From positions 1 to 43,120 of the forward strand of contig JBKOXV010000168.1 in assembly GCA_046725105.1 (NCBI GenBank): DNA of 43,120 bases, in the 5' to 3' direction. Position numbers and translations under genes: made by a program. Of this stretch, positions 1-43,120 are shown piece by piece. The stretch is from a bacterium. GTDB lineage: Bacteria; Actinomycetota; Acidimicrobiia; Acidimicrobiales; Ilumatobacteraceae. The notes beneath the pieces were generated by a model. It had not been told where the DNA came from, did not search any database, and was given only the letters and a program-made list of their open reading frames with translations. Every line of letters begins with the position of its first letter. Positions within the stretch are counted from its first letter, which is position 1.

Positions 1-1
1 C

Positions 2-2287
2 CTACACGGTGATGACGAGGAGGAGCGCGCCGATGGCGGCGGCGCCGAAGAGCAGCGCTCCGTACTGCTGGACCTTGCCCGACTGCACCGGCCGGAGCGC
101 CTGTCCGCTCTCCTCGGCGGCCAGGCCGCTGCCGTTCACGATGCCGTCGACGACCTTCTGGTCGATGTTGTCGTACACCCAAGTGCCCGTGCGCCGAGTG
201 CTCACGCCGACGCCGTTCACCACGCCGTCGATCAGCGCCTGGTTGATGTAGTAGGCGCCCTTGGCGATCGGGCCCTTGATGCCGGCCACGATGACGTTCT
301 CGTAGAGGGCATCCAGGTAGTACTTGTTCCACAGGAAGGCGTAGCCGCCGCCGGCGAGCTTGCTACGGCGGGTGAGGCCGGCGGCGAAGGCCCGCTCGTA
401 GACAGCGACGCACACGAGGTAACCCACGATGGCCCCGGCGAGGGCGAAGACGATCGAGAGCAGGGCGTCGCTCCAGTGGAACGGGGCGTGGACGAGCTCG
501 GGGAAGGTGCCGCCGAGCGGGCTGGCCTCGACCCACTCGGTGAACTTCTCGGTGGTGGCGATGGTGGTGGCGTTGTTGAGCAGGCCGGCCGTCAGTGACA
601 ACACGGCGAGGATGATGAGCGGCACCGTGATCAGCGGCGGCGACTCGTGCGGCTCGGCGTGGTGCTCCCCGTGGGCGCCGTGCCCGTGCACCTCGGCGGC
701 GGCGTGAGCGGTGACGAACTCGTCGGGGTTGTCCTCGGCCACGACGAAGGTGCCGCCGGCCTCCTCGGCGATGGGCTCGGCGGCGTGGGCCAGGGCCACG
801 GCCGGGACGCGCTCGGGGATGGGCTCGTGCTCATGGGCCCCGAGCTCGCCGCCGCGGTACTCGCCGAGGAAGGTGAGGTACACGCAGCGGGCCATGTAGG
901 CGGCGGTGAGGAAGGCGCCGACCAGGCCGATCACCATGAAGGCCGTGTAGCCGTTGTTGCCGGCGTTGGCGATGATCTCGTCCTTCGAGAAGAAGCCGGC
1001 ACCGATCGGGATGCCCATGAGCGCGATGGTGCCGATGATGAAGGTGACGAACGTGATCGGCATCTTGCGCCACAGCCCGCCCATGTCCTTCTTCATGTCG
1101 AAGGAGTGGTGCGCCCCGGAGTGGCTGACCGAGCCCGCCCCCAGGAAGAGCAGGGCCTTGAAGAAGGCGTGGGTGAAGATGTGAAAGACGGCCGGCAGCC
1201 AGGCGCCCACGCCGAGACCCATCACCATGTAGCCGAGCTGGCTCACCGTCGAGTAGGCGAGCACCTTCTTGATGTCGATCTGCACGAAGGCCAGCACGGC
1301 GGCGATGACGATGGTGATGCCGCCGATCACCGCCATGGGGTTCACCGGGCCGTCGGCGATCTTGAAGCCCTCGTAGAACACGGGATACAGCCGAGCGCCG
1401 AGGTAGACGCCGGCGACGACCATCGTGGCGGCGTGGATGAGCGCCGACACGGGGGTGGGGCCGGCCATGGCGTCGGGGAGCCACGTGTGCAGCGGGAACT
1501 GGCCCGACTTGCCGATGATGCCGATGAACAGGGCCATGGCGCCCCAGAAGATGACGCTGCGCGACCAGTCGCCCGACAACGCCCATTCGTTGATCTGGTC
1601 GATGCTGAACGAGCCGGCGCCCCAGAAGGTGATGATGATGCCGATCAGGAGGCCGACGTCGCCGACTCGTGTGGTGAAGAACGCCTTCATGGCGGCGTCG
1701 GAGTTCTTCTTGTCCTCCCACCAATGCCCGATCAGCATGAACGAGCAGAGGCCCATGATCTCCCAGCCGAGCAGGAGCTGGAGCGTGTTCTCGGCGATGA
1801 CCAGATCGAGCATGCCCGCCGTGAACAGCGAGAGACCGGCGAAGTAGTAGGTGAAACGCCGATCGCCGCGCACGTACTCGAGCGAATAGATCTGCACGAG
1901 GCTCGAGATGATGGTGACGACGATCAGCAGGGCGACAGCGAGGCCGTCGATGTGCTCACCGATCCCGAACCGCACGCCGCCGCTCTGCCACCACGTCCAC
2001 GAGTGGATGACCGGCTCCACGAAGGGCCGGGTGTGCTCCTCCTGTCCGGGCAGGATCGACCGGCCGAGGGCGGCCAGGGCGCTCTCGCCGCCGGCGTGGT
2101 CGTCAACCCGCTGGATCCACTGTACCGCGGTGCCGATCGCCAGCACGAGCGCCGCCAGAACGGCGGCGATGCCGATGTAGCTGCCGCCGTTCGTGTACCG
2201 GCCGGTCCGCTTCCCGAACAGGAGAATGAGGAAGAAGGCCGCCGCCGGCAGGATCGGGATGATCCAGGCGTGGTCGAGGAACCACAT
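2..2287 (-). CDS. nuoL: NADH-quinone oxidoreductase subunit L (cluster 1, EFG-less nuo-like operon), 761 aa
   Basis: Antiporter-like motifs WEIMGLCSFMLIGHWW and GKSGQFPLHTWLPDAMAGPTPVSALIHAATMV. Long C-terminal lateral-helix-like region plus a terminal TM. TAG stop at 2..4. Follows nuoK. Confidence 0.93.
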   Translation of the reverse strand: MWFLDHAWIIPILPAAAFFLILLFGKRTGRYTNGGSYIGIAAVLAALVLAIGTAVQWIQRVDDHAGGESALAALGRSILPGQEEHTRPFVEPVIHSWTWWQSGGVRFGIGEHIDGLAVALLIVVTIISSLVQIYSLEYVRGDRRFTYYFAGLSLFTAGMLDLVIAENTLQLLLGWEIMGLCSFMLIGHWWEDKKNSDAAMKAFFTTRVGDVGLLIGIIITFWGAGSFSIDQINEWALSGDWSRSVIFWGAMALFIGIIGKSGQFPLHTWLPDAMAGPTPVSALIHAATMVVAGVYLGARLYPVFYEGFKIADGPVNPMAVIGGITIVIAAVLAFVQIDIKKVLAYSTVSQLGYMVMGLGVGAWLPAVFHIFTHAFFKALLFLGAGSVSHSGAHHSFDMKKDMGGLWRKMPITFVTFIIGTIALMGIPIGAGFFSKDEIIANAGNNGYTAFMVIGLVGAFLTAAYMARCVYLTFLGEYRGGELGAHEHEPIPERVPAVALAHAAEPIAEEAGGTFVVAEDNPDEFVTAHAAAEVHGHGAHGEHHAEPHESPPLITVPLIILAVLSLTAGLLNNATTIATTEKFTEWVEASPLGGTFPELVHAPFHWSDALLSIVFALAGAIVGYLVCVAVYERAFAAGLTRRSKLAGGGYAFLWNKYYLDALYENVIVAGIKGPIAKGAYYINQALIDGVVNGVGVSTRRTGTWVYDNIDQKVVDGIVNGSGLAAEESGQALRPVQSGKVQQYGALLFGAAAIGALLLVITV

Positions 2288-2294
2288 GCCGGCG

Positions 2295-2594
2295 TCAGCC
2301 CTTCATCTCGGACAGCTCGTCGAGGGCGATGCTGCGCCGGTTGCGGTAGATGAGCAGGACGATGGCGAGGCCGACGCCGACCTCGGCGGCGGCGATGGCG
2401 ATGATGTACAGGGCGAAGACCTGCCCGTTGACGTTGCCGTTGCGCAGGGCGAACGCCAGCAAGTTGATGTTCACCGAGTTGAGGATCAGCTCGATCGACA
2501 TCAGTACGAGCACGCCGTTGCGCCGGGCGATGACGCCGTACACGCCGATGGCGAACAGCGCCGCGCCAAGGAGGAGGAACTCGTTGACCAGCAT
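2295..2594 (-). CDS. nuoK: NADH-quinone oxidoreductase subunit K (cluster 1), 99 aa
   Basis: Small 3-TM protein with SIELILNSVNINLLAF and AAAEVGVGLAIV, typical of NuoK/ND4L. Lies between nuoJ and nuoL. Confidence 0.92.
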   Translation of the reverse strand: MLVNEFLLLGAALFAIGVYGVIARRNGVLVLMSIELILNSVNINLLAFALRNGNVNGQVFALYIIAIAAAEVGVGLAIVLLIYRNRRSIALDELSEMKG

Positions 2595-2600
2595 CGATGC

Positions 2601-3116
2601 TCAGTCTTTTCGGGCGAGGACGATGGCGCCGATGACGGCGGCGAGCAGGACGAACGACAGGGCCCAGAACGGCAGCAGGTACGGCCCGAAGATGGAGTCG
2701 CTGACCTGCTCGGTGGAGCTGATGAGGGGATCGGCCGGCAGCTGCTCGTCGGAGAAGGCGTCGATGAGCACGTAGCCGAGGACGCCGGCGATGGCGAGGG
2801 CCACCACGACGGCGACGCTCCGTTGGGACGTGTTCAACCCGCCCTCCCGGCCGATGCGCGCCCGGGTGAGCATCGTGCCGAACAGGAAGAGGACGGTGAC
2901 GGCGCCGATGTAGACGAGGATCTGGGTGACGGCGACGAACTCGGCCGCCAGCAGCAGGTAGAGGGCGGCGGCTCCGCCGAGCACCACGACGAGGTACAGG
3001 GCGGCGTGGACGACGTTGTTGGTGGTGACGACGCGCAGGGCGCCGAGGATCATGCCGGCGGCGATGATGCCGAAGGCGATGTGCTGGGCGACGTTCTGCT
3101 GGGCGGCCAGGAGCAT
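2601..3116 (-). CDS. nuoJ: NADH-quinone oxidoreductase subunit J (cluster 1), 171 aa
   Basis: Multi-TM ND6-like protein (LLLAAEFVAVTQILVYIGAVTVLFLF). Abuts the nuoI stop and precedes nuoK. Confidence 0.88.
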   Translation of the reverse strand: MLLAAQQNVAQHIAFGIIAAGMILGALRVVTTNNVVHAALYLVVVLGGAAALYLLLAAEFVAVTQILVYIGAVTVLFLFGTMLTRARIGREGGLNTSQRSVAVVVALAIAGVLGYVLIDAFSDEQLPADPLISSTEQVSDSIFGPYLLPFWALSFVLLAAVIGAIVLARKD

Positions 3117-3623
3117 CTACTTCTTCTTCTTGTCGGCGCCGGCTTCGAGCTCGGGGGCTTCCGGGACGGTCTCCATCCACTCGCCGAGCTTGTCCTTGTC
3201 GTGGAGGAGATCGGCGATGCGCGGCTCGGAGTACTCGTACTCCGGGCTCCAGAACAGGGCGTCGAACGGGCACACTTCGACGCAGATCCCGCAGTACATG
3301 CACAGGGCGTAATCGATGTCGAAGCGGTCGAGGGCGCTGACGCTGCGGGGCTTGCCGCCGGGCCGCCGCGGCGGGGCTTTCTCCTTGTGACCCTCGATGT
3401 AGATGCACCAGTCCGGACACGAGCGGGCGCACAGCATGCAGACCGTGCAGTTGCCCTCGTGGAGGGCGATGACGCCGCGAGCCCGGATCGGCGGCGCTTC
3501 CTTCTCGTGCGGGTACTGGATGGTGGCGGGACCGCCGCCCAGCCGCCGAGGCGTGACGGTGTGGGTGAGCTCCTTGAAGGTGACCCCGAGGCCCTTCAGC
3601 ACACCCGGAACCAGCTTGGACAT
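3117..3623 (-). CDS. nuoI: NADH-quinone oxidoreductase subunit I (cluster 1), 2x[4Fe-4S], 168 aa
   Basis: Two CxxCxxCxxxCP motifs ([24 protein letters not shown]). Its start shares 1 nt with the nuoH stop (TGATG). Confidence 0.93.
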
Positions 3624-4651
3624 CAGAACATCACCTTGAAGATGGCTGTCACCATGATGTTGATCAGCGCGATCGGGATGAGGAACTTCCAGGCGAACCG
3701 CTGGAGCTGGTCCTCACGGAAGCGGGGATAGGTGAAGCGCACGAAGAAGATCAGGCCCATGAGGATGAGCATCTTCGTGAACAGGACGAGCGGGCCGATG
3801 ACGTTCATCCAGTCGGCGTCGAGCGATACGCCCGGCAGCGCCCATCCGCCGAGGAAGAGGGTGGCGGCCAGGGCGGCGAAGGCGCCCGCCGACGCGAACT
3901 CGGCGATGAAGAACAGCAGGAAGCGAAAGCCGCTGTATTCCGTCATGTAGCCGGCGACGAGCTCGGACTCGGCGATGGGCATGTCGAAGGGCGTCTGGGT
4001 GAGCTCGGCCTGGGCGGCGATGAGGAAGATCACCAGCGCCACGAACTGGGTGAAGACGTACGGAAAGCCGATGCCGCCCCAGCCGAGGATCTCGCCGTCG
4101 TGCTGGGCGGCCACGATCCCCTGCATGTTCAGGGTGCCGGCCTGGATCACGACGCCCATCACGGCGAGCGACAGCGGCAGCTCGTAGGCGATCAGCTGGC
4201 CGGCGGCCCGCAGCCCGCCCATGAGCGAGTACTTGTTCGCCGACGACCAGCCCGCCATGAGGATGCCGAGCACCGACACCGACGACACGGCGAGGGCGAA
4301 GAAGATGCCGGTCGAGTAGTCGGCGAAGACGGCGAGCGGGCCGAACGGGACGGCGAGATAGATGAGGAACACGGTGAGGAAGACGACGAAGACGGCGGCC
4401 TTGAAGATGAACCGGTCGGCGTTGTCGGGGTGCAGGTCCTCCTTCTGGAGGAACTTCCCCACCTCGGCGAACAGCTGCAGCGAGCCGTACGGGCCAGCTT
4501 CCATCGGCCCCAACCGGGACTGCATGAAGCTCACCATCTTGAACAGGTAGAGGTACACGGCGGTGCCGGCCGGGATCAGCACGGCGACGGCCACCCCCAG
4601 CGACCGGAAGACGGTCTGGCCCCAGTACGGGATGACGACGGCCGACGTCAT
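3623..4651 (-). CDS. nuoH: NADH-quinone oxidoreductase subunit H (cluster 1), 342 aa
   Basis: ND1-type motifs [21 protein letters not shown] and [22 protein letters not shown]. The track ORF runs to 4747; I trimmed it to the ATG at 4651, which has GAGG 6 nt upstream. The extra 32 codons look like GC-rich read-through. Confidence 0.9.
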
Positions 4652-4783
4652 GAGGGCCTCACGGCGGCACTGCGGGTCCTGTCCGGCGCGGTCCGCAGCG
4701 GCCGGCCGACAAACCGTCGGCCGCCGCTTTGCGGCCGCCCCGGCCACCCGCAGCGCCTCCGCCCATAGGTCTCGTCGATAGGA

Positions 4784-4800
4784 GTCGGCCTTCGGCCGAC
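4784..4800 (-). other. Perfect 7-bp stem / 3-nt loop hairpin 8 nt downstream of the nuoD (cluster 1) stop
   Basis: Plus strand GTCGGCC-TTC-GGCCGAC; transcript GUCGGCC-GAA-GGCCGAC. No U-tract follows. A related unit, CGGCCGAC-AAACC-GTCGGCCG, lies at 4703..4723. Confidence 0.5.
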
Positions 4801-4808
4801 ACGCATCT

Positions 4809-5981
4809 TCATCGGTCGATGTCCCCGAGGATGAAGTACAGGCTGGCGAGGATGGTGATGACGTCGGGGACGTACACGCCGCGGAGAACCCACGGCGTGA
4901 CCGAGATGTTGTTGAACGACGCCGAGCGGATCTTGACTCGGAACGGGCCCGTGTCGCCTTTCGAGATGACGTAGTACCCCATCTCGCCGAGCGGGTTCTC
5001 GGTGGAGACCCAGGCCTCGCCCTCGGGCACCTTGATGATGCGCGGCACCTTGGCCATGATCGGGCCGGCCGGCAGGCTGTCGAGCAGCTGCTCGACGATG
5101 CCCGTGGCCTCCCGGACCTCCTGCAGCCGCACCCAGTAGCGGGCGAAGCTGTCGCCGTCGGGGTGGGTCCAGACCTTCCAGTCCACCTTGTCCCACGCCA
5201 GCGGCAGCTGCTGGTCGCGCCGGAGGTCCCAGTCCACGCCGCTGCCCCGCAAGTTGGCGCCGGACAGGCCGTATTGGAGAGCGATCTCGCGCGGGATCAC
5301 CCCGATGCCCCGGGTGCGGGCCTCGAAGATCTCGTTGCCGACGAGGAGGTTCTCCATCTCGTCGCAAAAGGCGCGCACCGTCTTCATCACCGACTTCGTC
5401 TCGTCGATGAACCCCTTGGGCAGGTCGTCCTTCAGGCCACCGATGCGGTCGTAATTGGGATGGAAGCGCCCACCCGTGACCGACTCGATCAGGTTGAGCA
5501 CGTACTCCCGGTCGCGGAAGGCGTAGAAGACGGGCGTGACGGCGCCGAGCTGCACGCCCATGTCGCCGAGGAACAGCGTCACGTTGGCGATGCGGGACAG
5601 CTCGAACAGGACGGTGCGGATGTGCTGGGCCCGCGGCGGTGCCTCGATCTCCATGAGCTTCTCGGCGGCGAGAATGAACGGCACCTCGTTGGCGAAGCTG
5701 CCCAGCCAGTCGATCCGGTTGATGAGGGTGGTGACCTGGGGGAACGTCCGGACCTCGGTGAGCTTCTCGTAGCCGCGGTGCATGTAGCCGCACGAGGGCT
5801 CGGCCCAGACGACCTGCTCGCCGTCGAGGCGGCAGATGATCCGCAGCGTGCCGTGGGTGGCCGGGTGCTGCGGCCCGATGTTGAGGGTCATGCCCTCGGT
5901 CTCGAGCTCGACGTTCAAGCGGGCGTCGGCGGCCTGGCCGGCGATGTAGGCGAGCTGCTGGCGATCGGTCAACATCGTCAT
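4809..5981 (-). CDS. nuoD: NADH-quinone oxidoreductase subunit D (cluster 1), 390 aa
   Basis: NIGPQHPATHGTLR, HRGYEKL and the C-terminal ILGDIDR motif. The ATG at 5981 overlaps the nuoC stop (ATGA). The track ORF to 6509 is an upstream read-through. Confidence 0.93.
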   Translation of the reverse strand: MTMLTDRQQLAYIAGQAADARLNVELETEGMTLNIGPQHPATHGTLRIICRLDGEQVVWAEPSCGYMHRGYEKLTEVRTFPQVTTLINRIDWLGSFANEVPFILAAEKLMEIEAPPRAQHIRTVLFELSRIANVTLFLGDMGVQLGAVTPVFYAFRDREYVLNLIESVTGGRFHPNYDRIGGLKDDLPKGFIDETKSVMKTVRAFCDEMENLLVGNEIFEARTRGIGVIPREIALQYGLSGANLRGSGVDWDLRRDQQLPLAWDKVDWKVWTHPDGDSFARYWVRLQEVREATGIVEQLLDSLPAGPIMAKVPRIIKVPEGEAWVSTENPLGEMGYYVISKGDTGPFRVKIRSASFNNISVTPWVLRGVYVPDVITILASLYFILGDIDR

Positions 5982-6649
5982 GACGACTCGCCCTCCTCCG
6001 CCTCCTCGTCGTCGGCCGGCATGGGCTCGACGTCGACGATGCCCGGCCACGGCTTCACCATGCGGGCCAGCAGCGGGAAGTCCTTCCGCAAGGGATGGCC
6101 CTCGAAGCCGGTCGGCAGATACATGTTGCGCAGGTCGGGATGGCCGGCGAAGACGATGCCGAACATCTCCCACGTCTCCCGCTCGTGCCAGTTGGCCCCG
6201 GCGTACACGCTCGACCACGACTCGATCGTCATCGTGTCGTCGGGGACGTCGACCTTCATCGTGAGGCCGACGTGGCGGCGGGGATCGACGACCCGGGCGA
6301 ACACCTGGAACCGCGTGTCGCCGCCCGCCACGCCCTGCTTCGTCTCGGTGGAACGTTCGGGGGGCGGCTCGGTGGGATCGTCCTCCCCTTTGCCGTACGG
6401 CGACGGCATCCAGTCGATGGCTGACAGGAAGCAGAAGTACTCGCAGCCGAGCACGTCCCGCACCGCCACGCCGGCAGGGCGCCACGAGTCGGTGGCGATG
6501 CGCACCCACACGTCGTCGCCGGGCCGCAGCTCGTGGCCCACGACGGCGTCGCCCAGCTCGCTGGTGAGCCGTTCGATCAGACCCTGACGCAGCTCGTCGA
6601 CGGCGGCGTCCCCCGTGCCGGTGTCAGCCGTTGACGACAATGGGCTCAC
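5978..6649 (-). CDS. nuoC: NADH-quinone oxidoreductase subunit C (cluster 1), 223 aa
   Basis: 30-kDa subunit motif [38 protein letters not shown]. Acidic C-terminal tail. Confidence 0.9.
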
Positions 6650-7127
6650 CGCGCCACTTTGCGCTCATGTCTTCCCGCTTGATCCGCTCCTGGAGCAGCA
6701 CGATGCCCTCCAGCAGCGCCTCCGGCCGCGGCGGGCAGCCGGGTACGTACACGTCGACCGGAATGATCTGATCCACGCCCTTGGTGACCGAGTAGCTGTC
6801 CCAGTAGGGGCCGCCGCAGTTGGCGCACGAGCCCATCGAGATCACGTACTTGGGATCCGGCATCTGTTCGTACAGGCGCTTCACGGCGGGTGCCATCTTG
6901 TCGGTGACCGTGCCCGAGATCACGACGAGGTCGGCCTGGCGGGGGCTGGCCGGCAGCGGGATCACGCCGAGCCGCATCACGTCGTACCGGGGCGACCCGA
7001 AGGCCGCACCCATCTCGATGGCGCAGCACGCCAGCCCCCACTGGTACACCCACACCGAGTACGAACGCCCCATGTTCAACAGCGCGGTGAGGGGCTTGGG
7101 CATGCGGCCCTTCTCGATCAGACCCAC
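6624..7127 (-). CDS. nuoB: NADH-quinone oxidoreductase subunit B (cluster 1), about 167 aa
   Basis: [35 protein letters not shown] and [11 protein letters not shown] (N2 cluster ligands). Start chosen at GTG 7127, with AAGGGAG about 7 nt upstream and an overlap with the nuoA end. ATG 7103 is an alternative. The track ORF to 7361 is read-through. Confidence 0.85.
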
Positions 7128-7486
7128 CGCAGCACTCCCTTGCGCCACGCGTACACGAGGCCCAGGACGAGCACGAACACGAACACACCCATCTCCACCA
7201 GACCGAAGCCGCCGTACTCCTCGAGGCGGACGGCCCACGGGAAGATGAACACCACCTCGACGTCGAACACCACGAAGAGCAGGGCGAACAGGTAGTACCG
7301 GATCTGGCTCTGCGACCAGCCTTCCCCGACCGGATCGACACCGCTCTCGTAGGCGATCCACTTCTCCGGCGAGCCCGTCCGGCGGGGCCGCACCAGGCTG
7401 CTGAGACCCAGGAAGCCCGATGCCAGGGCCACGGCGACGGCGATGAAGACGGCCGCCGTCAGCCAGCTGCGGAGGAACTGCGACAT
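7118..7486 (-). CDS. nuoA: NADH-quinone oxidoreductase subunit A (cluster 1), about 122 aa
   Basis: ND3-type motifs YESGVDP and [14 protein letters not shown] at 7486; the track uses TTG at 7492. First gene of the operon. No SD is visible, so the transcript may be leaderless. Confidence 0.88.
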
Positions 7487-7494
7487 CGCCAAGG

Positions 7495-7500
7495 ACTCTA
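7495..7500 (-). promoter_or_regulatory. -10-like hexamer TAGAGT (TAnnnT), 8 nt upstream of the nuoA (cluster 1) ATG
   Basis: The minus strand reads TAGAGT-CCTTGGCG-ATG. This fits the actinobacterial TAnnnT -10 box and a leaderless or near-leaderless start. No clear -35 element. Confidence 0.35.
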
Positions 7501-7509
7501 TACGAGGGA

Positions 7510-7525
7510 CGTGAATTGGCTCACA
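7510..7525. promoter_or_regulatory. CRP/GlxR-like palindromic box CGTGA-ATTGGC-TCACA
   Basis: Matches TGTGA-N6-TCACA at 9/10 positions. Lies in the divergent nuoA(cluster 1)/amidotransferase intergenic region. Its 17-nt core is 15/17 identical to the box at 29202..29217. Confidence 0.45.
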
Positions 7526-7608
7526 AACAGGTAAGGCACCTTGTGGACGCGGTGGCGACCCCGTGACCAGGGGTCCCGCGCCGATCGCCGGCCGGTAGCG
7601 TCACCGGG

Positions 7609-8313
7609 GTGGCTCCGCTGATCGCCGTTCCGGGCCGCCTCCGCGACGACATCCGCGGGGCGCGCGGCGGTGCCGTGCTGGCCGGGCGCCGCTATCTCGA
7701 CGCCGTCGCCCGAGCCGGCGGCGTGCCCGCCCTCCTCGACCCGTCGCACCCGATCGACTTCGCCGCCGTGCTGGTCCGGTTCGACGGGTTGCTCCTCCTC
7801 GGCGGCGGGGACCTGGACCCGGCCCGCTACGGCGTGTCCGAGCCGCATCCCGAGGTGGGCGGCATCGACGAACACCACGACGCCTTCGAACTGGCGGCGC
7901 TGGAGTCGGCCCTGACGCTCGATCTCCCGATTCTCGCCGTGTGCCGAGGCTGCCAGGTCCTCAACGTCGCGCTCGGAGGGACACTCCGCCAGCACGTCAA
8001 CGACCACCGCGGCCTGCTGCATCCGGTCGCCGTGGTACCCGGGAGCCGGACGGAGGCGGCCATGGGGACGGCCACGCCGACCGGCTGGTCGCGCCATCAC
8101 CAGGTGATCGACCGGGTCGGCGACGGGCTCGTCGTCACCGCTCGCGACGCTGGCGGTCTCGTCGAAGGCGTCGAGCGGCCCGACGGGTGGGTCGTCGGCG
8201 TGCAGTGGCACCCCGAGGATTCGGCCGCCGACGACCCCGCCCAGCAGGGTCTGTTCGACGCCTTCGTCGCCGCCTGCCGAGCTCGCAGTACGGTGACCGC
8301 ACCGGGGGGATAG
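7609..8313 (+). CDS. Class I glutamine amidotransferase-like / peptidase C26 (gamma-glutamyl-GABA hydrolase PuuD family), 234 aa
   Basis: Nucleophile elbow LAVCRGCQVLNVALGGTL and the His-Glu motif VQWHPE. GTG start. Confidence 0.8.
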   Translation: MAPLIAVPGRLRDDIRGARGGAVLAGRRYLDAVARAGGVPALLDPSHPIDFAAVLVRFDGLLLLGGGDLDPARYGVSEPHPEVGGIDEHHDAFELAALESALTLDLPILAVCRGCQVLNVALGGTLRQHVNDHRGLLHPVAVVPGSRTEAAMGTATPTGWSRHHQVIDRVGDGLVVTARDAGGLVEGVERPDGWVVGVQWHPEDSAADDPAQQGLFDAFVAACRARSTVTAPGG

Positions 8314-8450
8314 GAGGAGCGACCAGGCCGTGGCCCGCATCGGCGCGTTCCTACGCGAACGTCTGAACCCGTAGCACGGCTCCGACCCCCGGCGATGTGA
8401 GGCTCGTCCTCCTCTGGGGTGGAGAACCATCACGTCGGCGGAATGAGCGG

Positions 8451-9980
8451 CTAGAGGGTGAGCGTGTTGGCGGCGTCGCGCGCGAAGTCGACGATCGGGC
8501 CCGGGAGGAAGCCGAAGACCACGGTGAAGCCCAGTGCCGCGGCCAGCCCCACGCCGGCGGTGAACGGCACGCGCACCGGCGGCAGGGCGGCGGCGTCCTC
8601 GGGCGGGTCCGACAGGTACATGCTCACGATGATCCGGAGATAGAGAAAGGCGGCGATGACGGCGCTCAGCATGGCCAGGACGGCGATCACATAACTCTTG
8701 GCGTCGACGGCGGCGGAGATCACGTTGAACTTGGCCACGAACCCGGCTGTCAGCGGCACGCCGGCCTGGGCCAGCAGCAGCACCGTGAACGTGAACGCCA
8801 GCACCGGCCGGGTGCGGGACAGCCCGCGGTAGTCGTCGAGGTTGTGGTCGCCGTCGCCGGTGCGGCCGACCAGGGTGACCACACCGAAGCTGCCCAACAC
8901 GATGACGGCGTAGGCGAGCAGGTAGAAGAGGGCGCTCGAGTAGCCCAGCAGCGACACGGACTGCCCGGTGGGCTCGTTGGCGAGGGCCTCCATCCCGACG
9001 AGGATGAACCCGACGTGGGCGATCGACGAGTAGGCCAGCATGCGCTTGACGTTCGTCTGCACTATGGCCATCACCGACCCCACGAAGAGCGAGAGCACGG
9101 CCAGGGCGTAGATGACCGGGCGCCAGTCGTCGCGGTACTGGAAGAAGCCGATCGACACGACCCGCAGCAGGGCCGCGAAGGCGGCCGCCTTGGACGCCGA
9201 CGCGAGGAAGCCACTGACGGGCGTCGGCGCCCCCTGGTACACGTCCGGCGTCCACATGTGGAACGGAGCGGCGGCGATCTTGAACCCGAACCCGACGATC
9301 AGCAGCGCCAGTCCGGCGTAGAGCAGGCCCTTGTCGCTCTGCGGCGGGGTCTGCGTGAAGAAGTTGAAGATCGTGGCGAGGCGCGTCGAGCCGGTGGCGC
9401 CGTATTCGAGGGCGATCCCGTAGAGGAAGAACGCCGACGAAAAGCTGCCCAGGACGAAGTACTTCATCCCCGACTCCTGCGAGTCGAGCCGCTTGAGGTG
9501 GCTGGCGGCGAGCACATAGAGCGCCAGCGACAGCGTCTCGAGGCCGAGGAACAGCACGATGAGATCGCTCGACCACGCCATCACCACGCCGCCCAGGGCA
9601 GAGACGAGGATCAGCGCATACGTCTCGGCGCCGTCGAGCCCTTCCCGGCGGAGGTAGTCGTCGAGGAAGAGGGCGCTCAGCAGGATCGACGCCACGATGA
9701 CGACGGTGATGAACAGACCGGGTCCGTCGAGCACGATGGCCCCGCCGAGCAGCTGTTGCGGCCCGTCGTCCTGCACCTGGTGCCAGAGCACCAGCGTGAG
9801 CACGAGGGCGGCAACGGAGACTGCGGCCGTGAACCCGGCGTAGGTGCCCTTCGGGAGATGGCGGTCGAACAGGGCCCCGGTCATCATGATGACGAGCGCC
9901 CCGCCCGTGATCACGATGAGTGGCGTCAGGGCGAACCAGTCGACGCTGGGGCCGGTGAAGGTGGAGACCTGGGCGAACAC
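8451..9980 (-). CDS. nuoN: NADH-quinone oxidoreductase subunit N (cluster 2), 509 aa
   Basis: Antiporter-like protein with KIAAAPFHMWTPDVYQGAPTPVSGFLASASKAAAF. GTG at 9980 has GGAGA upstream and lies 2 nt after the nuoM stop. The track ORF to 10871 is read-through. Confidence 0.9.
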   Translation of the reverse strand: MFAQVSTFTGPSVDWFALTPLIVITGGALVIMMTGALFDRHLPKGTYAGFTAAVSVAALVLTLVLWHQVQDDGPQQLLGGAIVLDGPGLFITVVIVASILLSALFLDDYLRREGLDGAETYALILVSALGGVVMAWSSDLIVLFLGLETLSLALYVLAASHLKRLDSQESGMKYFVLGSFSSAFFLYGIALEYGATGSTRLATIFNFFTQTPPQSDKGLLYAGLALLIVGFGFKIAAAPFHMWTPDVYQGAPTPVSGFLASASKAAAFAALLRVVSIGFFQYRDDWRPVIYALAVLSLFVGSVMAIVQTNVKRMLAYSSIAHVGFILVGMEALANEPTGQSVSLLGYSSALFYLLAYAVIVLGSFGVVTLVGRTGDGDHNLDDYRGLSRTRPVLAFTFTVLLLAQAGVPLTAGFVAKFNVISAAVDAKSYVIAVLAMLSAVIAAFLYLRIIVSMYLSDPPEDAAALPPVRVPFTAGVGLAAALGFTVVFGFLPGPIVDFARDAANTLTL

Positions 9981-9982
9981 CG

Positions 9983-11518
9983 TCAGTCTCCGCTGGCTTC
10001 GCCGCCGACGGTGGGCTGGCGGTAGTCGGAGTGCGTCTCGACGTGGCTGATGAGGCGCTTCACGCTCGGTTCGACCCGCTCGAGGAGCGGCTTGGGGTAG
10101 ATGCCGAGGAAGAAGATCAGCCCCAGGAGCGGCAGCATGACCAGGCCTTCCTTGAGGCTGAGCTCGGAGAAGTGGTGGTTGGGATCGTCTGGCGCACCGT
10201 GGAAGACCCGCTGGTAGGCCCAGAGCAGATAGAGGGCGGCGAGGATGACGCCCGTGGCGGCCACGACCACCCACCACCGGGCAGTGAGGAACGAGCCGAC
10301 CAGCACCAGGAACTCGCCCACGAACCCGTTGAGGCCGGGCAGGCCGATCGACGAGAGCATCACGATGGTGAACACGGCGGCAAAGACCGGCGCGACCCGC
10401 TGCAGGCCCTTCAGCTGGCTGATCTCTCGGGTGTGGCGGCGCTCGTAGATCCAGCCGACGAGCAGGAAGAGAGCGCCGGTGGAGACTCCGTGGTTCACCA
10501 TCTGCAGCAGCCCGCCCGAGACGCTCTGGGTGGTGAGGGCGAAGGTGCCGAGCACGATGAAGCCGAGGTGGGCGACCGACGAGTAGGCCACCAGGCGTTT
10601 CAAATCGTGCTGCATCGTGGCGCAGATGGCGCCGTAGATGATGCCGATCACTCCGAGGGTGATGAACAACGGCGCCCACCAGTGGGCGGCGTCGGGGAAC
10701 AGGTACAGCCCGTAGCGGAGGAATCCGTACGTGCCGAGCTTCAGCATGACACCGGCCAGGATCACCGAGCCGGCCGTGGGTGCGTTGGTGTGCGCATCGG
10801 GCAGCCACGTGTGCAGCGGGAACAGCGGCACCTTGACCGCGAAGGCGATGGCGAAGGCGAGGAACAACCACCGCGTGGTGCTGGCCGCGATCGCCTGGTC
10901 GGAGGCGATGACGGTGACGTCGAAGGTGAGGATGCCGGTCTCGTTGCGGTACAGGAAGACCGTCGCGAGCAGGCCCACCAGCATGAAGGCCGAGCCCGTC
11001 ATCGTGAACAGGAAGAACTTCACGGCGGCGTAGACCCGCTCACCGTGACCCCAGCCGCCGATGAGGAAGTACATCGGCACCAGCACGATCTCGAAGAAGA
11101 TGAAGAAGAGGAACAGGTCGAGGGCGAGGAACGTGCCGAGGACGCCGGCCTCGAGCAGCAGCATCCAGGCCGTGTAGGCCTTGGCGTCGTGGCTGACGTC
11201 GGCGTCGCCCCCCCAGAAGGCCAGCGGGAACAACACGCCGGTGAGCACCACGAGGAACAAGGAGATCCCGTCCACCCCGAGGTACCACGAGATGTCCCAC
11301 GCCTTGATCCACGGGTGCCGCGACAGGAACTGGAAGCCGTCGGCCCCCTTGTCGAAGTCGATGAGCAGGTAGATGGTGAGCGCCGCCGTGGCGAGCGAGA
11401 AGAGGATGCCGAGCAGCTTCACCAGGCGCACCTGGCGCCTCGACGTGAGCGCAACCACCAGGGCGCCGGCTGCCGGGACGAGGATGATCGACGTCAGCAG
11501 CGGGAACGAGCTGTCCAT
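9983..11518 (-). CDS. nuoM: NADH-quinone oxidoreductase subunit M (cluster 2), 511 aa
   Basis: AVKVPLFPLHTWLPDAHTNAPTAGSVILAGVMLKLGTYG. The ATG at 11518 shares 1 nt with the nuoL stop (TGATG). Confidence 0.93.
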   Translation of the reverse strand: MDSSFPLLTSIILVPAAGALVVALTSRRQVRLVKLLGILFSLATAALTIYLLIDFDKGADGFQFLSRHPWIKAWDISWYLGVDGISLFLVVLTGVLFPLAFWGGDADVSHDAKAYTAWMLLLEAGVLGTFLALDLFLFFIFFEIVLVPMYFLIGGWGHGERVYAAVKFFLFTMTGSAFMLVGLLATVFLYRNETGILTFDVTVIASDQAIAASTTRWLFLAFAIAFAVKVPLFPLHTWLPDAHTNAPTAGSVILAGVMLKLGTYGFLRYGLYLFPDAAHWWAPLFITLGVIGIIYGAICATMQHDLKRLVAYSSVAHLGFIVLGTFALTTQSVSGGLLQMVNHGVSTGALFLLVGWIYERRHTREISQLKGLQRVAPVFAAVFTIVMLSSIGLPGLNGFVGEFLVLVGSFLTARWWVVVAATGVILAALYLLWAYQRVFHGAPDDPNHHFSELSLKEGLVMLPLLGLIFFLGIYPKPLLERVEPSVKRLISHVETHSDYRQPTVGGEASGD

Positions 11519-13506
11519 CAGATGCCCCTGCTCACGAACCAGGCGAGCAGGGCCACGGCCCCTATGCCGATGCCGAGGGCGTAGTTGCGGACGTAGCCCG
11601 ACTGCAGGTGCCGCAGGGTACGGCCGCTGAGACGCGACAGCTTGCCCACGCCGTTGACGGCGCCGTCGACGACGTTGTGGTCGAACCACGCCACGTCTTC
11701 GAACGACTCGTAGCCCGGCCCCGCCACGAAGGCCGAGACGGCGCCGTCGTAGTACCACGCGTGGGCGAGGAAGGCGGGCTCGAACGCCTTCAGCCGATGC
11801 CGGCCGTACACGAGCCAGGCGACGACGATGCCGCCGATGCCGATGACGGCGGACGCGATGGCGAACGCCCACTGCTCCGCTCCCGAGAGCGACAAGACGT
11901 GCTCGCTCTCGTGGAAGACCGGTTCGAGCCAGCGGCCGAGGAACTCCGTCTGCTCAGAGAACGGCAGGTTCAGCAGCCCGCCGAAGACGCAGCCGAACGA
12001 CAGGACGATGAGCGGCACCGTCATCAACCACACCGACTCGTGCGGTGGGTGGGCGTCGTGGTGCTCCGCCGTCGGCTCCAACGTGTTGACGGCGGCGCCG
12101 ACGGCCAGCGGGACGGGTTCGACGAGGGGCTCGGTGCCGCCCTCCGGGCCGACGACGTTGGTGAGGTCGGGCCGGGCTTCGTCCCACCGGGCCTTGCCGA
12201 AGAAGACGAGGAAGACCTCGCGGCCCATGTAGTACGCGGTGAGAAGGGCGGCGACCTCGCCCACGACCCACAATGCCGGGCTCTTGTCCCATGCGTTGAC
12301 GAGAATCTCGTCCTTGGACCAGAAGCCGGCGAACGGCGGGACGCCGGCGATGGCCAGCCAGGCGATGATGAAGGTGATCGACGTGATCGGCATCACCTTG
12401 CGGAGGGCGCCCATGTGGCGCATGTCCTGGTCCTCGTGGGGCATGCCGTGGATCACCGAGCCGGCGCCCAGGAACAGGCTGGCCTTGAAGAAGGCGTGCG
12501 TGATCATGTGGAAGACGGCCGCCACATAGGCGCCCGATCCGACCGCCAGGAACATGTACCCGAGCTGGCTGACCGTCGAGTAGGCGAGCACCTTCTTGAT
12601 GTCGTTCTGGGCCACGGCACACGTCGCGGCGAAGAACGCGGTGAACACACCGACGATGGCGATGACGGTGCCCACGTCGGGCACTTCGGCCAGCAGCGGG
12701 CTGATCCGGCACATCAGGTAGACGCCGGCCGTGACCATGGTGGCGGCATGGATCAGCGCCGACACGGGCGTGGGGCCTTCCATGGCGTCGGGCAACCAGA
12801 GGTACAGCGGAAACTGGGCCGACTTGCCGACGGCACCGAGGAACAGCAGCAGGCAGATGGCGGTGATCGTGGTCGTGGCCAGGCTGTCGGCCTGGCCGAG
12901 CAGCACGTCGTAGTTGAGCGAGCCCACCGCCTGGAACACGAGGAACATGGCGATCATGAAGCCCCAGTCACCGACCCGGTTGGTGACGAAGGCCTTCTTG
13001 CCGGCCGACGGAGGCCGCACCCGCGTGAACCAGAACGAGACCAGGAAGTAGGAGCAGAGGCCGACGCCCTCCCAGCCGAGGAACGTCACCAACAGGTTGC
13101 TGCCCAGCACGAGCATGAGCATCGAGAAGACGAACAGGTTCAGGTACAGGAAGAACTTCGAGAAGTCACGGTCGCCGTGCATGTAGCCGATGGCGTACAG
13201 GTGGATCAGCGCGCTGATGCCCGTGACGAAGAGCGCCATCGTGATCGACAGGGGGTCGACCAGGAACCCGACGTCGACGTGGAGGTTGCCGACGGGCACC
13301 CAGGCGAAGAGCGTCTTCACCAGCGAACGCTCGTCGGCCGGCTTCGAGAGCATGTCGATCCATATGCCGACGGTCACGAAGAACGCGGCCGACGTCACGA
13401 GGGTGGCGAACCACCCGGCGGCCGGCTCACCGAGGCGCCGGCCGAAGAAGAACAGCACCACGAATCCGAACGCCGGCAGGGCAGGAACGAGCCAGACGAT
13501 GTCCAT
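11518..13506 (-). CDS. nuoL: NADH-quinone oxidoreductase subunit L (cluster 2), 662 aa
   Basis: WEGVGLCSYFLVSFW and GKSAQFPLYLWLPDAMEGPTPVSALIHAATMVTAGVY. C-terminal lateral-helix region. Confidence 0.94.
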   Translation of the reverse strand: MDIVWLVPALPAFGFVVLFFFGRRLGEPAAGWFATLVTSAAFFVTVGIWIDMLSKPADERSLVKTLFAWVPVGNLHVDVGFLVDPLSITMALFVTGISALIHLYAIGYMHGDRDFSKFFLYLNLFVFSMLMLVLGSNLLVTFLGWEGVGLCSYFLVSFWFTRVRPPSAGKKAFVTNRVGDWGFMIAMFLVFQAVGSLNYDVLLGQADSLATTTITAICLLLFLGAVGKSAQFPLYLWLPDAMEGPTPVSALIHAATMVTAGVYLMCRISPLLAEVPDVGTVIAIVGVFTAFFAATCAVAQNDIKKVLAYSTVSQLGYMFLAVGSGAYVAAVFHMITHAFFKASLFLGAGSVIHGMPHEDQDMRHMGALRKVMPITSITFIIAWLAIAGVPPFAGFWSKDEILVNAWDKSPALWVVGEVAALLTAYYMGREVFLVFFGKARWDEARPDLTNVVGPEGGTEPLVEPVPLAVGAAVNTLEPTAEHHDAHPPHESVWLMTVPLIVLSFGCVFGGLLNLPFSEQTEFLGRWLEPVFHESEHVLSLSGAEQWAFAIASAVIGIGGIVVAWLVYGRHRLKAFEPAFLAHAWYYDGAVSAFVAGPGYESFEDVAWFDHNVVDGAVNGVGKLSRLSGRTLRHLQSGYVRNYALGIGIGAVALLAWFVSRGI

Positions 13507-13513
13507 CGGCTCT

Positions 13514-13831
13514 TTATCCCTTCCGCATCGTGATGTCGTCGGCGGTGGCGCCGGGCTTGCGGCGGAGCAGGGCGACGACGATCCCGAGGCCCACCACGAC
13601 CTCGGCCGCCGCCACGACGAGCACGAAGAACACCGCCGTCTGACCGGCGGGGTCGTCGAGGGCGTGGGCGAAGGCGACGAAGCTGAGGTTCACGGCGTTG
13701 AGCATCAGCTCGATGCACATGACCATCACCAGCGGGTTGCGGCGCACGAGCACGCCGACCCCGCCGATCGTGAACAGGACCGCCGCCAGCAGCAGGTACC
13801 AGGTCGGCGTGGGCGCCACGGCGACGATCAC
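13514..13831 (-). CDS. nuoK: NADH-quinone oxidoreductase subunit K (cluster 2), 105 aa
   Basis: CIELMLNAVNLSFVAFA and AAAEVVVGLGIV. GTG start at 13831; GTG 13819 is an alternative. Confidence 0.9.
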   Translation of the reverse strand: MIVAVAPTPTWYLLLAAVLFTIGGVGVLVRRNPLVMVMCIELMLNAVNLSFVAFAHALDDPAGQTAVFFVLVVAAAEVVVGLGIVVALLRRKPGATADDITMRKG

Positions 13832-13913
13832 CGGCCGCCCCCCAGGCCGAAGCGGGCAGTCGTCGTTCGGCTATCTCGAACGTCGGCTGACAGCCTGCGG
13901 AAGACGTTGCTGA

Positions 13914-14483
13914 TCACCGGCGGATCTCTTCCCGCGGCGCCACGTCGTCGGACGGCCGCCGGCGCGGGCGGGGCCGGCGGGCCAGCAGCACGGTGGCGAT
14001 GACGGCGATCACCAGGAGGAGCGATGTGAGCTCGAAGGCGAACACGTAGTCGGAGAACAGCGACTTGGCCAGCACGTTGATGTCCGGTTCGCCGGTGGCG
14101 AGGGCGCCGCTCACCGAGTGCGCCCCGGTGATGCGCCGGCCGCCGGCGGCGAAGACGGTGATGACGATGAGGCCGATGGCGGCCACGCCGACGGCGGCGG
14201 CGATCGGGCGCTGGCCCTTCAAGCTGTCCACCTCGAGGTTCTCGACCTTGTCCACGCCGAGCAGCATGATCACGAACAGGAGCAGCACGACTATGGCGCC
14301 GGCGTAGACGATCACCTGCACGGCGGCCAGGAAGTTGGCGTCCTGGGCGATGAACAGCACGGCGATGCCGAACAGCGTGAGCACCAGGCTGAGCGCGCAG
14401 TGGACCGGGTTGGGGCGCAGGACGACCCCGAGTGCCCCGCCGATCACCATCACGGCGCCCACGACGAAGACGACGGTCTCCAT
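13914..14483 (-). CDS. nuoJ: NADH-quinone oxidoreductase subunit J (cluster 2), 189 aa
   Basis: ND6-like multi-TM protein (FLAAVQVIVYAGAIVVLLLFVIMLLG). Its start shares 1 nt with the nuoI stop. Confidence 0.88.
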   Translation of the reverse strand: METVVFVVGAVMVIGGALGVVLRPNPVHCALSLVLTLFGIAVLFIAQDANFLAAVQVIVYAGAIVVLLLFVIMLLGVDKVENLEVDSLKGQRPIAAAVGVAAIGLIVITVFAAGGRRITGAHSVSGALATGEPDINVLAKSLFSDYVFAFELTSLLLVIAVIATVLLARRPRPRRRPSDDVAPREEIRR

Positions 14484-15121
14484 CAGCCGGCCGTCTGACC
14501 CTTCTCGGGCGGGCGTACGCCGTAGCCGAGCTCGCCCGACCAGGCGATCATGCCTTCGAAGTCGGCGTCACCCGAGGGTGCCGTGGCCCGCACCCAGGCG
14601 GAGGTGTGGAGATCGTCGCCTTCGCGCCAGTCTTCCCACGGCAGCTGCTTCGGGCGGCCGTCGTCGCCGACGACCAGCTCGGCCTTGGTGTAGATGGCGT
14701 CGCGGCGGTTGGTGAAGGAGAACTCGAAGAGCTTCGACTCGGTGATGGCCTCGGTGGGGCACGCCTCCACGCACATGTCGCAGTGGATGCACCGCAGGTA
14801 GTTGATCTCGTAGACGAACCCATAGCGTTCGCCCGGCGACACCGGGTCGTCGGGCGGGTTGTCGGCGCCCCGAACGTAGATGCACTCGGCCGGGCAGATG
14901 CCGGCGCACAGCTCGCACCCGATGCACTTCTCCATCCCGTCCTCGTACCGGTTGAGGACGTGCCGGCCGTGGAGGCGCTCCGGCTTGGGGATCTTCTGGT
15001 CGTGGCGGCTGTTGCCGTCCGGGCCCTTCTCGAGCCCGCCGGAGTACTCGGTGGTGACGCGCTTGCCGCCGAAGAGGTGGATCTGCCTGACAGTGACGAG
15101 GAAGCCCTGGAGGTAGCCCAT
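14483..15121 (-). CDS. nuoI: NADH-quinone oxidoreductase subunit I (cluster 2), 212 aa
   Basis: [12 protein letters not shown] and [12 protein letters not shown]. The ATG at 15121 shares 1 nt with the nuoH stop. The track ORF to 15412 is read-through. Confidence 0.93.
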
Positions 15122-16329
15122 CAGTAGGGGGAGCCTTCCAGCTCGCGGGTGCGGGCACTGGCCCGCAACGCCACCGTGAACACGCCCCACGCCACCACGG
15201 CGACGGCGAGGGCGATGGCAACTACCGCCACCCGGTTCCAGTCCTGGTCCTGGGCGACCTTGAGGGCGGTGATCAACATCAGCCACCCGAAGGCCACCGG
15301 GATGAGGAGCTTCCAGCCCAGGTCCATCAGCTGGTCGTAGCGGAACCGCGGCAGCGTGGCGCGCAGCCAGACGTAGACGAACAAGAACACCAGCAGTTTG
15401 GCGAGCAGCCACAGCGTGCCTTCGAGGGCGTTGGGGATGCCGGGGATGTCGAACAGGGGGCGGGGGCCTCCCAGGAAGAGGGTGATGATGATCGTCGACA
15501 TCACCACGACGGCCAGGAACTCGGCCAGGTAGTACATGGCGAACCGCATCGACGAGTACTCCGTCTGGTACCCGCCGACGAGCTCCTGCTCGGCCTCGGT
15601 GAGGTCGAACGGTGGCCGGTTCATCTCGGCCGTGATCGCGAGGAAGAAGACGATGAAGGGCACCACGCCGGTGGCGATCAGGTTCCAGTTCCGCACCCCG
15701 TCCTGGGCGACGACGATGCCGTTGGTCGACAGCGTGCCGCAGACGACCAGGACGGTGGCGATGGACAGCCCGAGGGCGGCCTCGTAGCTCACCATTTGGG
15801 CCGACGCCCGCACCGAACCGAGCAACGGATACTTCGAACCCGACGACCAGCCGGCCAGCATGGCGCCGTAGACGGCGACGGCGCTCATGGCCAACATCAA
15901 CAGGATGCCGACGGGTGGGTCGGCCACCTGCAACAGGGTCTTCTCACCCAGGATGGAGACGACGCCGTCGTTGCCGTTGCTGAAGTCACCGCCCAACGGG
16001 ACGATGGCGAAGGTGACGAAGACCGGCACGACGGCGAGGTAGGGCGCCAGGAGGAACACCATCCGGTCGGACTGCTCGGGGTGGATGTACTCCTTGGTGA
16101 CGAGCTTGAGGCCGTCGGCGATCGTCTGCAGGATCCCCCACCGACCGGCCTTGTTCGGCCCGATGCGGTTCTGGAAGCCGGCGATGAGCTTGCGCTCGAA
16201 CCAGATCATCAGGATGACGGCGATCAGCATCACCACGAAGGCGACCACCACCTTGATGACGACGATCAGCACCTCCTTGAAGCCGACGCCGACGATGAGC
16301 AGCGGGTCGAGGGCGAGGACGTGCCTCAC
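15121..16329 (-). CDS. nuoH: NADH-quinone oxidoreductase subunit H (cluster 2), about 402 aa
   Basis: [33 protein letters not shown] and [23 protein letters not shown]. Start set at GTG 16329 (weak RBS), so the exact start is uncertain. The track ORF to 17298 overlaps nuoG and is read-through. Confidence 0.85.
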
Positions 16330-16395
16330 TGGTGCACCACCCAAGCGTGAGCATGGACTCGTTGTTCGCGCCCCTCGGGGGCACCAGTGAGCTGG

Positions 16396-16412
16396 TCGCC
16401 GCTTCGCGGCGA
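16396..16412 (-). other. Perfect 7-bp stem / 3-nt loop hairpin in the nuoG-nuoH (cluster 2) spacer
   Basis: Plus strand TCGCCGC-TTC-GCGGCGA. Same architecture (GC stem, GAA loop in the transcript) as the hairpin at 4784..4800. Confidence 0.5.
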
Positions 16413-16447
16413 ACGCTGCACGGTGATATTGCGCTCGCTTCGCTCGC

Positions 16448-18925
16448 TCATCGCAACGCCTCCAGCCGCACATCGGTGACGGCCACGCCGACATCGACGA
16501 TTTCCGCGATGGCGGCATCGGGCTGGTTGAAGGCGACCCGAACCACGCCCCTCGGGACCCGATCGTCGGGGTGGGCGGCGAGCACGAGGCTGGTGCGCGG
16601 CGTGACCACCCGGACCTGGGCACCCTCGGTGAGGCCGTGCCGGTCGGCGTCCCACGGGTTGATCGACACCCTGGCCCCGCGGGCCAGGCCGGCGAGCGAC
16701 GGTGACCGGGCGGTGAACACGGCGCCGTCGTAGAGATCACGGTCGACCACGAGCCGGAAGTCGTAGCTGCTCGGGGCGGGCGGAGCCAGCCCGGAATCGG
16801 CGACGGTGAACCTGGAGCCGGCGCCGGAGAAGACCACACCGTCGGGCGGCGCCGCACCCAGGGTGGCGTGGATCGGCGACACGCCGGCGATCTCGGCCCG
16901 GATGCCGGCGATGGAGGTGAGGCCGAGGTCGGCGCCCAGCCGGTCGGCGAGCTCGACGGCCAGCATCCAGTCCTCGTGGGCGGTGCCGGCCGGCGTGACC
17001 TTGCGGGCGACAGGGCTGACCCGGCCCTCGACGTTGGTGGTGGTGCCGTCCTTCTCGGCGAACGCGGCCGCCGCCAGGACGACGTCGGCCTGGCGCGACG
17101 AGTCGGTGAGGAAGGTGTCGACGGCGAGGATTTGGCGGGCGCCGGCCAGGGCTCGCCGAGCGAGATCACGGTCCGGGAAGTCGGCGAGCGGGTCGGCCCC
17201 GAGGAGGACGAGGCAGCCGATGCGCCCGGCGGCGGCGGCGGCGAGGATACCGGCGGCGTCGAGGCCCGGTCCCGCCGGCAGGAGGTTCCAGGCGTCACGC
17301 AGAGGCCCGCCGGCGTCGGCGAGGGCGGTGCGGCCGGGCAGGAGGCCCGGCGCCATCCCGGCGTCGAGCGCGCCCCGGACGTTGCCGCGCCGCAGCACCG
17401 GTAGGAACGTGGCGTCGGGATGCGCGGCGTGCAGGGCGGCGGCGGCGTCGACCGTGAAGTCGGCGGCCGCGGCGAGGTTGGAGCGCCCTATCACGACGGC
17501 CACCGGGCCGGCGCCGAGCTGCTCGCGCACGGAGCCGAGCCGGGCGTCGTCGACGTCGAGGCCGGTGGCCGGGCCGGTGCCGAGAATGGCTCGGACCAGG
17601 GCCGCTTGCTCGCCCGGGCGGTGCCGCAGCGAGCGCCATGCGTACGGCGTGAGCCCGGTGTCGTGCTCGCCCAGCTCCACGATCCGACTGACGCGCCGCT
17701 CTGCGGCGTCACGGATGCGCAGGTAGAGGACGGGCAGCTCCTCCTTCAGATCCGGCCCGAGCAGGACGATGGTCTTGGCCGCGCAGACCTGGTCGATCGT
17801 GGCCGCCGGCAGCCCGAACACCGCGGCGGCGGGGAGGCCGTCGCCCAGCTGGGCGTCGACGTGGTCGGTGCCGATCACGCCCTTGGCAAACTTCACCCAC
17901 GCGTAGGCGTCCTCGTTGGTGCCGCGCGCCCCCCCGAGGACGGCGACACCACCGGCGCCTCCCTCGTCGATGGCGGCCCGGAGGGCTGCGGCGGCGGCGT
18001 CGAACGCCTCGTTCCAGGACACCTCGATGAGCTCGTCGCCCTTGCGCACCAGGGGCGCCCCGAGGCGGTCCTCGCTGTTCACCGCCTCGAAGTTGAATCG
18101 GCCCCGGTCGCACATCCAGCCCCAGTTGACCGGGTCCGAGTCGACGCCCTGGTACCGCAACACCTCGTCGCGGCTCGACTCGATCGTGATGCGACAGCCC
18201 ACGGCGCACGTCGTGCACGTGCTCTCCGTCGCCTTCAGGTCCCAGGGCCGGGCCTTGAACCGGTACGGCTTGGCGGTGAGGGCGCCCACCGGGCAGATCT
18301 GCACGGTGTTGCCGCTGAAGTACGAGGCGAACGGCTCGTCGGGGAAGGTGAGGATCTGGGTGTCGTTGCCGCGGTAGGTGAAGTGGATCAGCGGGTCACC
18401 GGCCACCTCCTTGGCGAAGCGGGTGCAACGGTCGCAGAGGATGCAGCGCTCGCGGTCGAGGTAGACGAGGTCGCTGATGGGCAGCGGCTTGGCGTAGTGG
18501 CGCTTCTCTTCCACGAAGCGGCTCTCGCCCGGGCCGTGGCTCAGCGTCTGGTCCTGCAGCGGGCATTCGCCGCCCTTGTCGCACACCGGGCAGTCGAGGG
18601 GATGGTTGATGAGGAGGAACTCGAGCACGCCCTCCTGGGCCTTCTTCACCCGGGGATTGCCCGTGTCGACCTTCATGCCTTCGGCCACCGTCGTCATGCA
18701 CGACACGGCGAGGGCGGGGCCGCGGCCGGTGTCGATGTCGACGAGGCACATGCGGCACATGCCGACCGATTCCATCCGCTCGTGGTAGCAGAACCGTGGG
18801 ATGTAGATGCCGTGGCGCTGGGCGGCGGCGATCACCCACTCTCCCGGCCGGGCCTCGATGTCGACGCCGTCGATCGTGACGGTGACGGTGGTCTTCTTCG
18901 GGGCCTCGGGCGCGGCGTCAGACAT
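16448..18925 (-). CDS. nuoG: NADH-quinone oxidoreductase subunit G (cluster 2), 825 aa
   Basis: N-terminal 2Fe-2S fold (CYHERMESVGMCRMCLV), HPLDCPVCDKGGECPLQD and CILCDRCTRF, followed by a molybdopterin-oxidoreductase-like domain. Overlaps the nuoF stop by 8 nt. Confidence 0.94.
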   Translation of the reverse strand: MSDAAPEAPKKTTVTVTIDGVDIEARPGEWVIAAAQRHGIYIPRFCYHERMESVGMCRMCLVDIDTGRGPALAVSCMTTVAEGMKVDTGNPRVKKAQEGVLEFLLINHPLDCPVCDKGGECPLQDQTLSHGPGESRFVEEKRHYAKPLPISDLVYLDRERCILCDRCTRFAKEVAGDPLIHFTYRGNDTQILTFPDEPFASYFSGNTVQICPVGALTAKPYRFKARPWDLKATESTCTTCAVGCRITIESSRDEVLRYQGVDSDPVNWGWMCDRGRFNFEAVNSEDRLGAPLVRKGDELIEVSWNEAFDAAAAALRAAIDEGGAGGVAVLGGARGTNEDAYAWVKFAKGVIGTDHVDAQLGDGLPAAAVFGLPAATIDQVCAAKTIVLLGPDLKEELPVLYLRIRDAAERRVSRIVELGEHDTGLTPYAWRSLRHRPGEQAALVRAILGTGPATGLDVDDARLGSVREQLGAGPVAVVIGRSNLAAAADFTVDAAAALHAAHPDATFLPVLRRGNVRGALDAGMAPGLLPGRTALADAGGPLRDAWNLLPAGPGLDAAGILAAAAAGRIGCLVLLGADPLADFPDRDLARRALAGARQILAVDTFLTDSSRQADVVLAAAAFAEKDGTTTNVEGRVSPVARKVTPAGTAHEDWMLAVELADRLGADLGLTSIAGIRAEIAGVSPIHATLGAAPPDGVVFSGAGSRFTVADSGLAPPAPSSYDFRLVVDRDLYDGAVFTARSPSLAGLARGARVSINPWDADRHGLTEGAQVRVVTPRTSLVLAAHPDDRVPRGVVRVAFNQPDAAIAEIVDVGVAVTDVRLEALR

Positions 18926-20261
18926 GGGCCGCCTCCACGGCGTCGACCTTGGGGCGGCCGTGCTCGATGTAGTACTCGAACTCGTCGCGGAACAGGGTGA
19001 GGGCCGACGCCAGCGGCGCCGTGGCCGACGGGCCGAGCACGCAGATGGTGGTCTGCTTCGGCGGCCACGTCAGGCCGGGGCTGATGTTGTCGGCCACGTC
19101 GAGGAGCAGGTCGAGGTCGCTGGGCCGCCCGTAGCCGTCGAGGATGCGGCGCAGCACCCGTTCGAGCCAGGTGGTGCCCTCCCGGCACGGCGTGCACTTG
19201 CCGCAGCTCTCCTTGGCGAAGAAGCGCACGATGCGCCAGCACGCCTTCACCACGTCGGTGGTGTCGTCCATGATCACGATGGCGCCGGAGCCGAGCATGG
19301 ACCCCGCCTTGTCGACCGTGGGCTTGTCGAGGGGCAGGTCGAGGTGCTCTTCGGTGAACCACGGCGCCGACGCGCCACCGGGGATGAAGGCCTTGAGCCG
19401 GCGGCCGGGGCGCAGCCCGTTGCAGAACTCAGGCGCCTCCACCAGCTGTCGGAACGTGGTGGTGCCCTGTACGACCTCGAATACACCCGGTCGGTTCACG
19501 TGGCCGGAGACGGCGAACATGCGCATGCCCGGCGATGCCTCGGAACCGATGGCCTTGTAGGCGTCGCCGCCGTGATGGACGATCCAGGGCAGGTTCGACA
19601 GCGTCTCGACGTTGTTGACGATCGTCGGCTGCATGTACAGGCCCTTGGCGGCCGGGAAGTACGGCGGCTTCAGCCGGGGCATGCCTCGTTCACCTTCGAG
19701 GCTTTCGATGAGGCCGGTCTCCTCGCCCACGATGTAGGCGCCGGCACCCCACGTGAGGGTGATGTCGACGCTGAAGTCGGTGCCGAGGATGTTGCGGCCC
19801 ACCAGGCCGTGGGCATAGGCCTCGTTGAGAGCCTGGGCCAGGCGCTCCTGGGCCAGCGCCATCTCGCCCCGCACGTAGAGGAAGCCCTGAACCGCGCCCA
19901 CGGCGTAGCAGCACAGGACGACGCCCTCGATGAGCTGGTGCGGATCGAGCTCCATGAGGAGCCGGTCCTTGTAGGTGCCCGGCTCGCTCTCGTCGCCGTT
20001 GACGACGACGTAGTAGGGCTGGGCGTTGGGCGGCAGGAAGCTCCACTTCACACCGGCAGGGAAGCCGGCGCCGCCCCGGCCCAGGAGCGTGGCGTCCTTC
20101 ACCTGGGCGGCGAGGTCGGCTGCCGTCATCTCGGTGAGGGCCTTGCGCAGCGCCGTGTACCCGCCGGTGCGGACGTAGCCGTCGTACGTGTAGCCGTCGG
20201 GCACGTCGAAGCGTGAGGTGACCATGACCGGACCGGTCGGGATGGTGCCGTAGTCGGTCAT
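18918..20261 (-). CDS. nuoF: NADH-quinone oxidoreductase subunit F (cluster 2), 447 aa
   Basis: GRGGAGFPAGVKW (FMN/NADH site) and ESCGKCTPCREG (N3 cluster). ATG at 20261 with GAGGGGGG upstream. The track TTG at 20321 is less likely. Confidence 0.93.
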   Translation of the reverse strand: MTDYGTIPTGPVMVTSRFDVPDGYTYDGYVRTGGYTALRKALTEMTAADLAAQVKDATLLGRGGAGFPAGVKWSFLPPNAQPYYVVVNGDESEPGTYKDRLLMELDPHQLIEGVVLCCYAVGAVQGFLYVRGEMALAQERLAQALNEAYAHGLVGRNILGTDFSVDITLTWGAGAYIVGEETGLIESLEGERGMPRLKPPYFPAAKGLYMQPTIVNNVETLSNLPWIVHHGGDAYKAIGSEASPGMRMFAVSGHVNRPGVFEVVQGTTTFRQLVEAPEFCNGLRPGRRLKAFIPGGASAPWFTEEHLDLPLDKPTVDKAGSMLGSGAIVIMDDTTDVVKACWRIVRFFAKESCGKCTPCREGTTWLERVLRRILDGYGRPSDLDLLLDVADNISPGLTWPPKQTTICVLGPSATAPLASALTLFRDEFEYYIEHGRPKVDAVEAAHV

Positions 20262-20355
20262 AGGGCGCACCCCCCCTCGGCTTTCACGCTGCTTTGAGAA
20301 CCCGACAGGTTCTTGGACCAACGTGAAATGGGGAGGTGAGGACCCGTCGTCCCTC

Positions 20356-20946
20356 TCACCGGGCGTCCACCTTGGCTTGGGCCTCGATGCCCGTGTTCGC
20401 CCACCGGTCCGGCGCCACCTTCTGGCGGATCCGCGCCAGCACGCCGTGGTCGGGGATCTCGTCGCGGAGCTTGCCGGAACGGAGGTCGTCGATGAGTTGG
20501 TCGAAGGCGATGGGCGTGACCTTGTAGCGGTAGCGGTAGTTGACCTCGACGGCCGGCGCTTCCGTGCACGCCGCGATGCACTCGACGTCCTCGAGGGTGA
20601 AGAGCCCGTCGGGTGTGGTGCGGCCCGCCTTCACCCCGAGCCGCTCTTCGGCGTGCTCGAGGAGCTCCCACGCGCCCAGCAACTGGCACGAGATGTTCGT
20701 GCAGATGTTGACGCAGTAGCGGCCGACCGGCTCGAACTTGAACATCTCGTAGAACGAAGCCGTGCCGTAGACCTCCGCCGGGGTGGTGTCGAGGAGCTCG
20801 GCGATGTGGGCCATGGCGTCCTCGGTGACGTAGCCGTCCTGTTCCTGGGCCAGGTGCACGAGCGGGATGAGCGCCGAGCGCGGCCGCGGGAAGCGGGCCA
20901 TGATCTCCTTGGCGAGAGCGACGTTGGCGTCGGTGAGGCGGGCCAT
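20356..20946 (-). CDS. nuoE: NADH-quinone oxidoreductase subunit E (cluster 2), 196 aa
   Basis: Thioredoxin-like 2Fe-2S protein with ALIPLVHLAQEQDGYV, CTNISCQLLG and CIAACTEAP. Confidence 0.93.
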   Translation of the reverse strand: MARLTDANVALAKEIMARFPRPRSALIPLVHLAQEQDGYVTEDAMAHIAELLDTTPAEVYGTASFYEMFKFEPVGRYCVNICTNISCQLLGAWELLEHAEERLGVKAGRTTPDGLFTLEDVECIAACTEAPAVEVNYRYRYKVTPIAFDQLIDDLRSGKLRDEIPDHGVLARIRQKVAPDRWANTGIEAQAKVDAR

Positions 20947-20950
20947 CAGG

Positions 20951-22312
20951 TCACCGGTCCACGTCGCCGAGGACGGGATCGATCGACGAGATCACGGCGA
21001 TGGCGTCGGCCACCAGGCCCTGGTGCATCATGTGCGGTAGGCATTGCAGGTTCACGAAGCTGGGTGCCCGGATGTGGCAGCGGAAGGGCTTCGGACCGCC
21101 GTCCGACACCATGTAGCACCCCAGCTCGCCCCGGGGTCCCTCGATGCCGACGTAGACCTCACCCTCGGGCACCTTGAAGCCCTCGGTGAACACCTTGAAG
21201 TGGTGGATGAGCGCCTCCATCGACTCGTCGATGCGGGCCCGCGGTGGCGGCGTGACCTTCTTGTCCTGCACCCGGTAGTCGCCGCTCGGCATCTTGTCGA
21301 GGATCTGGCGCACGATCTTCATCGACTCCCGAACTTCTTGGAGCCGGATGGCGTAGCGGTCGAAACAGTCGCCGTAACTGCCCACGATGACGTCGAAGTC
21401 GACCTCTTCGTAAGCGAGGTACGGCAGGTAGCGCCGCAGGTCCCACGGCACGCCCGTCGAGCGCAGGATCGGACCGGTGGCGCCCAACACGAGCGCCTCC
21501 TGGGCCGTGATGGTGCCCACCCCCTGGAGCCGTCCCCGCCAGATGGGCTGGTTCGTCATCAGGACGTCGTACTCGTCGAGGCGCGGCGCGATGAGGTCGA
21601 GCAGCCGGAGCGTCTCGTCGCGCCAGCCGTCGGGGAGATCGGCGGCGGTGCCGCCGACGCGGATGAAGTTGTGGTTCATCCGCACGCCGGTAATGGCCTG
21701 GAAGAAGCGGATGAGCTCCTCGCGCTCGCGCCAGCCGTAGATGATCATCGACACGGCCGCCATGTCCATGCCGTTGGTGGCGAGGAACAAGAGATGCGAC
21801 GCCATCCGGTTCAACTCGCACAGCAGCATGCGGATCCATGTGGCCCGCGGTGGGATCTCGATGCCGAGCAGTTCTTCGGCGGCCAGGCAGAACACCAGCT
21901 CGTTGAAGATCGGCGAGAGGTAGTCCATGCGGGTGACGTTGGTGCCGCCCTGGACGTAGGTGAGGCTCTCGGCCGTCTTCTCCATCCCGGTGTGGAGGTA
22001 GCCGATGACCGGCTTGCAGCGCAGGACGGTCTCGCCCTCGAGCTCGAGCATGAGGCGCAGGACTCCGTGCGTCGACGGGTGCTGCGGCCCGAGGTTGATG
22101 ATCATGCGCTCGTCGTCGTCGGCGGGGTCGCGCTCGAGCTCACCCAGGGCGGCGACCTCGGCTTCGCTCATCCGCAGCACGGCTCCGACCTCGCGCATGA
22201 GCTCCTTGGCGCCGAGCTCGCTGCGGGGGCGCAGCTCCTGCTCGCCCTCCGAGGTGAAGCGGATGAACGGCTCGAGGTCGATGCCTCCGGGGAGACGCGT
22301 GGCGATGCTCAT
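20951..22312 (-). CDS. nuoD: NADH-quinone oxidoreductase subunit D (cluster 2), 453 aa
   Basis: [21 protein letters not shown] and the C-terminal VLGDVDR. The ATG at 22312 overlaps the nuoC stop (ATGA). About 80 residues precede the QHPSTHG motif. The track ORF to 23323 is read-through. Confidence 0.93.
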
Positions 22313-22824
22313 CGCCGATCGGCCTCCTTGAACTGGACCGGGATTCGGCCCTCGGCGTAGTCCCTGCGCAGCGGGTGACCGATCCAGTCCTCGGGCATGA
22401 GGATGCGGGTCAGATCGGGATGCCCGTCGAAGTGGATGCCGAACATGTCGTACGCCTCGCGCTCCATCGCCTCGGTTCCCGGCCAGCGATCGAACAAGGA
22501 CGGCACGACCGGATCGTCGGCCGGCACCTGCACGCGCACCCGCAGGCGCCGGGCCTGGCGCAGGTCGAGCAGGTTGACCACGACCTCGAAGCGCTCGGCC
22601 GTGATGCCGGCCGGAAGCGATCGACCGGGATGATCGAGGTAGTCGACGGCGGTGAGGTCGACGCACACCTCGTAACCGTCGTCGACGAGGGCGTCCATCA
22701 ACGCCGCGTAGGCGTCGATGGTGGCGAACACGATCGTCTGGCCCTGGCGGGTGTCGACCGGGCAGCCGTGCAACAGCTCCTCCGGGGCGACGTCCGGCTC
22801 GGGCGGGGCGCTCTGGTCCGTCAC
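22309..22824 (-). CDS. nuoC: NADH-quinone oxidoreductase subunit C (cluster 2), 171 aa
   Basis: [36 protein letters not shown]. Confidence 0.9.
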
Positions 22825-22827
22825 GGG

Positions 22828-23397
22828 CTACCGGCGGAGGCTCAGGCCCACGGCCAACGGCTCCCCCGGCTCGACCAGCTCGATGCCGGCGCCCGCCCCG
22901 GTGGCTTCCCGCCGCCGGAGGATGTCGCCGGTCTCGATGCCGTGGCGCAGGTGGGTGATGGCGTGGATGAGCGTCTCGGGAGTGGGCGGACAACCGGGGG
23001 CGTAGATGTCGACGGGGACGACCTCGTCGACGCCCTGTACGACGGCGTAGTTGTTGAACATGCCGCCCGTCGAGGCGCAGACACCCATGGAGATGACCCA
23101 CTTGGGCTCGGGCATCTGGTCGTAGACCTGGCGGAGGACCGGCGCCATCTTCTGGCTCACGCGGCCGGCCACGATCATGATGTCGGCCTGGCGGGGCGAC
23201 GCCCGGAACACCTCCATCCCGAACCGGGCCAGGTCGTAGTGGGCGGCGCCGGTGCCGATCATCTCGATGGCGCAACAGGCCAGGCCGAAGGTGACGCCCC
23301 ACGTGGAGCGGGCGCGCGCCCATTGCACGACGTCTTCGATCCGAGCCGTGACGGCGTTGTAGCCGAGGCCCTCGAAGCCTTCGTCTTTGAAGCCCAT
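22828..23397 (-). CDS. nuoB: NADH-quinone oxidoreductase subunit B (cluster 2), 189 aa
   Basis: [50 protein letters not shown] and APGCPPTPE. Confidence 0.94.
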
Positions 23398-23398
23398 C

Positions 23399-23872
23399 TC
23401 AGGCCGCCTCGCCGGGCTCGCCGGGCTCGTTGCGGCCTTCGGTACCGACCCGGCGGATGGTGCTGGTCGTGGTGCGCTCGGCCGACACCATCGGGCTCAT
23501 TCCCCTCAAGCGGCGGATCGGCCCCCAGTCGAGCCCGCCCTTGGCCACGACGTACACGAAGGCGGCGAAGAAGACGATGCTGAAGGCGACGATCTCCCAG
23601 AAGGCGTAGGCACCGAGCTCGGCTCGGGCCACGACATAGGGATAGAGGAACACGATCTCGATGTCGAAGATGATGAACAGCATCGCCACGAGGTAGAAGC
23701 TCACGCCGAAGCGCTCGGGCGGCTCTTTGGACGGCACGATGCCGCACTCGTAGGGCGCCACCTTGGCGGCCGTCGGCCGGCCCTTTATCAGCAGCTTGTT
23801 GGTGATGAAGCTGCCCAACGCGAACACGATCCCCAGCCCGAGCAGCAGGACGACTGCGAGGTACTGGCCCAT
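23399..23872 (-). CDS. nuoA: NADH-quinone oxidoreductase subunit A (cluster 2), 157 aa with a C-terminal extension
   Basis: YECGIVP and [21 protein letters not shown] overlaps the stop of the upstream gene (10-nt gap). Confidence 0.92.
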
Positions 23873-23882
23873 TCAGACCTTC

Positions 23883-24683
23883 CTAGACCTCGGCGGGGAC
23901 GGGTTCGAGCGACTCGCTGGTGGTGGTGGCCCGGTTGGCGGCCACCAATCTCTCACGCCTGTGCAGCCAGCGGCACAGGAACAGGAAGATGATGGTGGAC
24001 CCGATGCAGATGAGGGCGGCCGGCCGCCGCCGATTCCCCAGGTCGCGCTCCATCAGGACGTAGCGGGTGGGCGCGTTCGGGTCGGCCACAGGCGTCGGTG
24101 GAGCTTTGCCCGGCTCGGTGTTCTGCTTGACGACCGGCTGCACCTGCACCAGGGCGTAGTGCGGCTTGTGCAGGAAGGCGAAGAAGTCGAAATCGCCGAT
24201 CTTCGGATACCGCTCGCCACCCTTGTCGAACACGGCGACGGTGATGTAGTCGCCCGCCTTGAAGACCTGAGCCTGGTTCTGCAGGATGTCGTCGGAGGCC
24301 GCCACGGCCTGGCCCCGCTCGGGGTCGTCGGGCGCCAGCATCGTCCAGTCGTCGACCTCGCTCGTCTCGGTGGACTGGAGGAACCCGTCGCCCCCGATGA
24401 CTTCGTTGGTGGCGAGGGCGGCCGCCCCGTTCACGACGGTGACGGGCTTCCACGACGGGTCCTTGCCCTTGAGCCCGATGCCGTACACCCACCACACGGC
24501 TGACATCAGCACGATCCAACCGAAGAAGCCGGTGACGGCCACGAGGAAGCCGAGGCGCGACCCGAGGTTGGTGCCGAGGACGACATAAACGCTGCCGCAC
24601 AGCACGGCGACGCCGATGAGCACGACGATGATGCCGCGCAGGAACGGCGACCACGTAACGGCGAAGGTGAGGGCGTGACCCAT
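23883..24683 (-). CDS. Hypothetical integral membrane protein, 266 aa, between the cytochrome c gene and nuoA
   Basis: ATG at 24683 shares 1 nt with the cytochrome c stop (TGATG). N-terminal TM helices (IIVVLIGVAVLCGSVYVVLG, FLVAVTGFFGWIVLMSAVWWVYGI), a hydrophilic domain of about 150 aa and a C-terminal TM (ALICIGSTIIFLFLC). No family recognised. The track ORF to 24950 is read-through. Confidence 0.7.
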   Translation of the reverse strand: MGHALTFAVTWSPFLRGIIVVLIGVAVLCGSVYVVLGTNLGSRLGFLVAVTGFFGWIVLMSAVWWVYGIGLKGKDPSWKPVTVVNGAAALATNEVIGGDGFLQSTETSEVDDWTMLAPDDPERGQAVAASDDILQNQAQVFKAGDYITVAVFDKGGERYPKIGDFDFFAFLHKPHYALVQVQPVVKQNTEPGKAPPTPVADPNAPTRYVLMERDLGNRRRPAALICIGSTIIFLFLCRWLHRRERLVAANRATTTSESLEPVPAEV

Positions 24684-25771
24684 CAGAGACTCCGCTCGTA
24701 TTCGACGATCGCGGCGACCTGCTCGGGGGTGAGCATCTGCCCGAAGGCGGGCATCCGCCCCGTGCCCTGGCCCTGCTGCCCGTATTTCTTGCCGTCCTCC
24801 GAGCCGGTCTGGACGAAGTCGATGTGGTCGTTGGCGAGGGGGAACTGGCGGACGTCGTCGCCGTTGGTGAGGTTGGGCCCGAGGGCGCTGCCGCCGCCGG
24901 CGAGCTTCGGATCGCCGTAGGACCACCCTTGCGTGTGGCAGCGAGCGCACGAGTAGGCGCCGCTGTTGAGCGTGAGGTTGAAGAGTGCCTCACCGAGCGT
25001 CTTGTACGTGCCGTCCTGGACCGACTTCTCGGCCGCCGCCTGGATCTCGGCCTGCGTGTTCGCCGCCGGCTTGGCGGGATCGCCGGCGGGCAGGTGGCCG
25101 TCCTCGCAGGTGGTCTGCCCTTCAGGGCAGCCCTCCATCGGCACCTGGATGCTCTTGAGGTACTCGATGAGGTCGGAGATCTGCTGGTCGTTCATGGGCC
25201 CGCCGCCGGCCACGCCCCACGGCGACATGGGCGAGAAGGGCCGGCCGTAGGTGATGATGAACGTGACCTCGTCGGTGGTGAAGCGGTAGAGCACCGTGTT
25301 CAGGGCCGGGGCGTTCCAGTTGACGGCCTTCACCTCACCGGTGCGGGCGTCGGTGATCGTGTACGGCGCCACGCCGCCCTGGGCCTTCATGCCGCCGTGG
25401 CAGCCGGCGCAGTTGAAGCCACCGTCGGCCGTGGTGGCGAAGTCGAGCGAACCCCAATGGGCGAACCTCTCGTTGAACCCCTCGACGGCGCCGGCCTGGC
25501 GGGCCGGCTCGCGCAACCAGTACAGGGCCAGCCCCACGACGGTGACGACGAGCATCAGGAGGCCGATGGCCTGGACCCGTTCGAGGCGGCGGCCTTCGAG
25601 GACCTCGTCGTCGTAGTACGGCTTGCGATTCGGGGCCAGCTCGAGCTCGGACCCGAGCTCGGGCCGGACACCGCGCCAGACGTTCCACAGGAAGTAGACG
25701 AGCCATCCCGCCGTCAACACCACCAGGATGATGATGGCGATGCTCTGGGTTGACGCCTTGGCGTAGATCAT
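24683..25771 (-). CDS. Membrane-anchored dihaem c-type cytochrome (QcrC-like function), 362 aa
   Basis: Two CxxCH motifs (CAGCHG, CARCHT) with candidate Met ligands (PMSPWG, RMPAFG). Two N-terminal TM helices. The ATG overlaps the Rieske stop (ATGA). Confidence 0.88.
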   Translation of the reverse strand: MIYAKASTQSIAIIILVVLTAGWLVYFLWNVWRGVRPELGSELELAPNRKPYYDDEVLEGRRLERVQAIGLLMLVVTVVGLALYWLREPARQAGAVEGFNERFAHWGSLDFATTADGGFNCAGCHGGMKAQGGVAPYTITDARTGEVKAVNWNAPALNTVLYRFTTDEVTFIITYGRPFSPMSPWGVAGGGPMNDQQISDLIEYLKSIQVPMEGCPEGQTTCEDGHLPAGDPAKPAANTQAEIQAAAEKSVQDGTYKTLGEALFNLTLNSGAYSCARCHTQGWSYGDPKLAGGGSALGPNLTNGDDVRQFPLANDHIDFVQTGSEDGKKYGQQGQGTGRMPAFGQMLTPEQVAAIVEYERSL

Positions 25772-26637
25772 GCGTGGGATCCGCCGGCGACGTTGATGCA
25801 GTGCGGGCCCTCGGCCTCCTGGCCCGTGGTGTTGGTACCGATGGGCGGGCCGAGGGAGATGGTGCTGGTGTCGATGATGAGGTTGCCGCCGGTGATGGCC
25901 ACGGCGAAGCGGTCGAGGCCGCGGGGCGCCGGACCACCCTTCTTCTCACCGACGCGGTTGTACTGCGACCCGTGGCACGGGCACTCGAACCACTGCGAGG
26001 TCTCGCAGAAGGGCACCCGGCAGCCGAGGTGTACGCACTTCTGATAGAGGGCCACGAAGCCGGCTTCCATGCCGGTGAGTACGGCGCCCTTGTACACGGC
26101 TTCCGCCTTCGGCAGGGCGGCGGACGGGTACTGCACGAGCCAGGTGCGGGCTTCGGCGAGGTAGAGGGCGTTCTTCGACGACTCGATCTGCCCCTTCAGA
26201 TCGTCGGTCTTGCCGGCGTTGATCTTGGAGCCGAACCCGCCGCCGACCTTCGGCCACAGGAAGGCGATGCAGGCCACACCAAAGCCGCCGATGCCCACGC
26301 TCATCAGCGTGACCGTCGACCGGTTGAAGAACTGTCGGCGGGTGAAGCCGACGGTCTCGGGGTCGGGGGGCACGTACGGCGCGGGCGTGAGCGACGGGGC
26401 CGGCTCGAGCGCGCCGGTGCGATCCGAGACGGCGGCCCGCTCGATCTCCCGACCGGTGGGCACGTGCTCGTCGACCGTGGACGGCGGCGTGCTGCTGCGG
26501 TCCCTGCGCCTGGTCTCCCGTGACAGCGAGCCAGCGCCGCGCCGGACGTCACCCCGGCGGGCGGCGCTGACCAAGGCGATGGCGGCCAGCACGACCAGAG
26601 CGGCGATGACAATGGCGATGACTGCGGCGGAGCTCAT
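25768..26637 (-). CDS. Rieske [2Fe-2S] subunit of a cytochrome bc-type complex, 289 aa
   Basis: Rieske boxes CVHLGC and CPCHGSQYN. An internal twin-arginine-like TRRQFF precedes the second TM. There is an extra N-terminal TM. Confidence 0.9.
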   Translation of the reverse strand: MSSAAVIAIVIAALVVLAAIALVSAARRGDVRRGAGSLSRETRRRDRSSTPPSTVDEHVPTGREIERAAVSDRTGALEPAPSLTPAPYVPPDPETVGFTRRQFFNRSTVTLMSVGIGGFGVACIAFLWPKVGGGFGSKINAGKTDDLKGQIESSKNALYLAEARTWLVQYPSAALPKAEAVYKGAVLTGMEAGFVALYQKCVHLGCRVPFCETSQWFECPCHGSQYNRVGEKKGGPAPRGLDRFAVAITGGNLIIDTSTISLGPPIGTNTTGQEAEGPHCINVAGGSHA

Positions 26638-26646
26638 CAGTAGGTC

Positions 26647-27486
26647 CTAGAGATCGAAGAACATGCCGTCACGCCACGGGAAGGTGAAGTTGAAGCCGGG
26701 CCCGCGGAAGAACGAGCCGATGATGACGAGGACGGCCCAGAACATCAGGAAGATCGTGAAGATGGAGATGGCGAACTTGCGGTCCTCGGGCTTGATGCTG
26801 GGGTTGCGGTCGATGTACGGCGCCAGGATGAGCCCGAAGATGCCCATACCCGGGATGGTGACGCCGGCCACCATCGGGTGGAACATCGTGAGCAGCTCCT
26901 GCAACCCGAGGAAGTACCACGGCGCCTTGGACGGGTTGGGCGTGCGGTTCACGTTGGCGAGCTGCAGGAGGGGGGCGTTCACGAAGATCGAGAAAACGAG
27001 GGTGAAGGCGGTGCAGACGAGGGCGGCCACGAATTCACCCACCAGGAGGTGGGGCCAGGTGTGGACCTTGTCGACCGGGGTGGCCTTCACCTCCTGGATC
27101 GAGCCGGACTTCACCACCGTGAGCAGGCGCTGGGTGTGACCACCCGGGCCGGCGCCGACGGGGAGACCGGCCGTCGGCACGGCCGCCGCGCTGGGGCGTT
27201 CGGCCACCGCCACGCCGCCGCCTTCACCGCCACCGCCGTCGTCGCCGCCACCGCCTCCCTCGGCCCGGGCCTTGGCCGCCCGGCTGCGCTCGAGCAGGTG
27301 GGCCGGGATGCGCGACTCCGCCTCGGACGGGGGCGTCTCGGCACCGCCGGCGGCGGCGCCGGCCGGGGTCTCGGCCGTCGGAGTCTCGGCGGCATCACCG
27401 CCACCGCCGGCGGCCGCCTTGGCGGCCTCGGCCTTCTGCCGGGCCTCTTCGGCGCGCTTGCGCAGGTGCTCCGGGATCTCCGTCAT
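26647..27486 (-). CDS. Cytochrome b C-terminal domain / subunit IV (PetD/QcrC-N)-like protein with a low-complexity N-terminal extension of about 115 aa, 279 aa
   Basis: Three TMs. PNPSKAPWYFLGLQELL aligns with the PEWY Qo-loop region. Starts 1 nt after the b6 stop. The N-terminus is MTEIPEHLRKR. Confidence 0.85.
   Translation of the reverse strand: MTEIPEHLRKRAEEARQKAEAAKAAAGGGGDAAETPTAETPAGAAAGGAETPPSEAESRIPAHLLERSRAAKARAEGGGGGDDGGGGEGGGVAVAERPSAAAVPTAGLPVGAGPGGHTQRLLTVVKSGSIQEVKATPVDKVHTWPHLLVGEFVAALVCTAFTLVFSIFVNAPLLQLANVNRTPNPSKAPWYFLGLQELLTMFHPMVAGVTIPGMGIFGLILAPYIDRNPSIKPEDRKFAISIFTIFLMFWAVLVIIGSFFRGPGFNFTFPWRDGMFFDL
27462..27485. repeat. 24-nt perfect inverted repeat, copy A (5' end of the subunit-IV-like gene)
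   Basis: The minus strand reads TGACGGAGATCCCGGAGCACCTGC, identical to plus-strand 29453..29476. Covers codons 1-8 (MTEIPEHL). Confidence 0.95.
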
Positions 27487-27487
27487 C

Positions 27488-28273
27488 TCACAACGGCCCC
27501 GAGATCCCGCCGTCCTTGCGGACTCGCCAGAAGTGGATGGCCATGAAGATCACGATCACGAACGGGAGCATCAGCACGTGGAGCACGTACCACCGCAGCA
27601 GCGTCTCCGACCCGATCTCGACGCCGCCGAGCAGCACGAACCTGACCTGGCTGCCGAATACGGGGGTGTACCCCATCATGTTGGTGCCGACGGTGACGGC
27701 CCACAGGGAGAGTTGGTCCCAGGGCAGCAGGTAGCCCGTGAACGACAGCAACAGCGTCAGGGTGAGGAGGATGACGCCGATCACCCAGTTGAACTCCCGG
27801 GGCGGCTTGTACGCCCCGTGGTAGAAGACCCGCGCCATGTGGAGGAACACCGAGAGCACCATGAGGTGGGCGGCCCATCGGTGCATGTTGCGTACGAGCA
27901 GACCGAACGTCACCGACGTCTGCAGGGTGTAGATGTCGTTCCACGCCTGGGCCGTCGTGGGCCGGTAGAAGAACATCAGGAAGATGCCGGTGACCGTCAG
28001 CAGGATGAAGAGGAAAAAGCTGAGCCCGCCGAGGCAGAGCGTGTAGCTCACCTTCACCGCGTGGCGCTTCACCTTCACCGGGTGCAGGTGGTACAGCACC
28101 GAGTTCATGATCACGTAGGAACGGTTGCGGGGGCTGTCCGTGTAGCCCTTGCGGAAGATCGAGCCAGGTCGGAAGATCGAGTTCCAGGCCTGTGACCCCT
28201 GGATCTTGCCGTTGAGCTCGCTGATGCGCTCGCCGGGGGTCTTCCGGGGCTTCTCGTCGATCGTCTTGGCCAC
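27488..28273 (-). CDS. Cytochrome b6-type (split, N-terminal four-helix) cytochrome b, 261 aa
   Basis: His pairs in MHRWAAHLMVLSVFLH (13-residue spacing) and LHVLMLPFVIVIFMAIH (14-residue spacing, the b6 type). Cys in YTLCLGG sits at the position of the haem-ci Cys. GTG start with AGGAG 6 nt upstream. Confidence 0.9.
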   Translation of the reverse strand: MAKTIDEKPRKTPGERISELNGKIQGSQAWNSIFRPGSIFRKGYTDSPRNRSYVIMNSVLYHLHPVKVKRHAVKVSYTLCLGGLSFFLFILLTVTGIFLMFFYRPTTAQAWNDIYTLQTSVTFGLLVRNMHRWAAHLMVLSVFLHMARVFYHGAYKPPREFNWVIGVILLTLTLLLSFTGYLLPWDQLSLWAVTVGTNMMGYTPVFGSQVRFVLLGGVEIGSETLLRWYVLHVLMLPFVIVIFMAIHFWRVRKDGGISGPL

Positions 28274-28281
28274 GAGGTCTC

Positions 28282-28695
28282 CTAGAACCGCATCCCGTAG
28301 GCGTAGCCGTAATTGTTGGTGCGGGTGTGCGAGTCACCGCCGGCCGGCGCGGCGCCGACCTTGCCGAGGATGATGACGCCAGTGGGGCACCGGTCGACGC
28401 AGAGGGCGCAGCGGGTGCACACGTCGTCGTCGATGATGAACACCACGTGATCGCTCGGGTCGTCGCCCGGCTGGTCGGTGTTGACCGACTCGGCCACGGC
28501 GTCGGGGGTGACCATGTGGATGCACTTCCACGGGCAGATGTCGACGCAGCCCTCGCACATGATGCACTCGGACTGGTCGATGTGGATGAACTGCTTCGGC
28601 TTGACCGCTTTAGTGAGGTAATCGGCGTCGACCTCGATGAGTTGGTACTCATCGCTCCACTCGGGCATCGGAGGATTGGCATCGGTGCGAGCCAT
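28282..28695 (-). CDS. Soluble 2x[4Fe-4S] dicluster ferredoxin-domain protein, 137 aa
   Basis: CIMCEGCVDICP and CTRCALCVDRCP. No TM or signal peptide visible. Gaps of 8-9 nt to the flanking genes. Confidence 0.88.
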   Translation of the reverse strand: MARTDANPPMPEWSDEYQLIEVDADYLTKAVKPKQFIHIDQSECIMCEGCVDICPWKCIHMVTPDAVAESVNTDQPGDDPSDHVVFIIDDDVCTRCALCVDRCPTGVIILGKVGAAPAGGDSHTRTNNYGYAYGMRF

Positions 28696-28704
28696 GGCGC
28701 AGCC

Positions 28705-29184
28705 TCACCCCTTCCTTACAAGAGGCCGACCGTAGGTGGATGTGGGCAGCTCCGGAACGACCTTCGCCTTACCACGCTTCTGCCACCACGACCACATGAC
28801 GATCTGCAAGCCGAGGAAGAAGCCGTAGATGATCACGACGACGATGTCGCCGAGCGCTTGGAAGGTGATGTCGAACGGGAACCAGGAGAGCTGGAGGACC
28901 TCGGAAGCGGAGTTGTGCCCGATCCAGATGCGGTCGGCTCGCCAGTTCAGTTGGTTCTGCTCGTGGGTGAGCCACTGGTGGGGCACGACGCCGTAGGCGA
29001 GGAACAGCAGGCCGAAGGCGTAGGTGGCCGCGATCATCGCCTCGCCCCAGGTGACCGGAGTGCCCGGTCGGCGACGCTTCCCGTACGGGATGACGGCCAG
29101 CGTGAGGAGCAAGGTGCCGAAGAAGGACACGATGAACTGCACGTTCACCCCGGGCCACTTGAGCACGTCGATCGCCACGATCAC
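28705..29184 (-). CDS. Hypothetical integral membrane protein, 159 aa, first gene of the bc-type cluster
   Basis: About three hydrophobic helices (VQFIVSFFGTLLLTLAVIPY, AMIAATYAFGLLFLAYGVV, IVVVIIYGFFLGLQIVMW). GTG start with GAGGAGGAG upstream. No family recognised. Confidence 0.7.
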   Translation of the reverse strand: MIVAIDVLKWPGVNVQFIVSFFGTLLLTLAVIPYGKRRRPGTPVTWGEAMIAATYAFGLLFLAYGVVPHQWLTHEQNQLNWRADRIWIGHNSASEVLQLSWFPFDITFQALGDIVVVIIYGFFLGLQIVMWSWWQKRGKAKVVPELPTSTYGRPLVRKG

Positions 29185-29201
29185 GCCGGGCAGCTCCTCC
29201 T

Positions 29202-29217
29202 CGTGAATCCGCTCACA
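29202..29217. promoter_or_regulatory. CRP/GlxR-like palindromic box CGTGA-ATCCGC-TCACA
   Basis: Matches TGTGA-N6-TCACA at 9/10 positions. Lies 18 nt upstream of the first gene of the bc-type cluster, abutting its RBS. 15/17 identical to the box at 7510..7525. Confidence 0.45.
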
Positions 29218-29223
29218 ACACTA
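29218..29223 (-). promoter_or_regulatory. -10-like hexamer TAGTGT immediately upstream of the CRP-like box
   Basis: The minus strand reads GGC-TAGTGT-TGTGAGCGGATTCACG-AGGAGGAG, which fits TAnnnT. This would place the transcription start inside the box. The -35 element is weak (TTGAGG). Confidence 0.3.
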
Positions 29224-29437
29224 GCCACCGTCCCTCGTCCTCAAACCACCGAGGGGCTCCCGCCTGGTGTCTACCACGCCCTCCCACTCCCGCCAGAACC
29301 ACCACAACCGCCCGCACCGCCTCTCGCCTGTGGCGCCCGTTGGGGCGGAATTCGCACCATCCAGCGACACAAGCGTGGGTCCCGGCCGACTCGGGACGCG
29401 CTTGCGCCCTGATTCACGAGCGCATGGGACCACCCTC

Positions 29438-29443
29438 TACGAT
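29438..29443 (+). promoter_or_regulatory. -10-like hexamer TACGAT, 8 nt upstream of the GTG of the monohaem cytochrome c gene
   Basis: TACGAT-GCGGACCC-GTG has the same geometry as nuoA (cluster 1). No SD is visible, which suggests a leaderless mRNA. A degenerate box TGCGC-N6-TCACG (29403..29418) is centred about 41 nt upstream of the start codon. Confidence 0.35.
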
Positions 29444-29451
29444 GCGGACCC

Positions 29452-30249
29452 GTGACGGAGATCCCGGAGCACCTGCTGCGGCGGTCGCGCGAACGCCGCG
29501 CCGCGCTCGGCCTGGGTGGCGACGAGGCGCCGGCCGCCGCGCCGGGTTCGGCGGCCGAGGGTGAGGCACCGGTCCCGGCCACACCATCCCCGTCCACGCC
29601 GGCGGCTCCCCCGCCCCGCACGCCCCGACCGGCGCCGGCCGCGCCCCCGCCCCCGAAGCCAGACCCGCCCTACATCGCCGCCGCCAAGAACCGCCGGCGC
29701 ATCCCGTTCTGGGCCATGCCGGTCGTCGGCTTGCTGCCGTTGTGGGCCTACATGTACGCCCGGGGCCTCGAGCCGCCGGAGAAGACGGTCACCGGACCGG
29801 TGGCCTCTGGTCAGGCGATCTACGCCAGCAAGTGCTCGTCCTGCCACGGCAGCGGCGGCGAAGGCGGTGTCGGCTACCCGCTGGCCGGTGGCGAGGTGCT
29901 CCAGAGCTTCCCCGACATCAACCAGCACTTCGCCTTCGTCTACACCGGCAACAAGCCCTACGCCGGGCTCACTTATGGCAGCGGCCGTCACATCGGCGGC
30001 CAGCGGGGCGTGCCCGGCGCCATGCCGGCGTGGGGCTCGGCCGACGGCGGCGAGCTCACGGACGCCGAGATCGTCGAAGTCGTCTGCTACGAGCGCTACG
30101 GGCTTGGCGGCGGTGACGTCACCAGCCAGGAGTACCTCGACTGGTGCGCCGAGGACTCGGCCAACTTCGCCACCGTCGAGACCGATGGCTTCGCCGGCGC
30201 CAACATCGACGTCGGCCCCACCGCCGCCCTCACGAAGTCTGGGGGGTGA
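29452..30249 (+). CDS. Membrane-anchored monohaem c-type cytochrome, 265 aa
   Basis: CSSCHG haem motif and AMPAWG (candidate Met ligand). Single TM (IPFWAMPVVGLLPLWAYMYA) after a Pro/Ala-rich linker. N-terminus MTEIPEHLLRRS. GTG start. Confidence 0.85.
   Translation: MTEIPEHLLRRSRERRAALGLGGDEAPAAAPGSAAEGEAPVPATPSPSTPAAPPPRTPRPAPAAPPPPKPDPPYIAAAKNRRRIPFWAMPVVGLLPLWAYMYARGLEPPEKTVTGPVASGQAIYASKCSSCHGSGGEGGVGYPLAGGEVLQSFPDINQHFAFVYTGNKPYAGLTYGSGRHIGGQRGVPGAMPAWGSADGGELTDAEIVEVVCYERYGLGGGDVTSQEYLDWCAEDSANFATVETDGFAGANIDVGPTAALTKSGG
29453..29476. repeat. 24-nt perfect inverted repeat, copy B (5' end of the monohaem cytochrome c gene)
   Basis: The plus strand reads TGACGGAGATCCCGGAGCACCTGC. The only difference within the start-codon region is GTG versus ATG. 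Confidence 0.95.
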
Positions 30250-31493
30250 CCCCCGCCTTCGACGTCCTCGTCGTGGGCGGCGGACCAGCGGGCGCGGCGA
30301 CGGGCTACTGGCTGGCCGCCGCCGGCCACGAGGTGTGCGTCGTCGAGCGCAAGACGTTCCCCCGGGAGAAGACCTGTGGTGACGGCCTGACGCCGCGAGC
30401 GGTCCGGCAGCTGAACGACATGGGCCTCGCCGACGACCTCACGGCCTTCCACCGCTTCGAGGGGCTCCGGGCCACCGCCCACGGTGTCCGGCTGGACCTG
30501 CGCTGGCCGTCGCACCCCGACTTCCCGCCGTACGGCTACGTCGTACGCCGCCGCGATCTCGACCAGCTGGTCGCCGACAACGCCGTCAAGGCCGGCGCCA
30601 CGCTCTGGCAGGGCGCCGACGCCGTCGCGCCGCTCGTCGAGCGGGGCTTTGTCAGCGGCGCCACGGTCCGGCGCCAGGCCGGATCGGCCCCCGGTCCGGT
30701 GCGGGCTCGGTACGTGGTCGTGGCCGACGGGGCCAATAGCCGCTTCGGGCGGGCCCTGGGCACGTTCCGGACCCGGGAGTGGCCCTACGGGACGGCCATC
30801 CGGGGCTACTGGGCGAGTCCCCGGCACGACGACCCGTGGATCGAGTCGGCGCTCGACGTGAAGGACCGCAGCGGCAACCCGTTGCCCGGATACGGATGGA
30901 TCTTCCCCGTGGGCGACGGCACGGTGAACATCGGCGTCGGCCTGCTGTCGACGTTCCGCGACTTCAAGAGCGTCAACACCACCCATCTCCTGCAGGAGTA
31001 CGTGGCGACGGCGCCCGAGTACTGGGGCTTGTCGCCCGAACCGGCGTGCGGCAAGCCCACCAGCGGCCGGTTGCCGATGGGTGGCTCCGTAGGACCGAAG
31101 GCCGGGCCGACGTGGCTCGTGGTCGGCGATGCCGCCGGCACCGTCAACCCGTTCAACGGTGAAGGCATCGACTACGCCTACGAGACCGGCCGGCTCGCCG
31201 CCGAGGTCATCCACGAGGCGATCGACGGTAGCGACCCGCTCGTGCTGCAGACCTACGAGCGTCGGCTGCAGGCCGAGTACGCCTTGTACTTCAAGGTGGC
31301 GCGGTTGTTCGCCCGGGTGATCGGCCGGCCCGCGCTCATGCGGGAGCTCACCCGGGTGGGCATGCGGAGCCGCACCCTCATGGAGTGGGTGCTGCGCATC
31401 ATGGCCAACATCCTGCGCCCCGACGAGCTCGGCCCGGCCGAGGCCGCCTACAAGGCCGCCGCCGCCGTCGTGCGCCTCCTCCCCGACGACTGA
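30246..31493 (+). CDS. Geranylgeranyl reductase family FAD-dependent oxidoreductase (MenJ-like menaquinone reductase candidate), 415 aa
   Basis: DVLVVGGGPAGAATG (FAD fold), FPREKTCGDGLTPRAV and GDAAGTVNPFNGEGIDYA. The GTG at 30246 overlaps the cytochrome c stop (GTGA). The track ORF from 30144 is read-through. Confidence 0.85.
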   Translation: MTPAFDVLVVGGGPAGAATGYWLAAAGHEVCVVERKTFPREKTCGDGLTPRAVRQLNDMGLADDLTAFHRFEGLRATAHGVRLDLRWPSHPDFPPYGYVVRRRDLDQLVADNAVKAGATLWQGADAVAPLVERGFVSGATVRRQAGSAPGPVRARYVVVADGANSRFGRALGTFRTREWPYGTAIRGYWASPRHDDPWIESALDVKDRSGNPLPGYGWIFPVGDGTVNIGVGLLSTFRDFKSVNTTHLLQEYVATAPEYWGLSPEPACGKPTSGRLPMGGSVGPKAGPTWLVVGDAAGTVNPFNGEGIDYAYETGRLAAEVIHEAIDGSDPLVLQTYERRLQAEYALYFKVARLFARVIGRPALMRELTRVGMRSRTLMEWVLRIMANILRPDELGPAEAAYKAAAAVVRLLPDD

Positions 31494-31617
31494 GCCGCCG
31501 TCCCCTCCCCGGCTCCTCCCGCCCCCTTCCCCGGTCCCTCCGGTTCTCGTCACGCCAGCGTGCGAAAACCGCTCGCCGTCATGACGAGAAGCCACGGCAC
31601 GAAACTGTGACACCCGC

Positions 31618-32541
31618 GTGCCATCGTTCGGCGCCATGAACGACGCCCTGCGAGCTCTTGCCGCCATCGCGGCCGAACAACACGAGATCGTGAGCCGGGT
31701 GCAGGTCGCCGAGGCCGGCCTCACTACGTGGGCACTCGGGCGTCACGTCCGTGCCGGCACGCTCGTCGCGGTCGGGCCGCACTCGTGGCGGTTCGCCGGT
31801 ACGGCGCTCACCTGGCGAGGGCAGCTACAGGCCGGAGTGTTCGACCTTGGATCTGCGGCGCTCGTCGCCGGCCGGGCGGCGCTGCTGCTTCTCGGCGTGG
31901 ACGTCGCCGCGCCGGCGCCGCTCGAGTTCGTCGTACCCCGAGCGCAACGAAGCAGAACGACGGCCGGCGTCGTGCGATCCGGCGCGGCACCCGGTGCGGT
32001 CGAACGCTGCACGGTGGACGGCCTGCCGTGTGTGAGCGCGACGCTGGCCGTCCTCCAGGTCGCTCGGTTCGGCGATCGGGTCGAGACCACCAACGCCCTC
32101 GACAACGCCGTCCGCCTCAGGCTGACCACGCCTGACCTCGTGCACCAGGCACTCGCCGAGCGCCGGCGCCGCGGCGTCGCCGGCGTGGCGCTGCTCGACG
32201 ATGTGCTGCTCGACGCCGGCGTCCAGAGCTGGCTGGAACGCCGCTTCCTCGCCCTCGTGAGGGCGGCCGGCCTGCCCGTACCCGCCCTCCAGCGTGTGTA
32301 CCGACGCGGCAGCCGCCATGTCGCCCGGGTTGATTTCGACTTCGCACCGCTCCCCGTGGTCGTCGAGGTAGGGGGCCAGAAGGGATACCTCACCCGCCGC
32401 GAGCGCCAGCGCCAAGAGCGCCGTCGCAACGAACTGCAGCTGCTCGGCAAGGTGGCCTACTTCTTCACGTACGAGGACGTCACCGGCGACGAGGCCTACG
32501 TGCTGCGCACGCTCCACAGCGCGCTGGGCAGGGCGGCATGA
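31618..32541 (+). CDS. Hypothetical protein, DUF559 / Vsr-like endonuclease-fold C-terminus with an AbiEi-like N-terminal region, 307 aa
   Basis: N-terminal pattern IVSRVQVAEAGLT..L.R.V..G.L. The C-terminal VDFDF...VVVEVGGQ...RRRNELQLLGKVAYFFTYEDV is typical of actinobacterial DUF559 proteins. GTG at 31618; ATG 31636 is an alternative. Confidence 0.6.
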   Translation: MPSFGAMNDALRALAAIAAEQHEIVSRVQVAEAGLTTWALGRHVRAGTLVAVGPHSWRFAGTALTWRGQLQAGVFDLGSAALVAGRAALLLLGVDVAAPAPLEFVVPRAQRSRTTAGVVRSGAAPGAVERCTVDGLPCVSATLAVLQVARFGDRVETTNALDNAVRLRLTTPDLVHQALAERRRRGVAGVALLDDVLLDAGVQSWLERRFLALVRAAGLPVPALQRVYRRGSRHVARVDFDFAPLPVVVEVGGQKGYLTRRERQRQERRRNELQLLGKVAYFFTYEDVTGDEAYVLRTLHSALGRAA

Positions 32542-32566
32542 CCGGCGAGGACCCGCTTGTGTCGGG

Positions 32567-33319
32567 TCAGGCTCGCTTGCCGCCGTCGACCTTGATGACC
32601 TCGCCGTTGACGTGGATGGCGTCGTCCGAGGCCAGGAACGCAAAGACGGCGGCGACGTCCTCGGGGCGGCCGACGTCCCCGAACGGCGTGATCATCCGCA
32701 GCAGCTGGCGGTCGGCGTCGGGCGGCGGCGAGTACTGCAGCGCGATGGGCGTGTCGATCGGCCCGGGCGCCACGCAGTTGGCCCGCAGTCCGGCCTTGGC
32801 GTGGTTGAGGGCGAGGCTGCGCGTCAGGGCGATGACCCCGCCCTTGCTCGCGGCGTACGCCGTCTCGTACGGCGTGGCATCCGTGGCGGCGGTCGAGGCC
32901 GTGTTCACGATGGCGCTGCGCCCGTTGGCCAGCAGGGTCGGCAGGGCGGCCTGGCACACGAGCCACGTGGCCGTGAGATTGATGGCGATCAGGCGGTCCC
33001 ACTCCTCGAGGGGGAAGCCGACGTCCATCCAGAACCCGCCGACGCCGGCGATGTTGCACACCACGTCGAGGCCGCCGAGCCCGGCCACCGCCGACTCGAC
33101 GGCGGGTGCGATCGCCGCCCGGTCGGCCAGGTCGCACACGACCGGCGTGGCCCCACCGCCGGCCCCCGAGATGTCGTCGATAGTGGCGGCCAGTCCGTCG
33201 GCGTTGCGGTCGAGGCAGGCCACGGTGGCGCCCTCGGCGGCCAGCCGCACGGCGGTGGCCCGGCCGATCCCCGATGCCGCCCCGGTCACGAGGGCCTTCC
33301 GCCCTGCGAGGCGATCCAC
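32567..33319 (-). CDS. Short-chain dehydrogenase/reductase (SDR), 250 aa
   Basis: TGAASGIGRA cofactor motif, NIAG, and the YAASKGGV catalytic Y-x3-K. Confidence 0.9.
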   Translation of the reverse strand: MDRLAGRKALVTGAASGIGRATAVRLAAEGATVACLDRNADGLAATIDDISGAGGGATPVVCDLADRAAIAPAVESAVAGLGGLDVVCNIAGVGGFWMDVGFPLEEWDRLIAINLTATWLVCQAALPTLLANGRSAIVNTASTAATDATPYETAYAASKGGVIALTRSLALNHAKAGLRANCVAPGPIDTPIALQYSPPPDADRQLLRMITPFGDVGRPEDVAAVFAFLASDDAIHVNGEVIKVDGGKRA

Positions 33320-33320
33320 G

Positions 33321-34154
33321 TCAGGCCGGCCCGACCAGCTCGAGGATGGCGCCGTCGGGGTCGGGGAAGAAGATCGCCCACACGTCGGCCAGGCCCTCGC
33401 CGAGAGCCACTACGACGGGCGGCGCCACATCGGGCACGACCCGGCGCACATCGGCGTAGCTGGCGTCGGCGTCGTCGGCGAACAACGCCGTGCGGTAGAT
33501 GCCGGCGTGGTGACCGGCGGCGTAGGGCGTGCCGACGGGCCCGGAGCGCCACTGGGTGAGCCACACCGAGAAGTGCTCCCGCTGGCCCGGCAGGTACAGG
33601 CGCTGCTCGGTCCAGCGGTCCGTCGCCGCTGGCGCGTCGGCGTCGAGGTGAAGGGCGGCGCGATAGAAGTTTGCCGATGTCGCCAGGTCGCTGCAGTTCA
33701 CGCGCAGCCCGGCATACGTGACGGGCCCGTCGCGCTCGAATACCTCGATCCGGGTGCCGCTGGGGTCAGCTGTCACGAGCGACCCGTCCTCGGCCGACAC
33801 GGGCGCGCCGGCGTCGGCCAAGCGCGCCGCCACGGCGCCTGGGTCGGGGACGCCGAAGCGCAGCGCCACCAGCCCGAGGTGGTCGGGGCGCTCGTAGGCA
33901 ACGCCCTCGGTGGGCGGCTCGATCCACTGGAGCAGGTCGACTACGGGACTGCGGTTGCCCCGGTGGTCGGCCAGGAACACGCCACGCCACCGCACCGGCA
34001 CGCCCGCCAACCCGAAGCCGGCGCCGTCCTGGGTGGTCTCGGGCGCGGTCCGCCCGCGGGGCGTCAGGTCGAAGCACGACGTGTAGAAGCGCTCTGACGC
34101 CTCGAGGTCGAGGGCGTTGACATTGGCGTGGGCGAACCAGCGCGGCGCCGGCAT
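33321..34154 (-). CDS. VOC (glyoxalase / bleomycin resistance / dioxygenase) family protein, two-domain, 277 aa
   Basis: Two repeats of the VOC-like pattern (HANVNALDLEASERFY.. and GLRVNCSDLATSANFY..). Its start shares 1 nt with the hemL stop. Confidence 0.65.
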   Translation of the reverse strand: MPAPRWFAHANVNALDLEASERFYTSCFDLTPRGRTAPETTQDGAGFGLAGVPVRWRGVFLADHRGNRSPVVDLLQWIEPPTEGVAYERPDHLGLVALRFGVPDPGAVAARLADAGAPVSAEDGSLVTADPSGTRIEVFERDGPVTYAGLRVNCSDLATSANFYRAALHLDADAPAATDRWTEQRLYLPGQREHFSVWLTQWRSGPVGTPYAAGHHAGIYRTALFADDADASYADVRRVVPDVAPPVVVALGEGLADVWAIFFPDPDGAILELVGPA

Positions 34155-35422
34155 CAGGAGGTGGCGACCTCTCGCGCCGCGGCGTGGGCGGCCTCGATGA
34201 CGCGCTCGATCAGGGCGTCGTCGTGGGCCAGGCCCGGGAAGACGACTTCGTAGGGGCCGGGCGCGATGGCGACGCCCCGCCGGAGCAGCGCGTGGAAGAA
34301 CGCGGCGTACCGGGCCGCGTCGGTGGTGCGCGCCGTGTCGTAGTCGACGGCCGGGGTGGCGCCGAAGTGCAGGCCGACCAGCGGCCCAACCACGGGCACG
34401 CGGGCGGTGATGCCGGCGCTCGCCAACGCGTCGTGGAGGCCGGCACCGAGGCGTTCGGCCCGGGCCTCGAGCAGCTTGAATCGGTTGTCGGTGAGCTCAC
34501 CGAGGGCGGCCAGGCCGGCCGCCGTCGCCAACGGGTTCCCCGACAGCGTGCCGGCCTGGTACACCGGCCCGAGGGGGGCCAGGCAGGCCATCACGTCGGC
34601 GCGCCCACCGAAGGCGGCGATGGGCAGGCCCCCGCCGATCACCTTGCCGAAGCAGGTGAGGTCGGGCCGCACGCCGTAGGCGACCTGGGCGCCGCCGACG
34701 CCGAGTCGGAAGCCGGTGATCACCTCGTCGAACACGAGCAAGGCGCCGGCCCGGTCGCACGCCGCCCGCAACCCCTCGAGGAAGCCGGCCGCCGGGGCGA
34801 CCAGGCCCATGTTGGCGGCGACGGGCTCGACGATGACGCACGCCACCGAGTCGTCGAGCTCGGGCACCACGTTGTAGGGCGCCACCACGGTCTCGCTCAC
34901 GGCGGCGTCGGTGACGCCGGCCGAACCAGACAAGCCGAGCGTGGCGACGCCGCTGCCGCCCTCGGCCAGCAGCCCGTCGCTGTGGCCGTGGTAGTTGCCG
35001 GCGAACTTCACCACGGTGGGCCGGCCCGTGTAGCCCCGCGCCAGCCGGATCGCGGTCATCGTGGCCTCGGTGCCGGAGCTCACCAGCCGCAGCTGCTCGA
35101 CCGACGGCACGTGCTCGGCGATGGTCTCGGCCAGCCGCGTCTCGCCCGGCGTGGGTGCGCCGAACGATGTCCCGTCGGCGGCGGCGCGCTGCACGGCCGC
35201 CACCACGGCCGGGTGGGCGTGGCCCAGGATGATGGCGCCGTAACTCTGGACCAGGTCGATGTACTGGTGGCCCTCGACGTCCCACACGTAGGGCCCCTCG
35301 CCGCGCACCACCGTGTAGGGCACGCCGCCGACGGATCGGAAGGCCCGCACCGGCGAGCTCACGCCGCCGGGAATGACTCGACGGGCGCGCTCGAACGCCT
35401 CGGCGTTGGTGGCCGCCGTCAC
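34154..35422 (-). CDS. hemL: Glutamate-1-semialdehyde 2,1-aminomutase, 422 aa
   Basis: RARRVIPGGVSSPVRAF, DLVQSYGAIILGHAHP, FDEVITGFR and CFGKVIGGGLP (PLP lysine). The GTG at 35422 overlaps the hemB stop (GTGA). The track ORF to 36124 is read-through. Confidence 0.93.
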   Translation of the reverse strand: MTAATNAEAFERARRVIPGGVSSPVRAFRSVGGVPYTVVRGEGPYVWDVEGHQYIDLVQSYGAIILGHAHPAVVAAVQRAAADGTSFGAPTPGETRLAETIAEHVPSVEQLRLVSSGTEATMTAIRLARGYTGRPTVVKFAGNYHGHSDGLLAEGGSGVATLGLSGSAGVTDAAVSETVVAPYNVVPELDDSVACVIVEPVAANMGLVAPAAGFLEGLRAACDRAGALLVFDEVITGFRLGVGGAQVAYGVRPDLTCFGKVIGGGLPIAAFGGRADVMACLAPLGPVYQAGTLSGNPLATAAGLAALGELTDNRFKLLEARAERLGAGLHDALASAGITARVPVVGPLVGLHFGATPAVDYDTARTTDAARYAAFFHALLRRGVAIAPGPYEVVFPGLAHDDALIERVIEAAHAAAREVATS

Positions 35423-36399
35423 GCCAGGGACTCGGCCAGCTCGCGGGCGAGGTACGTGAGGATGATGTCGGCGCCGGCTCGTTTGATCGCCGTCAGGTGC
35501 TCGACGGCGACGGCGGCGCCGTCGATCCATCCGTTGGCGGCGGCGGCCTTGATCATCGAGTACTCGCCGGACACGTGGTAGGCGGCGACGGGGAGATCGA
35601 CGGCGGCCCGCACGGCGGCGATGACGTCGAGGTAGGCGAGCGCCGGCTTCACCATCACCATGTCGGCGCCCTGCTCGATGTCGGCGCGCACCTCGGCGAG
35701 CGCCTCGCGGCCGTTGTGCCAGTCCTGCTGGTAGCCCTTGCGGTCGCCGCCGCCGGCGATGTGCACGTCGACGGCGTCCCGGAACGGGCCGTACAGGGCC
35801 GACGCATATTTGGCCGAGTAGGCGAGGATGGCGGTGCCGGCGTGGCCGGTGCCGTCGAGGGCGGCACGAATGGCATGCACCTGGCCGTCCATCATCCCGG
35901 AGGGGGCGACGACGTCGGCGCCGGCATCGGCTTGGGCGACGGCGGCCCGGGCGTAGAGCTCGATGGTGGCGTCGTTGTCGACGTCGCCGGAGGGTAGGAC
36001 GACGCCGCAGTGGCCGTGGTCGGTGTATTCGTCGAGGCAGTTGTCGGCCATCAACACCAGGCGGTCGCCCACCTCCTCGCGGAGATCGCGCAGGGCCACC
36101 TGCACGATGCCGTCGGGATTCCACGCCTCGGATCCCACCGCGTCCTTGCGGGCGGGCACACCGAACAGGATGACGGCGGGTACGCCGAGGTCGGCCAGGC
36201 CGGCCACCTCCTTGCGCAGGCTCTCACGCGTGTGCTGAACGACGCCCGGAAGCGAGGCGATGGGCTGCGGGTCGGTGATGCCCTCGCGCACGAACAGGGG
36301 CGCTACGAGGTCGTCGACGCCCAGCCGGGTCTCGGCGACCAGACGCCGCCAGGCCGCGGTGCGACGCAGGCGGCGGGGACGGGAGGCGGGGAAGGCCAT
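35419..36399 (-). CDS. hemB: Porphobilinogen synthase (delta-aminolevulinate dehydratase), 326 aa
   Basis: RPRRLR, LVAPLFV, APSGMMDGQV and MVKPALAYLDV (active-site Lys), YHVSGEY. Confidence 0.93.
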   Translation of the reverse strand: MAFPASRPRRLRRTAAWRRLVAETRLGVDDLVAPLFVREGITDPQPIASLPGVVQHTRESLRKEVAGLADLGVPAVILFGVPARKDAVGSEAWNPDGIVQVALRDLREEVGDRLVLMADNCLDEYTDHGHCGVVLPSGDVDNDATIELYARAAVAQADAGADVVAPSGMMDGQVHAIRAALDGTGHAGTAILAYSAKYASALYGPFRDAVDVHIAGGGDRKGYQQDWHNGREALAEVRADIEQGADMVMVKPALAYLDVIAAVRAAVDLPVAAYHVSGEYSMIKAAAANGWIDGAAVAVEHLTAIKRAGADIILTYLARELAESLA

Positions 36400-36410
36400 C
36401 GCCGTGAATC

Positions 36411-37130
36411 CTACGACCGGGCCCGCTGATCAAGGCGAGCGCCGAGGCTACGAAGGGACACGTCGCCGAGCGAGCCGACGACGAGGTCGGCGTCGGACAG
36501 ATCGTGGTGAGCCGACATCGGTCCGGGGACAGCGACGGTGAACAGGCCGGCGGCGCGGGCCGCGGCAACCCCCGTCGCCGAGTCCTCGAGGGCGACCGAC
36601 CGGGCCGCCGGCGCGCCCAACGCCGCTACGGCGGCGACATAAGGCTCGGGATCTGGCTTCGGCCGGTCGACGCGATCGACGGACACCACGACACGGAACC
36701 GATCGGCCACACCCAGCCGTTCGAGATGGCCCTCCACCCACTCGGCGTGAGCGTTGGACGCCACCCCGCACGGCACGCCGGCGGCGCCGGCGGCGTCGAG
36801 AAGGGCGAGCACACCGGGCAGGGGCCCGAGCGCCGCCAGCAGCTGGGCGCCGTGGGCTCGGCGGGCGGCCTGGAGGGTGGCACGGTCGAGGGACCGGCCG
36901 ACGACGGCTTCCAGGTCGGCCACCCAGTCGGGCGCGACGTGCCCGACCGACGGCAGCCAGTCGTCCAACACCAGGTCCAGCCCGTGGTCCCGGTACACGC
37001 GTCGCACCGCCTCGTACTCGGTCGACTCGGTGTCGCAGATCAGCCCGTCGAAATCGAAGACGAGGGCGGCCGGCAGCTGTCGCCGTCCGCTGCTTCGCGT
37101 CGGCCGGCTCCTACTCGCTTCGCTCGGCAA
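36411..37130 (-). CDS. HAD-superfamily hydrolase (beta-phosphoglucomutase-like subfamily IA), about 239 aa
   Basis: The DxD motif LVFDFDGLICDTE and a late EDSATGVAAARAAG motif. The only start in the ORF is TTG at 37130, so the start is uncertain. Confidence 0.75.
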   Translation of the reverse strand: MPSEASRSRPTRSSGRRQLPAALVFDFDGLICDTESTEYEAVRRVYRDHGLDLVLDDWLPSVGHVAPDWVADLEAVVGRSLDRATLQAARRAHGAQLLAALGPLPGVLALLDAAGAAGVPCGVASNAHAEWVEGHLERLGVADRFRVVVSVDRVDRPKPDPEPYVAAVAALGAPAARSVALEDSATGVAAARAAGLFTVAVPGPMSAHHDLSDADLVVGSLGDVSLRSLGARLDQRARS

Positions 37131-37194
37131 TCGGTTCTCCCGCGACCCGGCGGCGCACGGCCGAACGCCGCCGACTTCGTCCTTCTCACCGACG

Positions 37195-37860
37195 CTACCG
37201 ACGGGACGCGCCGCTCCGTTTGGTGTCGGCCGGGCACAGCACCTGCCGCCACGGCTCCACGATGATCCCGAGCTGCTCGTCGATCGGGGGCCACGGGAAG
37301 CCGGCCAGCGAGATCCGCAGCGATGTGATGCCGTGGACGGCGGTCCATACCGAGCACGTCATGACGTACTCGTCCGGCTTCGGGCCGTCGGGCCCGCCGA
37401 GCTCCACCACCCGGTGCACGGTCTCCTGGAGGTGGACGAAGGCCGTGCTGCCCGGCATCTCGGCGGCATCGACGGTACCCGGCATGGCGTTCTTGTGGGG
37501 ATGCTGGATCATGAACAGGATCCGGTAGCTCTCGGGATGGGCCAGGCCGAACTCGACGTAGGCATGTCCCTTCCGCATGAGCTCGTCGAGCGGGTCGGTG
37601 GCGACGCTGGCCGCCTTTTCGAGCGTGTCGTCGAGCCGGAGGAACACCTCCCGGCACACCTCCTGCAGGAGCGCGTCCTTGTCGGCGAAGTGCCGGTAGA
37701 TCGACGGCGGGGTCACTCCGACCCGGTCGGCGATGGCGCGGATCGAGACCGCCGATTCATCGGCGGTCTCGACCAGCAAGGCTTCGGCGGCGGCGAGGAT
37801 CTCGCCGCGCAGACGCTCGCCCTCGCCCCGCCGAGCCCGATGGCGACCGTCTGCAGTCAT
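37195..37860 (-). CDS. TetR/AcrR family transcriptional regulator, 221 aa
   Basis: HTH region SIRAIADRVGVTPPSIYRHFADKDALL. ATG at 37860 with GGAAGG upstream, 4 nt after the MMPL stop. The track ORF to 37980 is read-through. Confidence 0.9.
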   Translation of the reverse strand: MTADGRHRARRGEGERLRGEILAAAEALLVETADESAVSIRAIADRVGVTPPSIYRHFADKDALLQEVCREVFLRLDDTLEKAASVATDPLDELMRKGHAYVEFGLAHPESYRILFMIQHPHKNAMPGTVDAAEMPGSTAFVHLQETVHRVVELGGPDGPKPDEYVMTCSVWTAVHGITSLRISLAGFPWPPIDEQLGIIVEPWRQVLCPADTKRSGASRR

Positions 37861-37864
37861 GGCG

Positions 37865-40141
37865 TCAATCCTTCCACCCGACACCGGCATAGCGCTCCTC
37901 CAGGCGGCGCCGATCGGCCTCGTCGGCGTCGGTCCACACGTCCTCCCCGTCGTCGAGATCGACGGTCTCGCTGATTCCAATCCGACGGTGGATCCGGCGC
38001 AGCCACCCGGGCGCCCACCAGTTGGCGCGGCCGGCGAGCGTCATGAAGGCCGGCACCAGCGTGGACCGGATGATGAAGGCGTCGACGAGCACGGCCAGGG
38101 CGAGGCCGATCCCGAACAGCTTGATGAAGGACACCCCGGACGTGGCGAAGGCGATGAACACGACGGCGATCAGGATGGAGGCCGCCGTGACCAGCCGGCC
38201 GGTGCGCTCCAGGCCACGAGCGACAGCCGTGGTGGTCTCCGCACCCTTGTCGTGCTCCTCCTTGATGCGGGACAGGAGGAAGACCTCGTAGTCCATCGAG
38301 AGCCCGAAGGCGATGCAGAACATGAGGATCGGCATGACCACCGCGATGCTGCCCGTCGGCGTGAAGTCGAGCAGCCCGCTGAGATGCCCGTCCTGGAAGA
38401 TCCACACCATCGCCCCGAAGGTGGCGGTGAGGCTCAGCATGTTCAGGACAACAGCCTTGACGGGCACCAACAGACTGCCGAAGAGCAGGAACAGGACCAC
38501 GAACGTGACGACGCCGATGAACCCGAGGGCCAGCGGCAGCCGATCGAACAGCGACGCCTTCGTGTCGACCAGCTGGGCCGACGCCCCACCCACCAAGGCG
38601 GGCGCCGGTGCCGGGACATCGCGCACCGCATCCACCACGGCCTCACCGTCGGCCGACATGGGCTCGACCGTCGGCACGACCGACAGCCAAGTGGCGTCGG
38701 TGGACGCGAACCGGTTCGATGCGGCGTTGGGCGGGGCCACCTGGTTGCCGGCGGCGTAGCTGCCGGTGAGGGCGTCGACGCGGCCCACGTTCTCGATCCG
38801 GGACAGCTGGGCGGCATAGGCGGCGATCTCGCTGGTGCGGGCGGCTGGATCGCCGGTGCCGGTCAGGACGACCTCGACGGTGGACGACTCCCGCGAGGCG
38901 AAGTCGCGCCGCAGCGTGTCCTGGACGACCCGGGCCGGATCGCCCGGCGGCAGGACCCGGTCGTCGGGGATGCCGAAGGCGATGTGCAGGAACGGCGTGC
39001 CCAGGGCCAGCAGCAACACGATGGCGCCGGTGGCGATCGGGACCGGACGCCGCATCACGAACAGGGCGATCCGATGCCACACACCGGTGCCGACGGCCGG
39101 CGCCGCCGAGCGGTGGAAGACAGCGAACCTGTTCACGCGCGGCCCGAGGACGGCGAGTAGCGCCGGCAGGACGACCACCGCGCCGACGGCGGCGAGGATC
39201 GCCACGGCGATTCCGGCGTAGGCGAACGACTTCAGGAACGTGATCGGGAACAGCAACATGGCTGCCAGCGAGATGGCCACCGTGGCCGCACTGAACAGGA
39301 CGGTGCGGCCGGCGGTGCGAACCGTCCGCATGACCGCGGTGCGCGTCGCGTGCCCGTCGGCCAGCTCCTCGCGGAAACGGGAGACGACGAACAGGCTGTA
39401 GTCGATGGCGAGCCCGAGGCCGAGCGCCGTCGTGAGGTTCAACGAGAAGATCGACACGTCGGTGAACGAGGTGAGGACCTGCAGGACGGCGAAGGTGCCG
39501 ATGATGGCGAAGATGCCGACAGCCAGCGGCAGCAGGGCGGCGACGACGCTGCCGAACACGAGGACGAGGAGCACCAGCGTGATGGGGAGAGCAATGCGCT
39601 CGGCCTTCTGCAGATCGGACTCGACGCGGTCGCTCACGGCGTCGTTGACGATGGCCCCGCCGCCGGGGGTGATGGTGAGGGCGCCGGTGTCACCCTTCAC
39701 GTCGTCAGCGATGGCGACGGCGCGGTCGCGGATCGTGTCGTCGCTGCCCTCCAGGCGCACCAGCACGAGGGCAGTGTCGCCGCCGGTGCTTTTCAGCGGC
39801 GGTGGGCTGCCGAGCGACCAGTACGACGACGCCTGCACGACGTCGGGCTCCGAGGCGAGCCGTTGGGTCAGCTCCTGGCCGGCGGCGACCGCGGCCGGGT
39901 CGTCGACGTTGCCGGTGTCGGCCCGAGCCAGCAGCACGAGCTGGGGGTCGCCCTGGCGGAAGGTGGACTCGATGACGTCGGCGGCACGCGACGACTCGGC
40001 CGACGGGTCGTTGAACCCGCCACCGACGAGCCGGGAAACCACCCCGCCGCCGAAGGCACCGGCGACGGCGAGAAGCAGAACGGCCGCCACGAGGATCAGA
40101 CGGCGGCGGCGGATGAGGAAGTGAGCGAGCCGAACGAGCAT
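37865..40141 (-). CDS. MMPL family (RND superfamily) membrane transporter, 758 aa
   Basis: Duplicated 6-TM blocks with two large extracytoplasmic loops. Typical MMPL N-terminus (RRRRLILVAAVLLLAVAGAFGG) and C-terminal RANWWAPGWLRRIH. Strong AGGAGG RBS. Confidence 0.9.
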   Translation of the reverse strand: MLVRLAHFLIRRRRLILVAAVLLLAVAGAFGGGVVSRLVGGGFNDPSAESSRAADVIESTFRQGDPQLVLLARADTGNVDDPAAVAAGQELTQRLASEPDVVQASSYWSLGSPPPLKSTGGDTALVLVRLEGSDDTIRDRAVAIADDVKGDTGALTITPGGGAIVNDAVSDRVESDLQKAERIALPITLVLLVLVFGSVVAALLPLAVGIFAIIGTFAVLQVLTSFTDVSIFSLNLTTALGLGLAIDYSLFVVSRFREELADGHATRTAVMRTVRTAGRTVLFSAATVAISLAAMLLFPITFLKSFAYAGIAVAILAAVGAVVVLPALLAVLGPRVNRFAVFHRSAAPAVGTGVWHRIALFVMRRPVPIATGAIVLLLALGTPFLHIAFGIPDDRVLPPGDPARVVQDTLRRDFASRESSTVEVVLTGTGDPAARTSEIAAYAAQLSRIENVGRVDALTGSYAAGNQVAPPNAASNRFASTDATWLSVVPTVEPMSADGEAVVDAVRDVPAPAPALVGGASAQLVDTKASLFDRLPLALGFIGVVTFVVLFLLFGSLLVPVKAVVLNMLSLTATFGAMVWIFQDGHLSGLLDFTPTGSIAVVMPILMFCIAFGLSMDYEVFLLSRIKEEHDKGAETTTAVARGLERTGRLVTAASILIAVVFIAFATSGVSFIKLFGIGLALAVLVDAFIIRSTLVPAFMTLAGRANWWAPGWLRRIHRRIGISETVDLDDGEDVWTDADEADRRRLEERYAGVGWKD

Positions 40142-40161
40142 CTGACCCTCCTAGAACGTCG

Positions 40162-40184
40162 TTACGTTAACTATGTTACCGTAA
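40162..40184. promoter_or_regulatory. Imperfect 10-3-10 palindrome TTACGTTAAC-TAT-GTTACCGTAA; candidate TetR operator of the MMPL-tetR operon
   Basis: Half-sites match 9/10. An AT-richer patch lies 21-43 nt upstream of the MMPL ATG and overlaps several TAnnnT -10 candidates on the minus strand. Confidence 0.5.
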
Positions 40185-40333
40185 CCCCGCTACGCAGCGG
40201 CGGTCCAGATGTCATCGGTCACAGAGGCCCGGCCCCCCGGCCGCCCACGCGACCATCCCCGCCCCGGGGGAGAAAATCGGCGCGGCGCCTGGTCCCGCTG
40301 CGGGGGGCAGGCGATCTCCTAGGGTGACCGGCC

Positions 40334-41533
40334 ATGGGTGCGGCCGCCTGGCTCGAGGACAGCGAGGTCGAAGTGGCGCCGGGGGTCGAGTCGGAGATCG
40401 AGTTGCGCGTCCGCAACACGGGCAGCGTGCTCGACGAATTCTCCTTCTCGCCGATCGGGATGGCCCAGGGCTGGATCTCCGTCGAGCCGCCCAGCGTGTC
40501 GCTGTTTCCCGGCGCCGAGGAAGAGGTCCGGATTCATTTCCGCCCGCCCCGGTTGCCCACCACCCTGGCCGGCGCTTCGCCCTTCGCCGTCAAGGTGGTG
40601 CCGCGCGAGGACCCCGAGAGCACCGCCGTCGTCGAGGGCACGCTCGTGGTGGCCCCGTTCGAGGAGCGCACCATCGACCTGGTGCCGGCCACGTCGCGAG
40701 GCCGGCGGGTCGGAACCCACGGGCTGATCGTGCACAACACCGGCAACGCACCGGTCGTGCTCCGGCTGGACGGCACCGATCCCAAGAACCAGCTTCGGAT
40801 CGACTTCAACCCGTCGACGCTGAACATCGAGCCCGGCACGGCCCAGCACACCCAGGTACGGGTGCGGCCCCGGCCCCGCTTCTGGCGCGGCGAGCCCAGG
40901 ACGTGGCCCTTCCACGTCGTGCTCATCGAGGAGCAAAAGGATCCGCAGTTCGTGCCGGGCGCCATGCTGCAGGAACCCTTCCTGCCGACATGGTTCGGCA
41001 AGGCCGTCGCCGGCGCCGTAGCCGTCGTGGCCGCCCTCATCGCGATCTGGTTCCTGCTGGCCAAGCCGGCCATCGAGGACACGGCGCGTGACGCCGTACA
41101 GGACGAGCTGGCGCCGATCGAGACGGCGCTGGCGGCGGCCGGCATCACCCTGCCGCCGACGACGGTGAAGGGCGGGACGGCCCCGCCGCCGGTCACCACG
41201 ACGACCGCCATCAGCCCACTGGGTGACCCCGTGAACTTCCGACTGTCGCTGTCGAGCCCGACGTTTTCGGTACCGACGGGCCAGACGCTCTACCTCACCG
41301 ACATCACGCTGCAGAACCCCGACAGCAACACCGGGCGCATCACCATCGCCGTCGACAACGAGCCCATCTTCGACTCGGCGCTCGACTTCTTCCGCGACCT
41401 GCCCAACCACTACGTGGCCCCGATCGAGGTCCCGGCCGGCTCGGCCCTCACCACCACCGTCGTGTGCACCGGCCCGCCCGGCGGTCAGTGCACGGCGGCC
41501 GCCACCTTCGGGGGATTCCAGAAGGGGAGTTAG
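40334..41533 (+). CDS. Hypothetical single-pass membrane protein with N-terminal Ig-like (CARDB/NEW3-like) repeats, 399 aa
   Basis: Repeated pattern of the form E.ELRVRNTGSVLDEFSF / GLIVHNTGNAPVVLRL. Central TM (AVAGAVAVVAALIAIWFLLA). Cys-containing C-terminal domain. No enzymatic motif. Confidence 0.65.
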   Translation: MGAAAWLEDSEVEVAPGVESEIELRVRNTGSVLDEFSFSPIGMAQGWISVEPPSVSLFPGAEEEVRIHFRPPRLPTTLAGASPFAVKVVPREDPESTAVVEGTLVVAPFEERTIDLVPATSRGRRVGTHGLIVHNTGNAPVVLRLDGTDPKNQLRIDFNPSTLNIEPGTAQHTQVRVRPRPRFWRGEPRTWPFHVVLIEEQKDPQFVPGAMLQEPFLPTWFGKAVAGAVAVVAALIAIWFLLAKPAIEDTARDAVQDELAPIETALAAAGITLPPTTVKGGTAPPPVTTTTAISPLGDPVNFRLSLSSPTFSVPTGQTLYLTDITLQNPDSNTGRITIAVDNEPIFDSALDFFRDLPNHYVAPIEVPAGSALTTTVVCTGPPGGQCTAAATFGGFQKGS

Positions 41534-43120
41534 CCCGGCGAGTTGTGGAAGGCGGGGCTGGTCGGCCCCTGGAAGCCGGCCGTGGGCTGCAACACCACCG
41601 ACGCCTGCGCCGAAGCTGCCTCCGGCGGCGCCGTGACGACCAGGAGGCGGGTCCCGTTGCCGATGCCGTTGGGCGTGACGACGGCCACCGAGAACGAGCC
41701 GGCGGCGTCGGCGGTGGTGCTGGCGGCCGGTCCGCCGATGTCCCAGGCCAGCGAGACCGCGGCGCTGGGCGGGAAGTTGGTGCCGACCGCCGTGAGCACC
41801 TGGCCCGGGACGACGAGACCCGGCGTGACGGCGATGACGGGATTCAGCTGGCCCGTGCCGGTGAGCCGGACCGTGGCCGACGCGCCGCCGGTACCGGTGA
41901 CGGTGACGGTGGCGCTGCGGGCACCGGCGGCGCCCGGCGTGAAGGCCACCGTCAGCGTGCAGGAGGCACCGGCCGCCAATGAGCGGCCGTTGCAGCCGTT
42001 CACGGTGAGAGCGAAGTCGCCGACGTCGGTGCCCGTCACGGTGGCCGCCGGCGTGGTGGCCGCGTTGCCCGAGTTGCGGATGGCGATGGTCTGGGGTGAT
42101 GCGGCGGCGCCGACGACGACGGTGCCGAAGTCGAGCGACGACGGTGATGCCGCCAGCGCGGGCCGCGCCGGTGGTGCCGTCGTGGTGGGTGCGACCGACT
42201 GTCCGGTACCCGACAGGACGACCGTCACTGTCGCCCCGCCCGATCCGCCCACGTCCATCGAGGCGCTGCGGGCGCCGGTGGCCGCCGGTTTGAAGGCCAC
42301 GGACACCGAGCACGTCGCGCCCGGGGCGAGGGTGGCGCCGGCGCACGAGCCTCCGGCCAGCGGGAACTCCGACGGCGACGACACGAGCACGGTCCCGATC
42401 GTGGTCGTGAGGGTGCCGCTGTTGGTCACCGTGAATGACCGAGCCGCCGCCGTCTCCCCGACCGGGACGGTGCCGAAGTCGATGGCGTCCGGATCAGCCG
42501 TCAACGCGCCATTGGCGCCCGTGCCGGTGAGGCGGACCGAGGCGCTCACGCCGTCCCACGACGGATCGCCCGGCTGTGTGATCGAGAGGGTGCTCTGCTT
42601 CGCTCCGTTGCCCGTCGGAGTGAAGCCGACTTGCACCGTGCACGTCGCGCCGACCTTGATCACCTGGCCCACGACGCACGTGCCGCCGCTGACGACGGCG
42701 AAGTCACCAGCGTTGCTCGAAGTGATGGTCGCCGGCGTGACGTCGACGGTGCCGTCGTTCCGGAAGGAGATCGTCTTCGTCGCCGTGGTGTTGATGGCGA
42801 CGGTGCCGAAGTCGACGTCGGCCGCCGTCAGGCCCGGTCGCAGGGCGAACGCCTGTGACCCCGAGCCGCCGCCGGCCGCCGATCCGTCGGAGGCCAGGAA
42901 GACGATCTCCCGCCCGCCGTTCGTGGCCGCCGGTGCGCTGAACGAACCGGCCGCGATCGGTGCCGCCGTCGCCGCTTCCGTGCCGGACGAGCTGAATGTC
43001 TTGATCGAGCCGCCGGCCGTCACAGCGATGCTGGTGCCGTCGGGCGACACAGAGGGTTCGCTGGCGCTGCCGGGCAGCGCCACGGGCCCCGAGCCGGCAC
43101 GCACGACGGTCACCGAGGCG
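41530..43120 (-). CDS. Hypothetical secreted/surface protein with three tandem choice-of-anchor-D-like Ig domains; 5' end truncated by the window edge
   Basis: Three repeats of about 105 aa of the form DFGTV.vg....tf.v.N.G.....i......DFa...g.C.g..l..Ga.C.v.V.F.P...Ga..a.l.v. The frame is still open at 43120. TAA stop overlaps the convergent gene by 4 nt. Confidence 0.7.
   Translation of the reverse strand, partial: ASVTVVRAGSGPVALPGSASEPSVSPDGTSIAVTAGGSIKTFSSSGTEAATAAPIAAGSFSAPAATNGGREIVFLASDGSAAGGGSGSQAFALRPGLTAADVDFGTVAINTTATKTISFRNDGTVDVTPATITSSNAGDFAVVSGGTCVVGQVIKVGATCTVQVGFTPTGNGAKQSTLSITQPGDPSWDGVSASVRLTGTGANGALTADPDAIDFGTVPVGETAAARSFTVTNSGTLTTTIGTVLVSSPSEFPLAGGSCAGATLAPGATCSVSVAFKPAATGARSASMDVGGSGGATVTVVLSGTGQSVAPTTTAPPARPALAASPSSLDFGTVVVGAAASPQTIAIRNSGNAATTPAATVTGTDVGDFALTVNGCNGRSLAAGASCTLTVAFTPGAAGARSATVTVTGTGGASATVRLTGTGQLNPVIAVTPGLVVPGQVLTAVGTNFPPSAAVSLAWDIGGPAASTTADAAGSFSVAVVTPNGIGNGTRLLVVTAPPEAASAQASVVLQPTAGFQGPTSPAFHNSPG

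Follow-up and report, generated by a model that had tools for sequence, protein, structure and literature searches.

Introduction

Previously, an 11-gene nuo paralogue without nuoEFG has been described beside a 14-gene nuo operon in Ca. Actinomarinales, together with a speculation on the involvement of F420 (PMC7771536). In Ca. Actinomarina, an NDUFAF7 gene located behind the 11-gene paralogue has also been reported (bioRxiv 10.1101/2021.02.01.429150). Furthermore, "ancestral-type" enzymes of 11 subunits are known from Bacillus cereus, Desulfitobacterium, and Dehalococcoides (Moparthi & Hagerhall 2011; PMC11238625), and ferredoxin has been proposed as the electron donor of 11-subunit enzymes (PMC11238625).

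The window analyzed in the present study is an entire contig of 43,120 bp. Its host is an uncultured soil actinobacterium of the order Acidimicrobiales, and its GC content is about 68%. The window carries two nuo clusters, designated cluster 1 and cluster 2. This organization is genuine and is conserved widely, yet descriptions of it from sister lineages already exist. Since the papers on Ca. Actinomarinales report both operons as well as the NDUFAF7 gene, the arrangement is not new.

Results

Cluster 1 spans positions 2 to 7492 on the minus strand and consists of intact nuoA-B-C-D-H-I-J-K-L. In profile searches, each of the nine ORFs was assigned to the Pfam and NCBIfam families anticipated for it (E-values, 1e-28 to 1e-96). 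Their reading frames were backed by codon-position GC (GC3 about 0.9), and consecutive genes either touch or share a few bases in an operon-like manner. As the original prediction stated, the order passes from nuoD directly to nuoH: no NuoE, NuoF, or NuoG is encoded in 2 to 7492, and nothing, including nuoE, nuoF, and nuoG, lies between nuoD1 (stop codon at 4809 to 4811) and nuoH1. The contig ends one base past the nuoL1 stop, so that any nuoM and nuoN would lie beyond it, and for the host organism the cluster was read only from A through L. The prediction that the cluster continues outside the window thus agrees with every relative, where nuoM and nuoN come next, but is unreadable here because of the contig end.

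A complete canonical 14-gene nuoA-N operon, cluster 2, stands alongside (8451 to 23872, minus strand, by Pfam matches). Its Pfam-recognized nuoE, nuoF, and nuoG are at 20356 to 20946, 18918 to about 20261, and 16448 to 18925, respectively, also on the minus strand. The nuoN2 stop (8451) and the nuoA1 start (7492) are 959 bp apart. Because an oppositely oriented Peptidase_C26/class-I glutamine amidotransferase gene (7609 to 8313, plus strand; Pfam Peptidase_C26, E 1.5e-46) separates both nuo clusters, cluster 1 forms its own transcription unit in the window. A Peptidase_C26 gene is found between both nuo clusters in locus L009 as well.

The genes of cluster 1, all on the minus strand, begin with nuoA1 for the ND3-type subunit (7118 to 7486 or 7492; Pfam Oxidored_q4, E 1e-34; NCBIfam NuoA PRK07756, 123.8 bits). 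It starts with ATG at 7486 or, alternatively, TTG at 7492, and a TATAGA −10-like element occurs just upstream, within a divergent intergenic region of 116 nt. The ATG of nuoB1, the gene for the N2 cluster subunit (6624 to 7103; Pfam Oxidored_q6, E 1e-30), is preceded by the ribosome-binding site GAGAAGGG. The ligand motifs of NuoB1, including PGCPPRPE, are kept in 60 to 63 of 63 orthologues, and the extra Cys in CANCGG, pointed out earlier, recurs in 60 of the 63. The gene for the 30-kDa subunit, nuoC1 (5978 to 6649; Pfam Complex1_30kDa, E 1e-30), encodes the least conserved subunit (47 to 81% identity among orthologues), with short acidic insertions relative to NuoC2. The 49-kDa subunit NuoD1 (nuoD1, 4809 to 5981; Pfam Complex1_49kDa, E 7e-80) has 390 aa and is of the "short" type; its motifs GPQHPATHGTLR and GYMHRGYEK are kept in 64 to 65 of 65 orthologues.

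The longest ORF of nuoH1 (ND1-type subunit, 3623 to about 4651 or 4747; Pfam NADHdh, E 2e-96) starts at 4747, and translation probably begins at about 4651 (MTSAVV...). NuoI1, with two [4Fe-4S] clusters, N6a and N6b (nuoI1, 3117 to 3623; Pfam Fer4 families and NCBIfam NuoI), has a basic loop between its motifs and a conserved C-terminal tail, ...AGADKKKK; the tail holds at least three K/R in 68 of 73 orthologues. The ND6-type gene nuoJ1 (2601 to 3116; Pfam Oxidored_q3, E 2e-36) and the ND4L-type gene nuoK1 (2295 to 2594; Pfam Oxidored_q2, E 1e-28) follow, and NuoK1 possesses both membrane Glu residues. The complete nuoL1 gene (2 to 2287; Pfam Proton_antipo_N and Proton_antipo_M; NCBIfam NDH_I_L, 565 bits) encodes an ND5-type antiporter-like subunit with the Glu of TM5 and the Lys of TM7 and TM12. 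At 761 aa against 662 aa, NuoL1 exceeds NuoL2 by the predicted length of about 100 aa and holds extra segments relative to it.

The order A-B-C-D-H-I-J-K-L-M-N was observed in 80 of 80 related Acidimicrobiia loci, and in none of the 80 did any ORF have NuoE, NuoF, or NuoG as its best match. Directly after nuoN, 56 of 57 informative loci carry an NDUFAF7-family methyltransferase gene (Methyltransf_28, PF02636), which is also present in L081 and whose product matches the COG1565/NDUFAF7 structures 4f3n, 1zkd, and 5ztz. NuoEFG or another redox module never follows nuoN in the informative loci. The window, which stops short of the post-nuoN position, contains no PF02636 match. In relatives, the methyltransferase gene is followed by acetyl-CoA synthetase. 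Among ferredoxin, flavodoxin, and PFOR, no donor gene is conserved beside the Acidimicrobiia cluster.

Across 60 to 80 orthologues, the four N2 Cys of NuoB, both [4Fe-4S] motifs of NuoI, and the quinone-site His/Tyr of NuoD are kept; the proton-path Glu/Lys of NuoK and NuoL recur in dozens of them. Identity within the orthologue set reaches 96% for NuoB and 93% for NuoD and goes down to 53% for NuoL. The conserved catalytic and ligand residues, along with the high identities, point to purifying selection. Cluster 1 has no inactivating mutations, and a prevalence of frameshifts or of lost Fe-S ligands among the orthologues was looked for and not seen. For the cluster 1 genes, matching metatranscriptome contigs (at least 88% alike) exist, reflecting cross-mapping of related sequences rather than an organism-specific signal.

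The paralogues of clusters 1 and 2 are only 32 to 51% identical (NuoD1 and NuoD2, 41%), and therefore cluster 1 is not a recent copy. This bears out the great age assigned to them in the original prediction, whose quoted NuoB1 and NuoB2 peptides were found exactly as given and whose estimate of roughly 40% identity between NuoK1 and NuoK2 compares well with the computed 41.7%. The two NuoD proteins also have different best matches. NuoD2 is closest to mycobacterial NuoD (M. smegmatis, 443 bits), against which NuoD1 scored 248 bits; for NuoD1, Thermus Nqo4 gave 341 bits and cyanobacterial NdhH, the second-best solved structure, 306 bits. Around the nearest NuoD relatives, all five contexts examined were EFG-less clusters, and in one of these, L085, pyruvate:ferredoxin oxidoreductase comes immediately afterwards. 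NuoD1 and its nearest EFG-less relatives have in common a deletion of 25 residues, a segment present in the canonical NuoD2. On the basis of these EFG-less contexts and the common deletion, cluster 1 is, as far as sequence allows assignment, a member of the known "ancestral-type" class of 11-subunit complex I-like enzymes. Identity of NuoD1 to EFG-less NuoDs from outside Acidimicrobiia is 39 to 44%, no higher than to NuoD2. The GGP(Y/F) signature of NuoB, noted earlier as resembling 11-subunit enzymes, is common to other EFG-less clusters, the canonical form being GGMFNNY.

Two other assignments were rejected. A canonical 14-subunit NADH:quinone oxidoreductase has E, F, and G between nuoD and nuoH, as in cluster 2, and cluster 1 lacks them. 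For a group 4 membrane-bound [NiFe] hydrogenase (Mbh/Ech/Hyf), NuoD1 lacks the NiFe-ligating Cys pairs: no NiFe Cys motif was found in it, and its N- and C-termini are without CxxC. Its scores against the MBH and FHL structures were 145 and 131 bits, as compared with 341 for Thermus Nqo4.

Discussion

Cluster 1 probably encodes an 11-subunit, proton-pumping menaquinone reductase that is fed by a separate soluble low-potential donor. This donor would deliver its electrons to N6a, the exposed cluster of NuoI, menaquinone would be reduced at the NuoB/D/H pocket in a complex I-like manner, and protons would be pumped via NuoH/A/J/K/L/M/N, as in complex I. By analogy with mitochondrial NDUFAF7, dimethylation of the conserved NuoD Arg (HGTLR) during assembly is the probable task of the linked methyltransferase.

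For the donor of such an 11-subunit enzyme, a reduced ferredoxin-type carrier is our tentative first choice. The Lys-rich C terminus and the basic loop of NuoI1 could dock an acidic carrier. However, the Lys-rich tail is absent in Actinomarinales and the other EFG-less relatives, and being lineage-specific, it argues only weakly for docking. Moreover, the organisms that carry the cluster appear to be aerobic heterotrophs and have a complete NADH-dependent complex I encoded next to it, which gives no obvious reason to expect a large pool of ferredoxin.

Among the alternatives, cluster 1 NuoB1-D1/H1-N1 might dock NuoEFG of the adjacent operon, giving a second isoenzyme of NADH:quinone oxidoreductase that might differ in coupling, quinone preference, or regulation. 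The original prediction of no direct NADH use suits a cluster without NuoEFG but ignored this possible sharing. Indeed, a complete operon with nuoEFG is located on the same strand at a distance of about 1 kb. Upstream of nuoA1, 25 of 60 loci have canonical nuoM/N within 10 kb; at a limit of 2.5 kb, the count is 10 of 53. As only 69 to 256 nt lie between them in some loci, cluster 1 and the canonical operon could be co-transcribed there. In most loci, however, the two clusters are not adjacent, and the subunits that must bind NuoG are only 32 to 49% identical to their cluster 2 counterparts. Besides, the other examined members of the NuoD1 clade occur in EFG-less clusters with the common NuoD deletion, which points to an ancestrally EFG-independent enzyme. 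We therefore regard a shared N-module as unlikely.

F420 is common in Actinomycetota, and Methanosarcina encodes fpoF apart from the fpo operon. Thus, a Methanosarcina Fpo-like F420H2:menaquinone oxidoreductase could be envisioned, in which a separately encoded FpoF/FrhB-like flavoprotein feeds NuoI1. The "short" NuoD1 and the FpoD model align over their full lengths, and the authors describing the Actinomarinales paralogue, whose identity to M. mazei Fpo reaches 35%, suggested the same function (PMC7771536). We nevertheless find this decidedly unlikely. All Fpo-specific NCBIfam scores fell far short of their cut-offs (FpoD 325/600, FpoL 389/1050, FpoH 238/475, FpoK 108/145, FpoI 44/180, and FpoC 65/220), a short NuoD is common to many EFG-less bacterial clusters without a link to F420, and neither an FpoF/FrhB nor an FpoO gene was found in the window or in the 10-kb flanks of 80 loci, although FpoF may be encoded elsewhere. 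Finally, cluster 1 might be a duplicate that is silent or decaying, or a cation/proton antiporter module devoid of redox chemistry. Such a reading would fit the lack of a known donor and the poor conservation of NuoC1, but it is highly improbable given the intact ORFs, the Fe-S ligands and quinone-site residues conserved in 60 to 80 orthologues, the persistence of a dedicated assembly-factor-like gene in 56 of 57 loci, and the detection of related transcripts.

Returning to the separately fed menaquinone reductase, its elements may be joined into a dedicated pump of aerobic Acidimicrobiia from soil and aquatic habitats that passes electrons from ferredoxin, or another low-potential carrier, to menaquinone, with the carrier on the NuoI Lys tail and NuoD Arg-methylated by the NDUFAF7 homologue. 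That all of these hold together is somewhat unlikely. If true, NDUFAF7-dependent maturation of complex I would have its first bacterial case beyond the alpha-proteobacterial/mitochondrial line, and an enzyme class without a known donor since 2011 would gain one.

Ca. Actinomarinales, of the class Acidimicrobiia, supplies the nearest NuoD cluster to NuoD1 at 50% clustering (57% identity). It has the same order nuoABCDHIJKLMN with the 14-gene operon close by and, like the relatives of cluster 1, an NDUFAF7/PF02636 gene directly downstream. The surroundings differ: heliorhodopsin and an Fe(III) ABC transporter come before and htpX and pspE after in Ca. Actinomarinales, whereas in the window the peptidase C26 gene lies between the operons, and in its relatives acetyl-CoA synthetase follows the methyltransferase. 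Apart from its NuoI without the Lys-rich tail, Ca. Actinomarinales has a NuoB without the extra Cys (CSNSGG) and a GC content of 33% versus about 68% in the window.

The ancestral-type class agrees with cluster 1 in having subunits A-D and H-N, no N-module, and a Q-module that resembles complex I and not hydrogenase. In those hosts, often anaerobes, the 11-subunit enzyme is usually the only complex I, whereas here it accompanies a 14-subunit operon in a probable aerobe. The NDUFAF7-like gene is linked in Acidimicrobiia but was not seen in the non-Acidimicrobiia loci L084, L085, and L087, whose contigs run past the last antiporter-like nuo gene.

Methanosarcina Fpo (FpoABCDHIJKLMNO and FpoF) has eleven homologous core subunits, a short NuoD-type subunit, a proton-pumping membrane arm, and no NuoEFG. 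It differs in its acceptor, which is methanophenazine instead of menaquinone, in the presence of FpoO and FpoF, and from the unsplit NuoJ of cluster 1. Cyanobacterial and plastid NDH-1, a ferredoxin:plastoquinone oxidoreductase, is likewise EFG-less and takes electrons from ferredoxin at the NdhI side. However, cluster 1 scored below the NDH-1 equivalog cut-offs (NdhH model 341/583, NdhI model 60/302), and no accessory genes NdhL-NdhS/V occur in the flanks of relatives. NdhH presumably keeps the 25-residue segment missing in NuoD1, consistent with a break in the NdhH alignment at about residue 309. The truncated second nuo set noted earlier for Streptomyces is indeed documented: nuo2 (nuoA2, B2, D2, H2-N2), likened to cluster 1 by description only, is a second EFG-less set beside a complete nuoA-N. 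It also lacks nuoC and has nuoD2 encoded separately, whereas cluster 1 has both nuoC1 and nuoD1 in the operon.

Results

A second nuo set lacking nuoEFG, the genes of the NADH-oxidising module, had been predicted beside a complete operon, and our analysis confirms it. The window has a GC content of 67-74%, and its coding frames were set by codon-position GC, which gave a clear signal. Nine tightly packed minus-strand ORFs, running from 7492 to 2, encode NuoA, B, C, D, H, I, J, K, and L (cluster 1), with Pfam and NCBIfam assignments at E-values of 1e-28 to 1e-96. nuoH1 comes directly next to nuoD1 (4809-5981, minus strand), leaving no space for nuoE, nuoF, or nuoG, and at the C/D, H/I, I/J, J/K, and K/L junctions each stop codon overlaps the next start codon or is separated from it by a few bases. 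The ATG of nuoB1 (7103, minus strand) is preceded by a ribosome-binding site, GAGAAGGG. The complete nuoA-N operon (cluster 2; 8451-23872, minus strand) encodes recognisable NuoE (2Fe-2S thioredoxin-like), NuoF (51-kDa FMN domain), and NuoG. A peptidase C26/glutamine amidotransferase gene on the opposite, plus strand (7609-8313) sits between the clusters. Promoter/terminator consensus and Rfam scans around cluster 1 gave no match, and exact look-ups of the NuoK1, NuoL1, and NuoJ1 sequences returned 0 records. DNA of the window occurs in many soil metagenomes with a low word share (13% or less).

The identities between cluster 1 and cluster 2 proteins are 34% (A), 49% (B), 41% (C), 41% (D), 37% (H), 32% (I), 42% (K), and 37% (L). 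The NuoB1 and NuoB2 peptides quoted in the original prediction were found verbatim in the window; its estimate of roughly 40% for NuoK1 versus NuoK2 compares with a measured 41.7%, and NuoL1, said to be about 100 aa longer than NuoL2, has 761 aa versus 662 aa. Among solved structures, NuoD2 matched Mycobacterium smegmatis NuoD best (443 bits), as should be the case for a vertically inherited actinobacterial complex I. NuoD1 matched Thermus Nqo4 (341 bits) and cyanobacterial NdhH (306 bits), with M. smegmatis NuoD at only 248 bits. For NuoB1, the best matches were mitochondrial PSST and E. coli NuoB, with the M. smegmatis protein near the bottom of the list. Given the 32-49% identity and the different nearest structures of NuoD1 and NuoD2, the paralogues are old, as had been proposed, and a recent duplication was rejected on sequence grounds. 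Nor is cluster 1 the product of a recent EFG loss from the host's own operon.

Since the window makes up a whole 43,120-bp metagenomic contig, which stops one base past the nuoL1 stop codon, the loci of relatives were examined. Scanning one genome per species with NuoL1 produced over 550 matching stretches, of which the best 80 were examined; all of these came from MAGs of Acidimicrobiia, Acidimicrobiales, or Ilumatobacteraceae. The closest species-representative genomes were Acidimicrobiales MAGs (NuoL identity 79%). The gene order A-B-C-D-H-I-J-K-L-M-N, with a single M and a single N, was present in 80/80 of these best matches, and none of their ORFs matched NuoE, F, or G best; nuoEFG right after nuoN were looked for in the relatives' loci and not found. 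Of the 60 loci reaching nuoA1, 25 have canonical nuoM/N upstream of it in the same orientation; the distance is within 2.5 kb in 10/53, with some gaps of merely 69-256 nt.

The flanking ORFs of the 80 loci were clustered after GC3-based gene calling, with high-GC shadow ORFs excluded. Directly after nuoN, on the same strand, 56 of the 57 loci with enough downstream sequence carry a Methyltransf_28 (PF02636) gene, such as those in two related Acidimicrobiia loci (L001:15546-16547 and L009:15318-16496). This gene also follows nuoN in Ca. Actinomarinales (L081:18385-19338); all three examples lie outside the window. It was absent after the EFG-less cluster in three distant relatives whose contigs extend past the last antiporter-like nuo gene. 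The other conserved flank genes encode acetyl-CoA synthetase, a Kup transporter, DUF520, threonine dehydratase, ROK, a PLP decarboxylase, an FGGY kinase, and peptidase C26, and no redox partner was among the conserved flank genes of the 80 loci. Ferredoxin, flavodoxin, FrhB/FpoF-like, or NuoEFG-like genes linked to cluster 1 were not found in these flanks, nor was a ferredoxin, flavodoxin, FrhB/FpoF-like, or further NuoEFG-like gene found in the remaining window.

Every cluster-1 ORF is intact. Residue conservation was counted over 63-80 orthologues, and the following motifs are kept in nearly all of them and in the window. NuoB1 retains the tandem-Cys GLACCAIE, the third N2 ligand region MGSCANCGG, and PGCPPRPE, and NuoI1 retains two CxxCxxCxxxCP motifs. 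The NuoD1 motifs GPQHPATHGTLR and GYMHRGYEK hold the quinone-site His and Tyr and also contain the Arg that NDUFAF7 methylates in mitochondria. Both membrane Glu of NuoK and the TM5 Glu, TM7 Lys, and TM12 Lys of NuoL are kept. The extra NuoB1 Cys (CANCGG) noticed earlier is real and conserved, being present in 60/63 orthologues and replaced by Ser in the other three. Orthologues are up to 96% identical in NuoB and up to 93% in NuoD, with values down to 53% in NuoL, the pattern expected under purifying selection. Cluster 1 thus looks functional at the sequence level; with ORFs intact and ligands kept, no inactivating mutation was found, and a pseudogene was rejected on sequence grounds. Soil and wastewater metatranscriptome contigs at least 88% alike span conserved parts of cluster-1 genes, at a depth at least that on nuoM2/nuoN2. 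This cross-species coverage of conserved stretches, which is not organism-specific, weakly suggests that the cluster-1 family is transcribed.

Elsewhere in the window, an unusual cytochrome bc-type operon (23883-29184, minus strand) immediately precedes the canonical nuo operon and departs from the usual actinobacterial qcrCAB layout. It encodes a 159-aa protein of no known kind, a 137-aa 2x[4Fe-4S] ferredoxin-domain protein, a split cytochrome b (b6-like, 261 aa, and subunit-IV-like, 279 aa), a Rieske protein, a dihaem cytochrome c, and a 355-aa ORF without family. Adjoining the respiratory gene block (29452-31493, plus strand) are genes for a cytochrome c and a geranylgeranyl-reductase-like FAD protein, possibly a menaquinone side-chain reductase. 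Two neighbouring, oppositely oriented genes (40334-43113) encode repeated Ig-like/ASH-type domains (Pfam Cep192, HYDIN, DUF1573), and their products are probably secreted or at the cell surface.

Discussion

At the level of the predicted proteins, cluster 1 has a complete Q-module, the quinone-reducing arm, with clusters N6a, N6b, and N2, and a full set of membrane subunits with the proton-path charged residues; a built-in NADH-oxidising module is absent. We infer that the enzyme would be a proton-pumping menaquinone reductase, which electrons would enter at NuoI from a separate donor. A ferredoxin-type carrier would be the favoured donor, because the clade is ancestrally EFG-independent, one EFG-less relative is linked to pyruvate:ferredoxin oxidoreductase (PFOR), and cyanobacterial NDH-1, the sole EFG-less relative with a known non-F420 donor, uses ferredoxin. 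Ferredoxin is also the donor proposed for the Desulfitobacterium 11-subunit enzyme (PMC11238625). Besides, the basic inter-cluster loop and KK(G)KK tail of NuoI1 could attract an acidic protein. The C-terminal tail (3117-3160) has a cluster of at least three Lys/Arg in 68/73 orthologues and may serve in docking or in contact with the membrane. NuoI2, Actinomarinales, and other EFG-less relatives do not have it, and the lack in the latter two makes the tail argument for docking weak. In Methanosaeta, ferredoxin may dock on a Lys-rich tail of FpoI.

Alternatively, NuoEFG could be borrowed from the neighbouring operon. This is plausible, as cluster 1 adjoins that operon and such recruitment has been considered for Syntrophobacter in the literature, but we disfavour it, since the docking subunits are deeply diverged between the clusters and the history of the EFG-less clade speaks against it. 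As a further alternative, the enzyme might oxidise F420H2 through an unlinked FpoF-like protein, as has been speculated in print for the Actinomarinales paralogue (PMC7771536). Identity with Fpo, the Methanosarcina F420H2 dehydrogenase (all Fpo-specific models far under cut-off), cyanobacterial NDH-1 (NdhH and NdhI models under cut-off, Ndh accessory genes absent), group 4 hydrogenase (NuoD1 without NiFe ligands), or an Mrp antiporter (on sequence grounds) was rejected. The EFG-less enzyme is probably a second energy-conserving electron entry into the respiratory chain, since nearly all examined Acidimicrobiia, a group abundant in soil, freshwater, and sea, retain it beside normal complex I.

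NDUFAF7/MidA, a member of PF02636, is an arginine methyltransferase that acts on NDUFS2, the NuoD homologue, while complex I is being assembled in mitochondria (PMC9006661). Among solved structures, the methyltransferase from Acidimicrobiia matches 4f3n and 1zkd, both COG1565, and 5ztz, which is NDUFAF7 of Dictyostelium. Judged from homology alone, the linked methyltransferase would probably modify the conserved arginine of NuoD as the complex assembles.

Searched against 1.8 billion representative proteins, the NuoD1 family stood isolated: the two best full-length representatives share 57% and 49% identity with it, and all others 43% or less. Near NuoD relatives were placed by gene context. 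The 57% cluster corresponds to the locus of Ca. Actinomarinales, with its own nuoABCDHIJKLMN followed by Methyltransf_28 and, upstream of nuoA, an iron repressor, ferrochelatase, Fe ABC transporter, and heliorhodopsin. Four more relatives at about 43% identity all lie in clusters without E, F, and G. One of these, the low-GC locus L087, has a NuoCD fusion and NuoJ split into two genes (8843-9436), with a CBS-domain gene between nuoI and nuoJ, a layout reminiscent of archaeal clusters. In another distant EFG-less context, L085 (GC 71%; NuoD 43% identical by phmmer), PFOR directly follows nuoN (18882-21227), which hints at ferredoxin as donor in that lineage.

NuoD1 (~4950-5000) and every EFG-less NuoD examined lack a 25-residue segment of canonical NuoD2 (~21170-21250). 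As aligned, this indel divides 'short' from 'long' NuoD types, and 'short' NuoD1 can be aligned over its full length with the FpoD and PRK12322 models as well as with the large subunits of MBH and MBS. The GGP(F/Y) NuoB signature named in the original prediction holds, with GGPY or GGPF in EFG-less relatives and GGMF in canonical NuoB2. Because of the EFG-less contexts, the common NuoD deletion, and the GGPY/GGPF of its relatives, cluster 1 is, by these sequence characters, a member of the class of 'ancestral-type' 11-subunit complex I-like enzymes (Moparthi and Hagerhall 2011, reviewed in PMC11238625).

This enzyme class has been known since 2000-2011, and the truncated second nuo set of Streptomyces, also named in the original prediction, is documented in the literature. 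The arrangement is likewise already published for sister lineages: for Ca. Actinomarinales/Actinomarina, a nuo paralogue of 11 genes that lacks EFG and neighbours a 14-gene operon is described in two papers (PMC7771536; bioRxiv 10.1101/2021.02.01.429150), and the latter uses the term 'ancestral-type' for it and lists NDUFAF7 directly behind it. Our study adds the common NuoD indel, the lineage-specific Lys-rich NuoI tail, and the conserved extra NuoB Cys. It also adds the conservation of the arrangement and its methyltransferase over 80 loci (Acidimicrobiales/Ilumatobacteraceae MAGs; best 80 of more than 550) and Ca. Actinomarinales. Therefore, the arrangement is not limited to the marine streamlined lineage, and the window contributes a soil lineage to the records of the EFG-less enzyme.

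Follow-up and report, generated by a model that had tools for sequence, protein, structure and literature searches.

Membrane-anchored cytochromes c that serve bc complexes are known from several bacteria, including cytochrome c_y of Rhodobacter capsulatus and c550 and c551 of Bacillus. In the related field of the b6f complex, the n-side surface of subunit IV is a docking place for the Stt7/STN7 kinase and for PetP. Short peptides can also carry a docking function, such as the C-terminal conserved peptide of FtsZ, D-[IV]-P-x-F-[LM]-[RK], which sits on a disordered linker and is the docking site for several partners, while the encapsulation or targeting peptides of bacterial microcompartments are terminal helices of about 18 residues found on unrelated cargo. 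According to Zhang et al. (2001), as cited in PMC5600118, FNR purifies together with b6f.

The window analysed here, meaning the whole stretch of 43,120 nt from a member of the Ilumatobacteraceae, encodes a b6-type menaquinol:cytochrome c reductase in which a short peptide module occurs twice on subunit IV and once on a divergently encoded cytochrome c.

Genes and Module Structure

The subunit-IV-like gene (26647..27486, minus strand, 279 aa, ATG start) encodes the C-terminal half of a split cytochrome b and is PetD-like, with PF00032 at residues 177–258 (E = 7e-8), TM helices at residues 145–176, 189–225 and 233–260 in the AF2 model, and a cytochrome b6-type gene (27488..28273, minus strand; PF00033, E = 1e-46; NCBIfam ExtP, 309 bits) ending 1 nt upstream. 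This gap, which had been remarked upon in the original prediction, is real, the b6 stop lying at 27488–27490 and the subunit IV ATG at 27484–27486. The cytochrome c gene (29452..30249, plus strand, 265 aa, GTG start) encodes a membrane-anchored monohaem class I cytochrome c, as judged from PF13442/PF00034, a CSSCH motif at residues 128–132, a TM helix at residues 86–105 and a haem domain confidently modelled by AF2; a fold search returned, at weak E-values, nothing but class I cytochrome c domains. The complex is of the b6 type and has the haem c_n motif Cys; its operon also includes a ferredoxin gene.

The module spans roughly 16–20 residues with the consensus [ST]-[ER]-I-P-x-H-L-[LR]-x-R-[SA]-x-x-[AR]-[RK]. 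Copy 1 comprises residues 1–26 of subunit IV (MTEIPEHLRKRAEEARQKAEAAKAAA; 27409..27486, minus strand), copy 2 residues 57–77 of the same protein (ESRIPAHLLERSRAAKARAEG; 27256..27318, minus strand) and copy 3 residues 1–21 of the cytochrome c ((fM)TEIPEHLLRRSRERRAALGL; 29452..29514, plus strand). AF2 predicts a helix in each, at residues 6–26 (pLDDT 67–79), 62–76 (pLDDT about 66) and 6–18 (pLDDT 77–84), respectively, starting just past the Pro and flanked by segments that are disordered (pLDDT <50). Copies 1 and 2 are separated by such a disordered linker, rich in Ala, Gly, Pro and Thr (subunit IV residues 27–56; 27319..27408, minus strand; conservation 0.2–0.35), and copy 3 is followed by an Ala/Pro-rich cytoplasmic linker (residues 22–85; 29515..29706, plus strand), disordered by conservation and AF2, which leads to the TM helix. 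On a helical wheel built from 127 diverse copies, the high-information positions fall within about ±100 degrees while the opposite face is variable, the one-face residues being I4, L8, R11, S/A12 and A/R15, flanked by H7 and R/K16. Of the features expected of a short helical docking motif on a disordered tether, three are seen here, namely a conserved island in non-conserved disordered sequence, a predicted helix and a single conserved face. In some lineages the His of copy 2 is exchanged for A, S, E or D, and the three copies are perhaps not strictly equivalent.

Conservation and Spread of the Module

Comparison across relatives indicates that the peptide is real and strongly selected. P5, L8 and R11 are invariant in the 127 copies. 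Of 120 listed homologues of the cytochrome c, 112 retain their N-terminus, and in these its sequence, (M/V/L)TEIPEHLL[KR]RS, hardly varies, even where overall identity falls to 45–50%. Its residues 1–12 are conserved above the protein's own haem domain, with the linkers scoring 0.2–0.4. Both copies of subunit IV are nearly invariant in 120 homologues, copy 1 also across the loci of 80 Acidimicrobiia species, where subunit IV carries two copies in 70 and one in 8. A tagged cytochrome c is found in 62 of these loci, divergent at a distance of 1.85–2.6 kb in 58/62. The module persists across a GC range of 37% to >70%, its codons being adapted to the genome.

Subtypes of the module have evidently been exchanged among the three positions between lineages, as read from their sequences. 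In one related locus (L040) both proteins start AGIPEHLLKRAQEAR, the peptides being 18/20 identical while their DNA differs at 13/45 bases (about 11/15 codons). In another (L049) subunit IV bears the cytochrome-c-type tail RSAERRAALG, and the RSQAAKAKA tail, typical of copy 2, is found on several cytochromes c.

Nor is the module confined to respiratory proteins, a point that the original prediction had proposed to check. A profile search of 1.84e9 representative proteins gave 620 matches at E <= 1e-3, and unrelated proteins, about ten at the least, were seen to bear 2–7 copies of the module in tandem, fused to soluble or membrane domains and having nothing but the module in common. By these sequence matches the module is portable. 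Two module-bearing genes lie on one contig of the Saccharimonadales, which belong to the TM7 group and in culture live as epibionts on Actinomycetota. The occurrence on this contig, together with the spread to unrelated proteins, suggests a general address system. The module gave no match in Pfam, the PDB or Rfam and no detectable relative in NCBIfam, and a search of the literature found no paper mentioning it. With no relative detected in Pfam, the PDB and NCBIfam, it has no functional precedent by homology.

The Inverted Repeat and the Level of Selection

The DNA encoding the two N-termini forms a perfect inverted repeat of 24 nt (100% complementary), with arms at 27462..27485 (minus strand) and 29453..29476 (plus strand), which confirms the identity originally predicted at the two gene starts. 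The arms are bases 2–25 of the respective ORFs, with divergence from base 26, and the two genes share codons 2–8 (T E I P E H L) base for base. No other perfect inverted repeat of >=20 nt occurs in 24000–31000. A six-frame scan of the whole window locates IPxHL at three sites only, i.e., the two gene starts and the third copy within subunit IV, which was also correctly predicted (RIPAHLLERS, residues 59–68, with IPAHL at 27295–27309) and whose DNA matches the repeat at 15/18 bases. By our own arithmetic a random 24-mer match in 43 kb has a chance of ~1e-5; given an identical heptapeptide and the codon usage of this genome, all seven codons coincide with P = 0.046. The repeat is real and is explained by the shared peptide and strong codon bias, since an identical heptapeptide is encoded here in a genome with a GC3 of 0.92. 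It is a by-product and no feature in its own right, its sole significance being as an example of how codon bias turns shared peptides into perfect DNA repeats.

Codons 2–8 were compared in the window and in 62 related Acidimicrobiia, making 63 genomes in which the starts of both genes are present. Within genomes, 415/441 codon pairs specify the same residue, yet only 57% use the same codon, which points to purifying selection on the peptide and not on the DNA. Gene conversion between the inverted 5′ ends, keeping both identical, had been offered as a cause, and besides the perfect identity in the window it can draw on a within-genome codon identity slightly above the 50% found between genomes (permutation P = 1e-4), on codons 2 and 8 of the window's subunit IV gene, which are shifted toward the cytochrome c sequence relative to the closest relatives (L209 and L212), and on co-varying N-terminal residues in three loci (L040, L064 and L072), which show that the module has been replaced in the past. 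However, the excess mostly disappears against genomes of similar GC3 (54%), and all seven codons are identical in only 2/63 genomes, the window and one relative, compared with 1.3% of between-genome pairs. The recurrent excess of within-genome synonymous identity that concerted evolution would leave across lineages is not seen here. The two starts differ at 5 and 4 synonymous sites in L209 and L212, L040 maintains the peptide without DNA identity, and a 24-nt span offers almost no homology for starting recombination. As a standing or recurrent process conversion is thus unsupported and, in our estimation, very improbable; one private micro-conversion in the window lineage is possible but not needed, because chance suffices at the above P value. 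The other proposed cause, selection on nucleotides for a common mRNA 5′ sequence required by unusual translation initiation, finds some encouragement in the atypical nature of both starts. That of subunit IV is internal and coupled, its ATG lying 1 nt past the b6 stop, and the cytochrome c start is conserved as non-ATG (GTG 36, TTG 23 and ATG 4 in the 63 genomes). In the window this GTG has no SD upstream and follows, at 8 nt, a -10-like hexamer, TACGAT (29438..29443, plus strand), a candidate leaderless promoter which was not called in a strict sigma-70 scan, although 18 related loci likewise have TAnnnT at 6–8 nt from their start codon. A leaderless GTG, as originally predicted, is plausible on this pattern. 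Nevertheless, the start contexts of the two genes differ, and that of the cytochrome c, as a first gene, alternates between leaderless-type and SD-type (GGAGG with TTG or GTG in other relatives) while the peptide stays unchanged; in either gene the synonymous positions of codons 2–8 differ without constraint from relative to relative, the peptide of internal copy 2 is preserved although its DNA is different, and no Rfam match occurs anywhere in the window. Selection on the mRNA is thereby largely refuted and has become extremely improbable. That DNA identity is lost in relatives while the peptides are kept, an outcome which the original prediction had itself named as refuting, speaks against both causes.

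A Proposed Docking Helix

The module is best read as a portable cytoplasmic docking helix, with a putative partner common to the subunit IV and cytochrome c copies, a proposal drawn from structure models and conservation in which our confidence is evenly balanced. Each copy would form a short helix right after the Pro, with a disordered Gly/Ala/Pro tether holding it in the cytoplasm, and its conserved face would bind one cytoplasmic partner for all copies, unless the copies bind each other. Subunit IV, with two copies per monomer, and the cytochrome c, with one, would in this manner be held at a common site, with the outcome that the electron acceptor stays beside the complex or that both proteins make the same contact for assembly or regulation; avidity would be gained where copies stand in tandem. 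The docking or assembly tag that had been suggested originally gains from the conservation, the helix prediction and the interchangeable copies, whereas docking itself and co-localisation are what we infer. If it is a docking tag, it marks a cytoplasmic partner of the b6-type complex in a large, mostly uncultured actinobacterial class, and a 20-residue peptide with three invariant residues would be a simple handle for finding that partner.

Two further readings of the module deny it a protein partner or any specific role. Binding of a basic helix to anionic membrane lipid or nucleic acid, with the tails pinned at the membrane surface or on the nucleoid or RNA, is unlikely, though it accommodates the net charge of about +1 to +3, the invariant Arg, the conserved R/K16 and the tandem copies on flexible spacers, which suit a polymeric or surface target. 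It could also invoke protein P0352, in which the module is extended to about 35 residues in a layout recalling helix A-turn-helix B of ribbon-helix-helix DNA binders; the window copies, however, are without a second helix, and the module HMM scores <=0 bits on Arc, CopG and ParD (approximate sequences). A classical membrane-targeting helix would need a larger hydrophobic face, and such extreme conservation of specific side chains (I, P, H, L, R, S/A) is more in keeping with a shaped protein pocket than with electrostatic binding. The second reading, named in the original prediction among the outcomes that would refute it, takes the motif for a generic feature, of low complexity or of composition, in the tails of high-GC actinobacterial proteins, lacking specific function; the module does sit in Ala/Gly/Pro/Arg-rich tails and is present on unrelated proteins. 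Yet it is a specific motif of about 47 bits (46.8 bits for the window's cytochrome c copy against the module HMM), and in 1.35 Mb of related loci all matches >15 bits lie in subunit IV or cytochrome c, the next best scoring <9 bits. With three invariant positions, retention across the GC range and unconserved adjacent linkers, this alternative is already refuted by the conservation data and keeps a negligible likelihood.

The module has a thin hydrophobic stripe (I, L, A, A) on a basic helix, to which anionic lipid or nucleic acid binding fits equally.

Several motif classes were considered and rejected. A ribbon-helix-helix domain does not agree with window copies that are a single helix followed by low-complexity sequence, nor with the HMM scores given above; P0352, the only copy with a second-helix extension, reaches E = 0.03 and 15.4 bits with Pfam CopG_antitoxin, below the curated cut-off of 28 bits. 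A Tat signal has the form [ST]-R-R-x-F-L-K, with a hydrophobic h-region directly after it and a cleavage site. Here RR is found only in the cytochrome c copy (RERRAALG), where about 65 residues, hydrophilic and disordered, separate it from the TM helix, and the subunit IV copies have no RR pair at that position. A motif like the FtsZ C-terminal peptide was set aside with module copies that are N-terminal or internal and have His for Phe (A/S/E/D being possible in copy 2), and with a module HMM score of <=0 bits on FtsZ tails (approximate sequences).

A bolder version, which we consider quite improbable, would have one cytoplasmic hub of the Acidimicrobiia recognise the module as an address tag, tethering the cytochrome c to the b6c complex from the cytoplasmic side, with the tag copied to unrelated proteins including those of Saccharimonadales, perhaps as mimics of host tags. 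If true, a respiratory supercomplex would be built in a manner not described before. Should the module serve a general hub, as the unrelated carriers suggest, a role in keeping cytochrome c at the complex is not required.

Comparison With Known Systems

The microcompartment peptides resemble the module in their poorly conserved linkers, unrelated carriers and sometimes tandem arrangement; unlike that cargo, most carriers of the module are integral membrane proteins, and its sequence pattern differs. No shell gene was noticed among those examined in the window and those called in the related loci. The FtsZ peptide is likewise short and conserved, with an I/V-P-x-aromatic/His-L-R/K core and a long disordered linker, but it is C-terminal and single, whereas the module is N-terminal or internal, often tandem and carried by integral membrane proteins. 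The likeness is one of analogy and not of homology.

In b6f, the n-side (stromal or cytoplasmic) face of subunit IV binds soluble partners, as is proposed for the present complex. The b6f contacts are made by folded n-side surface or loops, whereas a repeated peptide on a 110-residue tail would serve here, and there is no sequence similarity. Cytochromes c_y, c550 and c551 share with the cytochrome c of this locus an N-terminal TM anchor, a monohaem class I domain outside the membrane and a gene adjoining a Rieske/cytochrome b operon. They differ from it in that here a long Ala/Pro linker and a conserved helix lie on the cytoplasmic side, ahead of the anchor, with the haem domain about 25 residues past the TM helix. 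To our knowledge none of the three has a cytoplasmic tag in common with subunit IV, and such a tag, shared by a complex III subunit and its electron acceptor, would, if the proposal is true, be a new means of holding them together.

Conservation and predicted structure of the module

The module, a short cytoplasmic peptide carried twice by the subunit-IV-like protein (hereafter subunit IV; copies 1 and 2; 26647-27486, minus strand) and once at the N-terminus of the divergently encoded monohaem cytochrome c (copy 3; 29452-30249, plus strand), is a real, strongly selected and undescribed element. Among 120 listed cytochrome c homologues, (M/V/L)TEIPEHLL[KR]RS[RK] is kept at the N-terminus in 112, these being the ones that retain it, and the motif persists even at 45-50% overall identity. 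Subunit IV homologues keep MTEIPEHL[RL]KRA... and [SP][RK]IPAHLLERS[RK]AAK; across 80 related loci, subunit IV has two copies in 70, one in 8 and none detected in 2. The gene arrangement is conserved too, since 58 of the 62 tagged cytochromes c found in these 80 loci lie divergently at a distance of 1.85-2.6 kb.

Residues 1-12 of cytochrome c are conserved above the haem domain in an alignment of 63 sequences, with the linkers scoring 0.2-0.4. Over 127 non-redundant module copies, P5, L8 and R11 are invariant, and I4, H7, L9, S/A12, A/R15 and R/K16 carry 3.2-3.9 bits. On a helical wheel, the conserved positions lie no more than about 100 degrees to either side of L8, and the opposite face is variable. 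AlphaFold2, run with family alignments, predicts helices at residues 6-26 and 62-76 of subunit IV (pLDDT 66-79) and at 6-18 of cytochrome c (pLDDT 77-84), with disordered linkers (pLDDT <50) that lead on to the transmembrane and haem regions. The N-terminus of subunit IV is on the n-side, as established for b6f; this topology, together with the RRR-TM-haem order in cytochrome c, places all three copies on the cytoplasmic face.

The subunit IV tail (27043-27240, residues about 83-148) holds further conserved blocks, GGGVAVAERP and GPGGHTQRLLTVVKSGSIQ[ED]VKATPVDKVHTWPHLL. The second is almost invariant in 63-67 sequences, and AlphaFold2 confidence for it is low except in helix 117-125.

The 24-nt inverted repeat

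The original prediction described a perfect 24-nt inverted repeat at two gene starts, and an inverted-repeat scan bears this out in every detail. The arms, 27462-27485 and 29453-29476, are bases 2-25 of both ORFs, the products of which both start (f)MTEIPEHL. The third peptide copy that had been proposed, RIPAHLLERS at residues 59-68 of subunit IV, is likewise confirmed (15 of 18 DNA bases match), and IPxHL occurs in no frame of the window beyond the three copies.

To explain the identical codons, gene conversion had been offered, as had selection acting on the 5' end of the mRNA. The sample for DNA identity comprised 80 Acidimicrobiia loci at species level, each taken with flanks of 10 kb, and both gene starts are present in 63 genomes (the window and 62 relatives). 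The two starts encode the same residue in 415 of 441 codon pairs, and same-residue pairs use the same codon in 57% of cases within genomes, 50% between genomes and 54% between genomes of similar GC3. Full identity of the seven codons is limited to the window and one relative, L012. The starts differ at 5 synonymous sites in L209 and at 4 in L212, the closest relatives found (subunit IV 91% and 88% identical, respectively). Given the codon usage in 13 genes of the window, seven independent codon draws would coincide by chance with a probability of 0.046; with a shared peptide and a GC3 of 0.92, the repeat is thus expected in a few per cent of genomes. These comparisons lend no support to standing gene conversion, nor to selection acting on the mRNA. 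A single, private micro-conversion may have occurred in the window lineage, but the repeat can be accounted for without it. Furthermore, the arms do not pair as RNA, because both are the sense sequence on different transcripts, and an Rfam scan of the whole window gave no match. The DNA repeat is therefore ordinary.

Interchange of copies and carriers beyond the respiratory proteins

Both proteins of locus L040 start AGIPEHLLKRAQEAR, with DNA differing at 13 of 45 bases, while in L049 the tail of subunit IV, RSAERRAALG, is of the cytochrome c type. The RSQAAKAKA tail, usual for copy 2, is found on several cytochromes c, and VEVPEHL is present in both proteins of L064 and of L072. Module subtypes therefore move among the three positions by repeated replacement, followed by retention through selection on the peptide, an argument for a common function of the copies. 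On inspection, the copy-1 subtype of subunit IV (HLRKRAEEAR vs HLLKRAQAAR) shows no correlation with the tail subtype of cytochrome c.

In 1.35 Mb of sequence surrounding the operon, drawn from 81 genomes, all matches of a module HMM above 15 bits lie in subunit IV or cytochrome c, the next best being below 9 bits. Searching 1.84 billion representative proteins with a profile yielded 620 matches at E <= 1e-3; the best 150 of these are mostly fragments of the subunit IV and cytochrome c families, together with at least about ten other architectures harboring 2-7 tandem copies. These proteins have only the module in common, except P0242 and P0362, which combine three copies with a common 230-aa soluble domain. 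P0254 has an N-terminal domain without assigned function followed by four C-terminal copies, P0268 joins copies to an unrelated domain, and P0317 combines two copies with TM helices and a large outer domain. Copies also accompany TM helices in P0243, P0333, P0338 and P0354, and in P0352 (618 aa; contig L081, 668-2524) seven tandem copies precede 4-5 TM helices. Tandem copies on such unrelated proteins speak against confinement of the module to respiratory proteins. Several further matches, P0302 and P0241 among them, probably derive from subunit IV or cytochrome c by frameshift or chimerism; like the doubtful P0278 (TIR domain), they were left out of the count.

In P0352, six modules reach a length of about 35 residues (IPEHLLRRSAEARAKASGRTVEEVLAEY) and resemble a helix-turn-helix mini-domain, matching Pfam CopG_antitoxin at only E = 0.03. 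The P0254 gene lies directly after genes for a Fur-family regulator and a Zip transporter on two independent contigs (L086, 6306-7958; L087, 2519-4171).

Contig L082 (95.6 kb, 43% GC) holds two carrier genes 1.2 kb apart (10001-10552 and 11173-12150) with AT-rich codons and similar upstream sequences, both starting MTEIPEHLLNRAR. Its IF-2 is 80% identical to P0401, which is named Candidatus Saccharimonadales, and up to 82% identical to other homologues. The modules of L082 could reflect horizontal acquisition or host mimicry, a chimeric assembly of the contig being less probable. The unrelated carriers and L082 together indicate that the module is limited neither to respiratory proteins nor strictly to Acidimicrobiia. 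Subunit IV and cytochrome c are by far its main bearers; in a metagenome scan for versions with AT-rich codons, 106 of 120 matches were subunit IV of low-GC Acidimicrobiia, with few other carriers. A tblastn search of 50,697 phage and 72,556 plasmid records with a two-module peptide gave no match, to which the low-complexity filter may contribute, and none of 12 pattern matches in IMG/VR was confirmed (exact TEIPEHLLK pattern, 0).

The respiratory gene cluster

This part of the window makes up the core of a respiratory gene cluster; the genome is GC-rich (69% GC), and its nearest relatives are Acidimicrobiales metagenome bins. The minus-strand operon begins with a 159-aa membrane protein with no family match (28705-29184), followed by a cytoplasmic-looking 2x[4Fe-4S] ferredoxin (28282-28695) directly before a b6-type cytochrome b (27488-28273; NCBIfam ExtP, 309 bits against a cut-off of 290). 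Subunit IV, a Rieske protein (25768-26637), a dihaem cytochrome c (24683-25771) and nuoA-D come after in the series. The b6 protein retains the Cys of the haem c_n motif (YTLCLGG), and the gene order in 27488-29184 is the same in L209 and L212. The complex is b6c-type, possibly with a ferredoxin subunit. The divergent monohaem cytochrome c consists of an unremarkable class I domain attached to a membrane anchor.

A membrane protein of ~267 aa with no family match (23883-24680) separates the dihaem cytochrome c from nuoA and is kept at this position in L209 and L210 (267 aa called); L212 has a 168-aa protein there. At 30246-30249 (GTGA) the stop codon of the monohaem cytochrome c shares bases with the GTG start of the next gene, for a MenJ-like geranylgeranyl (menaquinone) reductase. 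This 4-nt overlap, also called in L209 and L212, suggests that translation of the cytochrome is coupled to that of a quinone-modifying enzyme.

Across the 63 genomes, the cytochrome c start (29452-29454 in the window) is GTG in 36, TTG in 23 and ATG in 4, so that a non-ATG start is kept, and the subunit IV start is ATG in 56. Two upstream layouts occur for cytochrome c. The window and 18 loci have a -10-like TAnnnT (consensus CTATCGT) that ends 6-8 nt ahead of the start codon; the alternative is a GGAGG Shine-Dalgarno. In the window, TGATTC (29410-29415) stands 22 nt upstream of the -10-like TACGAT, with GATTC/GATTTCC at about equal distance in relatives of the leaderless-type layout; as this spacing is too large for a normal -35, TGATTC may be a regulator site. 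A strict promoter and terminator scan of the divergent intergenic region returned none.

Possible function of the module

The module is a helix with one conserved face, borne on a long, disordered tether; it is repeated, portable and cytoplasmic, features that make up the anatomy of a docking peptide. The favoured explanation is that the helix binds a common cytoplasmic partner, or that the copies bind one another; subunit IV and the anchored cytochrome c would thereby be gathered at one site. Docking in general we judge an even proposition, co-localisation of these two proteins through the module being less probable. By position only, the operon ferredoxin is a candidate partner. The main rival, that the basic helix binds lipid or nucleic acid, is considered improbable.

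Comparison with known systems

Pfam and NCBIfam scans of both window proteins and ten other carriers assign no family over the module, a profile search of all PDB sequences gave nothing relevant (best match E = 5), and a full-text literature search for IPEHLL, IPAHLL and TEIPEHL returned no paper with the module sequence in the literature covered. A Tat signal was rejected on reading of the sequence, and homology to the FtsZ tail or to ribbon-helix-helix proteins was rejected in favour of analogy. The n-side of b6f subunit IV serves peripheral partners, for example FNR (as cited in PMC5600118). Docking at this surface, the FtsZ C-terminal peptide on its linker and the encapsulation peptides of microcompartments are the closest analogies to the module, as analogues rather than homologues.
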